Part shown: positions 1-64,000 of the stretch, piece by piece
Numbering within the stretch: the stretch's first letter is position 1
Layout: each line of letters begins with the position of its first letter
Assembly: GCA_030540255.1 (NCBI GenBank)
Contig: JAUNWP010000002.1
Coordinates: 1,535 to 65,534, forward strand
From: Eubacteriales bacterium
GTDB lineage: Bacteria > Bacillota > Clostridia > Lachnospirales > Lachnospiraceae
Direction of reading: 5' to 3'
DNA: 64,000 bases
Made by a program: the position numbers and the translations under genes
The notes under the pieces: generated by a model
What the model was told of the DNA's origin: nothing
The model's input: the letters and a program-made list of their open reading frames with translations, nothing else
Databases searched by the model: none

Positions 1-422
1 TCAATAAACTCATTGCTGCGCTTAATAACATTTCTGAGCGGTTCGGCTCCCTCCGGACAATATGTACCGTTAGGATCGAGATAAAAATCATCAAAGTCCG
101 CACGGTTGACCTCACCGTACTCTATACGGCTGTGCAGACCTTCCCACACACCGAAGCCTATCTCCTTGATCCTCTCGTCAACAAAAGGACCCTCTCCCTT
201 ATCAAGAAAATACTGATTTCTCGCAAGCACTATATCCGCCGTCTCAACAGCTCTTGTAAGCGGACTCGTGTAACATGCATCAAACTTGATATCAGCCATG
301 CCTATACCGGCTAGCGCCGCAAGCTTAATACCGTTTTTATTTAAATGAATATCCGTGTGCCCCTGGATCCTGCGCTGTCGGTTCCAATCGGTCTCGGAAT
401 GTCTCATAATATATAATCTCAT
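1..422 (-). CDS. histidine phosphatase (phosphoglycerate mutase/CobC-like) family protein; C-terminus lies outside the window
   Basis: Absent from the ORF track because it runs off the window edge. Manual minus-strand translation from the ATG at 422 gives MRLYIMRHSETDWNRQRRIQGHTDIHLNKNG...CYTSPLTRAVETA. This contains the RHxExxWN catalytic motif and the SPLxRAxxTA block of the histidine phosphatase superfamily. Confidence 0.7.
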   Translation of the reverse strand, partial: MRLYIMRHSETDWNRQRRIQGHTDIHLNKNGIKLAALAGIGMADIKFDACYTSPLTRAVETADIVLARNQYFLDKGEGPFVDERIKEIGFGVWEGLHSRIEYGEVNRADFDDFYLDPNGTYCPEGAEPLRNVIKRSNEFI

Positions 423-492
423 CTCTTATTCTCCCCCGTCCGTTCTCTCTCGCCCCATATCTCTGTTATCATCAAAATGCTTCCACCACTCC

Positions 493-1392
493 TTAATTAC
501 CGAAGAAGCTGTTGATTCCATTAACAAGACCGTCGGCTTCCTGAGTAAGCATACTCTCTGAATGATTAGAGCATTGGTTGCCAAGCTCGATATCCACCGA
601 AGGAATAGTGCTGTATGAGGTCTGGGTAAGATCCATATCCAAAGGATTGGAACCCCACACCTTCATGCCCTGAGCTTTCAGCCCCGCAATAAGCGCATCA
701 CCCAGAGCTTCATGCTCCTTCCAATGTGAAGCAACCGGCTCCATGCTCTTAAGTCCGTCCGGAACAGACATATAGAAAACACCCTTGATCTTCTTGAGTC
801 CGTCTCCGTCCCAATGCAAAGCAACATGAATGTCCGCAGCATTATTGGCTATGACTGTTCTTGCCACATTATCAAGCTGAACATCCGTATCGTCGCGTAT
901 CATCAATACATCATAGCCTGCGGCAAGCAGCTTGTTTTTAAGTATCTGCGCCATCTGCAATGTGACCTTGGCCTCCGGAGTTCCGTCGTTAAAAGTCATT
1001 CCTCCCGATACCGCAGTTGCCATAGTTGCCCCTGCCTTGGTTGAACCTCCTGTAAGCTTAGGTGATTTATCCGGATGACAGTAGGTCTTGACATCAGAGC
1101 CTCCCTTTGTACCATGCCCCGCATTAACCGCCACTATCTTATTTTTACGATCCGAGTTTGCCGTATACATAACAGCCTTACCGCTGTTGATGGCAGAAAA
1201 ATCGGCATACTTCCAAGCACTGTTAAGTCCTATCTCATCTCCGTTTTTATATCCGTTCTTGGTAGTTATCTCGCTGCCTGACTTGGTGTTGTCAACAGCA
1301 GCATAAGTATTGACCGAACCGAATACACTCATATTCACGGCAGCTATTCCGAGTACGGAAGCCGCACATATCATCGCCAATCTCTTCTTCAT
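493..1392 (-). CDS. secreted N-acetylmuramoyl-L-alanine amidase-like protein (Amidase_3-like)
   Basis: ORF 493..1425. Preferred start is the ATG at 1392, which gives the MKKRLAMICAASVLG signal peptide and has a purine-rich RBS upstream. The blocks VAVNAGHGTKGG, DIHVALHWDG and VDIELGN resemble the metal-binding blocks of zinc amidases. Confidence 0.6.
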   Translation of the reverse strand: MKKRLAMICAASVLGIAAVNMSVFGSVNTYAAVDNTKSGSEITTKNGYKNGDEIGLNSAWKYADFSAINSGKAVMYTANSDRKNKIVAVNAGHGTKGGSDVKTYCHPDKSPKLTGGSTKAGATMATAVSGGMTFNDGTPEAKVTLQMAQILKNKLLAAGYDVLMIRDDTDVQLDNVARTVIANNAADIHVALHWDGDGLKKIKGVFYMSVPDGLKSMEPVASHWKEHEALGDALIAGLKAQGMKVWGSNPLDMDLTQTSYSTIPSVDIELGNQCSNHSESMLTQEADGLVNGINSFFGN

Positions 1393-1537
1393 TATTGTCC
1401 TACCTTCCCTCTTACAACAAAACAAGTCATTCGCAGCCGCATTCCATCCCTGAATGCCTGTGATGTTTTATGAGTCATTCGCAGCGGCTTTAGGTGGAAA
1501 TGACCCGCATGCCGAGCTGCAAGCTCAAGCTACAGCA

Positions 1538-2362
1538 TTAAACTATGAAATGAAAATATATCAGGACTATGATACCAAGCACAATACGATAATAACCGAA
1601 CAAGGTGAAATCATGCTTTCTGATATACTTCATAAGGAACTTTATCGTATACATAGCCACAAGGAATGCGACCAGCATCGCAAAAAGCAGTATGAACACC
1701 TGCGCTCCGGTAAAACCAAGACCATGCTTAACTATCTTAAGGAAACCGGCACCGAACATGACCGGAATACCGAGATAGAATGAAAACTCTGCTGCAACAG
1801 GTCTCGAACAGCCCAGTATCATGGCGCCCAGTATCGTCGCACCGGAACGCGAGGTACCCGGTATCAAAGACAGACACTGGAACAATCCGATAAGGACAGC
1901 CGTTTTGTAATCAAGTCTCGAAGTCGAAGTAATATCAAAATTCTTTTTCTTGTTATGCGCTTCAAGCACTATAAACAAAATACCATAGAGTATAAGCATT
2001 GTTGCGATAACCGTAGGTGTGCTCAGATACTCGTCAAGTATATCATCAAGCGGAAGTCCGATAACAGCAGCCGGAATGCAGGCAATAATGATCTTGACCC
2101 ACAAAGACATTATCTTTCGGCTCTCCTTCCTGCTGTTGGACGGCGAGAACGGCCAGAGCTTGTTCCAGTACAAAACCACTACCGCAAGTATGGCACCTAT
2201 CTGGATGACCACCTTGAACACATTCCAGAAAGCCTCCGGCTGATCAAGCATAACCAGCTCCTGCACCAGTATCAGATGTCCGGTAGACGATATCGGCAGC
2301 CACTCGGTAAATCCCTCAACGATTCCAAACAGCAGCACCTTCAGTATTTCAATAAAATCCAT
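1538..2362 (-). CDS. uppP: undecaprenyl-diphosphate phosphatase
   Basis: 274-aa polytopic membrane ORF. The N-terminal GIVEGFTEWLPISSTGHLIL and the PGTSRSGATI motif are typical of UppP/BacA. Confidence 0.9.
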   Translation of the reverse strand: MDFIEILKVLLFGIVEGFTEWLPISSTGHLILVQELVMLDQPEAFWNVFKVVIQIGAILAVVVLYWNKLWPFSPSNSRKESRKIMSLWVKIIIACIPAAVIGLPLDDILDEYLSTPTVIATMLILYGILFIVLEAHNKKKNFDITSTSRLDYKTAVLIGLFQCLSLIPGTSRSGATILGAMILGCSRPVAAEFSFYLGIPVMFGAGFLKIVKHGLGFTGAQVFILLFAMLVAFLVAMYTIKFLMKYIRKHDFTLFGYYRIVLGIIVLIYFHFIV

Positions 2363-2387
2363 GTATATTCCCCTCTTGTTCCAAGCC

Positions 2388-3056
2388 TTACAGATCCGGT
2401 ATCTGCCAGTCTATAGGCGTGAGTCCGTGCTCCTCAAGAAAGCTGTTGCACTGCGAAAAATGTCTGCAGCCGAAAAATCCCCTCGAAGCCGACAACGGGC
2501 TCGGATGAGCCGCCTTAAGTATCAGATGCTTGGGATTATCAAGCATCTTGGCCTTTTCCTGCGCAGGTCTTCCCCAAAGCATAAACACTATAGGTCTGTC
2601 AGCCTTATTAAGCTCGGCTATGATCGCATCTGTAAACTGCTCCCAGCCTATACCTCTGTGCGAAAAAGCCTGATGCGCCCTGACAGTAAGCACAGTGTTA
2701 AGCAGCAGTACACCCTGCTCAGCCCAATAATTAAGATATCCGTTATTTGGTATCCTGCATCCGAGATCTGTGTTCAGTTCCTTGTAGATATTCTTAAGTG
2801 ACGGCGGGATCTCGGTACCCGGCATGACCGAAAAACAAAGTCCGTGCGCCTGCCCGTCATTGTGATACGGATCCTGTCCCAATATAACGACCTTTACATC
2901 CTTATACGGAGTAAGCGAAAGTGCATTAAACATATCTGATGCCTTAGGGAATACCTTGGTATGCTCATATTCATCCTTAAGCTTGTCGTATAAATTCCTG
3001 TAATAAGGCTTTCTGAATTCGTCCCTGAGGACATCCTTCCAATCGTTTGTAATCAT
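2388..3056 (-). CDS. ung: uracil-DNA glycosylase
   Basis: 222-aa ORF with the family-1 UDG motifs GQDPYH and HPSPLSA. Its ATG overlaps the addA stop codon (ATGA). Confidence 0.92.
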
Positions 3057-6000
3057 AGCATTATTTGTTTATTCATAAAAGTACTGTAGATCATCTTTTG
3101 AGTCACAGGCTTACCCGTAAGCTGAGTCAGTGCCAAAGCATACAGCTCGAGCTGAATAGCATAACGCGCTTTAAACTCCTCTTCATCCGTAAGTCTGTCC
3201 GTCTTGTAATCTATAAGTGTTATACTGCCGTCACATTCTTCAATATAGGCATCTATGATACCCTGCAGCAGCTGCAGCTCATCCGAATCCTGCTCTGCCA
3301 TAAGCTTTCTCGCAGGTATTCCTACCATAAAGTGCTGTTCTCTGTGCAGTCTGTTTTCTGAAAATGCTTTGCGCATCCTGTCAGCGAGCTCTGTGCCTAA
3401 AAAAGCTCTCACAGCTTTTTTATCAAGCAGCTTAAGCTCCGACTCGGACATTTTACCGCATTTTGAAAGATATTGCAGATTTTCTTCGGCATCAAGACTG
3501 TAATCAAGAAGCTCCATAGCTCTGTGGAAGATAGTTCCTCTGCCTGCACCTTTGCTCTTTGTCTGTTTTTCCAAAATCGCTTCGGCTTTCACAGTCTCGT
3601 ATGTTTCTTCCTGCCATGAAGCATTGTCCATGGACGTTCCTCTCTCGGATGTGGCACTGCCTCCGGTGTTTTCCGCAAGCTTTCTCTCCCAGCCAAGTTC
3701 GGTCTCCGCTCCGTCATCCAGCTCGGCTTCTTCGGCATTTTCATAAAAACTGTGCTTGATATCCGATACAGAGAGCTTAGGCTTAAGCTTAGTCTCTACT
3801 TCATGCCCGTATCTTTTTTCGAAAAGCTCCGCAAGATATGCCGAGCGTTCGCTCGCTTCGCCATCTTCAAGCCTGGCATCTATTGCCGAGGTCCTTCCGT
3901 AGGCTTCAAGCTCCTTGTAAAGCCCGGCAAGCTTCCTGCCCACCAAGGTCTCTCTGTTAAAGAAGCTGAGTTCATAATCTCTTACATCATTGCCTGCCGC
4001 AAGCAATATAAGCTCAAGGTAACTTTTTGCCTCTTGGATCATTCGCTTTGGAAGTTTTCCTCTATTGTTCGAGGCCGCATATATCATATCCCCGTAATCT
4101 GCGGTCTCCTGTATCCTTTCCTCCGCGCTTTGCTTCTTTGTTCCGTTTTTATTGCCTGTGATAATGAGCTTTTCCTTTGCTCTGGTCATGGCAACATAGA
4201 GAAGTCTGAGTGACTCGCCCTTGTCCTCCTCCTTGTTTTTAAGCTTAATTACCGTCTTTTTAAGACTCGGATATCTGATGCCGACTTCAAGATCCGTATA
4301 GTCCGATGCAATACCAAGCTCATCATCTGCCGCAATCACGCTCTTATCCTTGTCGCTGTCTCCGTCGGAGCATCTTGCAAGAAATACTATAGGATACTCA
4401 AGACCCTTGGAACCGTGTATGGTCACTATCCTTACACTGTCTGTATCTGACTCCGCATTATCGGCTCCGCCGTCATCTATTTCTGCTTCCAGCATTGCCT
4501 CAAGGTATCTTATAAAATTATATAAGCCTCGCATGCCCGTTCCGGCATAATTTTCCGCCATCACTATAAGCTTATCCAGATTCCTTCTACGCACGGTTCC
4601 GAGCGGCAATGCACTCACATAATTATAATATCCGCTCTCATCGAATATTCGCTCTAAGAGTCTGTTGACAGGAAGCACCTCGGCAAGACTTCTGAAGTGA
4701 TCCAGCTCCTTTGTAAACTGCCTTGCCTTATCATTATTAATGGCGGCATATCTTACGGCATTCAGATAATCATCCCTGCTTTCTTCCTTAAGATCGAATT
4801 CCGGCTTATCCGTAAGTCTCTCGACATTTTCGGCTTTAAGCTCCGGCAGTGCCGCTTCATCAAGACCGAAATCAAAGCTTAGCTGTCCGAAAACCTCGCC
4901 CTGACCGACATTTGCTGCAGATTCTGCCTCCGCAACCGTATAGGTATTGCTATCGACATCAGTTCCTTCTGCGGACTGTTCCTGCTTATGTTCTTCATAT
5001 GCTGCCCTTATATATGCAAGCTCATCATCCGAGAACCCAAATAAGGGGCTGCGCATAACGGCTGCAAGTGCTATATCCTGATGCGGATTATCTATAATGT
5101 TAAGCAGTGCAATGCTCAGCTTAAGCTCGGGTGTATCAAAATATCCCTGCTTTTTATCATATACCGCCGGAATATTGTTTGCCTCAAGCACCTCTGCCAG
5201 CATGTCGGCATTACTCTTAAGATTACGCATCAATATAGCTATATCCGAATACTTTGCCGGACGCAACACTCCGCTTTTATCCTGAACCTTATAGCTCTTA
5301 TCGGGCTCCTGTTTATTTACAAGCTCTCCGATGCGCTCGGCTATCATGATAAATTCAAGCTCCTTGGCCTTAGTATCCTCGTCTGCATCCTCCGCGGCAT
5401 CCTCTCCCGACACAAGTAACTTTTCAAGCTTTTCATCATCTTCTTCGGCAGATGCCGAAGCATCTAATATCATTATCTCGGAGCGGCATGCCGATACGGC
5501 TTCACCGGACTCATTTATAAGGACATTATCGACATAGCTTGCCCCGGCATTAAGCCTTGCGGCTTCATCATATTCTACTCCGCCAAGCTCTCTGCGCATG
5601 ATCTTGTCAAATACGGCATTTACGCTGTCTACTACTTCCTTACGGCTGCGGTAATTGGAATTAAGCTCTATCTTGATATGCTCTCCTGCTGCCGTGAAGC
5701 TGTCGTATTTTTCCGTAAATACCTTGGGATCTGCTTTTCTGAACCTGTATATGCTCTGCTTGACATCTCCCACCATGAATATATCCGGTCTTCCGAAGCG
5801 TTCTGCCGAAAGCGCCTTCAGTATGGCATCCTGCACTCCGTTGGAGTCCTGATATTCGTCTATCATTATCTCCTTGAGCTGTCGGCTCAGTTCATCGGCA
5901 ATGCCGCTGAAACACATCCTGCCCTCATGCTCCTCGTACAGAAGCTCTACGGCATAATGCTCCATATCTCCGAAGTCGATTATATTTGCCTCTCGCTTGG

Positions 6001-7051
6001 CAGCCTTGTAACGCTTAAGGAACTCTGCCGTAAGCTCGGTCACGGTCTTGTTTACTGCGGCGCTCTCGGATATTACCGTCTTAAGAAGCTCAGGCGTGAG
6101 CACAGTTACCTTTTCGTTAAGCTGATTTATAAATTTCTTGAGGCTGTCCAATATGTTTTTTACGGCAGCCTTTTTTACGGGATCGACATTATCCTTTGCT
6201 GTAATTGTTGATATCTTCGGAAATGCCGCTTCGCTTAATTCCTTATACAGAGTCTCATAAGTATCTGCACCGGATATTTTATTTATAAGCTGCTCTCTAA
6301 GCTCGATATCCTTGATATATTTTGCAGGGCCGTCTGCTTCCCCGCATATATCTTTTGCTGCCCCGAAGAGCTCAAGGTAATCCTCCATTGCCTCATTTAC
6401 ATAGCTGATAAAGTACTTAAACCAGGCGGAGGTCTCATAATCTCCGTCCGTCTCTCTTACAGCCTCTTTCTTAAGTTCCTCAAGGAAGCTCTCCGGTGAG
6501 GTCTTGTTGTCTGCCGCATAGAAAAGCTTCATTATCAACTCCTCTATGCTGCTGTCATCCTCTTTTTTCACAAAGCTGTCGGCAAGCACCATGAATGCTT
6601 CGTCGGCTTCCTCATATTTTTCCTCAAGCAGCTCTGCGATAATGTCCTTTCGCATTATCTTGAGCTCGCCCTCATCAGCCACTCTGAAATTGGGATCTAT
6701 GTCAAGATACTGATAGTATTGCTTTATAAGAGTCTGACATATGGAGTCTATCGTAGAAATCCTTGCACGGGCGATAGCCGCAAGCTGAGTCCTGATATGT
6801 GTATTACCGGGATCTTCCGCAAGCCTGTCTCTCATGGCACGTTCCACTCGTTCACGCATCTCCTGTGCCGCAGCCTTGGTAAAGGTCATGACGATAAGCT
6901 CATCAAAGCTTACTCCTTCATCACAAATAAGTCTTGTTATGCGCTCGACAAGTACCGCCGTCTTGCCGCTTCCCGCAGCAGCCGACACCAGTATATCCGC
7001 ATTCCTTGTCTCTATGACCTTTTTCTGTTCCTCATTCCAAGCTATCTTCAT
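3053..7051 (-). CDS. addA: ATP-dependent helicase/nuclease subunit A
   Basis: 1332 aa. UvrD-like Walker A ([15 protein letters not shown]), helicase motifs and a C-terminal RecB-type nuclease block (LIDYKTD). Lies immediately downstream of addB. Confidence 0.9.
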
Positions 7052-10000
7052 CTATAGTCTGTCCGCCTATAAGCTTTTTTATCGTATCCTTGTTTACCTT
7101 ACGCGGTCTTCTGTAATCAAAGCCCGCAAGCTGAGTGTCAAAACCGCAGAGGCTTCCGAAGGCGCAATATTCACAGCTGATCCTTCCGCCCTCCTTTGTC
7201 GGTCTGATATTGATGTCTCCGTTTAATATCTTATCGGCATCTCTTACTATACGCTCATGTGCGTAATTCATAAGACCGTCGAATTCATTTCTTGTGAGGA
7301 GCTCTGTCTTACTGTCTACCACCTGAGACGCCTTAAGACCGGCTTTTTCTATCTGCCCGCAGTCAGCTTCGGACACAAGTGCATTATCTATATGTCTTGC
7401 GGCATCCGCAAGATCTGTCATTGCTCCCTTCATTTTCTGACTCTCAAGGCGTTTTTCCTCCGCATGCTCGGCGGTCACTCCGCTCTTTCGGTCATACTTA
7501 AGTATGGGTTCATCTATATGGTAGTAGAACATTCCCGCAGGAATTACCTTTGATCTGTCACCGACTCTCTCTCCCAGCAGCCTTACCGCACTCTCCATAT
7601 AGGTGATGAGTTGCAATTGCAGACCGTTTACCAGCTTTTCTATTGAGAAATCTTTATCCCCGGATTTATAATCTATGATCTTGACAAAGGTATTGCCGTT
7701 CTCTTCACAGCTGTCTATCCTATCTATCTTGCCGCGAAGAGAGATATTATCCTCATCAAAGCGGAATGTGACCTCGGTATCATTTGCCTTAAAATCACCG
7801 TCACCAAGCTGCTTCTTCAGTACATTTACAGTATGCTTTGTGGTCTTTCGTATCTTGTCTGCGATATATTGATTCCTTGCGCTGCTCTCCAGTATATTGT
7901 CGTTGAATTCGCTAAGACTCTCCTCTGTCGCCGCGGCAATGATACTTCCAAGCTCCTCGTCATTTATATCCGTAAGCTGCTTATTCCTTGCCTTGACCTC
8001 CCTGAATACCTTATCCAGCGCCGAATGGAACATATTGCCGACATCCATTGACCTTATCTTAAACTGCTCTCTTTCCTTAAGACCGAGTCCGTAATTGGCA
8101 AAGTGCGCAAACGAACAGTCCTCGTACTTCTCTATCCTCGATACCGAGCCTCTGAGCAGCTCTCCGTAGAGCTTAGAAGCTGCTGCCTTCGATAAGCTGT
8201 CTTTTTTATGTTCTGTAAATGCGGCAGCGATTAGTCTGTCAAGCTCATCTCCCTTTCCCGCTGACTTAAGTGCCTTGTACACGTCAAAGAATTCCTCATC
8301 CTCTGCATTTATATGTCCTGCCTTTTGTGCCGTATACATGAGCGCATCATAAACAGAGCTTAGAGCCTCAAGCTCCGAGCCGGCATCATTTACAGTATCC
8401 TCTATATTATCAAAGCTTCCGTACTCTCCGTTAATAAGCTCGTTAAGCACGGAGGAAGGACGCTTTGCCTTGCCGTCTCTGCCTGCTGCCGCATATGAGA
8501 TATTTAACAGCTCTGTTGGCTTATTGAACAGCAGCATCAGATAAAATCTCTGTATGGTGCTGTCCCTCTTATCGTCGGGCGCAAGCTCTATATCGGCATT
8601 CATAAGCTCGATACGCTCATGATCAGTAAGTATTCCTCCGCCCGTCACTGCGGATGGTATAAGTCCGTCATTGGCGCCGAGCACAAACAGACAGCGTATA
8701 TCATCAAGTCGGCTGCGCTTAAGATCTCCGATCAGCACCGTATCCATCTTCTCGGGTATACTGCCGCCCTTCATATCGGAAAAGCCTGCATCAAGCAGCT
8801 TTCTGAACTCATCTATGCTGCATTTTTCCTCGCCGAGTATGACTTTCATGCGCTCTAAGAGTTCGTCCGTAAGCTCATTAAAATGTCTTGCCTCATCTGC
8901 TTCTCTTACAAAGCCTGCTTCCTCAAGCTTAAGTGCATAGAGCTCAGTCCTCTCATTGAGTCCGATATCGCTCATAAAGGCTCTTACCGCCTCCGACATT
9001 GCACTTATATCCGAAGCCTCCTTAAGTGCCGTCTCAAGCCCGGTAACTCCGCTAAGCTTAAGCTCTGCCGAAAGCAGCTCAAAGGTCTTTCGACCTCTCC
9101 TGCCTGTCCTTCTCAAGTAATTATCCGCAAGGTCGGAGATGTCCTTAAGCTCCGCATCCGAAGCCACAAGAGGATTTTTGAACAAGGCCGTCATATCCTC
9201 AAGCCTGTAGCCTCCGCATATAAGCTTCAGCACCTGCTTTATCATTAACACGGCGGGACTCTCTAAGGCCTCCGTCCTGTCATCCATGAAATACGGTATC
9301 TCTTCTCTTGTAAATTCTCTGCGTATAAGCTCTCCGTAACCGGAGGTGTCTGATACCGCAACAGCGATCTCCGAATATCTGTATTTACCGGAAATGGCAA
9401 GCTTTCTGATATTCCTTGCGGCATATCTGACCTCCTCCACCGGGTCGGCTGTCCTGACTATGCCAAGCCTTGCCCTCTTACGATTATGCTTTATCTCTGT
9501 CTCACCGGATCTCGGAACATTGTTAAGCTCGGCAGCAGAGCATACTCTCGCAACCGTATCACGGCTTAGCATGTATATATCCGAAGTATCTCCCTGATTT
9601 AATTTTGACCCGACTCTGCTGTAGGGGGCAGCCGACATAGGGATGGTGACAGCAAAACGACATCTTTGCGCATCCGGTATGATATGCTCAAGCAGTCTTG
9701 TCTGTATAGGCGTGAATCCGGTATATCCGTCAAATACTATGACCGCATCCTTAAGCAGCTTTGAACGTCCCATGAGCTTAAGCAGCATATAGGAAAGCTC
9801 CTCGGGAATTGCTGCCCTGTCCCTGATCATTGCCTGAAAGCTCTCATATATAAGCGCCATATCCGAAAGCTTACCCTTTAACAGCGGAAGGCTTACCTCA
9901 TCCTCAGCCTCACGCAGTCTGTCGGCATTTACCTCATACTGATAAAACTCGCTTATCACCGACTTAATCTGCCTGATAAAACCATCCGAAGCTATCTTGC

Positions 10001-10331
10001 TGCGATACACCTTGAGCTTATCGGCATTATCGGAGGCTGCCTTGCGTATGAGTATTGACTTACTCACCTCATCTATGACCACAGGCTTAGCCTCACCAAG
10101 CTCCTGCATTACTCTGTAGGCAAGGAGCTGAAATGAAAGCACATCAAGATTAAGCATGCCGTGACATTCACTGTACTTTATTATCTCTCTCTGCGCCTTG
10201 AGTGTGTTCTGCTCCGGTACAAAGAGAAAATACTGCTGTGACGGATGCTCTGCCGCTTCCTTAGTTATCCATTTGTATATATATGTTGATTTGCCCGAAC
10301 CTGCTTCACCGAAGATAAAGTCGATCATCAT
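7032..10331 (-). CDS. addB: ATP-dependent helicase/nuclease subunit B
   Basis: 1099 aa. N-terminal GEAGSGKST, a C-terminal nuclease block (IIDYKSG) and the Fe-S cysteine cluster CEYCAFGSLCGF. Overlaps the addA start by 20 nt. Confidence 0.9.
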   Translation of the reverse strand: MMIDFIFGEAGSGKSTYIYKWITKEAAEHPSQQYFLFVPEQNTLKAQREIIKYSECHGMLNLDVLSFQLLAYRVMQELGEAKPVVIDEVSKSILIRKAASDNADKLKVYRSKIASDGFIRQIKSVISEFYQYEVNADRLREAEDEVSLPLLKGKLSDMALIYESFQAMIRDRAAIPEELSYMLLKLMGRSKLLKDAVIVFDGYTGFTPIQTRLLEHIIPDAQRCRFAVTIPMSAAPYSRVGSKLNQGDTSDIYMLSRDTVARVCSAAELNNVPRSGETEIKHNRKRARLGIVRTADPVEEVRYAARNIRKLAISGKYRYSEIAVAVSDTSGYGELIRREFTREEIPYFMDDRTEALESPAVLMIKQVLKLICGGYRLEDMTALFKNPLVASDAELKDISDLADNYLRRTGRRGRKTFELLSAELKLSGVTGLETALKEASDISAMSEAVRAFMSDIGLNERTELYALKLEEAGFVREADEARHFNELTDELLERMKVILGEEKCSIDEFRKLLDAGFSDMKGGSIPEKMDTVLIGDLKRSRLDDIRCLFVLGANDGLIPSAVTGGGILTDHERIELMNADIELAPDDKRDSTIQRFYLMLLFNKPTELLNISYAAAGRDGKAKRPSSVLNELINGEYGSFDNIEDTVNDAGSELEALSSVYDALMYTAQKAGHINAEDEEFFDVYKALKSAGKGDELDRLIAAAFTEHKKDSLSKAAASKLYGELLRGSVSRIEKYEDCSFAHFANYGLGLKEREQFKIRSMDVGNMFHSALDKVFREVKARNKQLTDINDEELGSIIAAATEESLSEFNDNILESSARNQYIADKIRKTTKHTVNVLKKQLGDGDFKANDTEVTFRFDEDNISLRGKIDRIDSCEENGNTFVKIIDYKSGDKDFSIEKLVNGLQLQLITYMESAVRLLGERVGDRSKVIPAGMFYYHIDEPILKYDRKSGVTAEHAEEKRLESQKMKGAMTDLADAARHIDNALVSEADCGQIEKAGLKASQVVDSKTELLTRNEFDGLMNYAHERIVRDADKILNGDINIRPTKEGGRISCEYCAFGSLCGFDTQLAGFDYRRPRKVNKDTIKKLIGGQTIDEDSLE

Positions 10332-10344
10332 GCTTCCCTTTAGT

Positions 10345-10370
10345 AAAAAAGGGGATGCATATGCATCCCC
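10345..10370 (-). terminator. intrinsic terminator downstream of the 10422..10964 gene, just upstream of addB
   Basis: Perfect 20-bp palindrome GGGGATGCATATGCATCCCC. On the minus strand it is followed by TTTTTT. Confidence 0.6.
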
Positions 10371-10421
10371 TATCGATTTTAACTAAATTATACCTTAGTT
10401 ATCTTATTCATTTCAAGCGCT

Positions 10422-10964
10422 CTACTGATTGGCAAGCTTATCAAAATCATCATCCGAGCACATATAGAGATAATAAGTCTTCTTCTTGATATCCCTGCTG
10501 TTGTTCTGTAAGGTCATCTCAAAGCCTGTAAGCGAATCGCTGTATAGCTTGTCTCTGCTCTCTAACGAAGCCGCCGCATTGTCTGAAATAATACGGAAGT
10601 CATCCTCCAGATTCAGATCACCCTTGTCGTATTGCTTAACAACTTCTTTGTAAGAGCCTGAGTGATCATTGTTCTCATAGACCAATGAAACCGTGACAGA
10701 AAGATCTTTGACCTCGCTCCCCTCGGGGCCGTTGCTCTTGCTCTCTATCCTGAAAGAGGTATCAGGTGTTACGGCTATGCCGTCCTTGTATACCACCGTA
10801 TTACCGGGATGTCCCGCATAACAGACTCTGTCAAGTGATTCCACATCAAACTCCAAGCTGTACGGAAATGCAGATACACTGCCGACAGCCGCAAAAGAAG
10901 AAACTGCAGCTGTTGCCGAAACAATTGCAGATAATATTAAAATTTTGATTCCTTTAATAAACAT
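10422..10964 (-). CDS. hypothetical secreted protein
   Basis: ORF 10422..10997. An internal Met at 10964 gives the signal-peptide-like N-terminus MFIKGIKILILSAIVSATAAVSSFA. No family recognised. Confidence 0.5.
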   Translation of the reverse strand: MFIKGIKILILSAIVSATAAVSSFAAVGSVSAFPYSLEFDVESLDRVCYAGHPGNTVVYKDGIAVTPDTSFRIESKSNGPEGSEVKDLSVTVSLVYENNDHSGSYKEVVKQYDKGDLNLEDDFRIISDNAAASLESRDKLYSDSLTGFEMTLQNNSRDIKKKTYYLYMCSDDDFDKLANQ

Positions 10965-11164
10965 GGTGTAAATATAGCATATTAAGCTTAAGAACAAAGT
11001 TGTAAAATTCTTACAGATTATTAACGAAATCTACTGTTTGGTTTGTAAGCCTTTGCAGCGAAGTGCCTTAGCTTAATTACACTTTGGTGCATTATCATGC
11101 CACCGTTTTAAAATCACAGCTTTAATTCCTTAGCTATAACAGACATAATGCCTTATAAACAGCG

Positions 11165-11197
11165 GATCCGCGAGCCTTGTAAAGAAAGCCCGCGGAT
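11165..11197 (-). terminator. hairpin downstream of the cell-wall-binding protein gene (weak terminator candidate)
   Basis: GATCCGCGAGC...GCCCGCGGATC forms an 11-bp stem with one mismatch. The downstream T-tract on the minus strand is poor. Confidence 0.35.
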
Positions 11198-11236
11198 CAT
11201 ATCATTTACATCCTACTGTAAAAAGCTGTTTAATTA

Positions 11237-12364
11237 TTACATTACCTCTCCGCTTGCTGCGAAGTTGTATGTCTTACCGTCGATGGTCTGTGTTCCTGTT
11301 ACCATTGCACCGAAAGGTCCGCCGTGGTTAGGATTGAGGTAATAGGTCTTGAAGTTTACGATTGCCCAGCCTGTCTCCATAAGGCCTGTTGTAGGATTGC
11401 AGTAGTACCATGTACCGCCGTCATTTACCCAGCCCTTTGCAGCCTGACCGTTATTGTAGTAATACCACTTCTCGCCTGAACCTACCCAGCCGTTAAGTGT
11501 CTGTCCCGGTCCGATCTTGTTGCTGCTGTTGTTCTTGCTTGAAGATCCTGAACCGCCTGTTGCTGTTATGCCCTCAAAGAGATCTCCCCAGCTGTCATAG
11601 GACTCGATATCTGCATCCGAATACTCATCAACAATACCTGTATCTCCTGCCCACTCACTCGGTGCTGTATATGGGTTGCTTCCTGCATTACCCTTGACTC
11701 TTACAGCAAAGCCGTCTACTGTGGCTCTCTGCTTCTGATCATCTTCCATCTGCTTATCGGTCGGTACCGCTCTTGCAGATGAAGGTACTGTGAAGCTTGA
11801 ACCGCTTGTTGTACCGTGAACATACTTTGTATCACCGCTTGTATTGGTATACTTTAAGATGTACTCAGATGTCGGAGCTCCGTTCTTCTTCCATGTATAC
11901 TTCTTAGGCTCAGTACTCTTATCACTTGATGAAGCAGCTGTAGCCTCAACACTTTCCGGTGTCTCCCACATATGATAAGGATATGCCTTAACTCTTACTA
12001 CAAGCGTTGTATCAGAATCAACAGTCTTCTTGGTGATCTCTGTGATGCCCTTACCTGTTACCGTGATTGAATTGGCTGATGAAGGGAAGGTATATCCGCT
12101 GTTTGCCTCAAAGGTAAGCTCATATACCTTTGCTGTCTTAAATGTTGTCGAATCCGATGTTGCCGAATAAGAATTAAGCTCATACTCCGCATTTGTATCA
12201 TTAACTATGAATACCGGATCTGTATTGCCTGCGGAAAGTGCCGCATCTGTATCGCATCCTGCTGCGAAGCTTACACTTGTTATCTCCTCGGCAAAGGCAC
12301 TCATTGAAAATGCTGCTGCCAGACACGCCGATACTCCCAATACCTTTAAGAATCTCTTTGTCAT
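11237..12364 (-). CDS. secreted protein with C-terminal cell-wall-binding (choline-binding-type) repeats
   Basis: Signal peptide MTKRFLKVLGVSACLAAAFSMSAFA. The C-terminus has GW/YY-rich roughly 20-aa repeats (GWVGSGEKWYYYNNGQAAKGWVNDGGTWYYCNPTTGLMETGWAIVNFKTYYLN). The N-terminal two-thirds is unassigned. Confidence 0.7.
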   Translation of the reverse strand: MTKRFLKVLGVSACLAAAFSMSAFAEEITSVSFAAGCDTDAALSAGNTDPVFIVNDTNAEYELNSYSATSDSTTFKTAKVYELTFEANSGYTFPSSANSITVTGKGITEITKKTVDSDTTLVVRVKAYPYHMWETPESVEATAASSSDKSTEPKKYTWKKNGAPTSEYILKYTNTSGDTKYVHGTTSGSSFTVPSSARAVPTDKQMEDDQKQRATVDGFAVRVKGNAGSNPYTAPSEWAGDTGIVDEYSDADIESYDSWGDLFEGITATGGSGSSSKNNSSNKIGPGQTLNGWVGSGEKWYYYNNGQAAKGWVNDGGTWYYCNPTTGLMETGWAIVNFKTYYLNPNHGGPFGAMVTGTQTIDGKTYNFAASGEVM

Positions 12365-12569
12365 ATTGTATCCTTTCTATACCTCGTCTTGATATCCGTA
12401 CCCGCTTCGTCCTGCGCTGTCCAAAGCGATACGAATAGCAGATACTCTCTTGATGATGTGCAGATTATATCATAATCACCGCCCGGAAATCTTTAACGTG
12501 TGATTGCTATTTGTTTACGAATAACGAATGAAACTATTACATTGATAAACTTGAATTTCACAATTATCT

Positions 12570-13784
12570 TTATCCCCATTTTTCTTCCAGCAGAAAATCT
12601 CTGATATTTTTATGTTTGATGCCATCACGGCTCATATCAAATTCATCAAGCGAAACCACATATTTCGGAAAATTATCACGAATACTCTCATATACGCCGA
12701 ATTCGCGTTCTATGGTTTCTTCCGATGCAAGCAGATATGTTACCTGTATATATATTTTGTCTCCTTGTTTCTCACAGACAAAATCAATCTCTTTATCTCC
12801 GGCTTTCCCGACTGTGACCGTATAACCGCGGCGCAAAGCTTCCATATATACTATATTTTCAAGTATCAGATTGATATCACGCATATTACCGCCATACACG
12901 GCTTCTCTTATACCGTGATCCGCAATATAGTATTTTTCATTCGTTGAGATTATCTGCTTGCCTTTCAGATCCTGACGCTTTACCTGATAGAATAAATAAG
13001 CATCCGAGCAGTACTTTATATAATTCAGTATGGTTTCCGGCGCAACATTACGGTGTTCATTCTTCAGGAACTTTGACAATGAGGATGCTGAAAATGTTGC
13101 ACCTACATTTGCCATGATATATGCCATGATCCTTTCAAGCAGATCCACATCGCGTACATTGTTTCGTTTGATTATATCCTTAAGCTGCACCGAATTAAAA
13201 ACATCGCACAGATACTGCCTTACCGGTTCTTCGGCATATTGCAGTTTGCCAAGATACGGCATTCCTCCATATATAAGGTATTTATGGAAGCACTGCTGAA
13301 TTGAGTCCTGCGGTATCACCGATTTATACATATCGACAAATTCCGCAAATGAAAAAGGATAGATAACAAATTCCACATAACGCCCTGCAAGATAGGTAGC
13401 AAGTTCTCCCGAAAGTAATTTGGCATTCGATCCTGTAATATAAATATCACAATCAATAGAAACCCGCAGCGAGTTGACGCATTTTTCCCAATCCGTCACC
13501 TCCTGTATCTCATCAAAAAAAAGATATATTTTTCCCTGAATGGATTTTGCACGAGCTGTGATCTCATCATGAAGAGCCTTGGCATTACACAAAGCTGCAT
13601 AGTTCATATCTTCAAAATTAAAAGAGATAAAGTTATCTGTGCTTACACCGGATTCAATCAACTCCTGCTTAACCAATTCCAGCATGACCGACTTACCTGA
13701 ACGGCGTATGCCTGTCACAACCTTAATAAGCTCACTGCCGATAAAAGGTCTTATCCTGCTCATATACATTTCACGTTTGATCAT
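12570..13784 (-). CDS. AAA+ ATPase (AAA_14) with C-terminal DUF4143 / PD-(D/E)xK-like module
   Basis: 404 aa. Walker A GIRRSGKS, Walker B LFFDEIQ, and a C-terminal EIDFVCEK...IYIQVTY block resembling the restriction-endonuclease-fold motif of the COG1373 family. Confidence 0.8.
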   Translation of the reverse strand: MIKREMYMSRIRPFIGSELIKVVTGIRRSGKSVMLELVKQELIESGVSTDNFISFNFEDMNYAALCNAKALHDEITARAKSIQGKIYLFFDEIQEVTDWEKCVNSLRVSIDCDIYITGSNAKLLSGELATYLAGRYVEFVIYPFSFAEFVDMYKSVIPQDSIQQCFHKYLIYGGMPYLGKLQYAEEPVRQYLCDVFNSVQLKDIIKRNNVRDVDLLERIMAYIMANVGATFSASSLSKFLKNEHRNVAPETILNYIKYCSDAYLFYQVKRQDLKGKQIISTNEKYYIADHGIREAVYGGNMRDINLILENIVYMEALRRGYTVTVGKAGDKEIDFVCEKQGDKIYIQVTYLLASEETIEREFGVYESIRDNFPKYVVSLDEFDMSRDGIKHKNIRDFLLEEKWG

Positions 13785-14160
13785 GACACCTTACTCCCTT
13801 TTAATGCTTTCTATTTACAACATAGTATCCGGCTCAAAAGAATTCTCCGCTACGTTGTCCTCATGATATCAAGTTATATATTGTATTTCAATACAAAGTC
13901 TTAATTTTATAAGCCATAACTTATAAAATTAGTTTTTATTAAATTTTTTTATCATTAAATAACAGCATCATCAGCTACAGTTTAAAAACAGCACAATACA
14001 GCACAATTCGGACTAATCTTTTTTTCATAGGACACAATTCTATATAAAATAAAATCACCGTTTTATCACTATAACAAATAAGGTTCATTTAGGATGAAAT
14101 AAATTCCCCAAGGATCAGTATATAGAAATGAATAAGAACCGGTATAACTGAAATGAATAG

Positions 14161-14192
14161 AAAAAGAAAAGCTCCCGATAAATCGGAAGCTT
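14161..14192 (-). terminator. intrinsic terminator of the tRNA pair
   Basis: On the minus strand, AAGCTTCCGAT/ATCGGGAGCTT forms a stem (one G-U pair) followed by TTCTTTTT. Confidence 0.6.
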
Positions 14193-14199
14193 ACTTAAG

Positions 14200-14271
14200 T
14201 GACCTTGCCGGGAATCGAACCCGGGCCTTCGCCGTGAGAGGGCGACGTCTTAGCCGCTTGACTACAAGGCC
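14200..14271 (-). tRNA. tRNA-Glu (anticodon CUC)
   Basis: Manual cloverleaf of 72 nt. Acceptor GGCCTTG/CAAGGTC; 3-bp D stem with an AAGCGGCTAA loop typical of tRNA-Glu; anticodon arm TCGCC-CTCTCAC-GGCGA; T arm CCGGG-TTCGATT-CCCGG. No encoded CCA. Confidence 0.9.
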
Positions 14272-14274
14272 ATA

Positions 14275-14348
14275 TCGAGGTGACAAGATTCGAACTTGCG
14301 GCCTCTGCGTCCCGAACGCAGCGCTCTACCAAACTGAGCCACACCTCG
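14275..14348 (-). tRNA. tRNA-Pro (anticodon CGG)
   Basis: Manual cloverleaf of 74 nt. Acceptor CGAGGTG/CACCTCG; D arm GCTCAGTTTGGTAGAGC; anticodon arm CTGCG-TTCGGGA-CGCAG; T loop TTCGAAT. Separated from tRNA-Glu by 3 nt. No encoded CCA. Confidence 0.9.
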
Positions 14349-14373
14349 AGTCTGTCTCTCGGACACATGTGGT

Positions 14374-14402
14374 AGTATATACTATAGGCTTAGATCTGTC
14401 AA
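14374..14402 (-). promoter_or_regulatory. sigma-A-type promoter of the tRNA-Pro/tRNA-Glu pair
   Basis: Minus strand reads TTGACA, a 17-nt spacer, then TATACT. The site lies about 25 nt upstream of the tRNA-Pro 5' end. Confidence 0.6.
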
Positions 14403-14647
14403 CAAGTGTTTTAAAGTTTTTTTACAAGTTTTTTTCATCATATTTTCAGGCACTCATCAGCATGCGAAAGCGCCTTATTTTAAGCCATTTTCAGCATATT
14501 ATGCTTTCCTTTTTCATACCGAAAATGATATGACTTTTTCTTTTCTTTTGCAAATTTTTTTCTGCATGATCGATAAATTTTTCTAAAATTTTCTCACGTA
14601 ACGGCACTATCCTGGAGCTCGAATCGCAAACTCTCTGTGTACTTATT

Positions 14648-14682
14648 CAGAAACATGAGGATTGTTCATCCTCATGTTTCTG
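14648..14682 (-). terminator. hairpin downstream of polC
   Basis: Perfect 15-bp stem CAGAAACATGAGGAT/ATCCTCATGTTTCTG with a 5-nt loop. The T-tract is weak. Confidence 0.5.
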
Positions 14683-14696
14683 ATTCCGTTTATGCG

Positions 14697-17600
14697 CTAA
14701 AAAACATCAAACAAGCTGAGCTGGTTGCTCTCGGGTATACTTCCCAGAAGTCCGAGTGATTTAAGCAGATCGGCATTGGACTTGTTGACCTTGGTCCTTG
14801 ATATGAATTCCTCCATGCTAAGATATGGTCCGTTTACCGCATCCGCTTCTATTGCTTCCGCAGCTACCGTACCAAGTCCCGCTATTGAATTTAAGGAAGG
14901 CATGATCTTGCCCTCGGGAGTTACAATAAACTCCTTGGCCTTTGCCTTAAATATATCAATAGGCTCAAATTCTATGCCTCTTGCCATCATTTCCTCAACG
15001 ATACGCATATCTCTGTAGAGTGCCTTGTCGTTCGGAGTAAGTGTACGCTGAGTGCTTACATAGGCTCTCAGCTCACGGATATTCTGTGCCAGCTTTTCCT
15101 TGCTCACGCACATCTTCTCATAATCGAAGCCGTCTCCCTTGACCGAATAGTAGGCCGCATAGTAGGCAACGGGATAATGCACTTTATAGTAGGCGATACG
15201 CCAGGACATAACTACATATGCCGCAGCATGTGCCTTAGGGAACATGTATTTGATGGTATCGCAGGACCAGATGTACCACTCAGGTACTCCGTGCTCTCTC
15301 ATGAGCTTGCAATACTCCTCATGATTGCCGTCCTTAGGGAACTTACCCTTACGCACAAGCTCCATGATCTTGAATGCCTTGCCCGGTTCAACGCCCTTCT
15401 CTATGAGATATATCATGATATCGTCACGGGTACATATGGCAGTCTGAATCGTACAGGTTCCTTCACTTATGAGCTTCTGCGCATTTCCGAGCCAAACATC
15501 GGTTCCGTGTGCAAGACCTGCTATGCGGACAAGGTCGGATACATACTGAGGCTTAGCCTCAAGCAGCATCTGCATGGCGAAATCGGTACCGAACTCCGGT
15601 ACTCCCATGGTTCCGAGCGGTGTACCGCCTATATCCTCCGGCTTAATGCCGAGCGAATCGGTGTTCATAAAGAGCGACATTATCTCCGGTGTTCCTATCG
15701 GTATATCCATAGGATCGAGTCCGGTGAGATCCTGAAGCTGTCTTACCATCTGCGGATCATCCTTACCGAGTATATCCAGCTTAAGTAGGTTATGATCGAT
15801 ACTGTGATAATCAAAATGCGTTGTTATCGGGTTGGTCATAACATTTGCCGGATGCTGTATAGGCGTAAAGGTATTGATCTCCTCTCCGTGCGGAAGTACG
15901 ACTATTCCTCCCGGATGCTGTCCGGTCGAGCGGCGCACCTCCGTACAGCCTAAGGCAAGTCTCTGTATCTCTGCCTTACGCATCTTCTTCGGCTGTCCGT
16001 CCGGCTCCGGATGCTTTTCGTTATATCTTAAAATGTAGCCGTAGGCTGTCTTTTCCTGGACCGTTCCCACCGTACCCGCCTTATAGGTCTGTCCCTTTCC
16101 GAACAGCACCTCAGTATAGGCATGCGCATTGGGCTGATATACTCCGGCAAAATTAAGGTCTATATCAGGCTCCTTATCTCCCTTAAAGCCTAAGAAGGTC
16201 TCGAAAGGAATGTCAAAGCCGTCTTTTATAAGCTTCGTTCCGCATTTCGGACAATCCATGTCCGGCATATCACAGCCAGATTTATCTTTGTATTCCCTAA
16301 CCGTATCCGAATCAAAGTCTACATAATGACAATTTGGGCAGCGGTAGTGCGGCGGCAGAGGATTGACCTCTGATATTCCTCCGAAGGTAGCAGCAAGAGA
16401 GGAACCTACCGATCCTCTCGAGCCTACGAGATATCCGTGCTCCACCGAATCCTGCACAAGTCGCTTTGCGATTATGTACATGACGGAATATCCATTGCTG
16501 ATGATAGAGTTAAGCTCTCTGTCGAGTCTGTTCTTGACTATCTCCGGAACATTTTCTCCATACATCTCTTTGGCGGTCTCATAGCACTTTTGCTCAAGCT
16601 CCTTATCGGAGTTCTCAATGACAGGCGGACACTTATCCGGTCTTACCGGAGCGATACGCTCACACATATCGGCGATCATATTCGGAGTGTCTATGACTAC
16701 TCTCTCCGCAGTCTCTCTGCCTAAAAATGCGAATTCCTCGAGCATCTCGTCTGTAGTACGGAAATACAGCTCCTCGTCGTATTTTTCCTCATTTATCCTT
16801 CTGCCCTTGGTATCAAACTCAAAGAATTTGATGAGCTTACGGTATATGGACTCTCCCTTTTCAGTAAAATGCACATCTCCCGAGGCAACCACAGGCTTAC
16901 CCAGTCTGTCTCCGAGTTCTATTATCTGTCTTGTTACCTCCTGTATATCCGCCATACTCTTAACAGGCGAACTGTCTTCATTTATAAGATAAGCGATATT
17001 TGAAGGAGGCATGATCTCAAAATAATCATAGAAGCCTGCAAGCTCGTTAATCTCCTTATCTCCGACGCCTCTCATCATTGCGTCATAGAGCTCGCCGTCC
17101 TCATTACCCGAGCCTATAAGCAGTCCGTCTCTTAAGCTGTTGACCTTGGACTTGGGCATACGTGCCTCTGTATAGAAATAATCTATATGGGCAGCCGAAA
17201 TAAGACGGTACATATTGGTTCGGCCGAAATCATTTTTGGCAAGTATCGTAAATGAATTCGGATGGAGCTTCTTGATAGTCTCTCCGTCCATCTCGTCCTG
17301 CTCATAGAGCTCGTCAAGATCGTTGATGCCTCTTGCCTTAAGCATCTTGCAAAATCCCAGGAATATGCCAGCAGTCGCCTCGGCATCATCTACGGCTCTG
17401 TGGTGGTTGAGCAGGCTTACTCCAAGCTCCTTTGCCACATTATCAAGCTTGTTTCTGAAGAGCTTCTTTAAGAGCATGTGTGAAAGACCTACAGTATCCA
17501 CAACTGTAGGGTCGAAATCATATCCCAAAAGTCCCGCATAATGCTTGACAAAGCCCACATCGAACATGGCATTATGTCCTACCACAGGGATATCTCCGTC

Positions 17601-18923
17601 TCCTATGAATTTAAGAAACTCCGGTATCCACTTGGTATAATTGCCCTGGCCCTTGACCTGGGCATCAGTGATGCTCGTAAGCTCGGTTATCCTCTCCGGA
17701 ATATGTCTCTCCGGGTCTATAAACTGTGAAAAGCGGTCTATGATATTGCCGTTTTTCACCTTGACTGCGCCTATCTCGATGATATTGTCCTTCTTCATCG
17801 AAAATCCGGTGGTCTCTATATCGAATACGACAAATTCACCGTCAAGACTCTGACCGTGTGAATTTCTTACCGCATTTTTATCATCATCTATAAGCTTACC
17901 CGTCACTCCGTAGATAAGCTTGAGCTTTGATCCCTTAGGCAGGGAATGTGCCGCAGTCGGAAGCACCTGTACCGAATTGGTATCTGTTATCGCAAGTGCC
18001 TTCCAGCCCCATTTATCGGCAAGCTTGATATAGTCCTTGATATCTCCTATACCGTCCATATCGCTCATCTTGGTATGGAGATTGAGCTCTACTCTCTTCT
18101 TGCCCTCATATGTATCCATACGTTTTCCCTCCGGGCTCTCCACCTTCTTGATATTCCTTATACGGTCTATCGAGAGCTCCGGCGTCCACTGGTTCGGGGA
18201 TGCAACATTTCCGCTCAAAATGATGTACTTTCCGTCCTTAAGCTTGTCCTCTACATCATTTTTGGTGTTTTCATCACAATTAAGCTTACAGGATATGGAA
18301 TCGCTTCCGTCCGTAAGATTGAATTTGATTATGTATTTTTCGTTTCTGGTCTTAATGGTCTCGGGTGCGAATATCTTGCCCTTGATGACCACATCTCCCA
18401 TGCCTTCCTCAAGACTTGAGATGCTTAAGGGCTCACCGCTGAAATCATATCCGTATATAACATCCGGGTTCTGTGATTTCTTATCCTGCTTTGGTGTCCA
18501 TCTGGTATCTGCGGTCTTGTAGCCCGTCTGTCCCGGACGTTTGAAGCCTCTTCCGTTTGCATTCCCGGAAAAGCCGCCCTGATTGCCGGATCCGGAGCCT
18601 GAGCCTGACGAGGAATTGCTGTACTGCCTTCCTCCCGTGGATGCCGCCGTACTCGTGCCTCCTGCAGTAGGGTTACCGCTTCTCGCCGCTCCGGTCACGA
18701 CTATACCGACTCTTATCGACTTGCCCTCAAACACCTTGTCCCTTATCGCTTCCTCTGCCGAACAGATAGTGCTTCGCGGTATCTCCTCATTATTGCGTAT
18801 ATATATGTCAAGAGAGCTTCTGTCTCTCGGAACGCTTATCTTAAGTACCTCTGCGTTCTTCAACAGCTCCTTGTCCGACATATCCATATCCAGTTTTGGA
18901 AATACCTCTGAAAATCTGCTCAT
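14697..18923 (-). CDS. polC: DNA polymerase III alpha subunit, PolC type
   Basis: 1408 aa with an internal DEDD exonuclease block (FVVFDIETTGFS), a PHP domain and a polymerase core. This architecture is specific to the Gram-positive replicase. Confidence 0.95.
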   Translation of the reverse strand: MSRFSEVFPKLDMDMSDKELLKNAEVLKISVPRDRSSLDIYIRNNEEIPRSTICSAEEAIRDKVFEGKSIRVGIVVTGAARSGNPTAGGTSTAASTGGRQYSNSSSGSGSGSGNQGGFSGNANGRGFKRPGQTGYKTADTRWTPKQDKKSQNPDVIYGYDFSGEPLSISSLEEGMGDVVIKGKIFAPETIKTRNEKYIIKFNLTDGSDSISCKLNCDENTKNDVEDKLKDGKYIILSGNVASPNQWTPELSIDRIRNIKKVESPEGKRMDTYEGKKRVELNLHTKMSDMDGIGDIKDYIKLADKWGWKALAITDTNSVQVLPTAAHSLPKGSKLKLIYGVTGKLIDDDKNAVRNSHGQSLDGEFVVFDIETTGFSMKKDNIIEIGAVKVKNGNIIDRFSQFIDPERHIPERITELTSITDAQVKGQGNYTKWIPEFLKFIGDGDIPVVGHNAMFDVGFVKHYAGLLGYDFDPTVVDTVGLSHMLLKKLFRNKLDNVAKELGVSLLNHHRAVDDAEATAGIFLGFCKMLKARGINDLDELYEQDEMDGETIKKLHPNSFTILAKNDFGRTNMYRLISAAHIDYFYTEARMPKSKVNSLRDGLLIGSGNEDGELYDAMMRGVGDKEINELAGFYDYFEIMPPSNIAYLINEDSSPVKSMADIQEVTRQIIELGDRLGKPVVASGDVHFTEKGESIYRKLIKFFEFDTKGRRINEEKYDEELYFRTTDEMLEEFAFLGRETAERVVIDTPNMIADMCERIAPVRPDKCPPVIENSDKELEQKCYETAKEMYGENVPEIVKNRLDRELNSIISNGYSVMYIIAKRLVQDSVEHGYLVGSRGSVGSSLAATFGGISEVNPLPPHYRCPNCHYVDFDSDTVREYKDKSGCDMPDMDCPKCGTKLIKDGFDIPFETFLGFKGDKEPDIDLNFAGVYQPNAHAYTEVLFGKGQTYKAGTVGTVQEKTAYGYILRYNEKHPEPDGQPKKMRKAEIQRLALGCTEVRRSTGQHPGGIVVLPHGEEINTFTPIQHPANVMTNPITTHFDYHSIDHNLLKLDILGKDDPQMVRQLQDLTGLDPMDIPIGTPEIMSLFMNTDSLGIKPEDIGGTPLGTMGVPEFGTDFAMQMLLEAKPQYVSDLVRIAGLAHGTDVWLGNAQKLISEGTCTIQTAICTRDDIMIYLIEKGVEPGKAFKIMELVRKGKFPKDGNHEEYCKLMREHGVPEWYIWSCDTIKYMFPKAHAAAYVVMSWRIAYYKVHYPVAYYAAYYSVKGDGFDYEKMCVSKEKLAQNIRELRAYVSTQRTLTPNDKALYRDMRIVEEMMARGIEFEPIDIFKAKAKEFIVTPEGKIMPSLNSIAGLGTVAAEAIEADAVNGPYLSMEEFISRTKVNKSNADLLKSLGLLGSIPESNQLSLFDVF

Positions 18924-18948
18924 CCGTCTGCTCCGCTATAGGGATCTG

Positions 18949-20007
18949 TTATAAATATTTGTCCAATTCCGCCTTAAATGCATTTAAAAGCTCTGCCTCG
19001 GCTGCCTTTTTAATGACCTCACCCTTTTTGATGATAAGTCCTTCGCCTTTGCCTCCGCAGATACCAAGCTCCGCCTCTCTTGCTTCGCCCGGTCCGTTTA
19101 CCACACAGCCCATGCATGCCACCTTCATATCAAGTCTGTTATATGGAGGCTGTGATACGAGTGCATTGACCTTTTCCGCAAGACCTACCAGGTCTATGCT
19201 TGTCCTTCCGCAGGTAGGACAGCTCACCACCTCTATACCGCCGTGTCTTAAGCCAAGTGTCTTAAGTATCTGTATGGCTGATCTTACCTCCTCGACCGGA
19301 TCTCCGGTAAGACTTACTCTTATGGTATCTCCTATACCCTCATGCAATATGATGCCGAGTCCTATTGAGGATTTGATATTGCCTGCCCATACGGTTCCCG
19401 CCTCGGTTATGCCTACATGAAGCGGATGCCCGGTCTTATCTTTGATAAGTTCATGCGCCCTGACACACATAAGCACATCCGAGGACTTGATACTGATCAC
19501 GATATTACCGTAATCCATCTCCTCTATCATGCGAGCCTTATCAAGTGCCGACTCAACAAGTCCCTCCGCCGTAACTCCGCCGTATTTGGCTACAAGCTCC
19601 TTCTCTAAAGAGCCTGAATTGACACCTACTCTTATAGGGATATTTCTTGCCGAAGCTGCCTTTACGACAGCCTCAAGCTTTTCTCTGCCTCCGATATTGC
19701 CGGGATTTATCCTTATCTTGTCTACTCCGTTTTCTATGGAAAGAAGTGCAAGCTTATAATCAAAATGAATATCCGCAACAAGCGGTATATGTATTCTTGA
19801 TTTTATAGCCGGTATAGCTGCTGCCGCTTCCTTATCCGGTACGGCAACTCTTATTATCTCACAGCCTGCTTCTTCAAGACGAAGTATCTGCTCAACCGTA
19901 GCCTCAACATCGGAGGTCTTGGTGTTGCACATTGACTGAATGGCAATACGATTGTTTCCGCCTATCCTTACTCCGCCGATATTTACTTCATGTGTAAGCA
20001 TCCTCAT
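18949..20007 (-). CDS. ispG: 4-hydroxy-3-methylbut-2-en-1-yl diphosphate synthase
   Basis: 352 aa. TIM-barrel N-terminal half plus C-terminal Fe-S cysteines (SCPTCGR ... CMGCVVNGPGE). Confidence 0.9.
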   Translation of the reverse strand: MRMLTHEVNIGGVRIGGNNRIAIQSMCNTKTSDVEATVEQILRLEEAGCEIIRVAVPDKEAAAAIPAIKSRIHIPLVADIHFDYKLALLSIENGVDKIRINPGNIGGREKLEAVVKAASARNIPIRVGVNSGSLEKELVAKYGGVTAEGLVESALDKARMIEEMDYGNIVISIKSSDVLMCVRAHELIKDKTGHPLHVGITEAGTVWAGNIKSSIGLGIILHEGIGDTIRVSLTGDPVEEVRSAIQILKTLGLRHGGIEVVSCPTCGRTSIDLVGLAEKVNALVSQPPYNRLDMKVACMGCVVNGPGEAREAELGICGGKGEGLIIKKGEVIKKAAEAELLNAFKAELDKYL

Positions 20008-20111
20008 GACCGTACCTCTTTTACTAAAAAAAACATATCCCTCTGATTTTTTTGCTGCAGCACAGCACAGAGCAAGCCGGTCTCTGAAAAGCTGTGCAAT
20101 AAGCCTTTTTC

Positions 20112-21407
20112 CTAATGCGGCAATATAAGCATACTGATGTCATTCATCATTATCAGCAGCATAAAACCTAAGAGCAGCAGCATGCCGCCTGTATGTATCT
20201 TGGCTTCAAGCTCCTTGGGAACCGCTCTCCTTGTGATAAGCTCGATAATGATAAATACAAGCCTTCCTCCGTCAAGTGCAGGAATAGGCAGAAGGTTCAT
20301 AAAGCCGAGTGAACCCGATATAAGTATCATCAGATCGAGCAGAGTAAGTACCGATGACTTAAGACCGTAGTCCGCAGCCTCGCTTACAGTCTCATCCATG
20401 ACCGCAACCATACGCACCGGCCCCATAACATCTTTTCCGGTAACTTTGCCTCTTACGATCAATCTGAGCGATTCGAAGGAAGAACGTATGCAGTAATTTA
20501 CATTATACTGACTGCATTTTAAGGTATCGATGATACCCTTGGTCTTGTCGTAGGCAATATTATAGGCATATCCGAAGCGGTATACTTCCTTCTCATTATC
20601 ATAATAAGGTACAAGCTCCGCTTTACTTTTGTTCATACCGTCGTCGGCATCACGGTAATATACCGTAAATGTTTCCGCTGCCTGTATCTCATCATTATGA
20701 ACATAATTAAATATGCTTATATCCCTTGCAGACTGTATGCTCATCTTTGTCTTGCCGACCTTAAGAGCATATATCTCATCTCCGGGCTCTATCCCGGCCT
20801 CTGCTACCGGGCTTCCGGCCTGAACCTCTATCACTGTCGGTCTGTCAAAGCCGTAGCATCCGCAGATGATCACAGAAAGCAAAAAAGCAAGCACGAAGTT
20901 AAATACCGGGCCTGCCGCTATGACTATGAATCGCCTCCATGCCGGCTTGCTTATAAACTGCGAGTCCTTGGAATATCGTCTTCCGTCAACAATAAAACTG
21001 TCCTCGTCCTCACTGCGTTCGAAGCTGTCTAGACTGCCGTTATTAAACTGCGCTGCCTTAAGGCTGCTTACTTCTTCCTTTTTGCAGGGCTCAGACTCAC
21101 TTAAGGCTTCATTTCCCGCATCATCACTGCTGTCGCACTCTCTGTCAGCTTTCCCGCAGTCATCTTCGTCTTCCATATACTCTGACTCGTCAAGTTCCTC
21201 TCCGAGCATCATACACGAGCCTCCGAAGGGCATTATGCGCAGAGAATAACGAACATTTCCTATGACCTTAGAGCATATCCTCGGTCCCATGCCTATCGAA
21301 AACTCGATAACTCCTATGCCCATTGCTCTTGCGGCAAGAAAATGTCCGAATTCGTGTATCGTTATGATTATGCCTAAGGCAATTATCGATACTAAAAGAC
21401 TTATCAT
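20112..21407 (-). CDS. rseP: RIP (site-2) zinc metalloprotease
   Basis: 431 aa. HEFGH zinc motif in TM1, a PDZ-like middle region and the C-terminal NLLPIPALDGG motif. Conserved position between dxr and ispG. Confidence 0.85.
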   Translation of the reverse strand: MISLLVSIIALGIIITIHEFGHFLAARAMGIGVIEFSIGMGPRICSKVIGNVRYSLRIMPFGGSCMMLGEELDESEYMEDEDDCGKADRECDSSDDAGNEALSESEPCKKEEVSSLKAAQFNNGSLDSFERSEDEDSFIVDGRRYSKDSQFISKPAWRRFIVIAAGPVFNFVLAFLLSVIICGCYGFDRPTVIEVQAGSPVAEAGIEPGDEIYALKVGKTKMSIQSARDISIFNYVHNDEIQAAETFTVYYRDADDGMNKSKAELVPYYDNEKEVYRFGYAYNIAYDKTKGIIDTLKCSQYNVNYCIRSSFESLRLIVRGKVTGKDVMGPVRMVAVMDETVSEAADYGLKSSVLTLLDLMILISGSLGFMNLLPIPALDGGRLVFIIIELITRRAVPKELEAKIHTGGMLLLLGFMLLIMMNDISMLILPH

Positions 21408-22564
21408 TTATCCAAATCGTAAAGCTTCCTTATAAAGCCTCTTGCCTCCTGCTCGACCTCAAATATATCCTCTAAAGAAGGATCTGCGATAAAGCTGTGT
21501 GCAGCCATTGCCTGCTCTATTCCGTCCGCTATATCAAGATAGCCTATCCTGCCTGCAAGGAAGGCTGCAACGCACTCTTCATTTGCGGCATTATATACTG
21601 TAGTAAGACTGCCCTCTCTGCGGCATGCCTCAATTCCGAGCTTAAGTCCCTTAAAGGTCTCAAGATCCGGCTCCTCAAAATGTATGTCGCAAAGCTCCTT
21701 GAAGCCCAGCTTCTTTTCTCCTGTATAAGCCAGACGATGCCCCTTATGAAGAGCGTAGGCTATGGGCACCTTCATATCCGGCGATCCTAGCTGTGCCTTG
21801 ATCGCACCGTCCTCAAACTGAACCATACTGTGAACAACAGATCCCGGCTGTACCGCAACTATGATATCGTCTGCCTTAACATTAAAGAGGTAATGTGCCT
21901 CTATGACCTCAAGTCCTTTATTGACGAGTGTAGAGGAATCTATGGTTATCTTTGCTCCCATGTTCCAGCTTGGGTGCTTTAATGCATCCTCAGGTCTGAT
22001 ATTGCGAAGTTCCTCTCTATGCCAGCCTCTGAACGGACCGCCGGATGCGGTAAGCCATATCTTGTCTATGGCGTTTGCCGACTCACCCTGTAGGCACTGG
22101 TAGATAGCGCTGTGCTCGGAATCTACAGGCATAAAGCTTATGCCGTATTGTTTTGCAAGCGGCATGATTATATGTCCGGCGCAGACTATAGGCTCTTTGT
22201 TTGCCTGGGCGATATTTTTGCCTGCCTTGATTGCCTCAATGGTAGGTCTTATGCCTATCATTCCGACAACGCTTACAAGTACGGTATCGGTATGATCCCA
22301 TACGGCGCACTCTATGAGTCCCTCCATACCGGAGACAACTTTCACCTTGCTGCCCTCGCTCTTAAGCTTAGCCTTAAGCTCAAGAGCCTTATTCTCATCA
22401 TAAATACAGCAGATCTCAGGTTCAAACTCATGGATCTGCTTGTAAATTAGTTCTGTATTTCCGAAGGCTGCAAGGCCTGTGATATTGATATCTTCATAGC
22501 ACTCGGCAAGCTCCAGAGTCTGTCTTCCTATAGAACCTGTGCTGCCCAAAACCGATAAATTCAT
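21404..22564 (-). CDS. dxr: 1-deoxy-D-xylulose-5-phosphate reductoisomerase
   Basis: 386 aa. N-terminal GSTGSIG NADPH motif and the DSEHSAI and NKGLE blocks. Confidence 0.92.
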   Translation of the reverse strand: MNLSVLGSTGSIGRQTLELAECYEDINITGLAAFGNTELIYKQIHEFEPEICCIYDENKALELKAKLKSEGSKVKVVSGMEGLIECAVWDHTDTVLVSVVGMIGIRPTIEAIKAGKNIAQANKEPIVCAGHIIMPLAKQYGISFMPVDSEHSAIYQCLQGESANAIDKIWLTASGGPFRGWHREELRNIRPEDALKHPSWNMGAKITIDSSTLVNKGLEVIEAHYLFNVKADDIIVAVQPGSVVHSMVQFEDGAIKAQLGSPDMKVPIAYALHKGHRLAYTGEKKLGFKELCDIHFEEPDLETFKGLKLGIEACRREGSLTTVYNAANEECVAAFLAGRIGYLDIADGIEQAMAAHSFIADPSLEDIFEVEQEARGFIRKLYDLDK

Positions 22565-23371
22565 TTATAAAAACTCCTGAACCAATATAATCGCATAATA
22601 TATTGCCGGTGCCGCAAACAGCATGGAATCGAAACGATCCAGTATGCCGCCGTGTCCCGGTATCAGATTGCCGAAATCCTTGATGTCATGATTTCTCTTG
22701 ATCGCGGATGCCGCAAGATCACCTATCATGGATATAACAGCACCTGCCGCACAGGCAAGACTGCATACAAGCTGTGGTGATGACGAAGTGAAACGCGACT
22801 GTAACAAAAGTCCGTACAAAAAGCCTAAAAAGGCAGCTCCCAGGACTCCGCCTATCGCACCTTCAACTGTCTTCTTAGGGCTGAGCAGCGGTGCCATCTT
22901 GTGCCTGCCGAACAGTCTTCCCGCACAATAAGCAAGTGTATCGCTGCCCCATGCACTGAACAGGATCAGCCATACGAAATAAACTCCGTCATTCATAGCT
23001 CTGGTATGATATACAAAACTCATGAGCACCGACACATAGCATACTCCGAAAAACGCCCCTGTCACCTGTTCCGTCTTATACTCCGGAAAGGTAACAACAT
23101 AAGCGGTCATAAAGCATAAAAGGGAGAATACTATCATTGCCATCATGTACGAAACTCCGTCGTACAATATCAGTCCGTAATAGATAATGGTGAGTGCATA
23201 GCCTATGGCTGCCAGCCCCTTATGCTCTATACCTATTGCCCTGTACAGCTCTCTCTGTCCTATCAGGGAAATAATGCAAAATGCAAGAAGAAGCGGCAGA
23301 CCGCCGTAATAAAACAAAGCGATAGCTGCCGCCAGCAGAACTATTCCACTGCCGAGTCTCTTCAGAAACAA
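22565..23371 (-). CDS. cdsA: phosphatidate cytidylyltransferase
   Basis: 268-aa polytopic membrane ORF with the C-terminal GHGGILDRFDS signature. Conserved uppS-cdsA-dxr order. Confidence 0.88.
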   Translation of the reverse strand: MFLKRLGSGIVLLAAAIALFYYGGLPLLLAFCIISLIGQRELYRAIGIEHKGLAAIGYALTIIYYGLILYDGVSYMMAMIVFSLLCFMTAYVVTFPEYKTEQVTGAFFGVCYVSVLMSFVYHTRAMNDGVYFVWLILFSAWGSDTLAYCAGRLFGRHKMAPLLSPKKTVEGAIGGVLGAAFLGFLYGLLLQSRFTSSSPQLVCSLACAAGAVISMIGDLAASAIKRNHDIKDFGNLIPGHGGILDRFDSMLFAAPAIYYAIILVQEFL

Positions 23372-23372
23372 A

Positions 23373-24089
23373 TCATACTCCTCCGAATCTACGGTTTCTC
23401 TTATTGTATTCCTCGATACATTTTACAAGCTCGTCCTTATTGAAGTCCGGCCAAAGTGTATCTGTTATAACTATCTCCGAATATGCACACTGCCATATGA
23501 GGAAATTACTGAGTCTTAATTCTCCCGAGGTCCTGATCAGAAGATCCGGATCCGGTACCTCTGCCGTATCAAGGTACTTTGCAAAGTCTGCCTCGCTGAG
23601 TTCGGATATATCAGTTCCAAGCTCCTTTGCTCTCAAGACCTCATCACGGTATTTCATTGCCGCACGTCTTATCTCGTCACGTCCGCCGTAATTGGCAGCC
23701 ACCACAAAATTAAGTCCGGTATTGTCACGGGTCTCTTCCTCAAGCTTATTGATGGAGTCGATAATATCCTTTGGAAAACGGCTGCGATCGCCTATCATCC
23801 TTATACGGACATTATTCTCCCTGGCATTCTTAAGTAATCTCATAGCATAATATCTGAAGAGATTCATAAGACCTGTCACTTCTTCCTCAGAACGCTTCCA
23901 GTTTTCTGTAGAGAAAGCGTATACGGTAAGATACTTGATGCCCAGCTTTCCCGCCTCCGGAACCAAAGCCTCGATTGCCTTACAGCCTTCCTTATGACCC
24001 ATTGTTCGCGGAAGTCCGCGTTTTTTTGCCCAGCGCCCGTTGCCATCCATAATAATAGCAACAGACTCCGGTATATGAAGATCATTCAT
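23373..24089 (-). CDS. uppS: isoprenyl transferase (undecaprenyl diphosphate synthase)
   Basis: 238 aa with the cis-prenyltransferase signatures IIMDGNGRWA and LIRTSGE.RLSNFL.WQ. Confidence 0.92.
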   Translation of the reverse strand: MNDLHIPESVAIIMDGNGRWAKKRGLPRTMGHKEGCKAIEALVPEAGKLGIKYLTVYAFSTENWKRSEEEVTGLMNLFRYYAMRLLKNARENNVRIRMIGDRSRFPKDIIDSINKLEEETRDNTGLNFVVAANYGGRDEIRRAAMKYRDEVLRAKELGTDISELSEADFAKYLDTAEVPDPDLLIRTSGELRLSNFLIWQCAYSEIVITDTLWPDFNKDELVKCIEEYNKRNRRFGGV

Positions 24090-24104
24090 TATATTATACC
24101 TATA

Positions 24105-24659
24105 TTATACAGTCATGATGTCCTTGGTCTTGGCATCTACCATATTGTCTACAGTCTTGATGAACTCGTCTGTAAACTTCTGAACATCCTTATCTGCCTG
24201 CTTAACATCATCCTCTGTGAAGTCTCCGCTCTTCTCAAGCTTCTTGGTCTTGTCGTTGGCATCACGTCTGATGTTACGGATAGCTACCTTAGCCTCCTCA
24301 CCGTACTTCTTGATCTGCTTTGCAAGATCCTGACGTCTCTCTTGGTTAAGCTCCGGGAAAACAAGTCTGATACTTATTCCGTCGTTAGTAGGATTGATGC
24401 CGATATCAGAGAGGTTGATTGCCTTCTCTATCTCCTTGATAAGGCCCTTCTCCCATGGCTGGATAAGTATGATACGAGCCTCAGGAACGGAAATGTTGCC
24501 GACCTGCTGTATCGGTGTAGGTGTTCCGTAATAATCCACCTTGATCTTATCAAGTACATGTGGGTTCGCTCTGCCTGCTCTTATGCTCTGAAAATTCTCA
24601 GCAAGGCCGTCAACAGTCTTCTGCATTTTTTCTTTGTAGATTTTGAGTTCTTCAGTCAT
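24105..24659 (-). CDS. frr: ribosome recycling factor
   Basis: 184 aa, collinear with RRF (RAGRANPHVLD ... IRNIRRDAND). Confidence 0.95.
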   Translation of the reverse strand: MTEELKIYKEKMQKTVDGLAENFQSIRAGRANPHVLDKIKVDYYGTPTPIQQVGNISVPEARIILIQPWEKGLIKEIEKAINLSDIGINPTNDGISIRLVFPELNQERRQDLAKQIKKYGEEAKVAIRNIRRDANDKTKKLEKSGDFTEDDVKQADKDVQKFTDEFIKTVDNMVDAKTKDIMTV

Positions 24660-24766
24660 GAGTTTATCTCCTTTGATCTATTATATGATCAGCCGATCAC
24701 TTTTTCCTTAATAAAGCTTTGCAACATGCAGACTCAGGGATCGGCCGAATTTCTTAAATGTAAATG

Positions 24767-25474
24767 TTAATCTGCGGTAACTATTGTTCCGTCGATCTTG
24801 CCGCTTAAGGCATCGGCGATATTACCCGCCTCGTTAAGTGAAAATACTCCGAGCGGCATATGATTCTCCTTGCAGAGTACAGATGCCGTAAGATCTATTA
24901 CCTGGAGCTGCTTCTCTACGACTTCACTGATGGAAAGCTTATCGAAACGCTTTGCATCAGGATTGGTCTTGGGATCCGAATCATATACTCCGTCTATAGC
25001 CTTGGCAAGAAGTATGATATCGGCTTCGATCTCTATGGCACGAAGTGCAGTACCGCTGTCTGTGCTGAAATACGGATGTCCGGTACCTGCCGCAAAGAAT
25101 ACGACCTTTTTCTCCGACAGTGCCTGCATTGCCGCATCCTTATCGAATATAGGCATAAGTCCCGGTATCTCGAATGCACCGAATATAGCTGTCTGCATTC
25201 CGTTTGTTCTGAATACCTCCGATACATAGAGCGCATTCATAACTGTGGCAAGCATACCGATCTGATCGGATTTGACTCTGTCGATCTCATTGCCTGTACG
25301 GCCTCTCCAGAAATTACCGCCGCCTATAACTACAGCTATCTCCGTTCCCTCGTCTACCGCCTGCTTAACTTCCTTTGCAACAGCTTCAACCGTTGCAAGA
25401 TCAAAGCCCGTATGTTTGTCGCCTGCCAAAGCCTCTCCCGAGAGCTTGAGCATAACACGTTTATATTTGCCCAT
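24767..25474 (-). CDS. pyrH: UMP kinase
   Basis: 235 aa. KRVMLKLSGEAL start and amino-acid-kinase-fold blocks. Lies upstream of frr. Confidence 0.95.
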   Translation of the reverse strand: MGKYKRVMLKLSGEALAGDKHTGFDLATVEAVAKEVKQAVDEGTEIAVVIGGGNFWRGRTGNEIDRVKSDQIGMLATVMNALYVSEVFRTNGMQTAIFGAFEIPGLMPIFDKDAAMQALSEKKVVFFAAGTGHPYFSTDSGTALRAIEIEADIILLAKAIDGVYDSDPKTNPDAKRFDKLSISEVVEKQLQVIDLTASVLCKENHMPLGVFSLNEAGNIADALSGKIDGTIVTAD

Positions 25475-25621
25475 ATAGATACGCCCCTTTTAAGAATGTC
25501 ACCGTCCGAGATCATGTCTTGCCGCATACACATTTTACGCTTAAGAGACATAAAACACGCCGCTTTTATACACATATCGGACAAGCTGAATTATTTAAGA
25601 GTATATCACATACAGCTCTGC

Positions 25622-28477
25622 TTATAAATAACTTTCGAGCGTGTTGCGGAGTCTCGAACTTTTATCTGTGTAATCACGCCTTATATCTATCTGTACGCTC
25701 TTGACATCCTCATAAAGCTCCCTTGCCGACATTCTTACGGCACCTTCTCCGAATACTATAGTCTGCTCAAGACCGTCCGAGGTAGCGACTGTAACTCTCT
25801 CTTTTTTACCTATCTCATGCACCGTCTTTTCGATATAGGCATCCGCAGTCTGAGCTTCCTTGGTATATACAACATAAATGTTGTGATATTTTTCTATGGA
25901 ACCGTGATTACCCTTCACCTTGTAAGCATCAAATACAAGTATCAGAGTCATGCCCTTAAAGCCCTGATAATTGGCAAGTATATCGATAAGCGCAGCTCTT
26001 GCCGCATCGATATTGAGAGCGGCAAGCTCGTTAAGCTCCTCCCAGGCAAAAATGATATTGTAGCCATCCACAAGCAGATATTGTTTCTTTGCCGCCTTTA
26101 TCTCAACATGCCCGTCTTCGCCCGGTGCATTAGACTTAATACTCTTTTTTACCGCATCGCCTGCTCTGTGAGTTCTCTCATATGACTTGTCGGCATTTCT
26201 GCCGCGATTTCCGCCGAGACTCCTGTAGAATATCTCTTCAAGCTCCTTATCTTCCTTTAATCCGGCTCCGAGATAATCTTGTTTTTTAGATGAGCTTTGC
26301 GATACGGCAGGCTTTCCGTTCTTACTAATGTCAGATATTTTTATATCATAGTCTGAATTATCATCATAATATGATGCATATTTGCTCAGATCATAATGTT
26401 TTATAAGTTTTATCCCATTTTCCACGACGGGAGCCTGTTCTGTCTTATCCGCGTCAAGCGCACGTCTTAAGCTCAGCTCCTCTCCCTTAAGGTCAAGATG
26501 AAAATACGAGTCAGCTTCATACCAAGGCACATAATATCCCGCTCCGTGAGTACAGAAAACAGAACCGCCCTGATTATCAAGATCAAGCTCCGGCTCATAG
26601 CCCTTATCCGCAACTATACTTTCTGTATCAATACATTTTCCGTAGCCCCCGAAACTCAAAGATAAGCGTCCGAAACCTCCTGTATATGCCGCAGTCTCCG
26701 CCGCATAGTCCGATATCTTTGATACCGCCGCCCTTCCGGTAAATCTTGCCTGTCCGTTCATAAGCTCCGGCCCCTCAAAGCTCTCGGCAATATTGGCAAG
26801 ATCATTCATAGCCCTTCCGACATTAGCATCCGGTACTGTAAGTTCAAATTCATAATACGGCTCAAGCAGCACTGCCGTGCCTGCTGCTTTTGATTTCATA
26901 AGTCCGTATCTTACCGCGCGCCATGAAGCCTCTCTGAAATCTCCGCCCTCGGTATGCTTTTCGTGTGCCTTGGCATTGATCAGACTTATCCTCACATCCG
27001 TAAGCTCAGCTCCCACCAACGCACCTATATGCTTTTTTTCTGCTATATCGGACATTATAAGTCTCTGGAAATGTCTCGGCAGCACATCCTCACTAAGCTG
27101 TGATACTATCTCTATACCGCTGCCCCTCTCCGCCGGTTCCATAAGCAGATGAACCTCCGCATAGTGTCTGAGCGGTTCGAAGTGGCCTGCACATATCACC
27201 GGAGCTGCTATGGTCTCCTTATATACTATGGAGCTTGGCGTAAAGTTGAGCGCAATATCATAGCGTTCCCTGACTATGGACTTGATGATATCTGTCTGTA
27301 TCTCACCCATAAGCTTGATACCGATCTCCCTGGTATGTTCGCTGAAGCCCACACTTATCTCCGGTATCTCGGTCTCTATCTCCTTAAGCAGACTATAGAG
27401 CTTATGAACATCGGCTATATCAGGCGAGCTTACCCCTGCCGTAAAAAGCGGTGTCATAAGCATTTCGCTTCCGGGAGGTTCATTTCCCAGAGTATCTCCC
27501 GGCATTGCAGATTCCGGTCCCTCCACGCATACAGCCATACCGGCCTCAGCCCTTTCTGCCTGCTCTGCCTTGGTTCCCGAATATACTACTATCCTATCTA
27601 TCTTTTCGTCAGTTGATGCGATCCCGTTTCTGTGATTAAGCTTAACAACATCCTTTGGCTTAAGCTCTCCCCCACATATCCTTATATGTGTAAGACGTTT
27701 TCCTCTTTGATCATGAGTGATCTTGAACACTTTGGCCGCAAATTCGTCCGGATATTCACTTGCGGGGCTTAAGAGCTCTATAAGTGCCAGTAATCTGTCC
27801 ACGCCTTCGTTTTTAAGCGCCGACCCAAAGCATACCGGATGAAGCTTTCGCAATTTGAACAAGCGTATGATCTCTGATGTATCAAGCTTAGCATGCTCAA
27901 AAAAATGCTCTGTTGCCTCATCATCAAGCACGGCAACAGACTCATAAAACTCATTTTTTTCCGTTTCATCCGGAAATGCAAAGCTTCCGTCCTTATCCAG
28001 GATGCTGAAATCCACACAGGCTTCTCCGAAATTTTTCTTTATCTCCGCAAGAACTTTTTCACTGTCAGTGCCCGGCTGATCCGTTTTATTAACAAATATA
28101 AGCGTCGGTACCTTATAGAGCTCCGTCAGCTTCCATAAGGTAAGGTCGTGACCGTGTATTCCGTCTGCCGCACTCACTATGAGCACCGCAAGATCTATAA
28201 CCGACAATACTCTCTCGGTCTCGGCCGAAAAATCCGTATGTCCCGGCGTATCTATAAGTGTGAATCTGCTATTCCCAATGTTAAAAAGAGCCTGCTTGGA
28301 GAATATGGTTATTCCCCTCTCACGCTCTTCGGTCTCTGTATCAAGAAAGCTGTCGCGGTGATCCACGCGCCCGGCTTTCCTGATACTTCCTGTATTAAAT
28401 AATATACTCTCCGACAAAGTGGTCTTGCCGGCATCTACATGCGCAAGCAATGCAAGGCAGTGATTGTTATTTATCAT
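25622..28477 (-). CDS. TetM/EF-G-family translational GTPase fused to a C-terminal Rae1/YacP-type NYN ribonuclease domain
   Basis: 951-aa single ORF. Contains G1 AHVDAGKT, G3 DTPGH and G4 NKTD, and is collinear with TetM through about aa 660 (FGSALKNEGVDRLL, AKVFKITHDQRGKRLTHIRICGG). The last 154 aa (nt 25625..26086) carry YacP/Rae1 blocks LLVDGYN, VFDA, YTKE..TAD.YIE, VATSD..EQ and GA.RMSAREL. The start lies 1 nt after the gpsA stop. Confidence 0.85.
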   Translation of the reverse strand: MINNNHCLALLAHVDAGKTTLSESILFNTGSIRKAGRVDHRDSFLDTETEERERGITIFSKQALFNIGNSRFTLIDTPGHTDFSAETERVLSVIDLAVLIVSAADGIHGHDLTLWKLTELYKVPTLIFVNKTDQPGTDSEKVLAEIKKNFGEACVDFSILDKDGSFAFPDETEKNEFYESVAVLDDEATEHFFEHAKLDTSEIIRLFKLRKLHPVCFGSALKNEGVDRLLALIELLSPASEYPDEFAAKVFKITHDQRGKRLTHIRICGGELKPKDVVKLNHRNGIASTDEKIDRIVVYSGTKAEQAERAEAGMAVCVEGPESAMPGDTLGNEPPGSEMLMTPLFTAGVSSPDIADVHKLYSLLKEIETEIPEISVGFSEHTREIGIKLMGEIQTDIIKSIVRERYDIALNFTPSSIVYKETIAAPVICAGHFEPLRHYAEVHLLMEPAERGSGIEIVSQLSEDVLPRHFQRLIMSDIAEKKHIGALVGAELTDVRISLINAKAHEKHTEGGDFREASWRAVRYGLMKSKAAGTAVLLEPYYEFELTVPDANVGRAMNDLANIAESFEGPELMNGQARFTGRAAVSKISDYAAETAAYTGGFGRLSLSFGGYGKCIDTESIVADKGYEPELDLDNQGGSVFCTHGAGYYVPWYEADSYFHLDLKGEELSLRRALDADKTEQAPVVENGIKLIKHYDLSKYASYYDDNSDYDIKISDISKNGKPAVSQSSSKKQDYLGAGLKEDKELEEIFYRSLGGNRGRNADKSYERTHRAGDAVKKSIKSNAPGEDGHVEIKAAKKQYLLVDGYNIIFAWEELNELAALNIDAARAALIDILANYQGFKGMTLILVFDAYKVKGNHGSIEKYHNIYVVYTKEAQTADAYIEKTVHEIGKKERVTVATSDGLEQTIVFGEGAVRMSARELYEDVKSVQIDIRRDYTDKSSRLRNTLESYL

Positions 28478-28478
28478 A

Positions 28479-29480
28479 TTAAACCGTTTCGTTCTTCTTA
28501 TCTCTCAGCATCAGTCTGTTTACTGTTTCTCTTGCATCCTCATTGTAGTTGACAATACAATCCACAGACTCACATATCGGAAGTTCCACCTTATATTTCG
28601 CTGCAAGCTTGAGTATAGGCTTTATTGCATTTATCCCCTCAACGACCATTCCTACTCTGTCCTTGGCTTCCTCGGCATTATATCCCTGTCCTATATAGAA
28701 GCCTGCTCTGTTATTTCTTGAATGCTCGCTTGTTGCAGTCACTATCAGATCTCCCATGCCTGCAAGTCCGGCAAATGTCTCCTGCTTACAGCCCATGGCA
28801 AGACCCAGCCTGGTCATCTCGGCAAGTCCTCTTGTTATAAGAGCCGCACGTGAATTGTCTCCGTAGCCTAAGCCTCTGCAGATACCGGAAGCAAGAGCCA
28901 TTATATTCTTCATTGCCCCGCAAAGCTCCACACCCTTCATATCGTCATTGGTGTAAACTCTCATGTATTTATTCATGAATACATCCTGAACGAATCCGGC
29001 AGCCGCACTGTCAAGTGATGCGGATACTATAGAGCATGGCAGATTCTTGACCACTTCTTCGGCATGTGTAGGTCCGCTTAAGGCAACTGTCCTTGCCTTC
29101 TTGCCTGCCTGCTTCATCTCATCCTCGATAACATCCGTAAGATTCATAAGACTTGAGAGCTCAATACCCTTTGATACGCTTACGATTATCTGATCATCCG
29201 GGATATATGAGGCAGCCTCATGCATGGTACTGCGCACATTTACCGAAGGTACCGCTACCATGATGATATCCTTTTTCCTGCACAGCTTTGCCATGTCGGC
29301 TTCATAGTTTATACTGTCCGGCAGCACACAGTCCAGCTTAGGATATCTATGTGTCTGCTTATACTCTTTCAGCTTTTCACTGTGATACGTCCACACACTT
29401 ACCTTATGTCCGTTGTCACACAGCAGCTTTGCCAGAGCCATTCCCCAGCTTCCTGCTCCCAATATTCCGATACTGCTCAT
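28479..29480 (-). CDS. gpsA: NAD(P)H-dependent glycerol-3-phosphate dehydrogenase
   Basis: ORF 28479..29552. Preferred start is the Met at 29480, giving MSSIGILGAGSWGMALA (Rossmann motif). That start lies 2 nt after the upstream gene's stop. Confidence 0.9.
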   Translation of the reverse strand: MSSIGILGAGSWGMALAKLLCDNGHKVSVWTYHSEKLKEYKQTHRYPKLDCVLPDSINYEADMAKLCRKKDIIMVAVPSVNVRSTMHEAASYIPDDQIIVSVSKGIELSSLMNLTDVIEDEMKQAGKKARTVALSGPTHAEEVVKNLPCSIVSASLDSAAAGFVQDVFMNKYMRVYTNDDMKGVELCGAMKNIMALASGICRGLGYGDNSRAALITRGLAEMTRLGLAMGCKQETFAGLAGMGDLIVTATSEHSRNNRAGFYIGQGYNAEEAKDRVGMVVEGINAIKPILKLAAKYKVELPICESVDCIVNYNEDARETVNRLMLRDKKNETV

Positions 29481-29482
29481 TA

Positions 29483-30199
29483 TTATTTCCCTGCTTTTCT
29501 GTCGAACAGCATCCACCCCAGATGTACAAGGAAGGCTGCCGCTATGACACATAATATATACAATACTATTACTGCATTGTTCGGAATGATCTTAGTCAGA
29601 TCATTAAATACTATTTGATTAAGATAATAATGCGGATTGATATAAAACATATCCACCACGCCGTATTTATCAAAGCTTAAGTTTATAATCTCGGCTGTGA
29701 CGCAGCCTGTAAGGAAGATAAATGTCTCGGGTACAAAATCCCTGAGGCTTCTACCCCTAATATCATGCTTTTTTGCATTAGTCTTTGCTCTCGGATCTTC
29801 CTCCGAAGCCTTATGCAAAAGGTCTTGTTTTTCACTGCCGTGACCGAAAGAAATATTTTTATCCGTATTTCTTTCGCTGTAATGCAGTAAAATCCCGGAA
29901 AAGATCCCTATACAGGCTATTGTCACATGCCACAGATACGAATGTATAGTAAGCGGTGCATAGCCGTAATGGAGGCCTGTCGTATCAAGGAAGGTCACCA
30001 GCCCAGACATCAGACTGTAATCTGCCAAAAAGCCTATCATAGTCTCTCGTATCCGTGTTTTCCTTAACACATAGATAAGTATACACAGATACATAGGCAT
30101 TGAACACAGCTGGAATGGGATATAGCTCCATTGATACGCGCCCTTATTCAATACATAAGTAAGTGTATACTGCTTCCACAACTCGCTTATTATAAGCAC
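29483..30199 (-). CDS. polytopic membrane protein, tentatively YwaF/TMEM164-like; N-terminus appears short
   Basis: 238 aa with a GTG start in the track. Several hydrophobic helices, an IPFQLCSMPMY motif reminiscent of the conserved LCS motif of the YwaF family, and a long hydrophilic insert (HYSERNTDKN...RSLRDF). Family assignment is from memory only. Confidence 0.5.
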   Translation of the reverse strand: MLIISELWKQYTLTYVLNKGAYQWSYIPFQLCSMPMYLCILIYVLRKTRIRETMIGFLADYSLMSGLVTFLDTTGLHYGYAPLTIHSYLWHVTIACIGIFSGILLHYSERNTDKNISFGHGSEKQDLLHKASEEDPRAKTNAKKHDIRGRSLRDFVPETFIFLTGCVTAEIINLSFDKYGVVDMFYINPHYYLNQIVFNDLTKIIPNNAVIVLYILCVIAAAFLVHLGWMLFDRKAGK

Positions 30200-30223
30200 T
30201 GTTCCCAGTGCAAGATATATGCG

Positions 30224-30307
30224 GTCTTGTTTATTTTTATCTGCAAATATGCCCGTAAACAGGCTGTCTTGTTTGTTTTTATCTGTAAATATATCCGTAA
30301 TAAGGCC
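30224..30307. repeat. 2 x 42-bp tandem repeat
   Basis: Units 30224..30265 and 30266..30307 (GTCTTGTTT[A/G]TTTTTATCTG...) match at 35/42 positions by manual alignment. Confidence 0.85.
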
Positions 30308-30310
30308 TTC

Positions 30311-31186
30311 TTACTTGCTTATCTCTATAAATCCTCTGAGATTGCCTCGTTTTTCTCCCATTTTTCTGTGTGAGAAGAACAGATCATCCCTTTCAAATGT
30401 ACATAGTCCGGATACTGTGATATTCTCACGTCTCACTCCCACATTTGTCAGCACACGCACATTGACCGCTTTCTGATTAAGCAGAAATTTTCCGTTTTCC
30501 AGCGGCCTTAACATAGCTCCCGTGCCGTTAACTTCACTGAAGGAGGTAAGGCTTCCGTATCTGGATATAAACATTGCAGCAACGTCTGCACCTATCTCAT
30601 AACAATTGCCGCATATACAAGGTCCTATGGCTGCTATTATATCCTGCGGATCTGTACTGAACTCCGCACGCATTGCATTTACAGTATTAGCTGCTATCCT
30701 GCCGAGAGTTCCCTTCCAGCCGGAATGAACCATTCCTATCGCCCTTCTTACAGGATCCACAAGGAAAATCGGCGTGCAGTCTGCATGTGAGGTCGTAAGC
30801 ATAAGTCCCGGATCGTCTGTTATCAGTGCATCAACATCAGGATACAATCTCTCCCTTGTTACTCCGCAGCCTGCATCCTGTCTCGTTACTCTCATTACAT
30901 CTGCGGTATGAGTCTGATAAGCCGAAACCATATTGTCGGGTGTCTCTCCGAAAAACTTTGCAACACGGCGAAAGTTCTCATCAACATCTTCCTTAACGTC
31001 GCCCCTGGTAAATGACAGATTAAGGCTTTCGTAACAGCCCTTGCTCACGCCTCCGCTCCTGAGTGCAAATCCATGCTTAATAAATCCCAAATCGTCAAAC
31101 ACCGAATAAGTTACACACGAAATTCCTTCGCGGGTAGTGATCTTCTCGTCCCCGCGATTATATATATTATCTCTATCCATAAACAA
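30311..31186 (-). CDS. pgeF: YfiH/PgeF (DUF152, laccase-domain) family protein
   Basis: 291 aa with the blocks QTHT..V, TADC.PI, HSGWKGT and CT......FFSHR characteristic of the YfiH family. Confidence 0.85.
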   Translation of the reverse strand: MFMDRDNIYNRGDEKITTREGISCVTYSVFDDLGFIKHGFALRSGGVSKGCYESLNLSFTRGDVKEDVDENFRRVAKFFGETPDNMVSAYQTHTADVMRVTRQDAGCGVTRERLYPDVDALITDDPGLMLTTSHADCTPIFLVDPVRRAIGMVHSGWKGTLGRIAANTVNAMRAEFSTDPQDIIAAIGPCICGNCYEIGADVAAMFISRYGSLTSFSEVNGTGAMLRPLENGKFLLNQKAVNVRVLTNVGVRRENITVSGLCTFERDDLFFSHRKMGEKRGNLRGFIEISK

Positions 31187-31191
31187 ACTGC

Positions 31192-32382
31192 TTAGATCTT
31201 TTCCTCAAAAAACTTCTGTATCTCTTTTCGTTCTGCCTTAACAAAACCCTGAGCAAAACTTTGGCTTCCTCCGCCCTTGCCGTTAAGCGTGGTATTGAGC
31301 AGCTTCACCCAAGCTCTTATATCCTTATCCTTTGCAGCGAATGAGTATCTGTAATCTCTGTTGCTTCCTCCAAAGACTGCAACATATCCTCCGCATATAT
31401 CCGCAAGCATTGCACAGAGCGCTCTGATACCGTTTGGTGACAATACTTCATTAAAAATAAGTACATTATCCTTACCGGCATACTGCTTTGCAAGCTCAGC
31501 CGCATAGAGCTTCTCCAGCTCTCCGCTCCTATAGTTTGCTTCGCTGAGCTCGGCTCTCTGCTTCATGTAGACATCATAGGTCTTGTCCACACTTGTTGCC
31601 ATAGCTTTGGCAATGGCTGCATTTCTATCATGGCTCATGCTAAGGAAATCAAAGGCTCTCTTGCCGCAGAGAAGCTCGATACGAGTGCCCTTGCTGAAGC
31701 TTACGGCGGAAAGGAATTTGACAAGTCCTACCTCTCCGCTTCTTGCAAGATGCGTACCGCAGCAGGCACAGATATCCGCTCCCGGAAATGAAGTTATCCG
31801 CACATCTCCCGTCAGCTCCTTCTTGCTGCGATATTCTATGTTCTTAAGCTCATCAGCCTTATACCAGTGTTCTGCAAACTCATGATCCTCACGGATATAC
31901 GCATTTGCCCTATCCTCAACAGACTTAAGTTCTTCAAGACTGATGTCCGCATTATAATCTATTGTAACTATGTCCTTGCCCATATGGAAGCCGACATTGT
32001 CACAATGAAAGGTCTCGCAGATCATCCCGCTTACTATATGTTCTCCGGAATGCTGCTGCATATGGTCGAGACGTCTGTCCCAGTCTATTACACCATGGAT
32101 CTTTGTTCCCGGTTCTACAGACTTACTACAGTAATGAAATATCTCGCCTTCGCGCTCATGAACATCAAAAACATCTATAGGCTCGGATACTTTCGTATCC
32201 GAGCCGCATGAATCATCTTTAGTAAACAGCTTACCCTTATCGGCAGGCTGTCCACCTCCCTCAGGATAAAAGGCTGTACGATCAAGGCTGATCAGGTAAC
32301 TGTCCTTATCCTCCGTACAAGCTGTTACCTCGGCATCAAATTCTTTCATATATGCCGATCTATAATATAATCTATCTGTCAT
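31192..32382 (-). CDS. alanyl-tRNA editing protein (AlaX-L-like: threonyl/alanyl tRNA synthetase second additional domain plus C-terminal DHHA1-like region)
   Basis: 396 aa. N-terminal FYPEGGGQP.D and the zinc-binding motifs HSGEH and CCGTH of the AlaRS editing domain. Confidence 0.8.
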   Translation of the reverse strand: MTDRLYYRSAYMKEFDAEVTACTEDKDSYLISLDRTAFYPEGGGQPADKGKLFTKDDSCGSDTKVSEPIDVFDVHEREGEIFHYCSKSVEPGTKIHGVIDWDRRLDHMQQHSGEHIVSGMICETFHCDNVGFHMGKDIVTIDYNADISLEELKSVEDRANAYIREDHEFAEHWYKADELKNIEYRSKKELTGDVRITSFPGADICACCGTHLARSGEVGLVKFLSAVSFSKGTRIELLCGKRAFDFLSMSHDRNAAIAKAMATSVDKTYDVYMKQRAELSEANYRSGELEKLYAAELAKQYAGKDNVLIFNEVLSPNGIRALCAMLADICGGYVAVFGGSNRDYRYSFAAKDKDIRAWVKLLNTTLNGKGGGSQSFAQGFVKAERKEIQKFFEEKI

Positions 32383-32383
32383 A

Positions 32384-33208
32384 TCACATACGTGTTAATA
32401 TCGCTCTTAAAAGCTTTGAAAAGCTCTCGGCTGTCATTGCAGCCGTACGTGCAACCTCTCCCTCGGAGAGACTGCAGCCTGTTACACCTGCGGCCATATT
32501 TGTCATAAGTGCAAGTCCGATAGACTTCATTCCCGCATGTGCGGCAACTGTCATCTCCGGTACAGTACTCATACCCACAGCATCGGCACCGAGTATGCGT
32601 GCTGCTCTTACCTCCGCAGGAGTCTCATAGGAAGGTCCCGGGAAGTACATATATACACCGTCTCTTAGAGTCACTCCGATCTTGTCTGCCTCTTCATGAG
32701 CCATGCTTCTGTATTCCTTGCTGTAGACATCTGTCATATCGTTAAATCTCGGACCAAACTCCGGTATATTGGCTCCGTTTAGAGGTCCGAATCCGAACAA
32801 TCTGATATGGTCATTTATAAGCATGATGTCGCCGACCTTCCATTCGGTGTTGACACAGCCTGCGGCATTTGTAACAACGACCTTATCGGCACCCACAAGT
32901 CTCATGACCCTTATCGGATATGAAACATCCTGCATGGAATACCCCTCATAGCAGTGAAGCCTTCCCTGCATAACCGCAACCTTCTTGCCGCAAAGCATTC
33001 CGCAGACGAATCTGCCTATATGCTCCGGTGCTGTGGATGTCTTAAAATGAGGTATCTCACCATATGGGATGTATATTGGCTGCTCGACTTCATCTCCGAG
33101 GAAGCCGAGTCCCGATCCGAGTATGATGAGTATCTCCGGTTTAAAAGGTCCTAATTTTGATGTGATGTAGTCTGCGCTTTCTTTGTACTGGATGTATTCG
33201 TATGACAT
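32384..33208 (-). CDS. purine nucleoside phosphorylase (PNP-I / PunA type)
   Basis: 274 aa with the blocks ILGSGLG, GR.H.YEG, GPRF and MSTVPE typical of trimeric PNP. AAGGAG RBS upstream. Confidence 0.85.
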   Translation of the reverse strand: MSYEYIQYKESADYITSKLGPFKPEILIILGSGLGFLGDEVEQPIYIPYGEIPHFKTSTAPEHIGRFVCGMLCGKKVAVMQGRLHCYEGYSMQDVSYPIRVMRLVGADKVVVTNAAGCVNTEWKVGDIMLINDHIRLFGFGPLNGANIPEFGPRFNDMTDVYSKEYRSMAHEEADKIGVTLRDGVYMYFPGPSYETPAEVRAARILGADAVGMSTVPEMTVAAHAGMKSIGLALMTNMAAGVTGCSLSEGEVARTAAMTAESFSKLLRAILTRM

Positions 33209-33237
33209 GGTGAACTCCTTTCAAAAAAGGGGATGAC

Positions 33238-33414
33238 GCTTCGCATTTCTCGATGTACGTGCTTCGCACTTTTACTCTTCGTGCTTACGAGCAGTGCACA
33301 TCTCAAAATGCTTCGCATTTCTCGATGTACGTGCTTCGCACTTTTGCTCTCCTTGCTTACGAGCAGTGCACATCTCAAAATGCTTCGCATTTCTCGATGT
33401 ACGTGCTTCGCACT
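33238..33414. repeat. 72-bp tandem repeat, about 2.5 copies
   Basis: Units 33238..33309 and 33310..33381 match at 69/72 positions. A third partial copy, 33382..33414, is identical over 33 nt. Each unit contains the hairpin AAATGC-TTC-GCATTT. Confidence 0.9.
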
Positions 33415-33439
33415 ATAAAATCCTCACGATATAATTCAA
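33412..33439 (-). promoter_or_regulatory. candidate promoter of the PNP-to-GTPase gene run
   Basis: Minus strand reads TTGAAT, a 16-nt spacer, then TATAGT, at the distal edge of the tandem repeat. This would place the repeats in a 5' leader of roughly 200 nt. Confidence 0.35.
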
Positions 33440-33463
33440 TCCGCAAGCGGTTGAATTATATCG
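33427..33463. other. long near-perfect hairpin / inverted repeat
   Basis: CGATATAATTCAA-T-CCGC-AA-GCGG-TTGAATTATATCG: 13 bp plus 4 bp of stem with one bulge. No clear T-tract on either strand. Confidence 0.6.
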
Positions 33464-33509
33464 CTCGTATTTTGCACTGCTCTGCTTCACTCATTGTACA
33501 ATGTTTTAT

Positions 33510-33539
33510 AAAAAAAATCGAGCGCTATAAGCGCCCGAT
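33510..33539 (-). terminator. intrinsic terminator of bcd-etfB-etfA
   Basis: On the minus strand, ATCGGGCGC-TTAT-AGCGCTCGAT forms a stem followed by TTTTTTTT, about 30 nt after the etfA stop. Confidence 0.7.
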
Positions 33540-33571
33540 TTCTTAAGTATATATAAGTATTATGGATTATA

Positions 33572-34708
33572 TTACTTTGCTGCCTTGATTGCCTTGATTG
33601 AATCAATAAGCATCGGAACTACCTTGAAGAGGTCTCCTACGATACCGTAGTCAGCGATCTCGAACATCGGAGCCGATGGGTTAGTGTTAACAGCGATAAT
33701 GCACTCTGAATCCTGCATACCTGCCTTATGCTGAATAGCACCTGAAATACCAAGAGCGATATATACCTTAGGATGTACAGTCTTACCTGTCTGTCCAACC
33801 TGGTGATCAGCTGAAAGCCAACCTGAGTCGATAGCTACACGAGAACCACCGAGAACTCCGCCGAGCTCGTCAGCAAGCTGCTGTCCGAGTGCAACACCGC
33901 CCTCAACGTCCTTAGCGATACCACGACCTACAGATACGATGTAATCAGCACCGATAAGGTCAACAAGCTTCTTAGCTGCCTTCTCAACTGCAAGTACTTC
34001 TGTCTCGAAATCAGCCTCTGTGAGTGAGAACTCAGGTCTGATGATCTCTGCAGCGTCTGCCTTAGCCTGATCGAACGGAGCCTTTCTCATAACGCCCGGA
34101 CGAACTGTTGCCATTGCAGGACGGAAACGTGGGCAGATGATTGTAGCCATAAGGTGTCCGCCGAATGCAGGACGAGTCATCTTAAGGTCATGTGAAACAT
34201 CATGCTTCTCACCCATAACCATAGCTGAGCTTGTTCCCTCAATTCTCTCAGGAGCAAGTGTTGAAGCCTCCTTGAGGAAGTCCTGATATACAGGAACACT
34301 TACATCGAGGTGTGTGCAGTCTGCGCAAAGACCTGTGTGAAGTCTGGCTGCACAACGAGGACCTAAGTCACGTCCGATATATGTAGCACCGAAGAGAACA
34401 ACCTCAGGCTTTCTCTCCTTGATTACATCAACGATAACCTTGGTGTAACCGTCTGTTGTATAGTTCTTGAGAAGCGGGCTCTCGCAAAGCACAACGCCGT
34501 CAGCGCCGTATCCAGCGATCTCCTTGCACTTATCAGAAACATTGTCTCCAAGAAGAAGGGCATAAAGCTTGCAACCAAGCTCGTCTGCAAGTCTGCGTCC
34601 CTCTGAGATCAACTCAAAGCTTGTCGGCTGAACAACGCCCTGACGCTGCTCACAGAAAACCCATACATCCTTGAAAGCAGAAATATCCGCACTATTGTAA
34701 TTGTCCAT
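33572..34708 (-). CDS. etfA: electron transfer flavoprotein alpha subunit
   Basis: 378 aa. The C-terminal FAD-binding blocks (VSVGRG, GSR..IDSGW, QVGQTGK.V.P.VYIA.GISGAIQH) are typical of EtfA. A central segment appears longer than in the EtfA proteins I recall. Confidence 0.9.
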   Translation of the reverse strand: MDNYNSADISAFKDVWVFCEQRQGVVQPTSFELISEGRRLADELGCKLYALLLGDNVSDKCKEIAGYGADGVVLCESPLLKNYTTDGYTKVIVDVIKERKPEVVLFGATYIGRDLGPRCAARLHTGLCADCTHLDVSVPVYQDFLKEASTLAPERIEGTSSAMVMGEKHDVSHDLKMTRPAFGGHLMATIICPRFRPAMATVRPGVMRKAPFDQAKADAAEIIRPEFSLTEADFETEVLAVEKAAKKLVDLIGADYIVSVGRGIAKDVEGGVALGQQLADELGGVLGGSRVAIDSGWLSADHQVGQTGKTVHPKVYIALGISGAIQHKAGMQDSECIIAVNTNPSAPMFEIADYGIVGDLFKVVPMLIDSIKAIKAAK

Positions 34709-34726
34709 TATTCAATCTCCTTTCAA

Positions 34727-35527
34727 TCAGATGACATGCTTTTTCTCAAGAATTCCGGCGAGCTCGTCAGCAGTCTTCTTGTCAGCACCCTCAAGAATAA
34801 CACCAGCACCCTTGAGCGGCGGTGTGAATGATACAAGAATGTTTGTCGGAGATCCCTGAAGACCGATCGTGTTAGGATCGATAAGCGGCTCATCCTTAAG
34901 TGTGTTGTAATCATATACATCAACCGGCTTCTCATATGCTGTGAAGATTCCGAATGTGCTCATGTAACGAGGCTCGTTGAGCTCCTTGATGCAAGTGATA
35001 AGGCAAGGTGTCTTCATCTTGATGTTCATGAAGCCATCCTCGAGCATACGCTTAACGATAACGCTGTTGCCCTCAACCTTGATGTCTCCTGCATATGTGA
35101 TCTGAGGAAGGTTAAGCTTCTCTGCGATCTGCGGTCCAACCTGAGCTGTATCTCCGTCGATAGCCTGACGTCCGCACATAACGATGTCATCGTCATTAAG
35201 TCCCATGTGATGGATACCTGCAGCGATGATCTGTGATGTAGCGAATGTATCTGATCCACCGAACTCACGTGCTGAGATAAGAACTCCGCGGTCAGCTCCC
35301 ATAGCAAGGATCTCACGAAGCATCTTCTCTGCCGGCGGCGGTCCCATTGTTACTACTACAACTTCACAGCCTGTCTCGTCCTTAAGCTTAAGAGCTGCCT
35401 CTACTGCATTAAGGTCATCCGGGTTGATGATTGTAAGCATGGAAGCACGGTCAAGAGTTCCGTCCGGCTTAACTGCAACCTTTCCTGATGTATCAGGTAC
35501 CTGTTTTACGCAAACGATAACTTTCAT
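34727..35527 (-). CDS. etfB: electron transfer flavoprotein beta subunit
   Basis: 266 aa. Starts MKVIVCVKQVPDT and continues with EtfB-family blocks. Confidence 0.9.
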   Translation of the reverse strand: MKVIVCVKQVPDTSGKVAVKPDGTLDRASMLTIINPDDLNAVEAALKLKDETGCEVVVVTMGPPPAEKMLREILAMGADRGVLISAREFGGSDTFATSQIIAAGIHHMGLNDDDIVMCGRQAIDGDTAQVGPQIAEKLNLPQITYAGDIKVEGNSVIVKRMLEDGFMNIKMKTPCLITCIKELNEPRYMSTFGIFTAYEKPVDVYDYNTLKDEPLIDPNTIGLQGSPTNILVSFTPPLKGAGVILEGADKKTADELAGILEKKHVI

Positions 35528-35543
35528 CTATCTATATCCTCCA

Positions 35544-36698
35544 TTACTTCTTCTTAAGATTCATGCCACCTGAGATAACGATCTTCATAACCTCAGATGT
35601 ACCCTCGTAGATCTCTGTGATCTTAGCATCACGCATCATACGCTCAACAGGGTACTCACGGCAATATCCGTATCCACCGAAGAGCTGTACAGCCTCACGA
35701 GTAACCTCATTTGCAACGTCAGAAGCAAAGAGCTTAGCCATAGCTGCAAGTGATGAGAACGGCTCATGTGCATCCTCAGCTGCTGCTGCTCTCCAAGTCA
35801 TAAGACGAGCTGCATCAACCTTTGTCTGCATCTCAGCAAGCTTGAACTGTGTGTTCTGAAATGCTGCGATCGGTCTGCCAAACTGCTCACGAACCTTACA
35901 ATACTCAATAGCCTCGTTGATAGCACCCTGTGCAAGACCAACTGACTGAGCTGCGATACCGATACGTCCGCAGTCAAGAGCCTGCATGGCGATCTTGAAT
36001 CCCTTACCGATCTGTCCGAGAACTCTGTCCTTAGAAACGCGAACGTCATCATAAGTAACGATACAGTTCTGTGCAGCGCGGATACCCATACGCTTGATGT
36101 TCTCCTGAACATCAACACCTGGGGTGTTCTTAAGATCAACGATGAATGCTGTAAGTCCCTTAGAAACCGGAACAGTCTTATCTGTAATTGCGAATACTAT
36201 GCAAGTATCAGCAAATGCTGAGTTTGTTGTAAAGATCTTAGAACCGTTGATGATCCAATCATCACCATCCTGAACAGCAACAGTCTGAGCTCCCTGAACG
36301 TCTGAACCTGCGTTAGGCTCTGTAAGACCGAAGCATCCGAACTGTGATCCGTCAACAAGCGGACGAAGGAATCTCTGCTTCTGCTCCTCTGTACCTGCCA
36401 TGTTGATGCATGAGCAGCAAAGTGAAGTATGAACTGAGATTGTTATACCACAGGAACCGTCCTGCTTAGAAACCTCTTCCATGCAGAGAGCATATGTAAT
36501 TGTGTCTCCGCCGGCTCCGCCGTACTCCTTTGAGTATGGGATACCGAAGAAGCCGTATCTCTGCATCTTGCCGAGAAGCTCCATGTTAATCTCTTCGGTC
36601 TCATCCATTTCGTGAGCCAGAGGCTTGATTTCATTTTCAGCAAATTTGCGGAACAACTCCTGTGCAAGCTGCTGCTCTTTGGTAAGTTTAAAATCCAT
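35544..36698 (-). CDS. acyl-CoA dehydrogenase (butyryl-CoA dehydrogenase-like)
   Basis: ORF 35544..36710. Preferred start is the ATG at 36698 (MDFKLTKEQQ), with a GGAGG RBS 6 nt upstream. Contains the ACAD blocks GLTEPNAGSD and QLFGGYGY and a C-terminal EIYEGTSE. Confidence 0.9.
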   Translation of the reverse strand: MDFKLTKEQQLAQELFRKFAENEIKPLAHEMDETEEINMELLGKMQRYGFFGIPYSKEYGGAGGDTITYALCMEEVSKQDGSCGITISVHTSLCCSCINMAGTEEQKQRFLRPLVDGSQFGCFGLTEPNAGSDVQGAQTVAVQDGDDWIINGSKIFTTNSAFADTCIVFAITDKTVPVSKGLTAFIVDLKNTPGVDVQENIKRMGIRAAQNCIVTYDDVRVSKDRVLGQIGKGFKIAMQALDCGRIGIAAQSVGLAQGAINEAIEYCKVREQFGRPIAAFQNTQFKLAEMQTKVDAARLMTWRAAAAEDAHEPFSSLAAMAKLFASDVANEVTREAVQLFGGYGYCREYPVERMMRDAKITEIYEGTSEVMKIVISGGMNLKKK

Positions 36699-36770
36699 AA
36701 ATACCTCCAAAATTAATGCTTTTTTGACAAAAAAAATTCATCAAAAAAAATCACATTGTTTTCTATTCGT

Positions 36771-36799
36771 ATAATAGTCATGAACACAACTTTTGTCAA
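36771..36799 (-). promoter_or_regulatory. candidate sigma-A promoter of bcd-etfBA
   Basis: Minus strand reads TTGACA, a 17-nt spacer, then TATTAT, about 70 nt upstream of the bcd start. Confidence 0.55.
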
Positions 36800-36969
36800 T
36801 TGTTTTGCATGCAAAATAAATTGTAAAAAGCACGAATTTGTATCGTAAAAACTGTTGTATTTTGCCAATATATTAATGTTTTGAATACCGCTTATTCAGC
36901 AAAAGTTTATATTCCTTCAGATTAATAATATAAATCAGACATAAAGGCAATAATAGTTTATATTTTCAC

Positions 36970-36998
36970 TTGACATAAACGCATTATGGTGCTATAAA
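36970..36998 (+). promoter_or_regulatory. candidate promoter of the OCD-family gene
   Basis: TTGACA, a 17-nt spacer, then TATAAA preceded by TGc (extended -10). Confidence 0.55.
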
Positions 36999-37096
36999 AA
37001 TACAAAACGTGACAAAGGGGTCGCAGATGTTTATTCATCGTGCGGCTTTTTTTGCGTATATATGGTTTTTAAGTTATTATTTTAGAGGTCAAATCA

Positions 37097-38227
37097 ATGG
37101 GAAAGCATACTGATTTTCTGTACCTGTCAGAGCCGGAAGTTATAGAAGCCGGTGTATATGACGCTAAGTTTTGTGTCGACAATGCCGAAGAGGTTTTCAA
37201 GCTTATTGCCAAGGGTGACTATGTCATGGGTGGTCCTAACCACAACAGCCACGGCATATATGTAACCTTCCCTAAGGAGCCTGAGTTCGAGAACATGCCT
37301 AAGGATGGTCCGGATCGTCGTTTTGTTGCTATGCCGGCTTATCTCGGCGGTCGATTTGACATGGCAGGCTGCAAGTGGTATGGTTCTAATGCCGGTAATA
37401 AGGATCACGGTCTTCCGAGAAGTATCCTTATGACTATGCTTAACGATAAGGAGACCGGTGAGCCTATATGTCATCTCAGCGGTAACCTTATTTCGGCAGC
37501 ACGTACAGGTGCCGTTCCAGGTGTAGGTGTTCGTCATCTTGCCCGCAAGGATTCCGAAGTACTTACACTTATAGGCTGTGGTGCTATCGGTAAGTCTTCT
37601 CTCCAGAACATCATCGGAGAGATGCCTAATATCAAGAAGGTTATATGCCATAACCATTCAGAGGCTCGTGCAATCGCACTTGCAGAGTACTGCACCAAGA
37701 CCTACGGTGTAGAGGCTGTAGTCGAGAACGATCTTGAGACAGCAACACGTCAGGCAGATGTTCTTAATGTCGCTGCTTCACGTACAGTACCGCTTATCTT
37801 TAAGCATGAGTGGATCAAGCCGGGATGCACTATCCTTGCTTCGGGTCCTCTTAACGGAGACGAGGAGTTCTGGATGCAGATGAAGGTCATCTGGGATAAC
37901 CACAAGCTTCACGAGGCTTATGTTGAGGACGCTATCATCTCCGGTGATAAGGAAGCATTCTATAAGACAGTAATCGGTGGTCCTGTATTCCACCTTATCG
38001 ATGAAGGCAAGAAGCCTGCACTCGACGCTCCGGAAACAGTTAATATCGGTGATGTAATAAACGGTACAAAGGTAGGCCGTGAGAGTGATGATCAGATCAT
38101 CTGCTTTATCGCGAGCGGTCAGGTCATATTCGATATTGCACTCGCACATGACCTCTATCAGAATGCGCTTAAGAAGGGACTCGGAACAAAGCTCCTTCTC
38201 TGGGACAGCCCGGCTCAGGCAGACTGA
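37097..38227 (+). CDS. ornithine cyclodeaminase / mu-crystallin family protein
   Basis: 376 aa. The segment ISAARTGAVPGVGVRHLARKDSEVLTLIGCGAIGKS matches the family's ARTAA... block followed by the GxGxxG Rossmann motif. Substrate unknown. Confidence 0.72.
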   Translation: MGKHTDFLYLSEPEVIEAGVYDAKFCVDNAEEVFKLIAKGDYVMGGPNHNSHGIYVTFPKEPEFENMPKDGPDRRFVAMPAYLGGRFDMAGCKWYGSNAGNKDHGLPRSILMTMLNDKETGEPICHLSGNLISAARTGAVPGVGVRHLARKDSEVLTLIGCGAIGKSSLQNIIGEMPNIKKVICHNHSEARAIALAEYCTKTYGVEAVVENDLETATRQADVLNVAASRTVPLIFKHEWIKPGCTILASGPLNGDEEFWMQMKVIWDNHKLHEAYVEDAIISGDKEAFYKTVIGGPVFHLIDEGKKPALDAPETVNIGDVINGTKVGRESDDQIICFIASGQVIFDIALAHDLYQNALKKGLGTKLLLWDSPAQAD

Positions 38228-38331
38228 TAAGTATTCGGGTATTAATTACGGTAAACTGCGGTAACCCCCGCATCAATCATAGTTTACAACTCCTAAATCT
38301 ATTTTTCGTTTTTGCAAATGCAAAAACAGCA

Positions 38332-38368
38332 ACGGCACTGCACTCTCCAAGCAGTGCCGTTTGCATTT
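38332..38368 (+). terminator. intrinsic terminator of the OCD-family gene
   Basis: 10-bp stem ACGGCACTGC/GCAGTGCCGT with a 9-nt loop, followed by TTGCATTT. Confidence 0.6.
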
Positions 38369-38390
38369 ACATCAAAAAATGATGAAAGAC

Positions 38391-38438
38391 AAAAAGAAGC
38401 ACTTATGTAAGCTTGCTTACAGATCAGTGCTTCTTTTT
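38391..38438. terminator. bidirectional terminator-like hairpin between convergent genes
   Basis: AAAAAGAAGCACT...AGTGCTTCTTTTT: a 10-bp outer stem and a 7-bp inner stem, flanked by an A-run and a T-run. Confidence 0.55.
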
Positions 38439-38536
38439 GGATTGTAGCCGGCATTCTATGAATGCCGGTGCACGGCAATCCGCTTGCGGATATGTCGTGC
38501 ATCATTTTTGATGTATTAATGCTTTTAGCAAAACGA

Positions 38537-39400
38537 TCAGATGTTTGAGTACTTCTCTTCTCTCCACTGCTTAGCCTTCTTGAGGCTTCCGAGCTCCTTG
38601 AGCTTATCATTGAACTCGTTAACCTCTTCGTCCTCCCAGCACATGCCGAGGCAAAGAGTATCAAGCCACTGCTCGCGCATTGTAGCAAAGCCCATTGCAT
38701 CAACGCAACGGTTGATAGCCTTCTTCTGAAGTGCCATTGCATTTCTCGGAACCTTTGCAAGATCCTTTGCAAATGCCTTAACAGCCTCATCAAGCTCCTG
38801 ATGCTTAAGCTCAGGCTGAGTCTTGGCATCATACTTGTTCTCCGGATCACATACTACGCACTGATTTGCAATACCGATCTCAACAGCCGTCTTGCCGTCA
38901 TAGAACTTACCTGTAAGAAGGTACTCACGGCACTTTCTGAGATTGATCATGTAAGGCATAGCAAGGAAGGTTGCGCCCTGACCGAACTGGATCTCATTAA
39001 CTCCCATTGAAGCATCATCTGATACAATACAGAAGTCGCAGGCAAGTGCGATATCATGAGCTCCGCCGTAGCAATAGCTGTGAACCTGAGCGATGGTTGG
39101 CTTTGTCATCTCCCAGATCTTCTTACGTGTACGATTGCCGTATGCTTCATAAGCACGACGCTGTGTCTCATTGGTCTCCTTGCCTACAGTAGTGCTGAGA
39201 TCAAAGCCTGCCGAGAAGCATCTGCCTGCACCCTTGATAACTACGACCTTGATGTCGTCCTCTGCCTCGAAGTAATCGCAAGCATCAGCAAGTGCAGCAT
39301 AAGTTGCACGGTTGATACCGTTCATCTTGTCAGGTCTGTTGATGATGATATAACCGATATATCCCTTTTTCTCACATAATACAAGCTGTTCCTCTGCCAT
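38537..39400 (-). CDS. enoyl-CoA hydratase/isomerase (crotonase) family protein
   Basis: 287 aa. INRPDKMNGIN...VVVIKGAGRCFSAGFDL is the crotonase-fold oxyanion-hole region. Has a C-terminal charged extension. Confidence 0.85.
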   Translation of the reverse strand: MAEEQLVLCEKKGYIGYIIINRPDKMNGINRATYAALADACDYFEAEDDIKVVVIKGAGRCFSAGFDLSTTVGKETNETQRRAYEAYGNRTRKKIWEMTKPTIAQVHSYCYGGAHDIALACDFCIVSDDASMGVNEIQFGQGATFLAMPYMINLRKCREYLLTGKFYDGKTAVEIGIANQCVVCDPENKYDAKTQPELKHQELDEAVKAFAKDLAKVPRNAMALQKKAINRCVDAMGFATMREQWLDTLCLGMCWEDEEVNEFNDKLKELGSLKKAKQWREEKYSNI

Positions 39401-39461
39401 TTTTATTTCCTCCTGTAATTAGCCTAAAATGTGCATTGAGTTGCTTTAAAAATCGTTTATT

Positions 39462-39470
39462 ATTATACCA
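39462..39470 (-). promoter_or_regulatory. candidate extended -10 promoter of the crotonase-family gene
   Basis: Minus strand reads TGGTATAAT about 60 nt upstream of the start. The -35 element is poor. Confidence 0.4.
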
Positions 39471-39602
39471 TTATTTTGGCTAAGAATGGAAGTTTTTTGC
39501 ATCTTGTGCAGTATAAAAAACGAGCTTATTTTTGGTTTAACACTTTAAAAAATTGCATATATAAAAAACAGTTATTATGTATACTTTAACTGCTTTTTCT
39601 GA

Positions 39603-39632
39603 TTGACAAATAATTTGCTATCCAACTATAAT
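39603..39632 (+). promoter_or_regulatory. candidate promoter of marR
   Basis: TTGACA, an 18-nt spacer, then TATAAT, 30 nt upstream of the ATG. Confidence 0.55.
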
Positions 39633-39661
39633 TGAAAGATAGTGAATGAAAGGGATGTTCT

Positions 39662-40099
39662 ATGAAATTACAGGAATGTATAAATTTTTTATTAACCAAT
39701 GCACAGAATACTGTATTCACATATTTTAAAAGAGAACTTGCCTGTCTTGATGTTACACCGATTCAGTATGCAACACTAAAATGTCTTTGGGAAGAGGACG
39801 GACAAATGCCGTCTCAGCTTGCAGAGACCCTGAATCTTGACTCCTCTACTGTAACAGGTATACTTGGCAGGCTTGAAGACAAGGAGCTTATCAACCGTTC
39901 ATTCCGCATGGATGACAGACGCAAGGTTATAGTTCATCTTACCGACGCCGGCAAAGCTCTTGAGACTCCTGTCAACGATATTATTACCCGTCTTAATCAC
40001 GAAGTCACCGAGGGCTTAAGTGATGAGCAGATGGATGTGTTCAGGCATCATCTTAAGGTTATCGCCGATAACGCGGCAAGACTTGCCAATCAGAACTGA
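39662..40099 (+). CDS. MarR family transcriptional regulator
   Basis: 145 aa. Winged-HTH region with the blocks TPIQYATLKCLWE, QLAETLNLDSSTVTGILGRLE and DRRKV typical of MarR. Confidence 0.85.
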   Translation: MKLQECINFLLTNAQNTVFTYFKRELACLDVTPIQYATLKCLWEEDGQMPSQLAETLNLDSSTVTGILGRLEDKELINRSFRMDDRRKVIVHLTDAGKALETPVNDIITRLNHEVTEGLSDEQMDVFRHHLKVIADNAARLANQN

Positions 40100-40131
40100 T
40101 ATAAGGTAAAACTATATGTAAAGAGCAATAC

Positions 40132-40156
40132 AGCGGCCTTTGGGCCGCTTTTTTGT
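40132..40156 (+). terminator. intrinsic terminator of marR
   Basis: AGCGGCC-TTTG-GGCCGCT followed by TTTTTTG. Confidence 0.7.
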
Positions 40157-40216
40157 TGCAAAAATTTATCCAAACGCTTCGCGTTCGTCGATCGCGTGCA
40201 TTCGTTGAATGCACGC

Positions 40217-40272
40217 CAACACGCAAAAACAGCCGCTAGTGAGTAAACTCACTGCGGCTGTTTCGCGTGTTG
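40217..40272 (-). terminator. long hairpin terminator downstream of tuf
   Basis: Imperfect stem of about 25 bp (CAACACGC..AACAGCCGC.AGTGAG / CTCACT.GCGGCTGTT..GCGTGTTG). On the minus strand the inner stem is followed by TTTTT. Confidence 0.6.
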
Positions 40273-40305
40273 TCACGCGCTTAACTCATTTGCTTTCGCG
40301 TATAA

Positions 40306-41496
40306 TTAGCCAAGGATCTCAGAAACTCTTCCTGAACCTACTGTACGGCCACCCTCACGGATAGCGAAACGAAGACCCTTCTCCATAGCGATTGGGTGGA
40401 TGAGCTCTACAGTCATCTCTACGTTATCGCCAGGCATGCACATCTCTACGCCTTCCGGAAGATCACACTGACCTGTGATATCTGTTGTACGGAAGTAGAA
40501 CTGCGGTCTGTAGTGTGTGAAGAACGGTGTATGACGGCCACCCTCGTCCTTTGTAAGAACGTAAACCTGACCCTTGAAGTTCTTGTAGCACTTTACAGAA
40601 TCCGGCTTGCAGAGAACCTGTCCACGCTCGATCTGATCTCTGTTAACACCACGAAGAAGTGCACCGATGTTATCTCCTGCCTGAGCCTCATCAAGAAGCT
40701 TACGGAACATCTCGATACCTGTAACAACAGTCTTCATGTTGTCTTCCTTGATACCAACGATCTCAAGAGCATCATTAAGGTGAAGAACACCACGCTCTAC
40801 TCTACCTGTAGCAACTGTTCCACGACCTGTGATTGTGAATACGTCCTCAACAGGCATAAGGAAAGGCTTATCTGTCTCACGAGCCGGATCCGGAATGTAT
40901 GTATCAACGGCATCCATAAGCTCCATGATCTTGTCCTCCCACTCTTTCTCTCCCTCGAGAGCCTTAAGAGCTGAACCACGGATGATCGGAACGTCATCGC
41001 CCGGGAAGTCATACTCGTTAAGAAGATCTCTGATCTCCATCTCAACGAGCTCAAGAAGCTCATCATCCTCAACCATGTCGCACTTGTTCATGAATACAAC
41101 GATGTAAGGAACGCCTACCTGACGAGCAAGAAGGATATGCTCTCTTGTCTGAGCCATAACTCCGTCAGTTGCAGCAACAACGAGGATAGCACCATCCATC
41201 TGTGCAGCACCTGTGATCATGTTCTTAACGTAGTCAGCATGGCCTGGGCAGTCAACGTGAGCATAGTGACGCTTCTCTGTCTGATACTCAACGTGAGAAG
41301 TATTGATTGTGATACCTCTCTCTCTCTCTTCCGGAGCCTTATCGATGTTCTCGAAGTCTACCTTATCGTTACCGGCAACTCTCTCTGAAAGTACTCTTGT
41401 GATAGCTGCAGTAAGAGTTGTCTTACCGTGGTCAACGTGTCCGATAGTTCCGATATTTAAATGCGGCTTACTTCTGTTAAAATGTTCCTTTGCCAT
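40306..41496 (-). CDS. tuf: elongation factor Tu
   Basis: 396 aa, unmistakable EF-Tu sequence ([33 protein letters not shown]...). Confidence 0.97.
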
Positions 41497-41592
41497 TGGA
41501 ATCTCCTCCTCAATTGGTTTAGTAAATAATTACTATTTAAAAAGTCTTGGTCTATTATAATTTATTTATAGCCAATTTTCAAGTATATGCAA

Positions 41593-43710
41593 TTACTTGC
41601 CCTTCTTCTCGTTCAGGATCTTCTCCTGTACGTTCTTCGGTACAGCCTGATAGTGATCAAAGAACATGGAGTAGTTACCACGTCCCTGAGTTCCGGAACG
41701 AAGCTCTGTAGAATAGCCGAACATCTCAGCAAGCGGAACTGTAGCCTTGATGATCTTTCCGCCTCCTACATCGTCCATCTCCATAACCTGACCTCTACGT
41801 CTGTTGAAGTCACCGTTAACGAATCCTGTGTACTCCTCAGGAACAGTAACCTCTACCTTCATGATAGGCTCAAGAAGTGTAGGTGCACCCTTAGCCATAG
41901 CCTCCTTAAGTGCAAGTGAACCTGCAATATGGAATGCCATCTCCGAAGAGTCGACCTCGTGGTAACTTCCGTCCCAAACATTTGCAGAAATACCGATAAC
42001 CGGGAATCCGCCAAGCGGGCCTGCCTTCATTGCTTCCTGAATACCCTCGTTAACAGGCTCGATGTACTCCTTCGGAATAGCACCGCCGACAACGGTATTC
42101 TCGAACTTATAAAGCTCTTCGCCGTTTGCATCCATAGGAGCAAACTTAACCTTACAATGTCCGTACTGACCCTTACCACCCGACTGCTTAACGTACTTGG
42201 AATCTACGTCTGCAGGCTTGGTAATTGTCTCCTTATATGCAACCTGAGGTGCACCGACATTAGCCTCAACGTTAAACTCACGAAGAAGTCTGTCAACAAT
42301 GATCTCAAGGTGAAGCTCACCCATACCTGAGATGATAGTCTGGCCTGTCTCGGTATCTGTCTTTGTTCTGAATGTAGGATCCTCTTCTGCAAGCTTTGCA
42401 AGAGCCTCGCCCATCTTACCCTGTGAAGCCTTGGTCTTAGGCTCGATAGCAACATCGATAACCGGCTCCGGGAATTCCATTGACTCAAGGATAACAGGAT
42501 GCTGCTCGTCACAGATAGTATCACCTGTACCTGTAAACTTGAAGCCTACTGCTGCAGCGATATCACCCGAATAGCACTTATCAAGCTCATGACGCTTGTT
42601 GGCATGCATCTGAAGGATACGTCCTACACGCTCCTTCTTGTTCTTTGTAGCGTTAAGTACATAAGAACCTGAGTTTACAGTACCTGAGTAAACTCTGAAG
42701 TAAGCAAGCTTTCCTACGAAAGGATCTGTCATGATCTTGAATGCAAGAGCTGCAAACGGCTCTTCATCAGATGAATGACGAACGACCTCATTACCGTCAA
42801 GATCAACTCCGTCGATAGGCGGAACATCAAGCGGTGAAGGCATAAAGTCAATGATAGCATCAAGAAGCTTCTGGATACCCTTGTTTCTGTATGCAGAACC
42901 ACAGCAAACAGGAATTGCTGTACACTCACAGCATCCCTTTCTGAGCGCTGCTTTGAGCTGCTCCTCTGTCGGAACCTCTCCGTCAAGGAACATCATGGTA
43001 AGCTCGTCATCAAGCTCACAGATCTTCTCTACAAGCTCATCACGATACATCTCAGCATCGTCCTTCATATCCTCAGGGATATCTATGATAGAAACGTCAT
43101 CACCCTTATCATCATTGTAGATATATGCCTTCATCTCGAAAAGGTCGATGATTCCCTTGAAAGAATCCTCCTTGCCGATAGGAAGCTGAGTGATGATAGT
43201 ATTCTTACCGAGTCTGTCATGGATCTGCTGAACAGCACCGTAGAAGTTAGCACCAAGTATATCCATCTTATTGATGAAAGCCATACGTGGTACATTGTAG
43301 GTATCAGCCTGTCTCCATACGTTCTCTGACTGAGGCTCAACTCCGCCCTTGGCACAGAATACGCCTACAGCTCCGTCAAGTACTCTGAGTGAACGCTCAA
43401 CCTCTACTGTGAAGTCAACGTGACCAGGAGTATCGATAATGTTGATACGGTTCTCCGGCTCATTCGGATCCGGTTTGTTGTTCTTGTGCTTTGTCCAGTG
43501 GCAGGTCGTAGCAGCTGATGTGATAGTGATACCACGCTCCTGCTCCTGAGCCATCCAGTCCATGGTAGCAGTTCCTTCGTGGGTATCACCGATTTTGTAG
43601 TTAACACCTGTGTAATAAAGGATACGCTCTGTCAATGTAGTCTTACCTGCATCGATATGAGCCATGATTCCGATATTACGTGTTCTTTCTAACGGATATT
43701 CTCTTCCCAT
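41593..43710 (-). CDS. fusA: elongation factor G
   Basis: 705 aa. [15 protein letters not shown] and DTPGHVDF with all five EF-G domains. Conserved rpsL-rpsG-fusA-tuf order. Confidence 0.97.
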
Positions 43711-43739
43711 TTATTAAACGCTCCTTAAAAACGCGAGAA

Positions 43740-44210
43740 TCAGAAACGATAGTGAGCAAATGCCTTGTTAGCCTCTGCCATTCTATGCATCTCTTCTTTT
43801 CTCTTTACGGAAGCGCCTGTGTTGTTGGCAGCATCCATTATCTCATTTGCAAGTCTTTCTCTCTGAGTCTTCTCGCCTCTCTTACGTGAGAATGTTGTTA
43901 ACCAACGAAGACCGAGAGCCTGTCTTCTCTCCGGCTTAACCTCGATCGGTACCTGATATGTAGCACCACCGATACGCTTTGCCTTAACCTCAAGAACAGG
44001 CATAATGTTATTCATAGCTTCCTCGAATACCTCGACAGCCGGCTTTCCGCTCTTAGCCTCGACCTCTTCGAAGGCGCCGTAAACGATTTTCTGTGCAACT
44101 CCGCGCTTACCATCAAGCATTATCTGATTGATGAGCTTTGTAACTACCTTATTTCCGTAGATCGGATCTGCCAGAACGTCTCTCTTTTGAGTATGTCCTT
44201 TACGCGGCAC
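43740..44210 (-). CDS. rpsG: 30S ribosomal protein S7
   Basis: 156 aa, [20 protein letters not shown]... Confidence 0.97.
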
Positions 44211-44315
44211 GATACTTCCCTCCTTAATTACGTTTTACATTAGATCATCGGTACTCTCAGAAATTGAGACATGTATTGTTACAACCATTAAATCTCAAAA
44301 TCCAAGTTATACGAA

Positions 44316-44735
44316 TTACTTCTTCTCTTTCGGCTTCTTAGCGCCGTACTTGGAACGTGCCTGCTTGCGGTTTGCAACGCCTGCTGTATCAAGTGTTCCG
44401 CGGATGATGTGATAACGTGTACCCGGAAGGTCCTTTACACGGCCTCCTCTGATAAGTACTACGCTATGCTCCTGAAGGTTGTGACCTTCTCCCGGGATGT
44501 AGCTTGTTACTTCGATTCCGTTTGAAAGACGTACTCTGGCGATCTTACGAAGTGCGGAGTTAGGCTTCTTAGGTGTAGCTGTCTTAACTGCTGTACAAAC
44601 ACCACGCTTCTGCGGTGATGATTCATCAGTCGCATGCTTCTTAAGAGAGTTAAATCCCTTCTGAAGTGCAGGTGCTGTTGACTTCTTTGCTAATGTCTGT
44701 CTTCCCTTTCTAACCAGCTGGTTAATTGTTGGCAT
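44316..44735 (-). CDS. rpsL: 30S ribosomal protein S12
   Basis: ORF 44316..44744. Preferred start is the ATG at 44735 ([12 protein letters not shown]), with a GGAGGTG RBS 6 nt upstream. The track's start is a GTG inside that RBS. Confidence 0.95.
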
Positions 44736-44812
44736 TCTTTTCACCTCCTTTGAGATTCAATGGTTGTTATTTAAGCAACAAATATGACGCGTGTATGCAC
44801 ACGCGCCATATA

Positions 44813-44841
44813 ATAATATTAGTATTGAGTTTAAAAGTCAA
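44813..44841 (-). promoter_or_regulatory. candidate promoter of the rpsL-rpsG-fusA-tuf operon
   Basis: Minus strand reads TTGACT, a 17-nt spacer, then TATTAT, in the rpoC-rpsL spacer. Confidence 0.6.
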
Positions 44842-44874
44842 GCTTTTTTATTATTTTTAATAAGTTTGCTTTGA

Positions 44875-47800
44875 TCACTCTTCTGCAGGTGTCTCTTCAT
44901 CTGCATCAAGCTCATTTGCAGGCTCATATGCGGCATTCTTATCATAGCTTTCGTATGAGAAGATAGGATCGTGAGACTTCATCTCTCCATCAGTGGAAAG
45001 TGCGATATCGCTGTAGCACTTCATGCCTGTGCCGGCAGGAATAAGCTTACCGATAAGAACATTTTCCTTAAGTCCGTTAAGATGATCGACCTTGCCGTTG
45101 ATTGCAGCTTCTGTAAGGACCTTGGTAGTCTCCTGGAATGATGCAGCGGAAAGGAACGAATCTGTCGCAAGAGATGCCTTTGTGATACCAAGCATGATTA
45201 TCTTGCCTTCTGCCGGATTCTTGCCTTCAGCCTCAAGCTCCTCATTAGCCTCGTTGAAGTCTATGAGATTAACACTCATACCAGGAAGGAACTCAGAATC
45301 TCCCTGCTCCTCTATTCTTACCTTCTTCATCATCTGTCTTACTATGAGCTCGATATGCTTATCGTTGATATCAACACCCTGAAGACGATATACACGCTGT
45401 ACTTCCTTAAGCATGTAGTCCTGAACAGCTCTTGCTCCCTTTATGCGAAGGAGGTCATGCGGGTTGACAGAACCCTCTGTGATCTCGTCACCTGCCTCAA
45501 GAACATCTCCGTCCTGAACCTTAAGTCTTGAACCGTAAGGAATAAGATAAGTCTTAGCCTCGTTGCTCTCATTGTCGGTAACTGTGATCTCACGCTTTCT
45601 CTTTGTTTCCTTAAGTGAAACAACGCCCGGTATCTCGGAGATGATAGCAAGTCCCTTTGGCTTTCTTGCCTCAAACAACTCCTCGACTCTCGGAAGACCC
45701 TGAGTGATATCCTGGTTAGATGCGACACCACCCGTATGGAAGTTACGCATGGTAAGCTGAGTACCCGGCTCACCGATAGACTGAGCGGCAATAACTCCGA
45801 CAGCTTCACCGACCTGAACCGCAGATCTTGTTGCCATGTTCGCACCGTAGCACTTAGCACATACACCCGACTTTGAACGGCAGGTAAGTACTGTACGGAT
45901 CTTGACTGTGTTTCTGCCAAGCTTCTCAAGTGCCTTAACGACCTTCTTAGCCTTGGCAACGGTACAAAGATCATTTGCCTTGATAGCGATCTCGTTAGTC
46001 TCAGGATCGATAATAGTCTCGGCAACGCATCTTCCTGTGATACGCTCCTCAAGATTCTCGATAACCTCCTGACCGTCAGTGAATCCGCTTATCTCCATTG
46101 AAGGAAGCTGTTCCTCGCTCTTGCCTACCGAGCAGTCCTCTTCCTTGATGATGAGTTCCTGAGATACATCTACAAGTCGTCTTGTAAGGTATCCTGAGTC
46201 GGCTGTACGAAGAGCTGTATCAGAAAGTCCCTTACGTGCTCCGTGTGCCGAGATGAAATACTCAAGGATATCAAGTCCTTCACGGAAGTTTGATGTGATA
46301 GGAAGCTCGATGGTGTGTCCTGTTGTATCAGCCATGAGTCCTCGCATACCTGCAAGCTGCTTGATCTGCTTATTAGATCCACGGGCTCCCGAATCAGCCA
46401 TCATCTTAAGGTTGTTGTACTGGTCAAGTCCGGCGATAAGCTCATTGGTAAGCAAATCATCGGCTGCCTTCCATGTATCGATAACCTCCTTATAACGCTC
46501 TTCTTCGGTAATAAGACCACGTGCCTTATCACGTGCGATCCTGTCAACAGTCTTCTGAGCCTTGTCGATTATCTCCTGCTTATCCTCAGGAACCACCATA
46601 TCAGAGATGGATACCGTAAGGGCAGCTCTTGTTGAGAACTTGTATCCGAGTGCCTTGATGTTATCAAGTGCTACTGCTGTAGCTGTCGCACCGTGGATAT
46701 TCATAATCCTCTCAAGTACCTCCTTAAGTTCTCCCTTCTTAACAAGGAAGTCAACCTCAGGTGCATACTTCTTATCCTCAACACTTCTGTCAACAAAACC
46801 GAGATCCTGAGGGATAAGTTCATTGAATATAAGTCTTCCTACTGTAGTCTCGATAACCGGATGGATAAGGCTTCCGTCCTCAGCTGTTCTCTCAACTCTG
46901 GTCTTGACTCTTGCATGAAGGTCTACGGCACCGTTCTCGTATGCAAGTATAGCCTCATTTACACTCTTATATGCAGATCCTTCGCCTGTTGTTCCCGGTC
47001 TCTCCTGTGTAAGGTAATAGATACCGAGGACCATATCCTGTGAAGGAACGGCAACTACGGATCCGTCCGAAGGCTTGAGGAGGTTGTTCGGGCTGAGGAG
47101 CATGAAACGGCACTCTGCCTGAGCCTCAAGTGTAATCGGAAGATGCACAGCCATCTGGTCTCCGTCAAAGTCGGCGTTGAAAGCTGTACAAACAAGCGGA
47201 TGAAGCTTGATAGCCTTACCCTCTACAAGGATAGGCTCAAACGCCTGAATACCGAGTCTGTGAAGTGTGGGGGCACGGTTAAGCATAACCGGATGCTCTT
47301 TGATAACATCCTCAAGTACATCCCATACTCCCGGCTCAAGTCTCTCTACCATCTTCTTGGCAGCCTTGATATTGTGAGCGGAACCATTCTGAACAAGCTC
47401 CTTCATTACGAAAGGCTTGAAGAGCTCTATTGCCATCTCCTTAGGAAGACCGCACTGATATATCTTAAGCTCAGGTCCTACGACGATAACCGAACGTCCC
47501 GAATAGTCTACTCGCTTACCGAGGAGGTTCTGACGGAAACGTCCCTGCTTACCCTTAAGCATATCGGAAAGTGACTTAAGCGCACGATTTCCCGGTCCTG
47601 TTACCGGACGTCCGCGTCTGCCGTTATCGATAAGTGCGTCTACAGCCTCCTGAAGCATTCTCTTCTCATTACGGATAATGATCTCAGGTGCTCCGAGTTC
47701 AAGCAGTCTCGCAAGTCTGTTGTTTCTGTTAATGATCCTTCTGTAAAGGTCGTTAAGGTCGGATGTAGCAAATCTTCCGCCGTCAAGCTGTACCATAGGT

Positions 47801-48537
47801 CTGATATCCGGAGGAATTACCGGAATAACGGTAAGCACCATCCACTCAGGCTTGTTGCCCGAAAGTCTGAATGCTTCAACCACCTCAAGTCTCTTGACTA
47901 TACGTGCACGCTTCTGTCCGGAGCTGTCATGAAGCTCGCTCTTAAGCTGTTCAGCTTCCTTCTCAAGATCAATATTCTTAAGAAGCTCAAGTACAGCCTC
48001 GGCACCCATGCCTACGCGGAATGCATCATAGCCGTTCTTTGCAACCTCGTCTCTGTACTCTTTCTCCGAGAGTACCTGCTTATAGGACAGGCTTGTTGCT
48101 CCCGGATCAAGAACAATATAAGAAGCAAAGTAAAGTACCTTCTCAAGAACTCTCGGGGATATGTCAAGAATGAGTCCCATTCTTGACGGTATTCCCTTGA
48201 AGTACCATATATGTGATACAGGTGCGGCAAGTGTGATATGTCCGAGTCTCTCACGTCTTACAGAAGACTTGGTTACCTCGACTCCGCACTTATCGCAGAC
48301 AACGCCCTTAAAGCGCATCTTCTTGTATTTTCCGCAATGGCATTCCCAGTCCTTGCTCGGTCCGAATATCCTCTCGCAGTAAAGTCCGTCTTTCTCAGGC
48401 TTAAGAGTACGATAGTTGATAGTCTCAGGCTTTGTTACCTCACCGTGTGACCATTCAAGTATCTTCTCCGGAGATGCAAGTCTAATCTGTATCGAGTCGA
48501 ATGTCATCGGCTCGTAATTTTCCTGATTTTGTGCCAT
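44875..48537 (-). CDS. rpoC: DNA-directed RNA polymerase beta' subunit
   Basis: 1220 aa. Zinc finger [17 protein letters not shown] and the catalytic NADFDGD motif. Confidence 0.97.
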
Positions 48538-48556
48538 ATTTTACGCTTCTCCTCTC

Positions 48557-51500
48557 TCAAGTCTCATCTGAAAAGTCTTCCGAATCAAAATCATCGTCAG
48601 CCTTGGAATCTTCAAGCTCAAGCTCGCTGTCTTCAGCTCCCTCAAGTTCTCCCTGATCGTTAAATTGCTGAGTCATATATCCGTAATCAGAGAACTCTCT
48701 CTTATCCTGATCACGATATCTTCTGTCTCCCTCAAGAAGTCTGTGAAGATTCATATCGGTATCATCAAGATTCTCCTTGAGCTCAACAACGTTGCCATTC
48801 TCATCAAGTACGTTGATATCCATGGCAAGTGACTGAAGCTCCTTGACAAGAACCTTGAATGACTCAGGAATGCCGGCCTTCGGAATGTTCTCACCCTTAA
48901 TGATAGCCTCATAAGTCTTAACACGTCCCACAACGTCATCGGACTTCATGGTAAGGATCTCCTGAAGTGTATAAGCTGCGCCGTACGCCTCAAGCGCCCA
49001 AACCTCCATCTCTCCGAAACGCTGTCCGCCGAACTGTGCTTTACCACCGAGCGGCTGCTGTGTAACGAGTGAGTAAGGACCTGTCGAACGTGCATGGATC
49101 TTATCGTCAACAAGGTGATGAAGCTTAAGATAATGCATGTGTCCTACAGAAACCGGTGAGTCAAAATACTCTCCCGAGCGTCCGTCTCTCAGACGAACCT
49201 TACCGTCACGGCTTATCGGAACACCCTTCCAGAGCGCTCTGTGCTCAAGATGTGTGCCGAGGTACTCCATAACATCCGGCTTAAGTACATCCTTATACTT
49301 AGCCTCAAAGTCCTCCCAGGAACCATTTACATAATCATTTGCCATCTCAAGGCAGTCCTGGATATCATTCTCGTTTGCACCCTCGAATATAGGTGTTGCG
49401 ATATTGAAGCCGAGAGCTCTTGCAGCAAGGCTTAAGTGGAACTCAAGAACCTGTCCTATGTTCATTCGGGAAGGAACGCCGAGTGGGTTAAGTACGATAT
49501 CAAGCGGACGTCCGTTAGGAAGATAAGGCATATCCTCAACAGGCAGAACTCTTGAGACAACTCCCTTGTTTCCGTGACGGCCGGCCATCTTATCACCGAC
49601 ACCGATCTTACGCTTCTGTGCTATATAAATTCTTACGGACTTGTTTACTCCCGGTGAGAGTTCGTCCGAATTCTCTCTTGTAAATACCTTTGCGTCAACT
49701 ACTACGCCGTATGCTCCGTGCGGAACCTTAAGTGAGGTATCACGTACCTCTCGTGCCTTCTCACCGAAGATGGCACGGAGAAGTCTCTCCTCAGGTGTAA
49801 GTTCAGTCTCTCCCTTAGGAGTTACCTTACCTACAAGAATGTCGCCGGCGCGAACCTCTGCACCGATACGGATGATACCGTTGTCATTAAGGTTCTTGAG
49901 GGCATCGTCACCCACACCCGGAACATCCTTAGTTATCTCCTCAGGTCCGAGCTTGGTATCTCTTGCCTCGCACTCATACTCCTCAATATGTACGGAAGTA
50001 TATACATCATCCTGAACAAGTCTCTCTGACAGAAGAACGGCATCCTCGTAGTTGTAACCCTCCCAGGTCATGAAGCCGATAAGCGGATTCTTTCCGAGTG
50101 CGATCTCTCCGTTTGATGTAGACGGACCGTCGGCAATGATCTCGCCTGCCTTGACCTTATCTCCTACATTGACTATAGGTCTCTGGTTGTAGCAGTTTGA
50201 CTGGTTTGAACGCATAAACTTTGTAAGCTTATACACGTCAAGATTACCCTTGTCAGGCTTAACCTCTATACGATTTGCGGCAACGTGTGTAACGGTTCCG
50301 TCATGAAGTGCCACTACACATACACCCGAGTCCTTGGCAACCTTATCATCAATACCTGTACCGATTACGGAAGCCTCTGTCTTGAGAAGCGGAACAGCCT
50401 GACGCTGCATGTTCGATCCCATGAGGGCACGTGTCGGGTCATCGTTCTCAAGGAAAGGTATCATTGATGTAGCTACCGAAAGAAGCATCTTAGGAGATAC
50501 ATCCATGAGATCTACCGAATTACGGTTAAAGCTGGTTGTTTCCTCTCTGAAACGACCGGAAACATTCTTATTCTTGAAATGTCCCTCATCATCAAGAGGC
50601 TCGTTAGCCTGAGCAACTCTATAGTTATCCTCTTCATCTGCTGTAAGATATACGATCTTCTCTGTTACAACAGGATTGGTCGGATCACTCTTGTCAACTA
50701 CGCGGTAAGGCGCCTCGATGAATCCGTACTCATTGATCCTTGCATAAGATGCAAGTGAGTTGATAAGACCGATGTTCGGTCCCTCGGGAGTCTCGATAGG
50801 GCACATACGTCCGTAGTGAGTATAATGAACATCTCGAACCTCGAATCCCGCACGGTCTCTTGAAAGTCCGCCCGGTCCGAGTGCCGAAAGACGACGCTTG
50901 TGTGTAAGCTCTGAAAGCGGATTGTTCTGGTCCATGAACTGTGAAAGCTGTGATGAACCGAAGAACTCCTTGACTGCTGCGGTAACAGGCTTGATGTTGA
51001 CAAGTGATGTAGGAGTAATGTCGTCAATATCCTGAGTTGACATACGCTCTCTTACAACTCTCTCCATACGGCTGAGACCGATACGGTACTGGTTCTGAAG
51101 CAATTCGCCTACGGCACGGATACGACGGTTACCGAGGTGGTCGATATCGTCTGCATCTCCGATGCCTTCCTCTATATGCATATTGTAGTTGATAGATACA
51201 AGAATATCCTCTCTTGTAATATGCTTAGGGATGAGAAGTGAAAGATTCTTCCTGATGACAGCCTTAAGCTCATCCTCCGAAGCTCCCTCATTCTCACTCA
51301 AAAGCTCCTTGAGTGCCGGATAGTAAACCAGCTCGTGAACATCCGCTTCCTTAGGATCGAAGCTTACGAAAGCTCCGAGATCTACCATACGGTTGGAAAG
51401 GACTCTTACTATCCTTCCCTCGGTATTCTCGGCATCTACCTTACCTCTGACATTGACATAGATACATCCTGTATTCTGAATGCGGTCGCAAGTCTCGCGG

Positions 51501-52444
51501 TCAAGAGTCATTCCGGCCTCGGCAATGATCTCTCCTGTCTCCTTATCAACAACATCCTCTGCAAGGATCTTGCCCTCTATACGGTTCTTGAGGAGGAGCT
51601 TCTTATTGAACTTATATCTGCCGACCTTTGCAAGATCATATCTTCTTGCATCAAAGAACATTGAACGGATCAATGACTCTGCGGAATCAACAGAAAGCGG
51701 CTCGCCCGGTCTGATCTTTTTGTACAGCTCAAGAAGACCATCCTGATAACTCTCGGAAGCATCCTTTGCCATAGTATCTATAAGCTTAGGCTCTTCTCCG
51801 AAAAGATCGATGATTTCTCTGTTTGTTCCTATACCGAGTGCTCTGATGAGTACCGTTACAGGAACCTTACGTGTACGATCGACTCTTACCCAGAAAATGT
51901 TGTTAGAGTCTGTCTCATACTCAAGCCATGCACCTCTGTTAGGGATAACAGTGCACGAGAATAACTCCTTACCCACCTTATCATGATTGATATCATAATA
52001 AATACCCGGGCTTCTTACCAACTGCGAAACAATAACTCTCTCGGCACCGTTTATAACGAACGATCCGGTATCGTTCATCAGCGGAAGATCTCCCATGAAA
52101 ATGTCATGTTCGCTGATCTCATCCTTATCATTATTGATAAGTCTTACCTTAACCTTGAGCGGTGCTGCATAAGTTGCATCTCTCTCCTTGCACTCTTCAA
52201 TGGTATACTTTACTTCATCTCTGCGCAAAGCAAAGTCCATGAATTCCAGGCTGAGATGACCTGCATAGTCGGTGATCGGTGATATATCATCGAACGCCTC
52301 CTTAAGTCCGTCAGTAAGGAACCAGTTGTAAGAATTCTTCTGAATCTCGATCAAGTTCGGCATCTCGAGAACTTCTTTTGCTTCGGAGAAGCTCATTCTC
52401 AAACCCTTGCCGGCTTTGACCACGTGCATCCTGCTTTTATCCAT
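48557..52444 (-). CDS. rpoB: DNA-directed RNA polymerase beta subunit
   Basis: ORF 48557..52477. Preferred start is the ATG at 52444 ([19 protein letters not shown]), with a GAGGTGGAG RBS 7 nt upstream. Conserved beta-subunit blocks throughout and an acidic C-terminal tail. Confidence 0.95.
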
Positions 52445-52666
52445 AGATATTCTCCACCTCATTAATAATTTATACAACTACGTTCTGTAAGCTATTGCAA
52501 ATGTTATGCAATAGTAGTAAAATACTTAAGCATTAAGGCGCACAACGCCATAATAATGCAAATTTTAGGTTAACACATCTGTTGTCAATCGTCAAGTATC
52601 TGCTTGAGTTTTTTTTCATAAGATGTTAAGATATTTTCTAATATACCAGTTAAGGAGTTCTTTTAC

Positions 52667-53125
52667 ATGTACACACTTATAACAGTACTTATTATTGTGC
52701 TTATTATTGCGGCAATCGCATTATTCTTCCTCTATCGTGCCGGAATGAAGATGCAGACAGAACAGGCTCAGAATCAGGTCATGCTTGATAAGTTCGCACA
52801 GGTTGCCACACTCCTCGTTATCGACAAGAAGAAAATGAAGTTCAAAGAGGCACCGTTCCCAAAGGAGGTTTTTGAGACAGCTCCTAGACGTGCCAAGTTC
52901 ATGAAAGTATATGTCGTAAGAGCCAAGGTAGGTCCTAAGGTATTCGACCTTATGTGCGACAGAGATACCTTTGAGGACGTTCCGCTTAAGGCTACAATCA
53001 AAGCAAGAGTAAGCGGCATGTATCTCATGGAGATCCTGCAGGGTGCCGTACCGAGTGAGCGCAACATCAAGAAGCGTAAGAAGGCAAAGGAAAAAGCCGA
53101 GAAGAAGGCAGCAAAGAACAGCTGA
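52667..53125 (+). CDS. hypothetical single-pass membrane protein with a lysine-rich C-terminal tail
   Basis: 152 aa. N-terminal TM helix LITVLIIVLIIAAIALFFLY and C-terminal KKRKKAKEKAEKKAAKN. AAGGAG RBS. A strong terminator follows. Confidence 0.55.
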   Translation: MYTLITVLIIVLIIAAIALFFLYRAGMKMQTEQAQNQVMLDKFAQVATLLVIDKKKMKFKEAPFPKEVFETAPRRAKFMKVYVVRAKVGPKVFDLMCDRDTFEDVPLKATIKARVSGMYLMEILQGAVPSERNIKKRKKAKEKAEKKAAKNS

Positions 53126-53142
53126 TATTTCGACATAGTTTA

Positions 53143-53171
53143 AGACCATCGCAAACGCGATGGTCTTTTTT
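53143..53171 (+). terminator. intrinsic terminator (possibly shared with convergent ddl)
   Basis: Perfect 10-bp stem AGACCATCGC-AAAC-GCGATGGTCT followed by TTTTTT. It abuts the ddl stop codon. Confidence 0.75.
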
Positions 53172-53172
53172 G

Positions 53173-54237
53173 TTAATGTATGCCTCTTTCGAGCGCATTA
53201 TCTATAAGCATCTTAACAAGCTCTTTCTTGGAGATACCTTTGTTCTCCCAGAGCATAGGATACATGGATATAGCAGTGAATCCCGGCATGGTGTTGATCT
53301 CGTTGAATACGATCTCACCGTCGTCCTTGACAAAGAAATCAACTCTGGCAAGTCCGTAGCCGTCAAGTGCATTGAAGATGTTTCTCGCATCATCTCTGAT
53401 GCCCTCGACAGTCTCTTCCTTAAGATCCGGATCTATAACCGTCTTGGAATCAGGATTGTTGTACTTGGCATCATAATCATAGAAATCAGCAGCCGCAAGT
53501 ATCTCTCCGACTCCGCTCGCCTGAACCTTCTTGAAGCCTCCTCCAAATACGCCACACTCTATCTCTCTGCCCTTGATAAATTCCTCTATAAGTATCTTGC
53601 TGTCATACTCGGCAGCCTTCTTAAGCGCATCCTTAAGCTCCGAAGCATCCTTTACCTTTGATACTCCGCATGAAGATCCTGCCTGACTCGGCTTAACAAA
53701 CATAGGATATCCGAGAGCCGCCTCCGCGCGTCTTACAACAGCCTCAATGTCCTTAAGCTCATAGCTTCTGACACCGACAAACTTAGCCTGTCTTACGCCT
53801 ATCGTATCTACTATTATCTTGGTATAGAATTTATCCATGCCTGCCGCAGATGCTATAACACCGCAGCCGACATAAGGAAGCTGCATAAGCTCAAACAGTC
53901 CCTGTATGGTTCCGTCTTCGCCGTACTTGCCATGCAATACAGGGAAAGCACAATCCAGTCTGATTTCTCTTGTTCCCTTATCATCGCTTACGATAACATG
54001 CTTCTTGGTAGCATCCGGGCTTATCTCGGCGCTTGTCTTTGATTCGGTCCAGCTTCCGTTCTTTATTGACTCGATACTGTCAACAAGAAGCCACTTACCC
54101 TCCTTTGTAATGCCTATGAGCACAGGATTCCACTCATCGGTATCGATATTGTCCAAAACGTTGCAAACTGAGATACAGGAAATGTCATGCTCCGATGACT
54201 GTCCTCCGAAGATTACGGCTATATTTTTCTTATTCAT
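53173..54237 (-). CDS. ddl: D-alanine--D-alanine ligase
   Basis: ORF 53173..54258 (TTG start in the track). Preferred start is the ATG at 54237 (MNKKNIAVIFGGQSSEHDIS). ATP-grasp blocks and a C-terminal NEINTMPGFT. Confidence 0.9.
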   Translation of the reverse strand: MNKKNIAVIFGGQSSEHDISCISVCNVLDNIDTDEWNPVLIGITKEGKWLLVDSIESIKNGSWTESKTSAEISPDATKKHVIVSDDKGTREIRLDCAFPVLHGKYGEDGTIQGLFELMQLPYVGCGVIASAAGMDKFYTKIIVDTIGVRQAKFVGVRSYELKDIEAVVRRAEAALGYPMFVKPSQAGSSCGVSKVKDASELKDALKKAAEYDSKILIEEFIKGREIECGVFGGGFKKVQASGVGEILAAADFYDYDAKYNNPDSKTVIDPDLKEETVEGIRDDARNIFNALDGYGLARVDFFVKDDGEIVFNEINTMPGFTAISMYPMLWENKGISKKELVKMLIDNALERGIH

Positions 54238-54295
54238 TGTAATGCCCTTCATTATCAATTTTTTCGTGTATAAGATACCATACTTTATTTAAATT

Positions 54296-54323
54296 AAAAA
54301 CCCCAACGATCACATCGTTGAGG
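54296..54323 (-). terminator. intrinsic terminator between sdaA-like gene and ddl
   Basis: Minus strand reads CCTCAACGAT-GTG-ATCGTTGGGG followed by TTTTT, about 190 nt downstream of the serine dehydratase stop. Confidence 0.6.
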
Positions 54324-54513
54324 TCTAGTATGTAGTAGGATGTAAAAGGAATAAGTGCTAATTAATTTCTTTTGTTGTCTGAAGTATATCATGCCCTCAA
54401 ATAAAGTGTTTGAAGTAAGATTAAATTAATTCTTATGAAATTATTAAGGCACTTAATAATAGCCCGATTTCGCTCATATCCATCGTTTTATCGGCATTTG
54501 AAAAGTATTTTTT

Positions 54514-55737
54514 TTACTGCAGCGAGCGTCTGGCATATGCAGCCGCAAGTCCGCCCTCAGAGGTCTCCCTATACATCTGATTCATATCGATTCCGGTACG
54601 GTACATACTCTTAAGCACCATATCAAAGCTTATACGTCTTGTTGACGACAGGAAGTATGCAAGGTTTGCGGAGGTAATGGCACGCATGGCGGCTACGGCA
54701 TTTCTCTCTATGCAAGGAACCTGTACAAGCCCGCATATAGGATCACAGGTAAGTCCGAGATGATGCTCCAGAGCTATCTCTGCCGCATACTCTATCTGGT
54801 CTATGCTGTAGTTAAAGAACTGTCCCGTTGCAGCCGCAGCCATGGAACAGGCAACTCCTATCTCTGCCTGACAGCCGCATTCGGCACCCGACACGGAAGC
54901 ATTCTTCTTGGCAAGCTCTCCGAAGAGTCCTGCAACACCAAGCGCATGTATTATCTCTATATCATCACGGTTCTTCTTGGTCTGAAGATAATACATAACA
55001 GCCGGAAGGACTCCGCAGGCACCGCAGGTCGGAGCCGTAACTATTATACCGTTATCGGCATTCTGCTCGCTCACGGCATAGGCATAGGAGCAGACCTTCT
55101 GACACTCTATGACCTCCGGATGTTCTGTCTCAAGCTCATGATTGTAGAGGAATTTTGCCTTTCTCTGTATATTGAGTCCGCCGGGGAGTATACCTTCCTT
55201 GTTAAGTCCGTCACGTATGGCCTGTTTCATCACTTCCCATATTTCGGCAAGGAACTCCCATATCTCCTCACCCTCATTGATGGTTATATATTCGATAAGA
55301 TCGATATATCTGAACTCACAGAACTGTTTGATCTCTGCAAATGAATTCTCAAGGTATATCTCCTCACTTGCTCCGGATGAGATCTCGGGACGGCCTTCAA
55401 CCTGTATATCTCCGCCGCCTATACTGTAGACTCTCATTGAAGCAGTCTCGGCACCATCCTTATAAGCTATAAGATCCATGGTGTTCGGATGCTTCATATC
55501 ATCTATTTCTTCCGTTGAAAATACAACCTCGGTCTTGACCGGAGCAAGCTCCGCAATAACCGCTCTGTCTGTGCCGTGACCCTTACCGGTCTTGGATAAG
55601 GAACCGTAGAGTATGATCTTATATTCATCCGCATTCGGATTCTCTCCCTTAAAAAGCTTAGCCGCAGCTACAGGTCCCATGGTATGGGAGCTTGAAGGTC
55701 CTGTTCCGACCTTGTATATATCTCTGATAGATTTCAT
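54514..55737 (-). CDS. iron-sulfur-dependent L-serine dehydratase, single-chain form
   Basis: 407 aa. The N-terminal IRDIYKVGTGPSSSHTMGP matches the SdaA signature. Conserved cysteines in the alpha-like half (APTCGACG). Confidence 0.85.
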   Translation of the reverse strand: MKSIRDIYKVGTGPSSSHTMGPVAAAKLFKGENPNADEYKIILYGSLSKTGKGHGTDRAVIAELAPVKTEVVFSTEEIDDMKHPNTMDLIAYKDGAETASMRVYSIGGGDIQVEGRPEISSGASEEIYLENSFAEIKQFCEFRYIDLIEYITINEGEEIWEFLAEIWEVMKQAIRDGLNKEGILPGGLNIQRKAKFLYNHELETEHPEVIECQKVCSYAYAVSEQNADNGIIVTAPTCGACGVLPAVMYYLQTKKNRDDIEIIHALGVAGLFGELAKKNASVSGAECGCQAEIGVACSMAAAATGQFFNYSIDQIEYAAEIALEHHLGLTCDPICGLVQVPCIERNAVAAMRAITSANLAYFLSSTRRISFDMVLKSMYRTGIDMNQMYRETSEGGLAAAYARRSLQ

Positions 55738-55851
55738 GGCATAACCTCATAAATTATTATATTGATTCGCACAGTCCTTTTTGCTTAAGTCCTTCACCTT
55801 TTTCACTATCCCAAGTACGGAAGGCTTAACGTTTGTGACCACACGTATCAC

Positions 55852-55860
55852 ATTATATCA
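55852..55860 (-). promoter_or_regulatory. candidate extended -10 promoter of the serine dehydratase gene
   Basis: Minus strand reads TGATATAAT about 110 nt upstream of the ATG. No good -35 element. Confidence 0.4.
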
Positions 55861-55896
55861 GCACAGACGAGATAAAAGCTATCATTAAATTAATGA

Positions 55897-55947
55897 CGTC
55901 TTCGCGTCAGCAAGCTGCCGCTTCTACGACTGCACTCCGGCTTTAAT
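55897..55947. repeat. 51-bp direct repeat, copy 1
   Basis: CGTCTTCGCGTCAGCAAGCTGCCGCTTCTACGACTGCACTCCGGCTTTAAT. It is 49/51 identical to 56063..56113. Confidence 0.9.
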
Positions 55948-56062
55948 ACTCTTATCGATTAAATACGGATTGCTTCGTACTGCGTACTCTCGCAATCCTA
56001 CGAAAATTCGCACCCGCTTCTACCGAAGCTTTGTGCTCATTTTCGTTTTGCCGTCCTATAGT

Positions 56063-56113
56063 CGTCTTTGCGTCAGCAAGCTGCCGCTTCTACGACTGCA
56101 GTCCGGCTTTAAT
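56063..56113. repeat. 51-bp direct repeat, copy 2
   Basis: CGTCTTTGCGTCAGCAAGCTGCCGCTTCTACGACTGCAGTCCGGCTTTAAT. Each copy contains the hairpin GCG-x-CAGC-AA-GCTG-x-CGC. Confidence 0.9.
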
Positions 56114-56117
56114 CGAT

Positions 56118-56151
56118 AAAAAAATCGGAGGCAGTTTACCTGACCCCCGAT
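56118..56151 (-). terminator. intrinsic terminator of yajC
   Basis: On the minus strand, ATCGGGGG...CCTCCGAT forms a stem (one G-U pair) followed by TTTTTTT, 30 nt after the yajC stop. Confidence 0.65.
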
Positions 56152-56180
56152 TCTCTTGAATTTTATTCCGTCTGAAGGAA

Positions 56181-56492
56181 TCAGCCTTCCTTCTTAGCTT
56201 CCTCGCTTACCTCGCCCTTTGCAAGTGCATCAGCCTTCTCAACGCTTGCGATAGCAGCCTTAAGCATAGGAATACGGCAGTTCTTGCCGCCGAACTCGAT
56301 GATTACCATATCATTGGTAATGTCGATGATCTGTCCGTACATGCCTGATGTTGTAAGTACATAATCACCTACAGAAAGGCCTGACATAAGAGCCTCTCTC
56401 TTTTTCTTCTCCTTCTTCTGTGACATAGGTCCGAAGAACCAGATGATTGCAACAAATACTACAACATAGATAATTAAAAATGTGTTGTTCAT
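56181..56492 (-). CDS. yajC: preprotein translocase subunit YajC
   Basis: 103 aa. One N-terminal TM helix, then the conserved block GD.V.T.SG..G.I. Located between tgt and the terminator. Confidence 0.85.
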   Translation of the reverse strand: MNNTFLIIYVVVFVAIIWFFGPMSQKKEKKKREALMSGLSVGDYVLTTSGMYGQIIDITNDMVIIEFGGKNCRIPMLKAAIASVEKADALAKGEVSEEAKKEG

Positions 56493-56523
56493 GCTTATCC
56501 TCCAAATAAAAGCTTTGTACCGC

Positions 56524-57660
56524 TTATCGTTTGTCCTCGGCCAAAGCCTCGTTCATGCGGCGTCTGTAATCATCAAAGCTGCCTTCTCTTATGGCAGTTC
56601 TGATGTCCTCCATCATTTTATTGTAAAAATACAAATTGTGCAATGTGCATAATCTGAGTCCAAGCATCTCTCCGGCTTTCAAAAGATGTCTGATATATGC
56701 TCTTGAGTAATTTCTGCAGGCAGGACAGTCGCAGCCTTCCTCTATAGGTGACATATCAGCCTCATACTTTTTGTTGAAGAGATTGAGCTTGCCGTAATGC
56801 GTATACACATGTCCGTGTCTTCCGTTGCGGCTTGGATATACACAGTCAAAGAAATCGACTCCTCTGGCAACACCCTCGATAATATTGAGCGGTGTACCGA
56901 CTCCCATAAGGTAAGTAGGTTTCTTACGCGGAAGATGCGGCACAGTCTCATCAAGTATGTAATACATCTCCTCATGGGTCTCGCCTACGGCAAGTCCCCC
57001 TACAGCATATCCGTCAAGATCAAGCTCGGATATCTCATCTGCGTTGTCCTTACGCACATCGGCAAGTATTCCGCCCTGGTTGATACCAAACAGGAGCTGA
57101 TCCTTGTTGACCGTGTCCTCCAGAGTATTGAGTCTTGCCATCTCCGTCTTGCAGCGCTTAAGCCATCTGACGGTACGTGCAACACTTTGCTCGATGTACT
57201 TACGTTCCGCAAGTGCCGGCGGGCACTCATCAAATGCCATGGCAATGGTAGATCCGAGATTGGACTGTATCTGCATGCTCTCCTCAGGTCCCATAAAGAT
57301 CTTGCTTCCGTCTATATGAGATCTGAAGTTAACTCCCTCTTCCTTGATCTTGCGTATGGATGCAAGCGAGAACACCTGGAATCCTCCGCTGTCCGTAAGT
57401 ATCGGTCTGTCCCAGTTCATAAACTTATGAAGACCGCCCAGCTGCTTGATCAGCTTATCTCCGGTCCTTACATGCAGATGATAGGTATTGGACAGCTCAA
57501 CCTGGCAGCCTATTTCCTTAAGATCGCAAGTCGATACGGCACCCTTGATGGCACCTACCGTGCCGACATTCATAAAGACCGGTGTCTCTATGCTGCCGTG
57601 CACGGTCTCGATATGTGCCGATTTGGCTCTGCCCTGTTCGGCAACTATTTCATATTTCAT
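56524..57660 (-). CDS. tgt: tRNA-guanine transglycosylase
   Basis: 378 aa. TPVFMNVGT, LTDSGGFQVFSL and the zinc site CDCPACRNYSRAYIRHL. Confidence 0.95.
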   Translation of the reverse strand: MKYEIVAEQGRAKSAHIETVHGSIETPVFMNVGTVGAIKGAVSTCDLKEIGCQVELSNTYHLHVRTGDKLIKQLGGLHKFMNWDRPILTDSGGFQVFSLASIRKIKEEGVNFRSHIDGSKIFMGPEESMQIQSNLGSTIAMAFDECPPALAERKYIEQSVARTVRWLKRCKTEMARLNTLEDTVNKDQLLFGINQGGILADVRKDNADEISELDLDGYAVGGLAVGETHEEMYYILDETVPHLPRKKPTYLMGVGTPLNIIEGVARGVDFFDCVYPSRNGRHGHVYTHYGKLNLFNKKYEADMSPIEEGCDCPACRNYSRAYIRHLLKAGEMLGLRLCTLHNLYFYNKMMEDIRTAIREGSFDDYRRRMNEALAEDKR

Positions 57661-57662
57661 AA

Positions 57663-59870
57663 TTACTTACGTTTCTTGGAAGCTTCCTGCTCCGCAAGCT
57701 TATTTGCCTTTGCAGCCTTGCTTCTTGCATTAAGGAAATTCCAAAGCGGTCCTGTGATAAATACCGAAGAATATCCTCCGCAGACGATACCGATCATGAT
57801 CGGAAGAGCAAACTCTCTGATTGATGAGGTACCGAAGAGGAAGAGGCAAAGTACCATAACAAAGGTAGTTGTTGATGTAAATATCGTTCTTGAAAGTGTC
57901 TCCGATATAGACTTATTAACGATATATGCCGTATCTGCTCCGTAGCCTGCTTCCTTGCGATTACGACGTATTCTGTCGAAGATGACGATAGTCGCATTTA
58001 TCGAATATCCGACAATGGTAAGTATGCAGGCGATAAAGGTAGTACCTACAGACCACTTGAATACCGCATAGCATGTTATGGTAACCATTACGTCATGCAA
58101 AAGCGCAAGCACCGAAGATGACGCGAAATTGATATTCTTAAATCTGAACCAGATGTAGATGAGCATGAATACCGCAGCAAGTGCAATAGCTATAACGGCA
58201 TCCTTCTTCATCTCTACCGATACGCTTCCTGAGATGTTTTCTGCTGTGATAAGCTCCTTATCAACTCCGAACTTATCTGCAAGAGCATCATTAAGCTTCT
58301 CACGTCCGTCCGCATCAAGCGAAAGTGTTCTGATAAGTACTTCGTTTGTTCCGGCAACCTTTGAGATCTGCGGATTGGCGTCTCCGGTTGCCTCTGTTAC
58401 TACAGGTGCAACATTTTCGGAAAGATAGTCAATATCAAGATCCTCGTTGAAGGTAACATTGGAAGATGTACCTCCCTTGAAATCAAGTCCGTAATTAAAC
58501 ATATCTCCTGTGTTAGCCTTGTTGAGACCCATAGCTCCGAGTCCGCAAACTATAACAAGTATTGATATAGCATAGAAGATCTTGCTCTTGCCGACAAAAT
58601 CGAAAGGCTTCTCTACAGGCTTCTTAACTCCGAAGAATGCAGGCTTGTTGCAGCCGAGCCAATAGAAAGCATTGATGAGCCATCTTGTAACAAAGAGGGC
58701 TGTGATCATCGACAATACGATACCGAGTGCAAGTGTCTGAGCAAAGCCCTTAACAGTACCTGTACCCTTGAGATAGATAACAACAGCAGCGATAAGTGTT
58801 GTTACGTTACCATCGACGATAGCAGAAAGCGCCTTGTGGAATCCTGACTGAATAGCCTCCTCGACACTCTTCTTGTTGCCAAGCTCCTCCTTGATGCTGG
58901 TGAAGATGATAACATTGGCATCTACAGCCATACCTACCGACAGGATGATACCTGCAATACCCGGAAGGGTAAGTGTTATCTCAAATGCATCAAGCAGTAT
59001 TACTATAATACCTACATAGAAGCTGAGTGCTACAGATGCAGCCAGACCTGCCATTCTGTATACGATGAGCATGATCGCAACGACAAAAATGAAGCCGATG
59101 GCACCTGCCTTAAGAGACAGATCTATAGCCTGCTGTCCGAGTCTTGCACCTACTACGTTTGAACGTATCTCCTTAAGCTCAAGCTTAAGAGCGCCGAGAC
59201 GGATGGTCTGCGCAAGGTTATATGCCTCATCCTGAGTGAAGTTGCCGGTGATCGAACACTGTCCGCCTGTGATAGCCTCATTTACTACCGGTGCAGATAC
59301 GATATTATTATCATAGATGATAGCGATCTGCTTGCCTACGTTAGCCTTGGTAGCCTCTGCGAACTTCTTGGTTCCCTCATCTGTGAAGCTTACTCCTACC
59401 TCATAGGAATCAGCTGCACCGTTGGTACCCTTTACCATTGATACTCCGGCACTCTTGATATCCGAACCCTCACATACGGTCTCACCGATATTGCCGGTAA
59501 GCTTACCGTCGGCGTCATACTCCATGGTCGTGAAGATGAGTGATCCCGGCTTACCGAGTTCTTCAAGGATAGCATTTGCATCAGATACACCCGGAATATC
59601 AACGTTGATCCTGTTCGAACCCTCCTGATATACGGATGACTCGTTTGAGTAACCCTCTACTCTCTTCTGGATCTTGTAGATAGTATCTGCCATATCTACG
59701 GAAGAAGGATTCTCCTCCTCTGCCTCGTAGGTTATGCTGACACCACCGTCAAGATCAAGTCCGAGCTTGATGTCGTCGGCATTCTTTGCAGCACCGAATA
59801 ACGCCAATGCCGTAAGAACCACGATGCCGATGACCCAGAGGATCGACTTAAGCTTGCTTTGTTCTTTCAT
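57663..59870 (-). CDS. secDF: fused protein translocase subunits SecD/SecF
   Basis: 735 aa. Periplasmic-type head domain followed by 12 predicted TM helices, with SecD then SecF blocks. Confidence 0.9.
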   Translation of the reverse strand: MKEQSKLKSILWVIGIVVLTALALFGAAKNADDIKLGLDLDGGVSITYEAEEENPSSVDMADTIYKIQKRVEGYSNESSVYQEGSNRINVDIPGVSDANAILEELGKPGSLIFTTMEYDADGKLTGNIGETVCEGSDIKSAGVSMVKGTNGAADSYEVGVSFTDEGTKKFAEATKANVGKQIAIIYDNNIVSAPVVNEAITGGQCSITGNFTQDEAYNLAQTIRLGALKLELKEIRSNVVGARLGQQAIDLSLKAGAIGFIFVVAIMLIVYRMAGLAASVALSFYVGIIVILLDAFEITLTLPGIAGIILSVGMAVDANVIIFTSIKEELGNKKSVEEAIQSGFHKALSAIVDGNVTTLIAAVVIYLKGTGTVKGFAQTLALGIVLSMITALFVTRWLINAFYWLGCNKPAFFGVKKPVEKPFDFVGKSKIFYAISILVIVCGLGAMGLNKANTGDMFNYGLDFKGGTSSNVTFNEDLDIDYLSENVAPVVTEATGDANPQISKVAGTNEVLIRTLSLDADGREKLNDALADKFGVDKELITAENISGSVSVEMKKDAVIAIALAAVFMLIYIWFRFKNINFASSSVLALLHDVMVTITCYAVFKWSVGTTFIACILTIVGYSINATIVIFDRIRRNRKEAGYGADTAYIVNKSISETLSRTIFTSTTTFVMVLCLFLFGTSSIREFALPIMIGIVCGGYSSVFITGPLWNFLNARSKAAKANKLAEQEASKKRK

Positions 59871-60063
59871 TTAACATTACCTGCCTTACTTTTTCTCTAC
59901 TTTCAGCATTCGCTGATAAAACTAAAATATCATAGCATATAAGGCCTTTTTTTTCAATGAAGAATACGCTTCAAGGCTTTGTACACAGCATCTCCATTAA
60001 AACTTCACTATTGCGTCACATTTTCTGCCTACCATCAAGAAAAAACAAATGAGAGGTGTTTTT

Positions 60064-61020
60064 ATGATCAAAATAGAGCATTTGACCAAATGCTACGGCA
60101 GCTTCAAGGCTGTTGACGATCTGTCCTTTGAGATAGACGACGGTCATGTATACGGCTTTCTCGGTCCCAACGGAGCCGGTAAATCCACTACCATGAATAT
60201 CATAACCGGCTGTCTTTCCGCCACAGAAGGAAGCGTCAGCATAGACGGTCACGATATTTTCGAAGAACCGGAAACCGCAAAAAAGCTTATAGGTTATCTT
60301 CCGGAGATCCCTCCGCTCTACGTCAGTGAGACTCCTGAAGAATATCTTCGTTTTGTAGCCGAAGCCAAAGGACTTAAGGGTGACAAGCTTAAGGCCGGCA
60401 TAGAGGATGTTATTGAAAAGACCGGTCTTACACCTATGCGCGGCAGACTTATTTCTTCATTATCAAAGGGATACAGACAGAGAGTAGGTATAGCCCAGGC
60501 TCTGCTCGGAGATCCCAAGCTCATAATCCTGGATGAGCCGACCGTAGGTCTCGATCCCTTACAGATAATCGAGATACGAGAGCTTATCCGTAAACTTGGT
60601 GAAACTCACACCGTCATCTTCAGCTCTCACATACTGTCCGAAGTACAGGCCATCTGCGATAAGGTGCTTATACTGTCGCACGGTAAGCTTGTTGCGTATA
60701 ACACAACAGCCGGACTTGAGGATGTTATGACGGCTTCCGGAAGCATAAGCTTTAAGGTTCGTGCCACAAAGGCCGAGGCCGACGAACTGCTTAAGGGCAA
60801 TGAACATATCCTAAGCTATAACATTGAGGACGGTTCAGACGGAATCACTGTAAATGCACAGACCGATAAACAGGAGCTTAACGATATCTGCTGTGAGCTT
60901 GTCTTAAGCTTTGCCGAAAAAAAGCTTCCTATATACGAGATCAGTTCTCACAAGGCAGATCTTGAAGAAATATTCCTGGAGCTTACAAACTCCGAAGAAA
61001 GTGAGGTCAAAGAAGCATGA
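60064..61020 (+). CDS. ABC transporter ATP-binding protein (GldA-like)
   Basis: ORF 60049..61020. Preferred start is the ATG at 60064 (MIKIEHLTK), with a GAGAGGTG RBS. Walker A GPNGAGKST, signature LSKGYRQR and Walker B LIILDEP. Confidence 0.9.
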   Translation: MIKIEHLTKCYGSFKAVDDLSFEIDDGHVYGFLGPNGAGKSTTMNIITGCLSATEGSVSIDGHDIFEEPETAKKLIGYLPEIPPLYVSETPEEYLRFVAEAKGLKGDKLKAGIEDVIEKTGLTPMRGRLISSLSKGYRQRVGIAQALLGDPKLIILDEPTVGLDPLQIIEIRELIRKLGETHTVIFSSHILSEVQAICDKVLILSHGKLVAYNTTAGLEDVMTASGSISFKVRATKAEADELLKGNEHILSYNIEDGSDGITVNAQTDKQELNDICCELVLSFAEKKLPIYEISSHKADLEEIFLELTNSEESEVKEA

Positions 61021-61880
61021 TTGCTGTATTCAGGCATGAGCTTAAGGCTTACCTGCACTCATTTATAACTTACCTGTTCTGCGCATTCTTACTCATATTC
61101 ACCGGCATTGGAGCAATGCTGTACAATATACAATCCGCAGTTGCCAATTTTGAGTTTGTTTTGCAGTTTATCTGTATAGTAACCGTTGTCATACTCCCTA
61201 TACTTACCATGCGTATCATCTCGGACGAAAAGAGACAGCGTACAGACAAGCTCTTGTATTCGCTGCCTATAACGGCTTCAGACATAGTTATCGGCAAATT
61301 CCTTGCGGCTCTGCTTGTATTCTTTGTTCCGCTTGCCGTGATTGCAACTTATCCGCTGATATTTGCACATTTCGGAGAGGTATATCTGCTTACATCCTAT
61401 GGTGCTTTGCTCGCATTTTTTCTGATGGGAGCTGCAATGATAGCAGTAGGTATATTCGTTTCGTCTCTAACCGAAAATCAAGGCATTGCTGCCGGCATTA
61501 CCATACCGGTACTGCTTTTTAACTACTTCAGTGTCAGCCTTGCCGAACAGGTCTCCTCTTCGGCTTTCGGCTCATTGATCGTGCTTATGGTCTGTGCCGC
61601 TGTTCTTGCGCTGATTCTCTACTATTGCACAAAAAACGACAATATCGCTTGTGTATTATTTATAGTGATCATTCTTGCACTCGGCATAAGCTATTATCTG
61701 AAATCCGATATTTACACAGGACTTGTTCCTGCCATAATGTCCAAGCTTTCATTGTTCTCAAGATTCGCCACCTTTGTAAACGGAGTATTTGATATAGGCT
61801 CCGTAGTATTTTACTTAAGCGTTGCGGCATTTTTCTTATTTCTTACCGTACAGTCTCTTGAGAAAAGGAGGTACAACTGA
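61017..61880 (+). CDS. ABC-2 type permease (GldF-like)
   Basis: 287 aa, about 6 TM helices. Its start overlaps the ATPase stop by 4 nt. Confidence 0.75.
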   Translation: MIAVFRHELKAYLHSFITYLFCAFLLIFTGIGAMLYNIQSAVANFEFVLQFICIVTVVILPILTMRIISDEKRQRTDKLLYSLPITASDIVIGKFLAALLVFFVPLAVIATYPLIFAHFGEVYLLTSYGALLAFFLMGAAMIAVGIFVSSLTENQGIAAGITIPVLLFNYFSVSLAEQVSSSAFGSLIVLMVCAAVLALILYYCTKNDNIACVLFIVIILALGISYYLKSDIYTGLVPAIMSKLSLFSRFATFVNGVFDIGSVVFYLSVAAFFLFLTVQSLEKRRYN

Positions 61881-63280
61881 TGAAAAATAAAAATGCGCTG
61901 CGCGGCGGTATGTATTCACTTGCAGCTACAGCCATAGTGCTTGCCATACTTGTTGTGCTCAATATATTTGTATCTGTCCTTCCCGACAATCTTACAAAGC
62001 TTGATATCAGCTCGCAGAAGCTCTATTCGGTAACAAGCAATACAAAGGCTGTTGTCAATGCACTTGATAAGGACGTTGACATCTACTGGATAGTTCAGGA
62101 CGGCAAAGAGGACGCTGTTCTTGAAAACCTGCTCAATAAATATGATGCCATGTCGGATCATATACATCTGACAAAGAAGAATCCTGATGTATTTCCGACA
62201 TTTGCGTCACAATATACAGATGATACCGTTGCCAACAACAGTCTTGTCGTTGAATGCGATGACCGCAGCCGTTATATAGGCTTTGACAGTATATATCTCA
62301 GTGATATAGATTCGAGCTATTATACACAGAGCTACTCCTTTGACGGCGAGGGTCAGATCACCTCTGCCATTAATTATGTGGTAAGTGATGATTCGTCTCA
62401 TGTATACACTCTTACAGGTCACGGCGAAGCCGAGCTCACCGACAATCTTAAAAATGAGATCAAAAAGGACAACGCCGATATTGAGTCCATATCCCTCCTT
62501 AACGAGGACAATATCCCTGAGGATGCCGACTGCATCATTATCAATGCTCCTGCAAGCGATATTTCCGAGACAGAGCGCGATATGCTTAAAAGCTACGCCG
62601 ATAAAGGCGGTAAGCTCTTCGTCTTTGCCGGTCCTACACAGAGCGGAACACTCAGCAATCTGTACTCACTCATGGCAAACTACGGAGTTGAGCCTGTAGA
62701 CGGTGTGGTAGTTGAAGGAGACCGAGAGCACTACGCATTACAGGCTCCGTATGTACTGCTTCCAGATATAGAGAGCAGTGATATAACAGATCCTATCGTT
62801 AATGACAATTACAAAGTAGTCGTTGCCATAGCCCAGGGAATGAAGGTATCCGATACCTCTCATGCCAAGGAGCTCTTAGTCACATCCGATGATTCATTCT
62901 GCAAGGCTGACGGTCTCAATATCAAGAGCTATGAAAAGGAAGACGGTGACGCATCAGGACCGTTTGCACTTGCTGTTTCCGTAAGCACAGAAAACGACGG
63001 CAAGATCATCTGGGTATCCTCCTCGGCATTTACCGACGAGCTCTATAACGCATACTCATCAGGCGCCAACCTTAACTTCTGCATGAATGCCTTAAGCTCG
63101 CTTATAGGTGACGACGAACATATAGCTATCAGAACAAAGTCACTCGGATATAATTATCTTACAATAAATGCATCCGACGCCGCTTTGCTTAAAGCAATCA
63201 TGATAGGCATTATTCCTGCTTTCTTTGTTGCTGCCGGTATTGCCGTAGTGCTTGTAAGAAGGAGAAAGAAAAATGGATAA
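61880..63280 (+). CDS. GldG-like ABC-transporter accessory protein
   Basis: 466 aa. TM anchors at the N- and C-termini flank a large extracytoplasmic domain. Position after the ABC-2 permease matches the GldA/F/G arrangement. Family call is from memory of that architecture. Confidence 0.65.
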   Translation: MKNKNALRGGMYSLAATAIVLAILVVLNIFVSVLPDNLTKLDISSQKLYSVTSNTKAVVNALDKDVDIYWIVQDGKEDAVLENLLNKYDAMSDHIHLTKKNPDVFPTFASQYTDDTVANNSLVVECDDRSRYIGFDSIYLSDIDSSYYTQSYSFDGEGQITSAINYVVSDDSSHVYTLTGHGEAELTDNLKNEIKKDNADIESISLLNEDNIPEDADCIIINAPASDISETERDMLKSYADKGGKLFVFAGPTQSGTLSNLYSLMANYGVEPVDGVVVEGDREHYALQAPYVLLPDIESSDITDPIVNDNYKVVVAIAQGMKVSDTSHAKELLVTSDDSFCKADGLNIKSYEKEDGDASGPFALAVSVSTENDGKIIWVSSSAFTDELYNAYSSGANLNFCMNALSSLIGDDEHIAIRTKSLGYNYLTINASDAALLKAIMIGIIPAFFVAAGIAVVLVRRRKKNG

Positions 63281-64000
63281 GCTGAAAAAGTTAGGTATAC
63301 TGCTTGCCGTACTTGCTGTTGTGTGTATAGCAACCATCATTGTAAGCAGTCATGAGATAAAGAAGGAAAAGATCAAGGCAAGCGACGATATAGTGCTTGA
63401 GGTTCCGAGTGATGATGTTACCAAGCTCTCTTGGGAGCATGACGGCAGTAAGCTCTCCTTCAGTAAAAAAGACGGAGTATGGCAGAGTGATGATGACGCA
63501 AGCCTTCCGGTTGATGAAGATAAGATAAACGAGCTGCTTAAGCTCTTCGAGGAATTCGGAGTAAGCTTCATTATCGAGGAGCCCGAGAAACTCTCGGATT
63601 ACGGACTCGATCAGCCCGAATGTACAATAAGCTTCAGTACCTCCGATAAGGATTATACGGTTACACTCGGCGGTTTCAGCACCATGGATCAGGAGCGTTA
63701 TGTCTCCATTGATGACGGCAATGTATATCTTGTAAAGACCGATCCTCTTGATGCCTTCAACAAGACTCTTGATTACTTTACAAAGTCAGACGAGATTCCT
63801 GCCCCTGAGACCGCAGACAGCATCAAAGTATCCGGAAGCGAGATAGATGCAGAATACAGCATCAGCTATGATGTAAATAATTCCGCTGCCTACAGTGATG
63901 AGGATGTCTACTATTGCAATGACGAGGCACTTGATTCCGAAAAAGTTAAGAGCTATCTCGAGGCGGTTTCGGAAGTCTCTCTTGATAACTGCGTGGATCA
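63273..64000 (+). CDS. DUF4340-like membrane-anchored protein; C-terminus outside the window
   Basis: Absent from the ORF track because it is truncated by the window edge. The ATG at 63273 overlaps the upstream stop by 8 nt. Translation gives MDKLKKLGILLAVLAVVCIATIIV, then ...LSWEHDGSKLSFSKKDGVWQ...YGLDQPECTISF. This resembles the DUF4340 proteins that commonly follow GldG-like genes. Confidence 0.55.
   Translation, partial: MDKLKKLGILLAVLAVVCIATIIVSSHEIKKEKIKASDDIVLEVPSDDVTKLSWEHDGSKLSFSKKDGVWQSDDDASLPVDEDKINELLKLFEEFGVSFIIEEPEKLSDYGLDQPECTISFSTSDKDYTVTLGGFSTMDQERYVSIDDGNVYLVKTDPLDAFNKTLDYFTKSDEIPAPETADSIKVSGSEIDAEYSISYDVNNSAAYSDEDVYYCNDEALDSEKVKSYLEAVSEVSLDNCVD

Follow-up and report, generated by a model that had tools for sequence, protein, structure and literature searches.

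Translational GTPases are linked in eukaryotes to mRNA decay at stalled ribosomes through Ski7/Hbs1 or GTPBP1. Collision-dependent endonucleases have been described as well, namely SmrB in E. coli and Cue2 in yeast (PMC13622287, PMC12407103). Rae1/YacP of B. subtilis, about 170 aa long, occurs as a free protein; it is encoded in a gltX-cysS-mrnC-rlmB-yacP-sigH cluster and associates only transiently with the ribosome. Its cleavage is translation-dependent and takes place upstream of stalled ribosomes (PMC12407103), and it feeds the tmRNA rescue of collisions (PMC13622287). Cutting in the A site, which the initial annotation of the present locus had taken as established, goes back to an earlier docking-based proposal that was cited and has since been withdrawn by its authors (PMC12407103). 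There is no structure of ribosome-bound Rae1 because the binding is transient, and the way in which stalled or collided ribosomes are recognised is an open question (PMC13622287). Fusions of a TetM-like GTPase to an NYN_YacP domain were reported in Clostridia by Atkinson 2015 (PMC4342817) and by Matelska et al. 2017 (PMC5499597); the architecture, initially believed to be undescribed, is therefore already known and not novel as such. A literature search returned no experimental study or characterised member of this fusion family, as had been surmised at the outset, and no characterised example of a translational GTPase and a nuclease in one polypeptide.

The fusion gene considered here occupies positions 25622..28477 of the window, the 64-kb stretch of DNA that was analysed, on the (-) strand, as do all features of the fusion given below. 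The open reading frame, delimited from the ORF list and the Pfam domain set, encodes 951 aa from an ATG start to a stop codon at 25622-25624. The protein is a predicted ribosome-dependent GTPase of the EF-G/Tet clade whose C-terminus, behind a flexible tether about 115 residues long, is a Rae1/YacP NYN domain with all its catalytic residues. That a single frame carries both modules was already the reading of the initial annotation, and Pfam bears it out. All 83 independent genome loci examined have the two modules in one stop-free frame (lengths 848-1031 aa), and a frameshift or assembly artefact was ruled out as the source of the fusion because the frame is intact in all of them. The agreement of the gene with both families is far above chance. 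The motifs were located on the 951-aa protein where they had been placed: AHVDAGKT at 12-19, RGITI at 54-58, DTPGH at 76-80, NKTD at 130-133 and GSALK at 218-222 in the GTPase; LLVDGYN at 801-807, VFDA at 848-851, TAD at 877-879 and ATSD at 898-901 in the nuclease. Conservation was assessed in two sets, one of 121 homologs from databases and one drawn from 83 genomes of species representatives (84 sequences in the alignment). Although the 84 sequences share no more than 42-51% identity with the query, the GTPase motif residues and the four nuclease aspartates are invariant. All of these residues are kept in the 121 sequences too, in line with the initial view that both catalytic centres are intact, and the alignments show both enzymes to be under selection.

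The GTPase module displays the five domains G, II, III, IV and V. The G domain (residues 8-235, 27773..28456) matches GTP_EFTU PF00009 with E = 5.6e-47 and contains G1 AHVDAGKT, switch I RGITI, G3 DTPGH, G4 NKTD and G5 SAL. The complete G1-G5 set of a translational GTPase, including the catalytic His of DxxGH, is family-invariant; K18, T57, D76, G79, H80, N130, K131 and D133 are identical throughout the 121 and 84 sequences. Domain II (residues 246-330, 27488..27742) was assigned with EF-G_D2 PF22042 and PF03144 and is modelled by AF2 as beta-barrel strands. Domain III (residues 342-412, 27242..27454) matches EFG_III PF14492 at 5.6e-06 with 26.8 bits, marginally under the 27-bit gathering score; its AF2 fold is confident and Foldseek aligns it to full-length EF-G. 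Domain IV (residues 417-529, 26891..27229; EFG_IV PF03764, 5.1e-16) is followed by domain V (residues 536-615, 26633..26872; EFG_C PF00679, 1.1e-10), which is also seen in the AF2 model. The full model has a mean pLDDT of 80, domains I-V and the NYN domain being predicted with confidence, and its best Foldseek matches are EF-G structures, on the ribosome and off (E = 7e-51 over about 690 columns).

At a mean pairwise identity of 0.77, compared with 0.61 in the G domain, domain IV is the best conserved of the GTPase domains. The loops at its tip are specific to the family. The first, GHFEPLRHYAEVH (residues 431-443, nt 27149-27187), contains the invariant H432, E434, P435, L436, H438 and Y439. 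In the second, HEKHTEGGDFR (residues 505-515, nt 26933-26965), H505, K507, H508, T509, G511, G512, D513, F514 and R515 are invariant, both counts applying to the 121 and 84 sequences. These loops are unlike those of TetO/TetM and unlike those of the resident EF-G, and the putative A-site-probing element that the tip forms is constrained.

Canonical fusA and tuf share the window with the fusion gene, fusA being found at 41593..43710 in rpsL-rpsG-fusA-tuf. The fusion protein has the same overall fold as this resident EF-G (Foldseek E ~1e-50), the G1-G5 motifs with the catalytic His, and a His where EF-G has the one of its domain IV tip. It is only 24% identical to it, however, and has lost both the EF-G loop I (SGGKGQ) and the G' insertions. 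On the EF-G model TIGR00484, the fusion scores 246.6 bits vs a cutoff of 659.4, whereas the genuine fusA product reaches 1100 bits. Because of this low identity, the loss of loop I and G' and the score below cutoff, the fusion is an EF-G paralog and not a translocase.

Membership in the tetracycline ribosomal-protection proteins was examined likewise. Tet(M) and Tet(O) (PDB 3J9Y, 4V6V) share with the fusion the EF-G-like five-domain arrangement and a G' region shorter than that of EF-G, and Atkinson 2015 (PMC4342817) places the fusions in the Tet subfamily. The names that NCBI gives to relatives put them in the TetM/TetW/TetO/TetS family. Residues 6-614 of TetO align with residues 8-616 of the query almost without gaps at about 30% identity, so that the collinearity with Tet proteins proposed initially is real; TetO and TetM are also the best PDB sequence matches, and tet_protect is the best NCBIfam model. 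The fusion could accordingly be read as a tetracycline-protection protein with an auxiliary RNase, as annotated by NCBI and suggested by Atkinson 2015 (PMC4342817), a reading which we consider improbable. The score on tet_protect (NF012153) is 386 bits vs a cutoff of 775, where the genome's true EF-G, used as a control, obtains 342, and the score on the TetM/W/O/S model (NF033148) is 262 bits vs a cutoff of 1100. The loop III region of TetM (Y506-Y507-S508-P509), by which tetracycline is displaced and which is functionally the most important (PMC4750697), is absent: 'GLYYSPVSTPADFR' of TetO/TetM aligns with the family-invariant 'AKAHEKHTEGGDFRE' of the fusion, GLYYSPVS being replaced by an invariant AHxKHTEGG, that is YSPV by H-x-K-H-T-E-G-G. 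Foldseek ranks EF-G first and TetM fiftieth. The fusion further differs from Tet(M)/Tet(O) by a different, longer and conserved C-terminal extension and by the nuclease that it carries. Its distribution is not the patchy one of genes moved by mobile elements and horizontal transfer: the gene is non-mobilizable, near-universal in one family, and lies in chromosomal core-gene contexts. Of the label 'TetM-type' given initially, the architecture stands, whereas the cutoffs of the curated Tet models and the loop III motif speak against it. The gene, routinely annotated as TetM-family tetracycline resistance, fails every sequence-based Tet test applied and is probably mislabelled. If the label is wrong, surveys of the gut resistome may be counting a core gene of Lachnospiraceae among the resistance genes.

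The C-terminal module (residues 801-951, 25625..26077) is an NYN_YacP endoribonuclease domain. The match to PF05991, a search that the initial annotation had recommended, is highly significant (E = 5.3e-52; 176.6 bits vs a gathering score of 24.6). Residues 3-138 of B. subtilis Rae1/YacP (crystal structures 5MQ8/5MQ9) align with E = 1.9e-28 and 44% identity, and D7/D53/D81/D104 of Rae1 correspond to D804/D850/D879/D901 of the fusion. The catalytic aspartates, whose loss would have spoken against the assignment, are thus all in place, and they are invariant in 121/121 and 84/84 sequences. Fold family and active site are shared with Rae1, and presumably also the chemistry and the ribosome-linked mRNA substrate; the fused domain differs in forming the C-terminus of a 951-aa GTPase on a disordered tether and in its other genomic context. 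The C-terminal tail of Rae1 is cut short in the query protein, the distal half being absent; 22 of 83 relatives retain the tail, and these align with the tail of C. difficile YacP. The B. subtilis Rae1 PDB sequence was discarded as a route to tail homology, its alignment ending at residue 138. Two apparent standalone close homologs issued from an exhaustive search were rejected as well: P0239 (177 aa) is a gene fragment sitting on a 737-bp contig, and P0223 (181 aa) looks like a fragment because tether-like residues precede LLVDGYN.

Between domain V and the nuclease lie a folded extension and a long tether. The extension (residues 616-681, 26435..26632) is specific to the family and consists of a beta-hairpin (639-650) and helices, with a pLDDT of about 82-94 in the full-length AF2 model; modelled alone it falls to 72.5, a moderate confidence. 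C615, C642, H644, W652 and H660 are conserved; the two Cys and two His among them might form a metal site. Neither the extension nor the tether has a match in Pfam, among PDB sequences or by fold. A profile search for the extension in NYN-free GTPases gave only fragments of 52-147 aa and missed even known full-length fusions. The tether itself (residues 682-795, 26093..26434) is disordered and variable, with a pLDDT < 50 and a mean pairwise identity of 0.17. It includes a K-E-L-E-E-I-F motif (residues 744-750, 26228..26248), in which E745 and I749 vary hardly or not at all, L746 being conserved as well, and around which the AF2 model shows a weak helix (740-754). The spacing between W652 and L801 ranges across the family from 82 to 150 residues with a median of 103, none being shorter: a tether is maintained, although its sequence diverges.

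Solved complexes of EF-G/TetM-type factors have domain IV in the A site. This bears directly on the initial model of a GTPase that delivers its nuclease into the ribosomal A site. In favour of that model, the two modules are intact and both relate to the ribosome, and the docking-based proposal had put Rae1 in the A site before it was withdrawn (PMC12407103). With domain IV filling the A site, an NYN domain of about 17 kDa from the same molecule could hardly sit there too, and the long tether that the family conserves, 82 residues or more, would be needless beside domain IV. Delivery into the A site is consequently unlikely. The ribosome as the place of action, put forward with it, is plausible.

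Our best model, to which we would give an even chance, is a GTPase-anchored Rae1 serving the rescue of stalled or collided ribosomes, and can be outlined as follows. When a ribosome has stalled or collided, the GTPase module in its GTP state would occupy the factor-binding site, its highly conserved domain IV tip probing the A site and the decoding centre. Because domain IV fills the A site, the tethered nuclease would act outside it, the likely target being mRNA at the ribosome boundary or on the entry-channel side. The cut would produce a truncated mRNA rescuable by tmRNA/SmpB; how long the factor stays on the ribosome, and its release, would be governed by GTP hydrolysis. Geometry does not discriminate among targets, because so long a tether could extend to the entry channel, to the exit channel or to an adjacent ribosome. 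A GTPase-anchored Rae1 would resemble in concept the SmrB, Cue2, Ski7/Hbs1 and GTPBP1 systems, in which a nuclease or decay machine is brought to stalled or collided ribosomes; the SMR fold of SmrB and the NYN fold are unrelated, however, and recruitment in those systems proceeds via the disome interface or separate adaptor proteins. Should the model hold, a GTPase-coupled nuclease would join the bacterial ribosome-rescue repertoire, in a family very abundant in the human gut. The fusion could be held on ribosomes with a non-hydrolysable GTP analogue, and a GTPase-fused Rae1 would thereby give structural and biochemical work direct access to the recognition of stalled or collided ribosomes by Rae1 (PMC13622287).

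The substrate could instead be rRNA or tRNA. The fusion would then be a factor of ribosome biogenesis, quality control or inactivation, whose GTPase tests a subunit or the 70S particle while the NYN domain cuts or processes rRNA or tRNA. The original NYN prediction was indeed rRNA/tRNA maturation (cited in PMC4342817), standalone yacP sits with the rRNA maturation genes mrnC (Mini-III) and rlmB (PMC5499597), and the tether would also give access to rRNA ends. Experiments on Rae1, with which the fused domain shares 44% identity and the active site, point however to translation-dependent mRNA cleavage and tmRNA coupling and not to rRNA processing (PMC12407103, PMC13622287), and rRNA-maturation genes adjoin the fusion in 0/83 loci. 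We regard this alternative as rather doubtful.

Lachnospiraceae carry the fusion as a widespread, conserved housekeeping gene that is chromosomal and passed on vertically; Monoglobus has it too. At least 590 matches were obtained among GTDB species representatives, nearly all in Lachnospiraceae, and 900 representative clusters belong nearly all to Lachnospiraceae plus Monoglobus. The only plasmid or phage matches are chromosome pieces or contaminant contigs and the gene is not mobile: on contig MT835563, labelled 'Bacteriophage sp.', the neighbouring genes are bacterial housekeeping genes, and the 'plasmid' records are pieces of chromosome. Conceivably the fusion is an effector of a toxin-like, stress-shutdown or anti-phage kind, which once triggered would degrade ribosome-bound mRNA, as a ribosome-targeted nuclease could stop translation and Tetreault et al. 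speculate that Rae1 could target phage mRNA (PMC13622287); the A. rectalis locus moreover has a BrnT/CopG toxin-antitoxin pair alongside. Against this very improbable role, no PADLOC-DB defence model matches the fusion at E <= 0.001, the 83 loci have no conserved immunity or antitoxin partner, and the gene is single-copy and core-like across the whole family, in a gpsA/pyrH-frr housekeeping context. No ssrA, smpB or other rescue gene is a conserved neighbour in the 83 loci either; the commonest neighbours are a Spo0A-like regulator (12/83) and GreA (10/83).

The neighbourhood of standalone Rae1, a single-domain protein of about 170 aa in cysS-mrnC-rlmB-yacP-sigH, is not that of the fusion, while C. 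difficile shows the canonical context. In 86 fusion loci searched, cysS, mrnC and sigH gave no significant match, and weak matches to rlmB or thyX paralogs occurred in three. Within the 64-kb window, which is devoid of the cysS-mrnC-rlmB-sigH region, tblastn finds the fused copy only. C. difficile has rlmB-yacP-sigH in the slot upstream of rpmG, but in A. rectalis this slot contains no yacP; Monoglobus rlmB is without an adjacent yacP, and the fusion is the sole NYN match in at least 2.06 Mb of one assembly. With partial support from this A. rectalis slot and from part of one Monoglobus assembly, the fusion may replace standalone Rae1 in these lineages and be the sole Rae1 homolog there. We tentatively suggest that it could be the sole Rae1 of Lachnospiraceae and could sense, with GTP as its timer, ribosomes that have stalled or collided. 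It might bind a ribosome unable to proceed, such as the trailing member of a disome, which is rotated and has its factor site next to the mRNA entry channel, and read the state of the A site with the invariant domain IV tip; only after a prolonged unproductive stay would Rae1 cut the inter-ribosome mRNA and hand the complex to tmRNA. If true, this would be the first bacterial rescue pathway with a translational GTPase and an mRNA endonuclease as one polypeptide.

In the window, the fusion gene lies between gpsA and pyrH-frr, in a housekeeping context. These genes were considered as conserved operon partners and rejected: the arrangement is lineage-specific, and only one locus (L002) has pyrH-frr, 6.5 kb downstream. 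Rfam reports no regulatory RNA near the fusion gene. Upstream of the fusion ORF, gpsA (identified with Pfam) is separated from it by no terminator-like site, and at the junction (28475..28481, (-) strand) the TAA stop of gpsA is followed by one nucleotide and then by the fusion ATG. Because of this junction the two genes are probably co-transcribed, and possibly translationally coupled.

The fusion gene is a 951-aa ORF that runs without interruption from 25622 to 28477 on the minus strand in the ORF list of the window. Pfam places GTP_EFTU at residues 8-235, EF-G domain II at 246-330, domain III at 342-412 (26.8 bits, marginally below the 27-bit gathering score), domain IV at 417-529, the EF-G C-terminal domain at 536-615 and NYN_YacP (PF05991) at 801-951, the last with E = 5.3e-52 and 176.6 bits for a gathering score of 24.6. 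The NYN part was aligned to residues 3-138 of the B. subtilis Rae1/YacP crystal structure (5MQ8/5MQ9) with E = 1.9e-28 and 44% identity, and D7, D53, D81 and D104 of Rae1 correspond in this alignment to D804, D850, D879 and D901. The anatomy described in the initial annotation, a GTPase and an NYN domain in a single ORF, is thus confirmed in every detail, including the presence and position of the motifs quoted there.

When 5.8 billion protein clusters were searched by word index, 120 homologs between 873 and 1021 aa long were listed, and PF05991 accompanies the GTPase domains in every one of them. The query for a scan of GTDB, with one genome per species, was the C-terminal region specific to the fusion (extension, tether and NYN domain), and at least 590 relatives were retrieved. 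The whole query is covered by all of the best 80, and nearly all of the matches listed belong to Lachnospiraceae genera, including Blautia, Dorea, Coprococcus, Anaerobutyricum, Fusicatenibacter, Herbinix, Eisenbergiella, Marvinbryantia and Robinsoniella. Among 1.84 billion cluster representatives searched exhaustively with a profile, 900 proteins matched at E <= 1e-30; those of full length measure 850-1000 aa and match at their C-terminus, and the shorter ones appear to be fragments (for example the database protein P0239, on a 737-bp contig). In all 83 fetched loci both modules share one stop-free frame of 848-1031 aa, which rules out an assembly artefact and settles the earlier concern over a hidden frameshift or stop. 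Beyond Lachnospirales, an 862-aa copy is found in Monoglobus pectinilyticus (Monoglobales). Two fusions labelled Bacteroides, locus L006 (CAZRKN010000011.1, 'uncultured Bacteroides sp.') and protein P0356, are of the typical Lachnospiraceae type, the likeliest explanation being mis-binning and not a presence in Bacteroidota. Some database entries hold only the end of domain V and the extension: P0278 (116 aa, Blautia wexlerae, 154 member sequences) and many other short 'hypothetical proteins' (52-147 aa), some on Mb-scale contigs. Frameshifts in long-read MAGs have probably split the gene call in these cases; true pseudogenisation in some strains is also possible.

Two earlier publications had already mentioned the architecture as a bioinformatic observation (Atkinson 2015, PMC4342817; Matelska et al., PMC5499597), so that the first sighting implied by the initial annotation does not hold. 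No experimental work on any family member emerged from a full-text literature search. The finding itself is real: the fusion belongs to a large family noted before and never characterised and is, by its distance from known systems, a variant in which Rae1 is built into a translational GTPase.

The best PDB sequence matches of the fusion are TetO (230 bits), TetM (225) and then EF-G (208), and the collinearity with TetM reported earlier is correct, residues 6-614 of TetO aligning with 8-616 of the fusion almost without gaps. A genuine tetracycline-protection protein is nevertheless quite improbable. The fusion remains below the cutoffs of the curated tet_protect (386 versus 775 bits) and TetM/W/O/S (262 versus 1100) models. 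Since the resident EF-G (41593..43710; 1100 bits on TIGR00484) also reaches 342 bits on tet_protect, the 'Tet' signal of the fusion barely exceeds the background of the EF-G superfamily. In the fold search, EF-G structures come first (E = 7e-51) and TetM only fiftieth. Loop III of domain IV, functionally the most important element of Tet(M) (PMC4750697), reads GLYYSPVS in TetO/TetM whereas the fusion displays AKAHEKHTEGG at the same place. The resident EF-G differs as well, with 24% identity to the fusion, in which the EF-G loop I (SGGKGQ) is deleted. As several Tet-family tests failed, the GTPase module is assigned on these criteria to a separate branch within the EF-G/Tet clade, and the routine annotation of the family as TetM-type resistance is probably wrong.

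Conservation was assessed in 121 database sequences and, separately, in a set of 84 composed of the query and 83 species representatives, the latter being only 42-51% identical to the query. The P-loop Lys, the switch I Thr, DxxGH with the catalytic His and NKxD are invariant in both sets, as are the four NYN aspartates together with N807, T877, E883, E904 and Q905, and two segments at the tip of domain IV, G-H-[FY]-E-P-L-[RK]-H-Y and H-x-K-H-T-x-G-G-D-F-R. Mean pairwise identity reaches 0.77 in domain IV, the highest within the GTPase, 0.70 in the NYN domain and 0.61 in the G domain. This pattern argues that both predicted enzymatic activities and a family-specific surface probing the A site are maintained by selection.

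The extension (616-681) is confidently modelled in the full-length AlphaFold prediction (pLDDT about 82-94) as a beta-hairpin (639-650) and helices, and found no match in Pfam, PDB sequences or the fold search. Its confidence decreases when modelled alone, which suggests that it packs against domain V. C615, C642 and W652 show no variation and H644 and H660 almost none; the two Cys and two His, encoded within 26498..26635, could form a putative C2H2-type metal site. The tether (682-795) is predicted to be disordered (pLDDT < 50) and has a mean identity of 0.17, with one short conserved motif, KELEEIF (744-750). W652 and the NYN domain are always at least 82 residues apart (range 82-150, median 103). 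By our own arithmetic, 114 disordered residues have a contour length of about 400 Å, long enough to extend to either the entry or the exit channel or to a neighbouring ribosome. In 22 of the 83 relatives (among them loci L001, L006, L007, L010, L014 and L015) the protein continues past the NYN domain with a tail, YLFD..L.EE....MEEVRLGKK, for which the C-terminal tail of the standalone C. difficile YacP gives a gap-free alignment; these proteins therefore contain a complete Rae1. The window fusion ends early, at ...RLRNTLESYL; in it (tail region at residues 926-951, 25625..25700) and in its closest clade the distal half of the tail is lost.

In C. difficile, the standalone gene lies in the order gltX-cysS-mrnC-thyX-rlmB-yacP-sigH-tuf-rpmG-secE-nusG-rplK. 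The rpmG-secE-nusG-rplK...rpoBC-str block is intact in the fusion-bearing A. rectalis, where yacP is absent upstream of rpmG and unrelated genes are present instead. In Monoglobus, a metallophosphoesterase gene and pgeF come after rlmB, and the fusion is the sole NYN match in the at least 2.06 Mb of the assembly that were covered; the same search did detect standalone YacP in Clostridioides, Bacillus, Listeria and Staphylococcus. This result, from one partly covered assembly, is suggestive of the fusion replacing free Rae1.

The fusion gene sits in a core housekeeping block, in the order gpsA, fusion, pyrH, frr, uppS, cdsA, dxr, rseP, ispG and polC, with every gene on the minus strand. Just one nucleotide lies between the stop codon of gpsA and the fusion ATG, and no terminator-like site was seen before pyrH in the window. 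The gpsA/pyrH adjacency is lineage-specific; neighbours differ elsewhere and no partner gene recurs in more than 12 of the 83 loci. No Rfam element was found near the fusion. A role as toxin or defence effector appears highly improbable, as the defence-system models gave no match to the fusion. A 238-aa hydrophobic ORF without Pfam match (29483..30199, minus strand) overlaps the 5' end of the longest gpsA ORF (28479..29552, minus strand); the true gpsA start is probably an internal Met (MSSIGILGAGSWG...), which would remove the overlap.

Carriage on real plasmids was rejected, two high-coverage 'plasmid' records being non-mobilizable chromosome pieces with core genes, as was carriage on phage, the unverified 'Bacteriophage sp.' virome contig L087 (MT835563) being bacterial DNA with housekeeping neighbours. 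The plasmid collection holds several chromosome pieces labelled plasmids, from Monoglobus (records L085, L089 and L091-L100), C. difficile (L088) and A. rectalis (L086/L090). A whole Monoglobus assembly is deposited as 'plasmid 2-20', and C. difficile 'plasmids' of roughly 100 kb carry ribosomal-protein operons.

The initial annotation proposed that the GTPase delivers the nuclease into the A site. Its premise, cleavage by Rae1 in the A site, is outdated, having been dropped by its authors (PMC12407103), and little credence is given to such delivery since domain IV would itself fill the A site. A tethered nuclease would then have to cut elsewhere. According to a 2026 preprint, truncated mRNAs made by Rae1 let tmRNA rescue collided ribosomes, and a structure of ribosome-bound Rae1 is lacking because the association is transient (PMC13622287). 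The fusion combines a ribosome-type GTPase and a Rae1-type active site, both intact in their residues, with a flexible tether that is maintained, a constrained tip of domain IV and a housekeeping distribution. We propose, with about even confidence, that the GTPase would dock in the factor-binding site of a stalled or collided ribosome and domain IV would probe the A site, while the tethered nuclease would cut outside it, the most likely target being mRNA at the edge of the ribosome, which is also where free Rae1 cuts. tmRNA would then take over the truncated mRNA, and the moment of the factor's release would be set by GTP hydrolysis. In a speculative geometry, the module would occupy the trailing ribosome of a disome, whose factor site adjoins the mRNA entry channel; counted from the leading ribosome's A site, position -12 corresponds to the 3' edge of the trailing one. 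A biogenesis or inactivation factor directed at rRNA or tRNA is an unlikely alternative to this boundary cleavage, if less so than A-site delivery. For the question of how Rae1 interacts with ribosomes that are stalled or collided, this family provides a practical way in.

Several other features of the window were recorded. A 404-aa AAA_14/DUF4143 ATPase (12570..13784, minus strand) matches the PADLOC candidate family PDC-S01 with 544 bits; it lies beside tRNA-Glu and tRNA-Pro (14199..14349) and within the segment of lowest GC (12001-14000, 0.388), so that the locus may be a small genomic island. A full-length match to the Clostridiales-1 sRNA (RF01699; 55956..56115, minus strand; 96.6 bits for a gathering score of 48) is placed between an L-serine ammonia-lyase gene and tgt. 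Acyl-CoA dehydrogenase, EtfB, EtfA and enoyl-CoA hydratase are grouped at 33572..39400 in what looks like a butyryl-CoA (bcd-etf-crotonase) gene set, fitting a butyrate-producing Lachnospiraceae-like organism. EF-Tu and S7 share 82% identity with their Agathobacter rectalis counterparts. At 52480..54260, ddl lies upstream of rpoB in place of rplJ-rplL, whereas rpmG-secE-nusG-rplK-rplA-rplJ-rplL-rpoB-rpoC-rpsL-rpsG-fusA-tuf is intact in A. rectalis (L090); the ribosomal/RNA-polymerase super-operon is therefore rearranged in the window genome.
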